A stretch of DNA of 20,929 bases from Candidatus Krumholzibacteriota bacterium (lineage in GTDB: Bacteria > Krumholzibacteriota > Krumholzibacteriia > LZORAL124-64-63), in NCBI GenBank assembly GCA_039714075.1, contig JBDLKA010000061.1, forward strand, positions 1-20,929. The letters run 5' to 3'. This document shows, piece by piece, positions 1 to 20,929 of this stretch. Position 1 is the first letter of the stretch. The number at the start of each line of letters is the position of its first letter. The notes under the pieces are model-generated. The model searched no databases, had not been told where the DNA came from, and saw only the letters and a program-made list of their open reading frames with translations. A program made the translations under genes and the position numbers.

Positions 1-363
1 CCACTTCAACGTGATCCCGTGGGGGCTGTTGAGGGATTTCCGGTGCACGGCGGTCTGTGTGCCCACCGGCGTCTCGACCACCGTTTCTACATCCGTCTCG
101 TTCAGGTCGTGCCGGACGAAGCGCACCCCGGGATGCTCGACGCGCCGGAAACAGGAATTGAAATCGTACAGGCGGGCCGAGCAACCGAGGGAGCGATAGA
201 CCTCATAGGGGTTCATGCCGGTGTAGGGTTCGGGCAGCCCCTCGCCCGAGAACATCTTGTCCTCGTACCAGCACCCTATGCGCGGCTGCCAGATGATCCT
301 GCCCTTCGATCGGCCGAACACCACCTGCCGGTGAAGCTCGGGATGATCGGGTTTCGAATCCAT
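1..363 (-). CDS. 5' part of a protein truncated by the window edge, absent from the ORF track. Possibly uroporphyrinogen decarboxylase / cobamide methyltransferase-like family
   Basis: Manual translation from ATG at 363, which overlaps the upstream TGA as TGATG. Open for 121 codons to the edge: MDSKPDHPELHRQVVFGRSKGRIIWQPRIGCWYEDK...VETVVETPVGTQTAVHRKSLNSPHGITLKW. No signal peptide. The family guess rests only on the 'ETPVG...W' pattern and is weak. Confidence 0.7.
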   Translation of the reverse strand, partial: MDSKPDHPELHRQVVFGRSKGRIIWQPRIGCWYEDKMFSGEGLPEPYTGMNPYEVYRSLGCSARLYDFNSCFRRVEHPGVRFVRHDLNETDVETVVETPVGTQTAVHRKSLNSPHGITLKW

Positions 364-1706
364 CAATTGCTCTCCACGACTACGCCGCCGTCCCGGTACA
401 GCCGGGCGGCCCCTTCCAGCTCGATCGCCAGCACGGTCACTTCCTCGTCGAGCAAATCCTCCGGAACGTCCACGTAGATCACCCCGGGCACCTTGCTCCA
501 GGACAGCTTCATCTGGATGTCCCAGTCCAGCTCGGCGTCCCGGCCCACGACCCTGACGGATTTCACGGGGTTCACGATCCCCTTCAACATCAATGGGCCC
601 TTGGGCTTGTGGGCGAGATACAGGTAGAGCGTCTCGCGGTCGGCGGACAGCGCCGTCGGCCCGTGCCAGTGCCCGGCCGGCAGGCCCGCCCGCGTGCCGT
701 AGACGGCCTCGGCGTGCTTGTCCGTCCAGCGTCCCAGCCCCTTTAGGATCGCCACCTGCTCGGGGCAGATCGTGCCGTCGGCCCGGGGCCCGATGTCCAG
801 CAGCAGGTTGCCGCCCATGCTGATGCACTCCACCAGGATCCGGATGATCTGGTTGGTGGTCTTGTAGTCGTGGTCGTCGGATTGATACCCCCACGAGGTG
901 TTCATCGTCAGGCACAGTTCCCAGAATGGCTCGTCCGGCCGGGTGATGGGCATGCCCTGCTCGGGCGTCGCGTAGTCGCCGTAGCCCCGCAGGCGGGAGT
1001 TGATGATCGCGTCCGGATTGTCCTGGAGCAGGAACTCCCTGATCCGCGGCGCCTGCCAGGCCTCGGCCGACTGTTCCCAACCGCCGTCGAACCAGAACAG
1101 GTCGGGCCGGAAACGTTCGGACAGTTCCCTGATCTGGCCGTGATTCGACCGGGTGAAGGAGGCCCAGCGCTCCGGGTCGTCCTCGTAGCGTTTTTCCTCG
1201 CGCAGGAAATTGGGGTAATCGGGGTCCGACCAGTCGATCAGGGAATAGTACAGACCCACCTTGAGTCCCTGGTCGCGCAGCGCCGCGACATAGGGAGCGA
1301 TGAGGTCGCGGCCCGCCGGTGTCCGGTCCACGACATTCAGGTCGGTGTGCTCGCTGTCCCACAGCGCCACGCCGTCATGGTGCTTGGCGGTGAGCACGGC
1401 GTACCGGGCGCCGCTGCCCCGGATCAGTTCGGCCCAGCGCCGCGGATCATACTTGTCGGCCGTGAACCCGGCGAGCTGGGCCATGTAGTCGTCATAGGCG
1501 ACGTGGCCGTTGTGGAAGGACCAGCTCTCGCTGACGCCGTCGACGGCGTAGATCCCCCAGTGGATGAAGATGCCCAGCTTGGCCTCCCGGAACCAGCGCA
1601 TCCGTTCGCCGTCGGAATCATCCGGCTCCCGGGCGGGCAGCGGGCCGCCAACGGCATTGGCCACCGCAGCGGCAACAATGAGAAGCGCGAACGCCATCCT
1701 CTTCAA
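363..1706 (-). CDS. Alpha-L-fucosidase, GH29, secreted
   Basis: Motifs WFREAKLGIFIHWG, LTAKHHDGVALW, FWFDGGW (nucleophile Asp), GGNLLLDIGP and a signal peptide. The real start is TTG 1706 (TTGA overlap with the upstream stop) or ATG 1697, not 3458. Confidence 0.93.
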   Translation of the reverse strand: MKRMAFALLIVAAAVANAVGGPLPAREPDDSDGERMRWFREAKLGIFIHWGIYAVDGVSESWSFHNGHVAYDDYMAQLAGFTADKYDPRRWAELIRGSGARYAVLTAKHHDGVALWDSEHTDLNVVDRTPAGRDLIAPYVAALRDQGLKVGLYYSLIDWSDPDYPNFLREEKRYEDDPERWASFTRSNHGQIRELSERFRPDLFWFDGGWEQSAEAWQAPRIREFLLQDNPDAIINSRLRGYGDYATPEQGMPITRPDEPFWELCLTMNTSWGYQSDDHDYKTTNQIIRILVECISMGGNLLLDIGPRADGTICPEQVAILKGLGRWTDKHAEAVYGTRAGLPAGHWHGPTALSADRETLYLYLAHKPKGPLMLKGIVNPVKSVRVVGRDAELDWDIQMKLSWSKVPGVIYVDVPEDLLDEEVTVLAIELEGAARLYRDGGVVVESN

Positions 1707-4003
1707 TTCATCTTCCCTTCTCCGGAAGTGCCGGAAAACACCATGATCTCGTCGCAGAATATCCAGGCGTCGCCCCCCGCGCCGTGATGCCAGGCCGGGC
1801 AGTGCTTCATGTTCACGGCTTCGATCCGCACGTAGCGGGCCGGGCGGGCGGTGAAACGATTCTCGAAGCGTTCGGTGAAGGGATCGTCGCGGGTGGCCGG
1901 GTTGCTCGGCCGCAGCACCCCCGCGGGCTCCCAGTGTTCGCCGTCGAGGGATGTCGACCAGCGCACCTCGACAGGCAGCCAGACCCAGGAGCCCACCACC
2001 TGCAGGAAGTGGGCCGCCAGGCAGTCCACCTCGCGTGCCTTGCCCAGGTCGACGGTCGCGGCCATGTCGACCGCCTCCCAGCCGAGCCAGTTGTACCGGT
2101 AGTCGTTGGTTCCCCTGAGGACGTCGACCAGGGTGCCGACGCCGTTGGCCGGGTACTTGGGACTGAAGGGCACCGTGAGCTCCACGGAACGGCCCGCGGC
2201 CAGGTGGGCGGCCATCCCCTCGGCGAAGAAACGGCGCGTGTTCTCCGCGTATTCGTCGGGCGGGGAGTGGCGTTCGTGGATGCGCTCGAACCCCGCGGCG
2301 TTGCAGCCGGCCACGAACTCCTCCAGCGTTTCCGGCCAACCGGCCTTCACCCGCCACCCGCCGGCGGGCGCGGCCTCGAACATCCCGTGCTCGCCGGCGC
2401 CGAAGAGCTTGCCCTGCTCCAGGCGGGCGTAGGTGAGCGACAGCCGGGCCTCGCTGACTCGCCGTTTCACCTCGGGATACTCCACCACGGCTTCTTCCGC
2501 CGCCGCAAGAATCCCGTCCGCCTCGGAGAGGGTCTCGGGCGTCAGCCAGGTCCCGCTCTCGACGACCGGGCTGTCGTAGATGCCCAGCCGTTCGCCCGAG
2601 GCCGGCAGGCGATCGTGCATCAGGTCGAAGTACCGGCGCATGTGGCCGGCCGCCTCTCCGTAGTACCCGGCCATGAAGTCGTCGACAAGGACGGAGACGT
2701 CCCGGTCCGGATCCCAGAGAAGCTTGGCGATGACATACTGCTTGAGTTCGGAGAGGTCGCTCCTGGAGCCGCCGCTGCCCTGCTGGAACATGAGCTGCGC
2801 TCCGTAATCGCGGAAAAGCCGGATGTTCGGCTGCAGCACGTGGAAGTTCGGGAACGGGGACACGTAGTTGCTGAACTGCACCACGTAGTCCCAGATCATC
2901 AGGTTGTCCGTCAGGTCCGACCACTTTTGGATGTCGCTCAGGAAGTCGGCGTTGCGCTCGCCCGAGGCGATGGGCTCGGCCCGGTCGCACTCGATGCTGC
3001 ACAGGCAGATGTTCACGTTCGGGGCGACCTCGATGTCCCGCGGCGCCCGGCGGGTGTACGAATAGGCCAGGGTCGAGATGATTTTGTCGGGGAATTCCGC
3101 CGCCACCCGATTCACGAACGCGATCAGCGGCCCCGCCTGGCTTCCGTGCCGCTCGACGAGAGCCCCGCAACCGCTGCATTCGCAGGCTCCGTGACGGTCG
3201 TTCTGGGAAACGGACCAGTAGCGCGCCTCCGGCCGCTCGGCCATGCGCTCGCGCAGACCCGCCACCACCAGTTCGAAGACATCCTCGTTCGTCAGGCAGA
3301 GTTGCTGGTTCTCCAGCCGCCGCCCCTTGATCTCCGAGAAATACTCCGGATGGTCCGCGAAGTACACGGCGGGCGGCACCAGTTGCTCGAACGTGTGGAC
3401 GAACATGCCCCAGGATCCGTCCCGGTGGGCGCGGGAGTGCAGTCCGTGCCAATCGCACCAGGCCTGGTCCTCGGCGCAGGGCATGTGGAGCCAGCGAACG
3501 GGAAAGGCCGGGCTCCGCGTCTCCTCGAGCCGGGGCAGGTCGAAGACACGCCGCTCGGGGATGAGAGTCGACTCGGGCGTGTAGCGGCGGATGCCCAGGT
3601 GTTCCTCCAGGAAGGCATAGACGCCGTAGAGCGTGCCCCGTCCCGGGCCGCCGATGATCAGGCGCCCGTCGCCCCCGCCGTGCCAGACGAAGGCGTCGGG
3701 ACCGAGATCCGGCGCCACGGCGGCCGCCTCTTCACCCCAGCCGACCAGGATCCCGGGACCCGAGTCCAGCCCGGCTTCCGGAATGACCGGCAGCTTGGCG
3801 CCGGTGGCCGCCGCCAGGTAATGCTGCAGTTCCGCGGCGGCGTGCCGGGTGAGCGAGTCGTCGACCGCCAGCACGATGCGGCCATCGCTCGACCCCTCGG
3901 CGATCCAGTGCCGGCCGGGCCCTTCGCCACATCCCGTCGTGACCAGCACCCCCAGAAGGATAAGCGGGTACATCCTGAAAATTCTCCGTAGGACGTCAAT
4001 CAT
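1703..4003 (-). CDS. DUF4838-like lipoprotein with a GH20/GH67-type N-terminal domain and a C-terminal F5/8-type-like domain
   Basis: Lipobox LVTTG-C. N-domain motif AAELQHYL...IIGG..RGTLYGVYAFLEEHLG. Central motifs HPEYF, QLCLTN, SVSQND, CECSGC, TLAYSYT, IWDYVV, AKLLWDP. Start ATG 4003 is preferred over 4063. Confidence 0.8.
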   Translation of the reverse strand: MIDVLRRIFRMYPLILLGVLVTTGCGEGPGRHWIAEGSSDGRIVLAVDDSLTRHAAAELQHYLAAATGAKLPVIPEAGLDSGPGILVGWGEEAAAVAPDLGPDAFVWHGGGDGRLIIGGPGRGTLYGVYAFLEEHLGIRRYTPESTLIPERRVFDLPRLEETRSPAFPVRWLHMPCAEDQAWCDWHGLHSRAHRDGSWGMFVHTFEQLVPPAVYFADHPEYFSEIKGRRLENQQLCLTNEDVFELVVAGLRERMAERPEARYWSVSQNDRHGACECSGCGALVERHGSQAGPLIAFVNRVAAEFPDKIISTLAYSYTRRAPRDIEVAPNVNICLCSIECDRAEPIASGERNADFLSDIQKWSDLTDNLMIWDYVVQFSNYVSPFPNFHVLQPNIRLFRDYGAQLMFQQGSGGSRSDLSELKQYVIAKLLWDPDRDVSVLVDDFMAGYYGEAAGHMRRYFDLMHDRLPASGERLGIYDSPVVESGTWLTPETLSEADGILAAAEEAVVEYPEVKRRVSEARLSLTYARLEQGKLFGAGEHGMFEAAPAGGWRVKAGWPETLEEFVAGCNAAGFERIHERHSPPDEYAENTRRFFAEGMAAHLAAGRSVELTVPFSPKYPANGVGTLVDVLRGTNDYRYNWLGWEAVDMAATVDLGKAREVDCLAAHFLQVVGSWVWLPVEVRWSTSLDGEHWEPAGVLRPSNPATRDDPFTERFENRFTARPARYVRIEAVNMKHCPAWHHGAGGDAWIFCDEIMVFSGTSGEGKMN

Positions 4004-4026
4004 TTCCGGTCTCCCCGATGTTGAAG

Positions 4027-5439
4027 TCAGGATCCTTCGACCTGTCCGAGACGGAACACCCACGCATGATCACAGGGCGGATTCGCCTGGACCGCCGCGG
4101 GTACGCTGATCAAACAGTTGTCGTTCACCACTTCCCAGGCCAGGGGTTCGGCCACGCCCAGAAGGGTCACCTCATCGCCGGGCGCCGGGCGCAGTCCGTG
4201 GATCATCAGATGCGCCGGCACCCGCTCCCCTTCCTCCGCGAGGTAGATGGCATAGACGGCGCCGTCGTCCCGGCGCCGCGTGAAGCACGTGTTCTGCTGC
4301 TTGAACGGCTCGCAGGGGCGGGTGCCGTAGATGGCCTCCCCGTTGACCGCCAGCCAGGCGCCCAGCTCCTTCATGCGGACGACGGCGTCGGGGTGGAACC
4401 GGCCGTCGCCGTCGGCCCCGGCGTTGAGCAGCAGGTTGCCGCCCTTGGCAACGACGTCGACGAGCAGATGCACGAGCTGCCGTGTGGGCTTGTACTTGCC
4501 CTTGGCGTTGTAGGACCAGGCGCCCGCCATGGGCATGCAGGTCTCCCAGGGCTCGGTCAACGGCTCGGGGGGGACCTTCGCCTCGGGCGTGCGGTAGTTC
4601 TCGTAGGGACCTCCCACCCAGCGGTCCACCATGAGGATCCCGGGCTGGTGACCGCGGGCCATCTCCGCGATGCGCTCCATACCGATGTCCTGGTCGCGGT
4701 TGTCGGGACTCACCCACGCCCCGTCGAACCAGAGGATGTCCAGGGGGCCGTAACCCGTGCACAGCTCCTCGATCTGGTTGAAGGTGAATTCCGTGAATTT
4801 CCCCCAGATTTCGGGATGCGCCTTGGGGCGGTAGTTGACGTTGCGCGAGCCGTGCTGCCAGTGGGGCGACCAGTACCAGGGCGTGTGCCAGTCGGGCTTG
4901 GAGAAGTAGGCGCCGATCATGAAATCCCGGTCGCGAAAGGCGTCGAAGAGGTGCCGCGTGACGTCCGCCTGCGGGTGATCGTGGAAGGGACAGCCCGGAT
5001 CGGTGATCTTGTAATCGGTCTGCTTCGTGTCGAACATGCAGAAACCGTCGTGATGCTTGGTCGTGAAGACGAAGTAGCGCATGCCCGCCGAGGCGGCCAA
5101 GTCGGCCCACGCCACGGGATCGAATCCCCGCGGATCGAAGGTGTCCTTCAGGCCGACGTAGGTGTCGTGGTAGGCCTGGTAGGACGGTTGGGGCGGGGAG
5201 AGCCAGTCGACATCCTCGGAACAGAGGCCCCAGGACTCGCACCAGCCCTTCTGGCTGTAGGTGCCCCAGTGGACCATGAAGCCGAGCTTCCTGTCCTGCC
5301 ACTCCTCCAGGGTGGCCTTCACCTCGGAGTCGGTGACCTCTACGTATTCCATGTCCTCGTACTGGGCCGAGGCCGGCCCGGACAGACAGACCGCCGCCAG
5401 CCACAGTACGACCGCCGAAATCACCATTCTTCTCGGCAT
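4027..5439 (-). CDS. Alpha-L-fucosidase, GH29, secreted
   Basis: Motifs WQDRKLGFMVHWG, TTKHHDGFCMFD, LWFDGAW, KGGNLLLN. SD AAGGAG precedes ATG 5439. Signal peptide ends ASA. Confidence 0.93.
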   Translation of the reverse strand: MPRRMVISAVVLWLAAVCLSGPASAQYEDMEYVEVTDSEVKATLEEWQDRKLGFMVHWGTYSQKGWCESWGLCSEDVDWLSPPQPSYQAYHDTYVGLKDTFDPRGFDPVAWADLAASAGMRYFVFTTKHHDGFCMFDTKQTDYKITDPGCPFHDHPQADVTRHLFDAFRDRDFMIGAYFSKPDWHTPWYWSPHWQHGSRNVNYRPKAHPEIWGKFTEFTFNQIEELCTGYGPLDILWFDGAWVSPDNRDQDIGMERIAEMARGHQPGILMVDRWVGGPYENYRTPEAKVPPEPLTEPWETCMPMAGAWSYNAKGKYKPTRQLVHLLVDVVAKGGNLLLNAGADGDGRFHPDAVVRMKELGAWLAVNGEAIYGTRPCEPFKQQNTCFTRRRDDGAVYAIYLAEEGERVPAHLMIHGLRPAPGDEVTLLGVAEPLAWEVVNDNCLISVPAAVQANPPCDHAWVFRLGQVEGS

Positions 5440-5483
5440 GAAGACTCCTTTGTCTCGTCCGGCGCCGGAAAGCCGTCGCCGGG

Positions 5484-7478
5484 CTACCTGTCGATCTCGA
5501 TCTCGTCTGCGAACACCCAAGCCTTGCCTCCGGCACCCGGATGCCACTCCGGGCATTTGCTGACGTTCCGGGCGTGGACGCGGACAATCCTCGCCGGGCG
5601 GTTCGGGAACGTGAACCGGAGTTCTTCGATCCGGCACTCGGAATCGGGCTCGGGAGACCCAATATCCTTCCTGCCCACCGTCTCGAAAGCGACGCCGTCC
5701 GTGGACAGGGACACCTCGACCTCGGTCGGCAGGAAGATCCAGGAAAGCTGACTGCCCAGGAATCCGCAGGTGACCTCCTGGACGGAAATCACTTCGCCGA
5801 GGTCGATCACGGCCTCCAGATCGTCCTGCTCGAAGCCCTGCCAGGACCCGTCCTGGAAGTCGGCTGTGGCGCGGATCCCGTCCACGAGCGCTCCCTGGCC
5901 ACCGCCGGTGTACTTCGGGCTGGGCGGGGTCGCCAGGGCGATCTCCTTTCCGACGGCCAGGTGCGCGACTTCCCGCCGACGGTCCGACCTGAGGCGGTCC
6001 GGCGCGCGCACATCCCGGCCCTTTACCCCGGTGAGGCCGTCGCCGAGCTCCTCGCGCGCCTGGTCGGCGAGGTCCGAAAGTCGTTCGACGATGTCCGGGT
6101 GCCGCCCGGCCAGATCGGTCGTCTCGCCCGGATCATTCTCGAGATCGTAAAGCTCCAGGCCGGAATCCCGGGTCGCCGTCGGACCCGGCAGGCCGTCCCG
6201 CCCCGGTTCGACGCCCCGGTAGGAACGGGACCGGTGGGGAAAAAGGAGCTTGAAGCGTCCCTCCCTCACGGCCAGGAGCTTGCCCTCGAAATAATAGAGA
6301 TACCGGTTGCGGGGAGAGGCCTCCTCGGTCCCCTCGAGAAGAGGCAGCAGGTCCGTCCCGTCGATGGGGTGGGCGGGCAGGGGCCCACCGACCGCAGCCA
6401 CGATGGTGGGCAGGATGTCGATCGTGGCGGCGATCCCGCCGGCGACCGAACCTGCCGGGATGTTTGCGGGCCAGCGCATGATGCAGGGCACGCGCGCGCC
6501 GCCTTCCCACATGGTGCCCTTGCCCTCGCGCAGGGGGCCGGCCGAACCCGCGTGGTTTCCGAAGTTCAGCCACGGGCCGTTGTCGCTGATGAAGATCACC
6601 AGCGTGTTCTCGGTCAGCCCGTACCGTTCGAGCGTGTCCAGGATCCGGCCGACGGACCAGTCGATCTCCATGATTACGTCGCCGTAGGGTCCCTGTTCGC
6701 TCTTCCCCCGGAACCTGTCCGATGCGCCCAGCGGCACGTGGGGCATCGAGTGGGGCAGGTAGAGAAAGAAAGGTCGGTCCTTGTTCTTCTCGATGAACGC
6801 GACAGCCCGTTCGGTGTAGAGGGTGGTCAATCGGTCCTGGTCCTCGAGGGTCCTGATTTCGTCAACCTTCCGTTCCCCGTCGATCAGGGGGAGCTCGGGG
6901 TAGAGACTCTTGGCCGATGACGACCCTCGCTCGCCATCGTAGCCCACAGGCCACATGTCGTTCGAATAGGGAAGGCCGACGAACTCGTCGAACCCGTGCC
7001 GCAGTGGTGAGAACTGCGGCTGATGGCCCAGATGCCACTTGCCGAAGATGCCGGTGGCGTAGCCCCGCTCCTTCAACAACTCGGCGATGGTCTCCTCGTC
7101 CGGGTTCAGTCCGACGCTGGACCATGGCCCCAGCGCCCCCTTGATGCCGACCCGTTCCGCGTAGCATCCCGTCAGCAGGGAGGCCCGCGACGCGCTGCAC
7201 ACGGCCTGGGAGACGTAGAAGGACGTGAACATCATCCCCTCGGACGCCATCCGGTCGAGACGCGGTGTTTCGAAGCCGCGGGCCCCGTAGACGCCGACGT
7301 CGGCGTAGCCCTGGTCGTCGGTGAGGATGATCACGATGTTGGGCGTGGCCGGAGGATCGGCCGGCCGGTCGGCCGGGCCGCAACCCGACCAGAAACCCGC
7401 CCCTGCCGCGAGGCAGAGCATTGCCTTGGTGATCGTGGCCGGGAACACCCCGGGGAAACTATTCGACGGTGATTTCAT
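5484..7478 (-). CDS. Family S1 sulfatase (arylsulfatase A/GALNS-like), probable lipoprotein, with a C-terminal F5/8-type-like domain
   Basis: Motifs PNIVIILTDDQG, the FGly signature CSASRASLLTG, GKWHLG, SDNG, GKGTMWEGG. FWSG-C is lipobox-like. Alternative start at ATG 7421. Confidence 0.92.
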   Translation of the reverse strand: MKSPSNSFPGVFPATITKAMLCLAAGAGFWSGCGPADRPADPPATPNIVIILTDDQGYADVGVYGARGFETPRLDRMASEGMMFTSFYVSQAVCSASRASLLTGCYAERVGIKGALGPWSSVGLNPDEETIAELLKERGYATGIFGKWHLGHQPQFSPLRHGFDEFVGLPYSNDMWPVGYDGERGSSSAKSLYPELPLIDGERKVDEIRTLEDQDRLTTLYTERAVAFIEKNKDRPFFLYLPHSMPHVPLGASDRFRGKSEQGPYGDVIMEIDWSVGRILDTLERYGLTENTLVIFISDNGPWLNFGNHAGSAGPLREGKGTMWEGGARVPCIMRWPANIPAGSVAGGIAATIDILPTIVAAVGGPLPAHPIDGTDLLPLLEGTEEASPRNRYLYYFEGKLLAVREGRFKLLFPHRSRSYRGVEPGRDGLPGPTATRDSGLELYDLENDPGETTDLAGRHPDIVERLSDLADQAREELGDGLTGVKGRDVRAPDRLRSDRRREVAHLAVGKEIALATPPSPKYTGGGQGALVDGIRATADFQDGSWQGFEQDDLEAVIDLGEVISVQEVTCGFLGSQLSWIFLPTEVEVSLSTDGVAFETVGRKDIGSPEPDSECRIEELRFTFPNRPARIVRVHARNVSKCPEWHPGAGGKAWVFADEIEIDR

Positions 7479-9573
7479 CTGCGAAGATCCATGCCTTTCC
7501 TCCCGCGCCGGGATGCCAGTCGGGACAGGTCCGGATGTTTTCGGCCCGCACTCTCAGGTACCGGGCCGTGACGGCGGCCCCGGATCTTTCGACCTGGAAC
7601 TCCTTCCGGATGCGGCCTTCCCTTCTTGGTGATTCCTCGTTCCACTGCGTTTCCAGATCGCGGAAGGTCTCGCCATCGTCGGAAACGGCGAAGGAGACCG
7701 ATTTCGGCAGAAAGATCCAGTCCCCGCTGTTCTGCAGGAATCCCGCGGAGACCCTTTCCACCGGGACCGTGCGCCCCAGGTCGACCACGGCCTCCAGGTC
7801 GACCGACTCGAATCCCTGCCATGCGGTGTAGTCGGCGAGGATGTTGTCCACCGATCCGAGCCGGCCGTCGGTCAGGCCGCCGGGCCCGCCGGCGGGATAC
7901 TTCGGGGAGTAGGGGTGGCGAAGGGCGACGGCGCACCCGAGCGCGGCGTGCTCGCGCCGGTCGGCGGGCCGAGGCATGTACTTCGACTCATCGGAATCCC
8001 CGTACTGCGCCCGCAGCCGAGCTAGTTCCGCCCCGAGCTCGGCGACGACGCCGGCGTAGGCCGGATCGTCGTAGACGTTGTTCATCTCCTGTGGGTCGCG
8101 GACGAGGTCGTAGAGTTCCCACGCATCTATGTCGTGGTAGAAATGGATGAGCAGGTGGCGGTCGGTCCTGACCCCGTAATGCCGCTTCACGCCGTGGTTG
8201 GCCGGGTATTCGTAGTAGTGGTAGTAGACGGAGCGGCGCCAGTCCGCCGGCGCATCGCCGGCCAGGATTCCACGCAGGGAACGGCCCTGCATGTCTTCCG
8301 GCACGGACAATCCGGCGTAGTCGAGGATCGTCGGCGCGAGATCCAGGTTCATCACCATGTGTTCGTCGTCGGCGCGCGCGTGGATCTCGCCCGGCAGCCG
8401 GACCAGGAGCGGGATCCCGTGCGCCTCGCGGTACATGAACCGCTTGTCGAACCACCCGTGTTCGCCGAGGAAGAAACCCTGGTCCGACGTGTAGACAACC
8501 AGGGTATTCTCCGCCAGGCCTGTGCGGTCGAGATAGTCAAGAACGCGGCCGATGTTCTCGTCCACCGAAGCGACGCAGCGCAGGTAGTCCTTGATGTATC
8601 GCTGGTACTTCCACTCGTCGAGCGCGCGTCCGGTGGGCGGGTTCTTCCGGAACCGCTCGTTTATCGGGTCGTAGGCCGCGTTCCAGGCCGCCTTCTGTAC
8701 TTCGGTGAGCCGGTCGAAATCGCCCTGCCACATCTGGCGATCCAGCCGCTGACTCGCGCTTTCCCTTTCGTCCGGCGCCGGCGGCGTGAGCTTCAGGTCG
8801 TACGCGTCGAACATGTGTTCCGCGATCGACATCTCGTGACTGCGGGCGGCCTCGCTGCGGGTGTCGTAGTCGTCGAAATAAGAATCCGGGATGGGGATGT
8901 CGCCGTCCTCGTAGAGGTGGAGCTGGTCGGGTCCGGGCATCCAGTTGCGATGGGGAGCCTTGTGGTGCAGCAGCAGGCAGAAAGGCGCCTGTCCGTCACG
9001 CTCTTCGAGCCACCGCAGTCCGTCGTCGGTGATGAGATCCGTTACGTAGCCCTGCTCGCGCATCGTTTCGCCCATGCGGATGAAGTCGGGATTGTAGTAA
9101 TGACCCTGGCCGGGAAGGATGTTCCAGTAGTCGAACCCCGTCGGTTCGCTTCGCAGGTGCCACTTGCCGATGAGAGCCGTCTCGTACCCCGCTTCGCTGA
9201 GGATCCCGGGGAAGGTCGCCTGGCTACCGTCAAAGATGTCGTGGTTGGTGACCACGCCGTTCCGGTGGCCGTATTTCCCGGTCAGCAGCGTGGCCCGGCT
9301 CGGCGAACAGACGGCGTTGGTGCAAAACCCTTGGACGAACCTGACACCTTCGCTTGCGAGGCGATCGAGGTTGGGAGTACGATTGATCCGGCTCCCGTAA
9401 CAGCCCATGGCCTGGACGGTATGGTCATCGGTCATGATGACGAGGATGTTGGGCCGCTTCTCGACGGGGGCCTGACTGGGCCCGCAACCGGTAGCCGCAA
9501 GCAACAGGGCCCCGGCTCCGACCATCCCCAGGAAGGCGCGGCGACGAATGCTCCACTTTGTTGATCGGCTCAT
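7459..9573 (-). CDS. Family S1 sulfatase (GlcNAc-6-sulfatase / mucin-desulfating-like), Tat-type lipoprotein, with a C-terminal F5/8-type-like domain
   Basis: Motifs PNILVIMTDDH, CSPSRATLLTG, GKWHL, HKAPHRNW, SDQGFFLGEHGWFDKRFMY. N-terminus RRRAFLG...LAATG-C. SD AAGGAG at 9581-9586. Confidence 0.92.
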   Translation of the reverse strand: MSRSTKWSIRRRAFLGMVGAGALLLAATGCGPSQAPVEKRPNILVIMTDDHTVQAMGCYGSRINRTPNLDRLASEGVRFVQGFCTNAVCSPSRATLLTGKYGHRNGVVTNHDIFDGSQATFPGILSEAGYETALIGKWHLRSEPTGFDYWNILPGQGHYYNPDFIRMGETMREQGYVTDLITDDGLRWLEERDGQAPFCLLLHHKAPHRNWMPGPDQLHLYEDGDIPIPDSYFDDYDTRSEAARSHEMSIAEHMFDAYDLKLTPPAPDERESASQRLDRQMWQGDFDRLTEVQKAAWNAAYDPINERFRKNPPTGRALDEWKYQRYIKDYLRCVASVDENIGRVLDYLDRTGLAENTLVVYTSDQGFFLGEHGWFDKRFMYREAHGIPLLVRLPGEIHARADDEHMVMNLDLAPTILDYAGLSVPEDMQGRSLRGILAGDAPADWRRSVYYHYYEYPANHGVKRHYGVRTDRHLLIHFYHDIDAWELYDLVRDPQEMNNVYDDPAYAGVVAELGAELARLRAQYGDSDESKYMPRPADRREHAALGCAVALRHPYSPKYPAGGPGGLTDGRLGSVDNILADYTAWQGFESVDLEAVVDLGRTVPVERVSAGFLQNSGDWIFLPKSVSFAVSDDGETFRDLETQWNEESPRREGRIRKEFQVERSGAAVTARYLRVRAENIRTCPDWHPGAGGKAWIFADEITVE

Positions 9574-9712
9574 GACAACTCTCCTTTCCGAACAGAGTAG
9601 TGGTTCGGAAAGCCTGTGATCAATCGAATTGTGTCTGCGGGTCCTTCCCCGCGAGGTTGCGATACGGGGTTCGCGAGGATCAGGTTAACCCCCGACAGGA
9701 AAGGTGCCCCTG
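9574..9712. promoter_or_regulatory. Divergent intergenic region with a perfect 10-bp inverted repeat at 9584-9612
   Basis: Lies between two divergent starts. Sequence ctttccgaac-N9-gttcggaaag. Confidence 0.55.
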
Positions 9713-12106
9713 ATGAATTCATGGAAATCGGCGGTTCTGCTTCTCGTTCCCCTTCTCGCGTTGACCGTCATGTCCTGCTCAGAGGCCCCCATCGCTCTCC
9801 GTGCCGGGGGGCTCGTCTGCCACCTTGACGCGAGGGGCCACCTGACCTCCCTGGAGAACGGAAGCGCGGGGGTCGAATACCTGGCCCAGGGGCAGCCGGC
9901 TCCGTTGCTTTCGGTGAAGACGGCCGGCCGTTGGATCACCCCCACCCGGCTCGAGCCCGGCGCGGACGACTCGTTCTCGCTGCATTTCGACGACGCCGGC
10001 GTCAGCGTCGAATTCCAGGCGCTCGCCCGCGAAACCCACCTCGCTCTGGAAGTGCTGGCGGTCGAACCCGACACCCTCGTGGACGCGCTGCGCTGGGGGC
10101 CGTTCCCCGTGGCCATCGGGGACACGGTGGGCGAGATCGTGGGCGTGGTCCGCAATCCGGAATTCGCGATCGGGATCCAGGCGCTCAACGCCAAGACCAT
10201 CGGCGGGGTGATGGAGAACGAAGAGGGCTCGATCCTCAGCCGGGGCACCACGGCGGTCAAAACGGATTTCGGTTCCACGCTGAACGCCTTTTCGCTGGAC
10301 CGCTCCCACCCGCGCAGCCTCACCGTCTGGAACGAAGGGCGCGAGCGCTTTTTCCGCATGCCGGTGCCGCCCATTCCGGGCGAGACCGTGGTCGGGTCGA
10401 GGATCGCCCTTTTCGGCTGCGTCCCGGGTTCCGTGCTGGACGTGCTCGGGACCATAGAGACGACCGAGGGCCTGCCCCACCCCGAGATCGACGGCGTCTG
10501 GGCGAAGATATCTCCGGAGACGGGCCGCAGCTATCTCATCGCCCCCTTTTCCGAGGCCACCGTCGACACCTTTCTCGACGCCGTGGAGCGGGCCGGGCTG
10601 ATGACGCTCTACCACGGCGATCCCTTCGAATCCTGGGGACACTTCCGGCTGCGATCCGATCACTTCCCGAACGGAAGGGACGGCATGCGCCGCTGCGTCG
10701 AGAAGGCGACCGCGCGGGACATCCGGATCGGCGCCCACACGCTGACCGCCTTCATCACCCCCGACGACCCGTTCGTCACTCCGCGTCCGGATCCGCGCCT
10801 CGCCGAGACCGGCCGCAGCTACCTGACCGCCGATATCGACGCGGACCAGACGGCCATCGCGATCGAGGACACGTTCCACTTCGCCAACGAACGCGACAAC
10901 ACGCTGCATTGCGTGCGGATCGGGGAGGAACTTGTCCGGTACGGATCCGTCTCGCGCGAGCGGCCCTTCCGGCTCCTGGACTGTGTTCGCGGAGCGTTCG
11001 GGACGACGGCGGCTTCCCATGGCCGGGGCAAACCCGTGGGCAAGCTTCTCGATCATCCCTACGAGGTGTTCTTTCCCAACTTCGAGATGCAGGACGAGCT
11101 TGTCCGGAACCTGGCGGACTTTTTCAACGAAACGGGCATCTCGCAGATGGATTTCGACGGCCACGAGGGCTGCTTCGCCACCGGTCAGGGCGACTTCGCC
11201 AAGGAGCAATTTGCCGAGCGTTTCCACCAGCTTGCCGATCATACGGTCGTCAACGGTTCCAGCCGGTCGAGCCACTACTACTGGCACGTCTGCCACTATC
11301 TCAACTGGGGCGAGCCCTGGTACGAAGGCTTCCGGGAGTCGATGCAACAGTACCGGATCGACAACCAGGCGCTGCTCGAGCGCAACTACCTGCCCAACAT
11401 GCTCGGCTGGTACCTCCTGAAGCCCCACACGACGCTGGCGGACATCGAGTGGATGTTGGCGCGCGCGGCGGGATACGACGCCGGATTCGCCCTGGCCACG
11501 AGCATCGCGGCCATCCGGGGCAATCCCGACCTGGGAAACATCCTGGACGCCATTCGGGAGTGGGAAGACGCCCGTCGCAGCGGCGCGTTTACCCCGGACC
11601 AGAGAGAGGGATTCAGGGATCCGTCGCGGGAGTTCCATCTGCAGGCACTGCCCGAGGCCTGGCGATTCCATCCGATCGAGGGGGCGGGGCCGTTCGACCA
11701 CGAAGGCGGCCCGCGTGCGTCCGGGATGCCCGCGGCATCGACCTGGCGGTGGCGCCAGGAAGCGCCGGCCGGTCCGCTGAGGTTCGTGCTGCGCACGCAA
11801 GGCACCGCGGGAGCTGTCGGGAATCCGGTCCTGACGATCGACCACGCACACCGCCTGGAGCTTCCCGTCCGGCTCGAAGCCGGACAGTCCCTGGCCTGCG
11901 ACGGAGAGCCCGAGGTGCGCGTCTACGACGCCAAGGGACGCTATATCGAGACCGTCCCTTTGGCGGCGGAGTTGCCCCGGCTCGCCCCGGGAACACACGA
12001 GGCAACCTTCGACTGTACTTTCGAGGGGGATCCTTCCCCCCGGGCTTCACTTTCCTTCAGCGCCGTCGGCCGGCCGGAACGCGTCCCGCGTCCGGCCGGC
12101 ACATGA
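9713..12106 (+). CDS. Uncharacterised ~797-aa lipoprotein, putative glycoside hydrolase with a TIM-barrel-like core
   Basis: Lipobox LTVMS-C. Barrel-like segments LMTLYHG, IRIGAHTLTAF and FFNETGISQMDFDGHEG. Located 31 bp upstream of a GH29 gene. CDS is confident; function is inferred. Confidence 0.7.
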   Translation: MNSWKSAVLLLVPLLALTVMSCSEAPIALRAGGLVCHLDARGHLTSLENGSAGVEYLAQGQPAPLLSVKTAGRWITPTRLEPGADDSFSLHFDDAGVSVEFQALARETHLALEVLAVEPDTLVDALRWGPFPVAIGDTVGEIVGVVRNPEFAIGIQALNAKTIGGVMENEEGSILSRGTTAVKTDFGSTLNAFSLDRSHPRSLTVWNEGRERFFRMPVPPIPGETVVGSRIALFGCVPGSVLDVLGTIETTEGLPHPEIDGVWAKISPETGRSYLIAPFSEATVDTFLDAVERAGLMTLYHGDPFESWGHFRLRSDHFPNGRDGMRRCVEKATARDIRIGAHTLTAFITPDDPFVTPRPDPRLAETGRSYLTADIDADQTAIAIEDTFHFANERDNTLHCVRIGEELVRYGSVSRERPFRLLDCVRGAFGTTAASHGRGKPVGKLLDHPYEVFFPNFEMQDELVRNLADFFNETGISQMDFDGHEGCFATGQGDFAKEQFAERFHQLADHTVVNGSSRSSHYYWHVCHYLNWGEPWYEGFRESMQQYRIDNQALLERNYLPNMLGWYLLKPHTTLADIEWMLARAAGYDAGFALATSIAAIRGNPDLGNILDAIREWEDARRSGAFTPDQREGFRDPSREFHLQALPEAWRFHPIEGAGPFDHEGGPRASGMPAASTWRWRQEAPAGPLRFVLRTQGTAGAVGNPVLTIDHAHRLELPVRLEAGQSLACDGEPEVRVYDAKGRYIETVPLAAELPRLAPGTHEATFDCTFEGDPSPRASLSFSAVGRPERVPRPAGT

Positions 12107-12137
12107 GCGGACAACCGGTACACGGGAGGTTGGGATC

Positions 12138-13619
12138 ATGCGCCGGATCATTATTGCCTGGACCGCATCACTGCTTTTGGGAATGTACGCCACGGCGGGG
12201 GCGGAGGAATCCATGGAGTACGTACCGGAGACCGATCCCCTGGTCCTGGAGAAGCTGGAACAGTGGCAGGACCTGAAGTTCGGGCTCCTCATGCACTGGG
12301 CCGCGTCCAGCCAATGGGGTATCGTGGAGTCCTGGTCGCTCTCTCCCGAGGATTATGGTTGGTGTGAACGCCGCGCGGGAGACAATCCGGGGGACTACTT
12401 CGCCTACAAGCACGAATACGAGGGACTCAAGAACACCTTCAACCCGGTTGAATTCGATCCTTCCCTCTGGGCGGAAGCCGCCGCGCATGCCGGCATGCGG
12501 TATGTCGTGTTCACCACCAAGCATCATGACGGTTTCTGCATGTTCGACACCCGGGAGACGGACTACAAGGTCACCGACGAGGGTTGCCCGTTCCACAGCC
12601 ATCCACAAGCCGATATCACCCGAGCCATCTTCGACGCCTTCCGGGAAAAGGGGATGTGGACAGGCGCCTATTTCTCGAAACCCGACTGGCACAACGAGAA
12701 CTACTGGCATCCCTATTTCCCGCCCAGGGACCGCAATGTGAACTACGACCCCGAGGAGTATCCGGAGCGGTGGGACAAGTTCGTCCGGTTCACCCACAAC
12801 CAGATCATGGAACTGGCGAGCGATTACGGCCGGCTGGACATTCTCTGGCTCGACGGCGGCTGGGTCGAAAAAGCGGACCCCGAGAGGATTCGGAAGTGGT
12901 ACGAGAAGAAGATCAAGAAGACTCCTTTGGGGTTCCTCAAGCATCACTTCATCAACCAGGACATCCGCATGGACGAGCTGGTGGCCAAGGTCCGCGTGAA
13001 ACAGCCGGGCCTGATCGTGGTCGACCGGGCCGTCCACGGAAAGAACCAGAACTACCTGACGCCGGAAAACCGGGTTCCCGAGAAGGCGCTGTCCTATCCC
13101 TGGGAATCCTGCATCGTCGCCGGAGGAGGCTGGTCATGGGTACCCGATGCCCGATACAGGAGTGTTCGCGAGACGGTGCATATGCTTGTGGACATCGTCG
13201 CCAAGGGCGGAAACCTCCTGTTGAATATCGGTCCGGCCCCGGACGGTACCTGGGATGAAGGAGCCTATGAGCTGCTCCAGGGTGTGGGAGACTGGATGGC
13301 GATCAACAATGAGGCCATCTACGACACGAGAGCCATGGCCCCCTACAAGACGGGGAGGAACTGCTTCACGCGGAAGACCGACGACGGCGCCGTCTTCGCC
13401 ATCCACCTTGCCGGTGAAGGAGAGACCGGGCCGCCGGCCAGCATCGAAATCGACGGTATCGTGGTTGCGGACAACGCCCGGGTAACCATGTTGGGCGTGG
13501 AGGGCCCACTGGAGTGGAAGTTCGGGGAGCGGGGTTTGACGGTGACGATCCCATCCCACATCCGGACGGCCCCGCCCTGTGCCCATGCCTGGGTTCTGCG
13601 GATTTCACCTTCAAAGTAA
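12138..13619 (+). CDS. Alpha-L-fucosidase, GH29, secreted
   Basis: Motifs WQDLKFGLLMHW, TTKHHDGFCMFD, LWLDGGW, KGGNLLLNIGP. SD GGAGG upstream and a signal peptide. Confidence 0.93.
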   Translation: MRRIIIAWTASLLLGMYATAGAEESMEYVPETDPLVLEKLEQWQDLKFGLLMHWAASSQWGIVESWSLSPEDYGWCERRAGDNPGDYFAYKHEYEGLKNTFNPVEFDPSLWAEAAAHAGMRYVVFTTKHHDGFCMFDTRETDYKVTDEGCPFHSHPQADITRAIFDAFREKGMWTGAYFSKPDWHNENYWHPYFPPRDRNVNYDPEEYPERWDKFVRFTHNQIMELASDYGRLDILWLDGGWVEKADPERIRKWYEKKIKKTPLGFLKHHFINQDIRMDELVAKVRVKQPGLIVVDRAVHGKNQNYLTPENRVPEKALSYPWESCIVAGGGWSWVPDARYRSVRETVHMLVDIVAKGGNLLLNIGPAPDGTWDEGAYELLQGVGDWMAINNEAIYDTRAMAPYKTGRNCFTRKTDDGAVFAIHLAGEGETGPPASIEIDGIVVADNARVTMLGVEGPLEWKFGERGLTVTIPSHIRTAPPCAHAWVLRISPSK

Positions 13620-13667
13620 GGCCGTTCATGGGAGTCCCGATAGCCGTCCGTTCCGGAACCGGCTCCC

Positions 13668-14069
13668 TCAGAACCGGGCGTAGTTCTTCAACTCGTGGAA
13701 CGGGTCATAACGATCCGTGTCTTCGCCATACTTCTCCTTGACCACATCCTCGTGGAGGATGAAGGTCGCGTGCTCACCCGCGATTCGCGAAAAGACGATT
13801 CGCAGTGAATCCCCATCCACTTCCAGGCCGAGTTCACAGAGGTTGCCGTCTTCCTTGGTCCGGAGGGATTCCTGGCACAGGGGGCAGGAGAAATCCCATT
13901 TGGTCCCGTCTTCGCAGGTCACGTTCGGGGGCAGGAAGATTTCGTACTTGCCGGGCTGGGGATGCATTCCGATCAGGACGTTCGAATCACCGTGGGTCGC
14001 GTTTAGAATGATCGCGCAACCGGGATTGAGCATGGCTTGGCACTTTGGACAGCTATATTCCCAACTCAT
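13668..14069 (-). CDS. Hypothetical protein with two CPxC motifs (putative metal-binding)
   Basis: CPKC and CPLC motifs. Strong SD GGAGG before ATG 14069. Protein-like composition. Confidence 0.8.
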   Translation of the reverse strand: MSWEYSCPKCQAMLNPGCAIILNATHGDSNVLIGMHPQPGKYEIFLPPNVTCEDGTKWDFSCPLCQESLRTKEDGNLCELGLEVDGDSLRIVFSRIAGEHATFILHEDVVKEKYGEDTDRYDPFHELKNYARF

Positions 14070-14129
14070 GTTGACCTCCCTTGATCTCCGGATTCCGCCC
14101 GCGTGAGGGGGCGAGTCGTCAAAATCCGC

Positions 14130-14175
14130 AGACTCAACTCAAGTGACAAAATAATAACAAATTTTCAATTAGGCT
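14130..14175 (-). promoter_or_regulatory. AT-rich intergenic tract, probable promoter/operator of the 14069 gene
   Basis: Minus strand reads TTGAAAATTTGTTATTATTTTGTCAC, conspicuously AT-rich in an otherwise GC-rich window. Confidence 0.4.
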
Positions 14176-14178
14176 ATC

Positions 14179-15054
14179 CTATCGATTGGACATCACCTCC
14201 AACAGGTTGTCGGGTTTGAGCTTATGTTTGTCTAGACCGACTTCGGCCGGCTCCAGTCCCTGGGCCAGGGCCAGCAGCTGGAAGAAGTAGACCGGCGGAA
14301 TCGTGAACCCCAGGTCGTACTTGCGGGCGATCCGGATCTGCCCCGTGTCGAACGAATCGAAGCAGGACGGGCAGATCACCCCCATGGCGTCCACCCCGGC
14401 GGCGTGCACCGACTCCAGGATGGTTTTCGTCATCTGCTCGGGAAGGTCGCAGTCCCGGCAGGATTTTCCGCAGCAGATGATCCGCTCTTCGTGGTCCACC
14501 GGTGTGGCCCCGACTGCGCGCAGCATGTCCTCGAAGATGGTCGGGTGATCCGGGTCGTCCACCCGCATGATGTCGCGCGGCTTGAGCAGATGGCAGCCGT
14601 AGTGGACGGCGATCCGGATCCCTTCCAGGGGCCGCGTGACCGAGGCCCGCACGCCTTCCAGACCTACATCGTCACGCAGAACCGTGAGCAGGTGGCGGGT
14701 GTTCACGGTGCCCTGGTATTCCAGATCGATGTGCGCCAGGCGCGCGTTGACCCGGTCCAGCAGTTCCCCTTCCTCGTTCAGAAGATGCGCCGCCTCGGCC
14801 AGGGTCTCGGTGCAGCCGCTGCAGATGGTCACGAAATCGAGTCCCGCCTGCTCGGCGATCACCAGGTTGCGCGCGGCCAGGGTCAGCCATTCCTCCTTGT
14901 GCAACGATTTGAAAAAAACCGGATCGGGGCAGCAACCCAGACCATCCAGATCCACGAGCTCGACACCCAGCTTGCCGACGGTCTTGCGGACCGCCGCCTC
15001 CATCTGGGGGTAACGTACCTGGATCATGCAGCCGGGGAAGAAGGCGAATTTCAT
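14179..15054 (-). CDS. hdrB: Heterodisulfide reductase subunit B (two CCG domains)
   Basis: Motifs FFPGC, GCCP, LAARNL, TICSGC, VHYGCHLLKP, ICCG, VICPSC..FD.GQ, QLLALA. Confidence 0.93.
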   Translation of the reverse strand: MKFAFFPGCMIQVRYPQMEAAVRKTVGKLGVELVDLDGLGCCPDPVFFKSLHKEEWLTLAARNLVIAEQAGLDFVTICSGCTETLAEAAHLLNEEGELLDRVNARLAHIDLEYQGTVNTRHLLTVLRDDVGLEGVRASVTRPLEGIRIAVHYGCHLLKPRDIMRVDDPDHPTIFEDMLRAVGATPVDHEERIICCGKSCRDCDLPEQMTKTILESVHAAGVDAMGVICPSCFDSFDTGQIRIARKYDLGFTIPPVYFFQLLALAQGLEPAEVGLDKHKLKPDNLLEVMSNR

Positions 15055-15539
15055 GTGATACCTCCTTCATCGGCCAGCAGGGTCTGGAGATCCGCCAGGT
15101 CCAGCTCCGGCAGCGGCGGCAGGCCCAGTTCCTTCCGCCGGCGATGCGTGGCCGACGTGACCATGGCGCTGCGGCCGGTGTTCAGCAACCCTTCGACCAG
15201 CCGGTCAACGCCCTCGGGAACGATGCCCCGTTCGCGCATCAGGTTCTTCAGCGCGATGATCACCTCGATGGGCTTGACGTTCTGGGGACAGCGGTCGAAG
15301 CAAGTGAAGCAGTTCGAACACTGCCATACCGGCGACGTGCCGCCGACGACCTCGTCTTCCAGCCCGTACAGAACGGCCAGCATGATCTGCCGCGGGTTGA
15401 AATCCTCGCTGAACCGGGCCGAAGGGCAATCCCCGACGCAGGCGCCGCACTGGTAGCAGTAGTTGACGCCGTCGCCTTCCAGGACCAGGCCCAGCTCTTC
15501 GCGGAAACCGTGATTGATCTTGAGCGGTTCGTCGCCCAC
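15051..15539 (-). CDS. hdrC: Heterodisulfide reductase subunit C (2x[4Fe-4S])
   Basis: Motifs CYQCGACVGDCP and WQCSNCFTCFDRCPQ. ATGA overlap with hdrB. Confidence 0.92.
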   Translation of the reverse strand: MGDEPLKINHGFREELGLVLEGDGVNYCYQCGACVGDCPSARFSEDFNPRQIMLAVLYGLEDEVVGGTSPVWQCSNCFTCFDRCPQNVKPIEVIIALKNLMRERGIVPEGVDRLVEGLLNTGRSAMVTSATHRRRKELGLPPLPELDLADLQTLLADEGGIT

Positions 15540-15542
15540 GGC

Positions 15543-15695
15543 CTACCCCTTCGCTCCGTCCACCGCTTCCAGCGGACGCACGCTGTTGGACCGGCACTCC
15601 GGACACGAACGCTCGGTCAGGACCCCCTTGGGATCATAGTCCTCGACGTAGTCGTGCCCGCAGCGCATGCATTTAAACTTCCAGGGCTTTTCCAC
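15543..15695 (-). CDS. Small (50-aa) zinc-ribbon / rubredoxin-like protein
   Basis: GTG start at 15695 after AGGAAAGGA. Translation (M)[49 protein letters not shown]. Fills the gap between hdrA and hdrC. Confidence 0.78.
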   Translation of the reverse strand: MEKPWKFKCMRCGHDYVEDYDPKGVLTERSCPECRSNSVRPLEAVDGAKG

Positions 15696-18153
15696 TGATG
15701 TCCTTTCCTGTCTTGGCCGCCTTTCTCGCCAGCCTTTCCAGCTTCTTCTGATGTTCGGCCTCGAGCACCTCCATGGTGTGCCGGACCTCCTCGGCCGTGA
15801 CGGTCCGGCGCAGCTCCTCCATCTGGTGCATGGTCTTCTGGAACTTGGGACCCTCGGCCGCACTGATCCATTCGAGCTGCAGCCGCTCGGGCCGGATGTC
15901 GCGCTTTTCGAGGTATTTCCAGAGCCGGTACACGCGCTTGACCGTCTGCCGGTTCGCATCGATGTAGTGGCAGTCGCTGAAGTGGCAGCCGGACACCAGC
16001 ACCACCGGAGCCCCCTTGCGGAAGGCGCGCAGGACGAAGGCTTCGTCCACCCGCGCCGAACACATGGTGCGGATCAGGCGGTTGCTTGCCGGGTACTGCA
16101 TCCGGCTGATGCCAGCCGTATCGCCGCCAGCGTAGCTGCACCAGTTGCAGGCGAAGACGATGACCTTTTCCCTGCTCTTGTCCGCCAGCAACGTGTCCAC
16201 CTGGCTCATGATCTGCCCGTCGGTGAAATGGCGCATGCTGATGGCCTGGAAAGCGCAGGTGGCGGCGCAGTTGCCGCAGCCGGCGCAGGCCGCCTCGACG
16301 ACCTGGGCCTTGGTTTTCGTCGCCTTGTCCGCCGTGATCGCCCCGTAGGGACAGACCGCCGTGCACAGGCCGCAGGCGTTGCACAGGTCCTCGTCCACCA
16401 CCGCGGTGATCGATTCCACCGTGACCTTGCCCGCGTTGAGCAGGGCTCCCGCACGGGCCGCCGCCGCCCCCGCCTGGGTGACCGAGTCCTTGACGTCCTT
16501 GGGCGCCTCGGCGCAGCCGGCGATATAAACGCCCTTGGTGGGTGCGTCCACGGGTTTCAGCTTGGGGTGGGCCTCCATCAGGAAACCGTCGGCGGTGGAG
16601 GAAAGCGTCAGCAGCCGGCGAACCGTCTTGTCCGCCGACTGGGGCCGCGCGCCCACCGAAAGCACGATCATGTCGAACTCGTGCTCCTCCAGTTCCTGGG
16701 AGGTCGTGTTCTCGACCGTCATGCGGAGGGCTCCCGTTTCCGGATCCTCCTCGACCTCGCCCGGGATGCCGCGGATGTACCGCACGCCGGCCTCGCGGCT
16801 TTTGTCGTACAGCTCCTCGAAGCCCTTGCCGAAGGCGCGCATGTCTATGTAGAACACCGTGCACTCGCTCTCCGGGTAGTGGTCGCGGATCAGCAGGGTG
16901 TCCTTCACCGTGTTCATGCAGCAGAAGTTGCTGCAGTAGCCGGCGCCGTCCCGCAGCGAGCGCGAGCCCACGCACTGGATGAACCCGATGCGCTTGGGTG
17001 TCGTTTGGTCTCCGGGCCGCACCAGATGCCCCTCGGTGGGACCGCCGGCACAGATCAGCCGCTCGAACTCCATGCTGGTGACAACGTTTTCGAAGCGGGT
17101 GTAGCCGTACTCGTCCATCGCCGTGGGGTCGTAGGGCTCGATGCCCGTGGCCACGACGATGGTGCCCACGTCCAGCACCACGGTTTCGTCCTGCATGTCG
17201 TAGTCGATCGCCTGCTTCTCGCACACGTCGGCGCACTTGCCGCAGGCGATGGGATTGGTGCCGAGGCACGTCTCCATGTCGATGAGGTAGGCCGAAGGCA
17301 CGGCCTGCGGGAACGGAAGATAAACCGCCCGCCGCGTGGACAGTCCCATCTGGAACTCGTCCGGATGCGCCACCGGGCAGACCTTCTCGCATTCGCCGCA
17401 GCTGTTGCAGAGCGCCTCGTCGACGTAGCGGGCCTTCTTGCGAACCGTGACCTTGAAGTTCCCCACGTAGCCGGAGACGTTCTCGACTTCGCTGAAGGTC
17501 ATCAATTTAATCAGGGGATGCCGACCGGCATCCATCATCTTGGGACCGAGTATTCATATGGAGCAGTCCATGGTCGGGAACGTCTTGTCCAATTGGGCCA
17601 TGATGCCCCCGATACTCGGTTCCTTCTCCACCAGGTAGACCGGGTGTCCCTGGTCCGCCAGGTCCATCGCCGCCTGGATGCCGGCGACGCCGCCGCCGAT
17701 CACCAGGGCCGCCTTTGTCACCGGAAAAGTCATCTCGTCCTGGGGCGTCAGCTTGGTGGCACGGGCCACGGCGCTGGCGACCAGGTCCTTGGCCTTCTCG
17801 GTCGCGGCAGCGGGGTCGTCCCCGTGCACCCACGAGCAGTGCTCGCGGAGATTGGCCATCTCCATGAGGTACGGGTTCATGCCGACGTCCCAGACGCAGC
17901 CGCGGAACGTCGGTTCGTGCATGCGGGGCGTGCAGGAGGCGATGACCACCCGCTCGAGCTTGTCCTCGGTGATGGCCTTCTTTATTTCCTCCTGACCCGG
18001 CTCCGCGCACGTGTACTTGTTCCGCACGACGGTCACGACGCCGGGCAGCGTACGCGCATACTCTTCGACGGCCGCCGTGTCGACGGTGCCGGCGATGTTG
18101 CTGCCGCAGTCGCAGACGAACACACCGATACGGGGAAGGGCTTCCTTGATCAT
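15673..18153 (-). CDS. hdrA: HdrA-MvhD fusion, 826 aa, with an in-frame UGA at codon 200 (probable selenocysteine)
   Basis: Motifs [35 protein letters not shown] (FAD), [12 protein letters not shown][TGA]ILGPKM, an inserted 2x[4Fe-4S] domain, QCVGSR..YCSNFCC and a C-terminal ferredoxin domain. These are followed by MvhD motifs [22 protein letters not shown] and WISAAEG. Both ORF-track fragments are in the same frame. Confidence 0.93.
17516..17533 (-). promoter_or_regulatory. Putative bacterial SECIS hairpin
   Basis: mRNA GGAUGCC-GGUC-GGCAUCC, a perfect 7-bp stem whose G-initiated loop begins 27 nt after the in-frame UGA (17554-17556). Confidence 0.75.
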
Positions 18154-18186
18154 GGTTCACCTCCTCTCGTTCTTTCGGCCTGAAGG

Positions 18187-19311
18187 TCAGGCTCCTCCGT
18201 TGGTCAGAGCGCCCGCCACGACGGCCGCCAGGTCCCGGATCTCCAGATCGGGAACCGACGGGTCGTCGCCGGACTGGGCGCACTTCAGGTGGATCATGCA
18301 CTTGGGGCAGGCGGTCACCAGGGTGTCGCTCCCGGTGTCCGCCGCCGCCTGGAGCAGATCCGTCTGGATGCGCTTGGATGCCTGGTTGCACGCCAGCCAG
18401 TTGCCGGCGCAGCAGACGGCGCCGCCCCGGTTGCGGGGCAGCTCCCTGAGTTCGAGACCGGGCACGGCCTGCAGGGCGGCCCGGGGTTCGTCGTATTTTT
18501 CCTGGTGCCGCCCCAGCCGGCACGGGTCCTCGAAGGTTACCGTCGTTTCCGTTTCGGCCAGGCCCAGTTCGCCGGTATGTTCGGCCACCAGTTCGGCCAC
18601 ATGAACCACCCGGCAGCCGGGCTGTCCGAAACGCCGTTGGTATTCGTTGATAAGGGTCAGTTGGCATTCCGGGCAGACAGTCACGACCAGCTGGGGTTCG
18701 GCCCGTTCGAACATCTTCACGTTCCGGGCAGCCAGCTGTTCGAAGGTATCCTCGTCGCCGGACCAGAGCTGGTCGTGGCCGCAGCACCGTTCGTCCCCAC
18801 GAACGGCCGGTGTCATACCCAGGGCGTTGAGGATGCGAACGGCCCCCTTTACCGCTTCCAGCGTCGCAACCTCCTTGTCGGCGAAGAAGACGTCGAAAAA
18901 AGGTGTGCAGCCGGTCCAGAGCAGGATCTTGCTGTCCGGATCGGTCTGCAGATCGTCATCCTCCAGCCAGTCGAGGCGCTGCTGGGGCAAGTCGGCCTGG
19001 GACTGGAGCGCCGCCATCTGGTCGATGGCGCTGCAGCGGGTGGAAGCGGGTTTCTCCCCCCGCTCGCGCGACAACCGGCGCAACGGAGGCACCGACGGAG
19101 AGATGGGCACTTCCTGCGGACAGCGCCGGTCGCACTGCATGCAGGTCAGGCAGTCCCAGACCGCCTCCGTTGTGGACACCGGGCGACCCTCGGCCAAACG
19201 GCGCATCAACCGGCGGGGCGATAGTGAATGGTTGTAACGGGCCACCGGACAGACGCTGGTGCACTTGCCGCAATCCAGACAGCGCAGAACCTGTGTGGCG
19301 GGCGCGGTCAT
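18187..19311 (-). CDS. HdrD-like Fe-S oxidoreductase (2x[4Fe-4S] plus two CCG domains)
   Basis: Motifs CLDCGKCTSVCP, CLTCMQCDRRCP, WTGC, ERCCG, VCPEC, DPCRLGR, VCCAG, TACPKC. ATG 19311 overlaps the mvhD stop (ATGA). Confidence 0.88.
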   Translation of the reverse strand: MTAPATQVLRCLDCGKCTSVCPVARYNHSLSPRRLMRRLAEGRPVSTTEAVWDCLTCMQCDRRCPQEVPISPSVPPLRRLSRERGEKPASTRCSAIDQMAALQSQADLPQQRLDWLEDDDLQTDPDSKILLWTGCTPFFDVFFADKEVATLEAVKGAVRILNALGMTPAVRGDERCCGHDQLWSGDEDTFEQLAARNVKMFERAEPQLVVTVCPECQLTLINEYQRRFGQPGCRVVHVAELVAEHTGELGLAETETTVTFEDPCRLGRHQEKYDEPRAALQAVPGLELRELPRNRGGAVCCAGNWLACNQASKRIQTDLLQAAADTGSDTLVTACPKCMIHLKCAQSGDDPSVPDLEIRDLAAVVAGALTNGGA

Positions 19312-19784
19312 GACGAACCCACCTCCACTTCGGCGCCGACGGGCCCGGCGGCAAATTCCGTGTCGCCGATTTCCCCGCGCAGCGGACTGGGACCCAGTTC
19401 GGTGATACGGGCCACGAACTCGTCGATCAATTCCGCCCAGCGGGGACCCTCGGCCGCCGACACCCATTCCAGGCGGACCCGGTCGGTTTCCAGGCCGAGC
19501 ATCCTCAGCATTTCCTTCGTGATGTCGAATTGCTTGATGGCCCAGTGGTTGCCGAATATGTAGTGGCAGTCCCCCAGGTGGCAGCCGCTGACCAGCACCC
19601 CGTCGGCCCCCATGCGGAAGGCCTGCAGCACGTGGGTGGTGTTCACGCGGCCCGAGCACATGGTGCGGATCACCCGGAAGCCGGGCGAATGGGCGATGCG
19701 GCTGGTGCCGGCGGTATCGGCGCCGGCGTAGCTGCACCAGTTGCAGGCGAAGACCACGATGCGGGGATCGAACTTGCCGCTCAT
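19308..19784 (-). CDS. mvhD: MvhD/FlpD-family [2Fe-2S] subunit
   Basis: Motifs [50 protein letters not shown] 19784 overlaps the upstream stop. Confidence 0.92.
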   Translation of the reverse strand: MSGKFDPRIVVFACNWCSYAGADTAGTSRIAHSPGFRVIRTMCSGRVNTTHVLQAFRMGADGVLVSGCHLGDCHYIFGNHWAIKQFDITKEMLRMLGLETDRVRLEWVSAAEGPRWAELIDEFVARITELGPSPLRGEIGDTEFAAGPVGAEVEVGSS

Positions 19785-20929
19785 TGCGCGTCCTCCCACT
19801 GCAGCATGGTATCCATCATTGTTTCGATCTGGCGGTCGGTGAAGTGGCGTGCCGTGATGGCACCGCTGGGACACCAGGCGACGCAGGTGCCACAGCCCTT
19901 GCAGGTAGCCTTGTTGATCGCCGCCACCGGCACGCCCAGCTCACCCGCTTCCAACGCAGGCGCCTGGAATTCGCAGATCTCCAGGCACGTGCCGCAGCCG
20001 CGGCACCGTGCGGGGTCGACCTCGGCCACCGTGGGCTCCAGTGCCAGCTTTTTCCGTACCATGATCTGGCCCGCCTTGCCGGCTGCGGCCGCGGCCTCGT
20101 TGAGGGAATCGCTGATGGCCTTGGCCCCCACCGCCGAACCGCAGACGAAGACGCCGTCCACCACCGTCTCCACGGGTCCGAGTTCGGGATGACGTTCCAT
20201 GAAGAATCCGTCGGGTCCCACAGGCACCTTGAGGATCTCGCGCAGCCGGTCGACGACTTCCTTGTCCGGCACCATGCCGACGGCCAGGACCACCAGGTCG
20301 GCGGGGACCTCGATGTCCCGGCCCAGCATCAGGTCGCGGGCCACCACGCCCGTGGCGACGGTCTTGCCGCCCACCACCTGCGGGGGCATGTCGCCGGGCA
20401 CCCGGATGAACAGGACACCTTCGCCCCGCGCCCTGCGGTACAGCTCCTCCGCACCGGGCGAGACGCACCGCATATCCCGGTACAGGACGGTGGTCTTGAC
20501 TCCGAACCGGGCCAGACCCAGAGCCTGTTCCACGGTGGCCGGGCAGCAGTAGCGGCTGCATCCCGGGTTGCAGCCCTCGCCTTCCCGGCGGGAACCCACG
20601 CACTGGATGAAAGCCGCGCTCACCGGTGGCCGACCCTCATCACCGAACAGCGGGTCGTCCGGGTTGGCCAGCCGCTTCTCCAGTTCCGTGCTGGTAACCA
20701 CGTTGCGCTTGGTCCCGTAGCCGAAGGTTCCGGTCGGATCGTGAACCCGGGCGCCGGTGGCCAGGATGATCGTGCCCGGTTCCAGGTCCTCGGCGGTCCC
20801 GGTTTTCCCTTCGGTCACCAGCTCGACCCTGAAGTTGCCCAGGTAACCGTGCACGGCGGCCAGGTCGGTGTTCAGCCTGACAGCGACTCCCGACTTCTCC
20901 AGCGGCCCGCCCAGGTGCGCCAGCATTTC
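19781..20929 (-). CDS. hdrA: HdrA-like flavoprotein, C-terminal part (5' end outside the window)
   Basis: Motifs [47 protein letters not shown], then CRGCGTCLEIC and CKGCGTCVAWCP. Confidence 0.88.
   Translation of the reverse strand, partial: EMLAHLGGPLEKSGVAVRLNTDLAAVHGYLGNFRVELVTEGKTGTAEDLEPGTIILATGARVHDPTGTFGYGTKRNVVTSTELEKRLANPDDPLFGDEGRPPVSAAFIQCVGSRREGEGCNPGCSRYCCPATVEQALGLARFGVKTTVLYRDMRCVSPGAEELYRRARGEGVLFIRVPGDMPPQVVGGKTVATGVVARDLMLGRDIEVPADLVVLAVGMVPDKEVVDRLREILKVPVGPDGFFMERHPELGPVETVVDGVFVCGSAVGAKAISDSLNEAAAAAGKAGQIMVRKKLALEPTVAEVDPARCRGCGTCLEICEFQAPALEAGELGVPVAAINKATCKGCGTCVAWCPSGAITARHFTDRQIETMMDTMLQWEDAQ

Follow-up and report, generated by a model that had tools for sequence, protein, structure and literature searches.

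An HdrA-MvhD gene apparently split by a stop codon in a Krumholzibacteriota genome is almost certainly a single, selenocysteine-decoded hdrA2

Our analysis of a 20,929-nucleotide stretch of DNA from a Candidatus Krumholzibacteriota bacterium (the whole of which we refer to as the window) indicates that an HdrA-MvhD gene apparently split by a stop codon is almost certainly one gene, decoded with selenocysteine (Sec) at an in-frame UGA, the reading of which would be aided by a downstream hairpin. Three features, all on the minus strand, make up this locus:

15673..18153, minus strand: hdrA2, a single gene of 826 codons encoding HdrA (residues 1-658) and MvhD (about 662-780), with predicted Sec at codon 200 (from translation, Pfam, NF040770 and 5odc_A/5odc_D)
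17554..17556, minus strand: UGA as predicted selenocysteine U200, the second position of C197-S-I-U200 (from translation, the Cys/TGA column and the 5odc_A alignment)
17516..17533, minus strand: bacterial SECIS hairpin with a 7-bp stem and a GGUC loop, which also encodes (M)DAGRHP (from folding, conservation, pair counts and motif counts)

Translation of the minus strand from 18153 to 15673 gives one frame with no frameshift, where the TGA at 17556..17554 is the only stop before the terminal TAA, and read-through of this TGA yields 826 residues. The codon lies in the context ATG GAC TGC TCC ATA TGA ATA CTC GGT CCC AAG ATG, which agrees with the initial annotation, where DCSI*ILGPKM was read without a frameshift and an 826-aa HdrA-MvhD protein with a CxxU motif was proposed. 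This protein scores 1164.7 bits against the NCBIfam model NF040770 (HdrA2; cut-off 1100), the match extending over model positions 1-775 of 777. Over their full length, residues 7-658 align with the HdrA structure 5odc_A (E 3.8e-232), and residues 662-777 with MvhD 5odc_D (E 2.7e-39); Pfam places FAD at 150-199, Fer4 at 584-640 and FlpD at 664-780 (5e-43). We therefore see the architecture expected of HdrA2, i.e., an N-terminal Cys-cluster domain, an FAD/thioredoxin-reductase-like core, ferredoxin domains and a C-terminal MvhD fusion, and by Pfam, 5odc and NF040770 the homology to HdrA and MvhD is complete and flanks the TGA on either side.

The TGA occupies the position of the second Cys in the DCxxC motif, and U200 aligns with Cys197 of the solved HdrA structure 5odc_A. 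The initial annotation had stated that Sec-containing HdrA is known and that a conserved motif lies at this site, and published sources bear this out: Sec197 is published at the equivalent site of HdrA of Methanococcus maripaludis (PMC13518236), a table in PMC13188914 catalogues NF040770 as a selenoprotein with motif CxxU, and Sec-HdrA has been on record in bacteria since 2006 (PMC1794560). An alignment of homologues, expected from the outset to hold only Cys or TGA at this column, does so: across 80 aligned related gene copies, taken from 78 of 80 loci of public genomes, the codon is TGA in 68, TGC in 8 and TGT in 4, with nothing else observed. Eight orthologues at 66-94% identity were found among 40 relatives, and each of the eight has exactly one TGA, in the same column. 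A UxxU variant, with a second UGA, was also observed. The source genome also encodes a Cys homologue, on a different contig (C34). Full-length database proteins of 802-865 aa occur at 64-68% identity, and the four records fetched print C at the site, a letter that does not distinguish U from C in the source.

Could the TGA instead result from faulty sequencing or assembly, or have arisen recently from TGC or TGT as an inactivating mutation that left a pseudogene? TGC becomes TGA by one base change, and the bin is fragmented into 260 contigs. We nevertheless regard this as extremely unlikely, since independent assemblies contain the identical TGA in 76 distinct sequences, the flanks on both sides are still open and conserved, and both the TGA and the hairpin recur in a paralogue of the same genome. 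In addition, the contig lay-out of four runs (Logan contigs rather than raw reads) contains no codon variant, nor any variant between 17507 and 17591, among the rows listed. The stretch or its close relatives occur in Logan contigs of marine and sediment metagenomes and of libraries recorded as RNA; such contigs are not evidence of transcription or translation and do not exclude rare variants.

A true stop at this codon would give two proteins, one of 199 aa from the N-terminal part and one of 621 aa that restarts at the ATG at 17538. Exactly these two open reading frames are listed under table 11 (17554..18153 and 15673..17538), and public gene callers yield the same kind of piece: among the matches listed, all 13 database proteins of at least 87% identity are fragments of 607-625 aa, as the initial annotation had anticipated of annotation pipelines, and the two that were fetched both begin at the Met after the TGA. 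Any Sec gene is also expected to yield some truncated product under selenium limitation. Against this, the break would interrupt the thioredoxin-reductase domain that binds FAD, at a position where all homologues lacking the TGA have Cys; the ATG at 17538 has no Shine-Dalgarno motif before it in the sequence; the TGA is retained in 68 of the 80 gene copies; and it is followed by a SECIS hairpin fixed at synonymous sites. A true stop is thus very improbable, and we favor decoding of the codon as Sec.

The hairpin GGAUGCC-GGUC-GGCAUCC, with its loop 27 nt downstream of the UGA as first described, was confirmed: the stem occupies 17533..17527 (GGATGCC) and 17522..17516 (GGCATCC), and the loop 17526..17523 (GGTC). 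It starts 20 nt after the UGA, with exactly 27 nt between the A of the UGA and the first base of the loop. A folding and bacterial SECIS check, which had been suggested for this element, showed that it is present in the minimum-free-energy (MFE) fold, with -11.5 kcal/mol for the hairpin alone. The legend to Fig. 2 of PMC13188914 gives the bSECIS model as a loop of 3-9 nt, a stem of 4-16 bp, a G within the first two loop positions, a spacing of 16-37 nt and an MFE of -7.5 kcal/mol or lower, and the hairpin agrees with the model throughout (4-nt GGUC loop, 7-bp stem, 27-nt spacing, -11.5 kcal/mol). Fold stability was set aside as support, since the 71-nt region is not distinct from its shuffles in this DNA of 62% G+C (z = -1.36; 20 of 200 shuffles equally stable).

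Conservation of the hairpin is more informative. Its codons GAT, GGT and CAT are each found in 76 of 76 distinct sequences, i.e., the synonymous sites are fixed, whereas beyond the hairpin these amino acids vary freely in codon (Asp at -4 is GAC in 61 and GAT in 15; four codons occur for Gly at +3, 22/13/21/20). Of the seven stem pairs, five are invariant, and so fit sequence conservation as well as structure. Only one pair covaries, and this change is coupled to an Ala/Val change: pair 59-66 is C-G in 39 sequences, U-A in 28 and U-G in 9, with no mismatches and never C-A. Paired cells make up 99.1%, versus 21-57% with the partner slid, and a measure of pairs with a change on both sides is equalled by 363 of 500 shuffles, controls that overstate because the 76 sequences are related by descent. 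The motif GATG[CT]CGGT[CA]G[GA]CATC has only two occurrences in the genome (4.06 Mb), both 24 nt downstream of the in-frame TGA of an HdrA gene, and is found in none of 25 Cys homologues with TGC or TGT in place of the TGA. These 18 nt are near letter-for-letter constant, with one compensatory pair, in sequences labelled from more than 10 phyla. Conservation and covariation, unlike stability alone, support the hairpin as more than chance. A search of the whole window against Rfam at gathering thresholds gave no match, and a search of 17350..17700 at E <= 10 gave three chance-level matches, with no SECIS family among them, so that no curated RNA family covers this hairpin.

The Sec machinery, implied by the initial annotation, is present in the source genome, with all components above curated cut-offs: tRNA-Sec (68.5 bits; called as tRNA-SeC with anticodon tca by ARAGORN), selA (448 bits), selB (327.8 bits, or 354.7 with neighbours) and selD (363.8 bits), the last itself containing Sec, with its own TGA at G-U-A-A-K. 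These genes sit on contigs other than that of the window, in a bin 92% complete with 4.3% contamination, and selA was found in 40 of 41 genomes of the class. TGA is also the ordinary and commonest stop, ending 6 of 11 genes in the window and 817 of 1433 long frames. For this reason, in G+C-rich DNA, an open reading frame listing with TGA read as U, tried on the locus of a relative, was uninformative and gave frames of thousands of codons.

These data bear on whether the UGA is read as Cys, Trp or Gly, by near-cognate suppression or by genome-wide reassignment. Cys at this site would be fully functional, as Cys homologues such as that on C34 illustrate, and yet TGA is the main stop and serves as such in ATGA stop/start overlaps in the same operon, the Sec machinery is complete, and a hairpin of the SelB-binding type is kept only behind TGA and never behind TGC or TGT. 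We consider such a reading highly unlikely. Recoding of the UGA as Sec, as originally proposed, is instead supported by the column, the SECIS covariation and the machinery, and from these sequence data we infer that selenium is incorporated at codon 200.

Detailed examination of the region around hdrA2 identified further genes of the same operon:

14179..15054, minus strand: hdrB-like subunit with two CCG domains (Pfam CCG in two stretches; TIGR03288 303.4 bits, below the cut-off of 345.15)
15051..15539, minus strand: hdrC-like iron-sulfur subunit (Pfam Fer4_8; TIGR03290 103.9 bits, below the cut-off of 160)
18187..19311, minus strand: fused HdrC/HdrB-like (GlpC/HdrD/BamD-like) protein (Pfam Fer4_8 and CCG)
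19308..19784, minus strand: stand-alone MvhD-like protein, Cys type (VhuD model 113.8 bits, below the cut-off of 215)
19781..20929, minus strand: C-terminal part of a second predicted HdrA selenoprotein, a double HdrA of roughly 1030 aa with HdrA-like domains, running off the window

The hdrB- and hdrC-like genes adjoin hdrA2 and are clear homologues that score below the equivalog cut-offs. The fused HdrC/HdrB-like gene starts at a normal ATG at 19311, which is preceded by GGAGG and overlaps the preceding stop as ATGA; the idea that the 516-aa open reading frame at 18187..19737 contains a recoded stop or begins further upstream was rejected on these grounds. The stand-alone MvhD-like protein matches residues 656-776 of the 826-aa query, and its ATG overlaps the stop of the preceding gene. 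A TGA inside a match at 19727..20785 was likewise rejected as an extra Sec site, being the terminal stop of its gene, overlapped by the next ATG. The second HdrA gene continues on contig C172, whose last 99 nt match those of the window in reverse complement, and has its own Sec TGA with an identical hairpin at C172:3039..3078. A 2-oxoacid:ferredoxin oxidoreductase is encoded upstream. The host, an uncultured bacterium, is rich in sulfatase and fucosidase genes.

During translation, SelB with Sec-tRNA(Sec) would bind the hairpin 20 nt downstream of the UGA and deliver Sec to the ribosome at codon 200, in competition with release factor 2. The product would bear a Cys197-x-x-Sec200 pair beside the bifurcating FAD of the thioredoxin-reductase-like domain; homology with HdrA of methanogens and with BamE suggests that the pair probably cycles between states as a selenylsulfide, helping to relay or gate electrons. 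Sec-HdrA2 would work with the adjoining HdrC- and HdrB-like subunits. CoM-S-S-CoB is very unlikely to be the substrate in this bacterium, and another acceptor is likely, since the host is bacterial and the stretches read show no sign of methanogenesis. One possible but doubtful extension is that Sec-HdrA2 forms one arm of a single operon-encoded machine, made up of a four-subunit 2-oxoacid (2-oxoglutarate-like):ferredoxin oxidoreductase, a BamE-like CxxU double HdrA, MvhD, an HdrD-like protein and HdrA2-HdrC-HdrB. In such a machine, two bifurcating flavins, each gated by a selenylsulfide, might link 2-oxoacid/ferredoxin chemistry to a disulfide or some other acceptor in bacteria of many phyla that are not methanogens, and the SECIS, nearly identical between the two genes and between phyla, might reflect spread of the whole cassette.

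Because gene callers fragment hdrA2, reconstructions of the metabolism of these sediment bacteria overlook an intact, electron-bifurcating HdrA and underestimate how far the bacteria depend on selenium. The hairpin offers a clear and densely sampled case of a bacterial SECIS, and the aligned set could seed a covariance model for automatic detection of split hdrA genes.

The family to which this protein belongs, its Sec site and the CxxU motif are already catalogued, and our result is a sound correction of annotation rather than new in kind. The protein falls above the cut-off of the same family model as the known Sec-HdrA proteins (NF040770, CxxU, M. maripaludis Sec197) and has Sec predicted at the same position. 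Bacterial members of that family occur in Deltaproteobacteria and Clostridia; the host here is not a methanogen, a sulfate reducer or a syntroph. The HdrA2 of Methanosarcina is a Cys form that uses F420H2/ferredoxin and CoM-S-S-CoB. In the classification of PMC12054007, this type Ia HdrA of HdrA2B2C2 likewise has a C-terminal MvhD fusion with hdrB and hdrC alongside, although the hdrB- and hdrC-like genes of the window score below equivalog cut-offs. The SECIS of archaea is located in the 3′ UTR (PMC13188914), in contrast to the in-frame bacterial hairpin here.

The genes just upstream of hdrA2, i.e., a double HdrA with CxxU near its N-terminus, a stand-alone MvhD-like protein and a fused HdrC/B-like protein, match in composition the BamE/BamF/BamD module of class II benzoyl-CoA reductase (a fused HdrA dimer, an MvhD-like adaptor and an HdrD-like subunit). 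In BamE, the equivalent Cys59-Cys62 pair is described as a disulfide beside the bifurcating FAD (bioRxiv 10.64898/2026.04.10.717634). This likeness concerns the neighbouring genes and not hdrA2; in the stretches examined, neither BamB/BamC nor BamGHI genes were seen, and the 2-oxoacid:ferredoxin oxidoreductase lies upstream in their place. The hairpin itself resembles the E. coli fdhF-type SECIS and the bSECISearch consensus, which are likewise stem-loops within the coding region, directly 3′ of the UGA, whose small apical loop begins with G. Its GGUC loop is the same tetranucleotide as that of fdhF and lies about 9 nt further from the UGA than in fdhF.

The minus strand around the stop reads ATG GAC TGC TCC ATA TGA ATA CTC GGT CCC AAG ATG, with the TGA at 17556..17554. 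Translation table 11 splits the hdrA2 frame into two ORFs, 17554..18153 (199 aa) and 15673..17538 (621 aa). With TGA read as U, 18153..15673 becomes a single frame of 826 residues in which this codon is the sole internal stop, and translation thus bears out the initial annotation, which had proposed that an in-frame UGA joins two ORFs into one 826-aa protein. The full product passes the NCBIfam model NF040770, "CoB-CoM heterodisulfide reductase HdrA2" (1164.7 bits, cut-off 1100), and Pfam places the start of an FAD-binding domain at residues 150-199, ferredoxin domains at 584-640 and an MvhD/FlpD domain at 664-780 (5e-43). Among solved structures, HdrA of Methanothermococcus thermolithotrophicus (5odc_A, E 3.8e-232) aligns end to end with residues 7-658, and MvhD (5odc_D, 2.7e-39) matches residues 662-777. 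Homology continues unbroken through the TGA, and the alignment partner of codon 200 (U200) is Cys197 of 5odc_A, i.e., the second Cys of D-C-S-I-C.

Orthologues of hdrA2 are present in 8 of 40 relative genomes (66-94% identity), each with exactly one internal TGA, and in all 8 the TGA occupies the same column (DCSI*ILGP). A paralogue with 45-46% identity over query residues ~138-570, found in the same genome and in 6 relatives, also has TGA at this column, and the remaining HdrA homologues in these genomes have Cys; this tally leaves out second matches in the same loci (33-43% identity), which lie on a different, CxxC-less domain or a neighboring gene and show G, E, A, Q or T at the column. In a wider sample of 80 public-genome loci, 78 yielded 80 aligned copies (2 loci had no usable match), and the column codon was TGA in 68, TGC in 8 and TGT in 4, so that only Cys or TGA occurs, as had been anticipated. 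The TGA-bearing public records are labeled, as deposited, KSB1, Zixibacteria, Chloroflexota, Ignavibacteria, Acidobacteriota, Desulfobacteraceae, Phycisphaerae and Latescibacterota, among others, and the nearest carry the deposited labels "uncultured Fibrobacteraceae" or "uncultured bacterium." The genome also encodes, at C34:6465-8225 (-), an HdrA paralogue of the Cys type (DCAAC, 38% identity) that lacks the hairpin described below, so that Sec and Cys forms coexist within it. In one public locus labeled Candidatus Stahlbacteria (L094:2441-2536, +), HdrA reads D-TGA-A-I-TGA, i.e., both Cys of the CxxC are TGA, and both codons are in SECIS range of one hairpin, whose loop is GGTA; this UxxU may form a diselenide, in a single sequence that could be an error.

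Downstream of the hdrA2 TGA, the hairpin previously described as perfect was found with its arms, loop and spacing as claimed, 27 nt separating the A of UGA from the first loop base:

17533..17527, minus strand, 5' arm GGATGCC
17526..17523, minus strand, loop GGTC
17522..17516, minus strand, 3' arm GGCATCC

The bacterial SECIS model set out in the Fig. 2 legend of a published review (PMC13188914) has a 3-9 nt loop with G in its first two positions, a 4-16 bp stem, 16-37 nt spacing and an MFE <= -7.5, and the hdrA2 hairpin agrees with all four criteria of that legend, in keeping with its earlier description as SECIS-like. Folding places the hairpin in the minimum-free-energy structure of the region (-11.5 kcal/mol in isolation), with a regional folding energy that is ordinary for its base composition (z = -1.36, reached by 20 of 200 shuffles), and stability alone is therefore no argument for the hairpin. 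Rfam contained no family matching it.

Of 84 segments spanning the TGA (96 nt each), 76 were distinct, and their hairpins took the following forms.

Hairpin forms among the 76 distinct segments
GGATGCC-GGTC-GGCATCC: 33
GGATGTC-GGTC-GACATCC: 27
GGATGTC-GGTC-GGCATCC: 9
first stem base lost: 5 (CGATGCC 3, TGATGCC 2)
loop GGTA: 2

Within the hairpin, synonymous positions are fixed (Asp GAT, Gly GGT and His CAT, each 76/76), whereas identical amino acids outside it vary (Asp -4 GAC 61 and GAT 15; Gly +3 four codons, 22/13/21/20). In the alignment of these segments, 99.1% of hairpin cells are paired, compared with 21-57% after shifting the 3' partner by 1-3 columns. The sixth stem pair is C-G in 39, U-A in 28, U-G in 9 and mismatched in none; at this pair an Ala/Val replacement goes with a synonymous change in an Arg codon. 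Neither the observed covariation score nor the percentage paired was reached by any of 500 shuffles, and the measure "pairs with a change on both sides" was matched by 363 of 500, in an alignment where five stem pairs are invariant and the sequences are related. The hairpin motif occurs in none of 25 distinct Cys homologues, and genome-wide it occurs only twice in 4.06 Mb, both copies lying 24 nt downstream of an HdrA TGA. The folding energy of the 45-nt downstream stretch averages -12.8 kcal/mol for the 76 Sec sequences and -8.7 for the 25 Cys homologues.

Assembled contigs of four public marine or sediment runs, aligned to the window at 85% likeness, cover the stretch, and none of the 40 differences listed, beyond which the comparison has 184 further rows, falls between 17507 and 17591; this comparison provides an absence of contrary signal only. 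Summed depth is highest over 17533..17573 (peak region 17492-17614), i.e., over the TGA and hairpin, a nearly invariant segment that many different organisms in the sampled communities apparently have in common. Some of the libraries are recorded as RNA, a label that is no proof of transcription.

The Sec machinery that a UGA-decoding host was expected to carry is present in full in this genome (260 contigs, 92% complete, 4.3% contamination, with the window an entire contig): tRNA-Sec (68.5 bits, cut-off 47; anticodon TCA by ARAGORN), selA (448.1 bits, cut-off 267.9), selB (327.8 bits, or 354.7 including a C-terminal piece, cut-off 242.25) and selD (363.8 bits, cut-off 125; C31:20863-21777, -). 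The selD gene has an in-frame TGA at G-U-A-A-K, the UxxK site tabulated for SelD in the review (PMC13188914), and appears to be a selenoprotein gene itself, with a possible small G-rich-loop hairpin nearer to the UGA than in hdrA2. In 40 of 41 sampled genomes of the class selA scores above its cut-off, the single miss being 88% complete, so the Sec trait is a property of the lineage and not a binning accident. Elsewhere TGA is an ordinary stop: it terminates 6 of the 11 confident window genes and, genome-wide, 817 of 1433 stop-to-stop frames with at least 500 codons.

The hdrA2 gene lies within a tightly packed minus-strand operon:

19781..20929, minus strand, double HdrA, C-terminal part
19308..19784, minus strand, MvhD-like gene
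18187..19311, minus strand, fused HdrC/B-like gene, with an ATGA overlap and GGAGG upstream
15673..18153, minus strand, hdrA2
15051..15539, minus strand, hdrC-like gene
14179..15054, minus strand, hdrB-like gene

Contig C172 of the same genome ends in 99 nt that match, base for base, the reverse complement of the final 99 nt of the window, and we therefore place the beginning of the double HdrA on C172, where it continues at ~2840-4907 (+) with its own TGA (3039-3041) and an 18-nt hairpin that matches the hdrA2 one exactly. This gene encodes the second predicted selenoprotein of the operon. Its product is ~1030 aa, BamE-like and of type II, with CxxU ~66 codons from the start. Directly upstream of it (C172:1-2881), a 2-oxoacid:ferredoxin oxidoreductase is encoded by genes for its delta, alpha, beta and gamma subunits. 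With 551 bits, the alpha subunit clears the NF006412 cut-off of 411; the closest specific models are of 2-oxoglutarate type, and their cut-offs are not reached. The order of oxidoreductase and Hdr modules is kept in a relative genome, G011 (oxidoreductase at L139:4703-7282). The rest of the window (363-13619) is a polysaccharide-degradation neighborhood with two sulfatases, two alpha-L-fucosidases and a DUF4838 protein by Pfam, which gave no match for the long frames at 4018-5751 (+) and 9704-12276 (three overlapping, 739-800 aa).

The family model, the architecture, the TGA/Cys column, the SECIS model, the hairpin's conservation and the Sec genes all place hdrA2 in this selenoprotein family; the adjacent hdrB- and hdrC-like genes match TIGR03288 (303.4 bits, cut-off 345.15) and TIGR03290 (103.9 bits, cut-off 160) as clear homologues with scores under the equivalog cut-offs. 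In bacteria, SelB brings Sec to the ribosome as Sec-tRNA(Sec) while bound to the apical portion of a SECIS that follows the UGA closely on its 3' side. The hairpin at 17533..17516 would act as such a SelB-binding element for the hdrA2 UGA, and the product would carry C197-x-x-U200.

HdrA has been a recorded bacterial selenoprotein family since 2006, in a study that also describes hdrA-hdrA fusions and multi-selenoprotein operons (PMC1794560), and in the table of a 2026 review it appears as NF040770, motif CxxU (PMC13188914); with family and motif already recorded, only this instance is new here. A 2025 survey reports that gene callers truncate hdrA at Sec codons (PMC12054007). The suspicion that pipelines would split this gene proved justified, in that 13 of 13 database proteins at least 87% identical to hdrA2, among the matches listed, are fragments of 607-625 aa, and both of those retrieved (2 of 13) start at the Met following the TGA. 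In the M. maripaludis super-assembly, density between the A3 cluster and FAD is held by a Cys and Sec197, for which its authors propose a reversible thiol-selenol relay in a role they deem unresolved (PMC13518236), and in BamE, a fused-HdrA subunit, one conformational state has the equivalent Cys59-Cys62 joined as a disulfide beside the bifurcating FAD (bioRxiv 10.64898/2026.04.10.717634). By homology with these systems, U200 and C197 most likely pair as a selenylsulfide next to the flavin.
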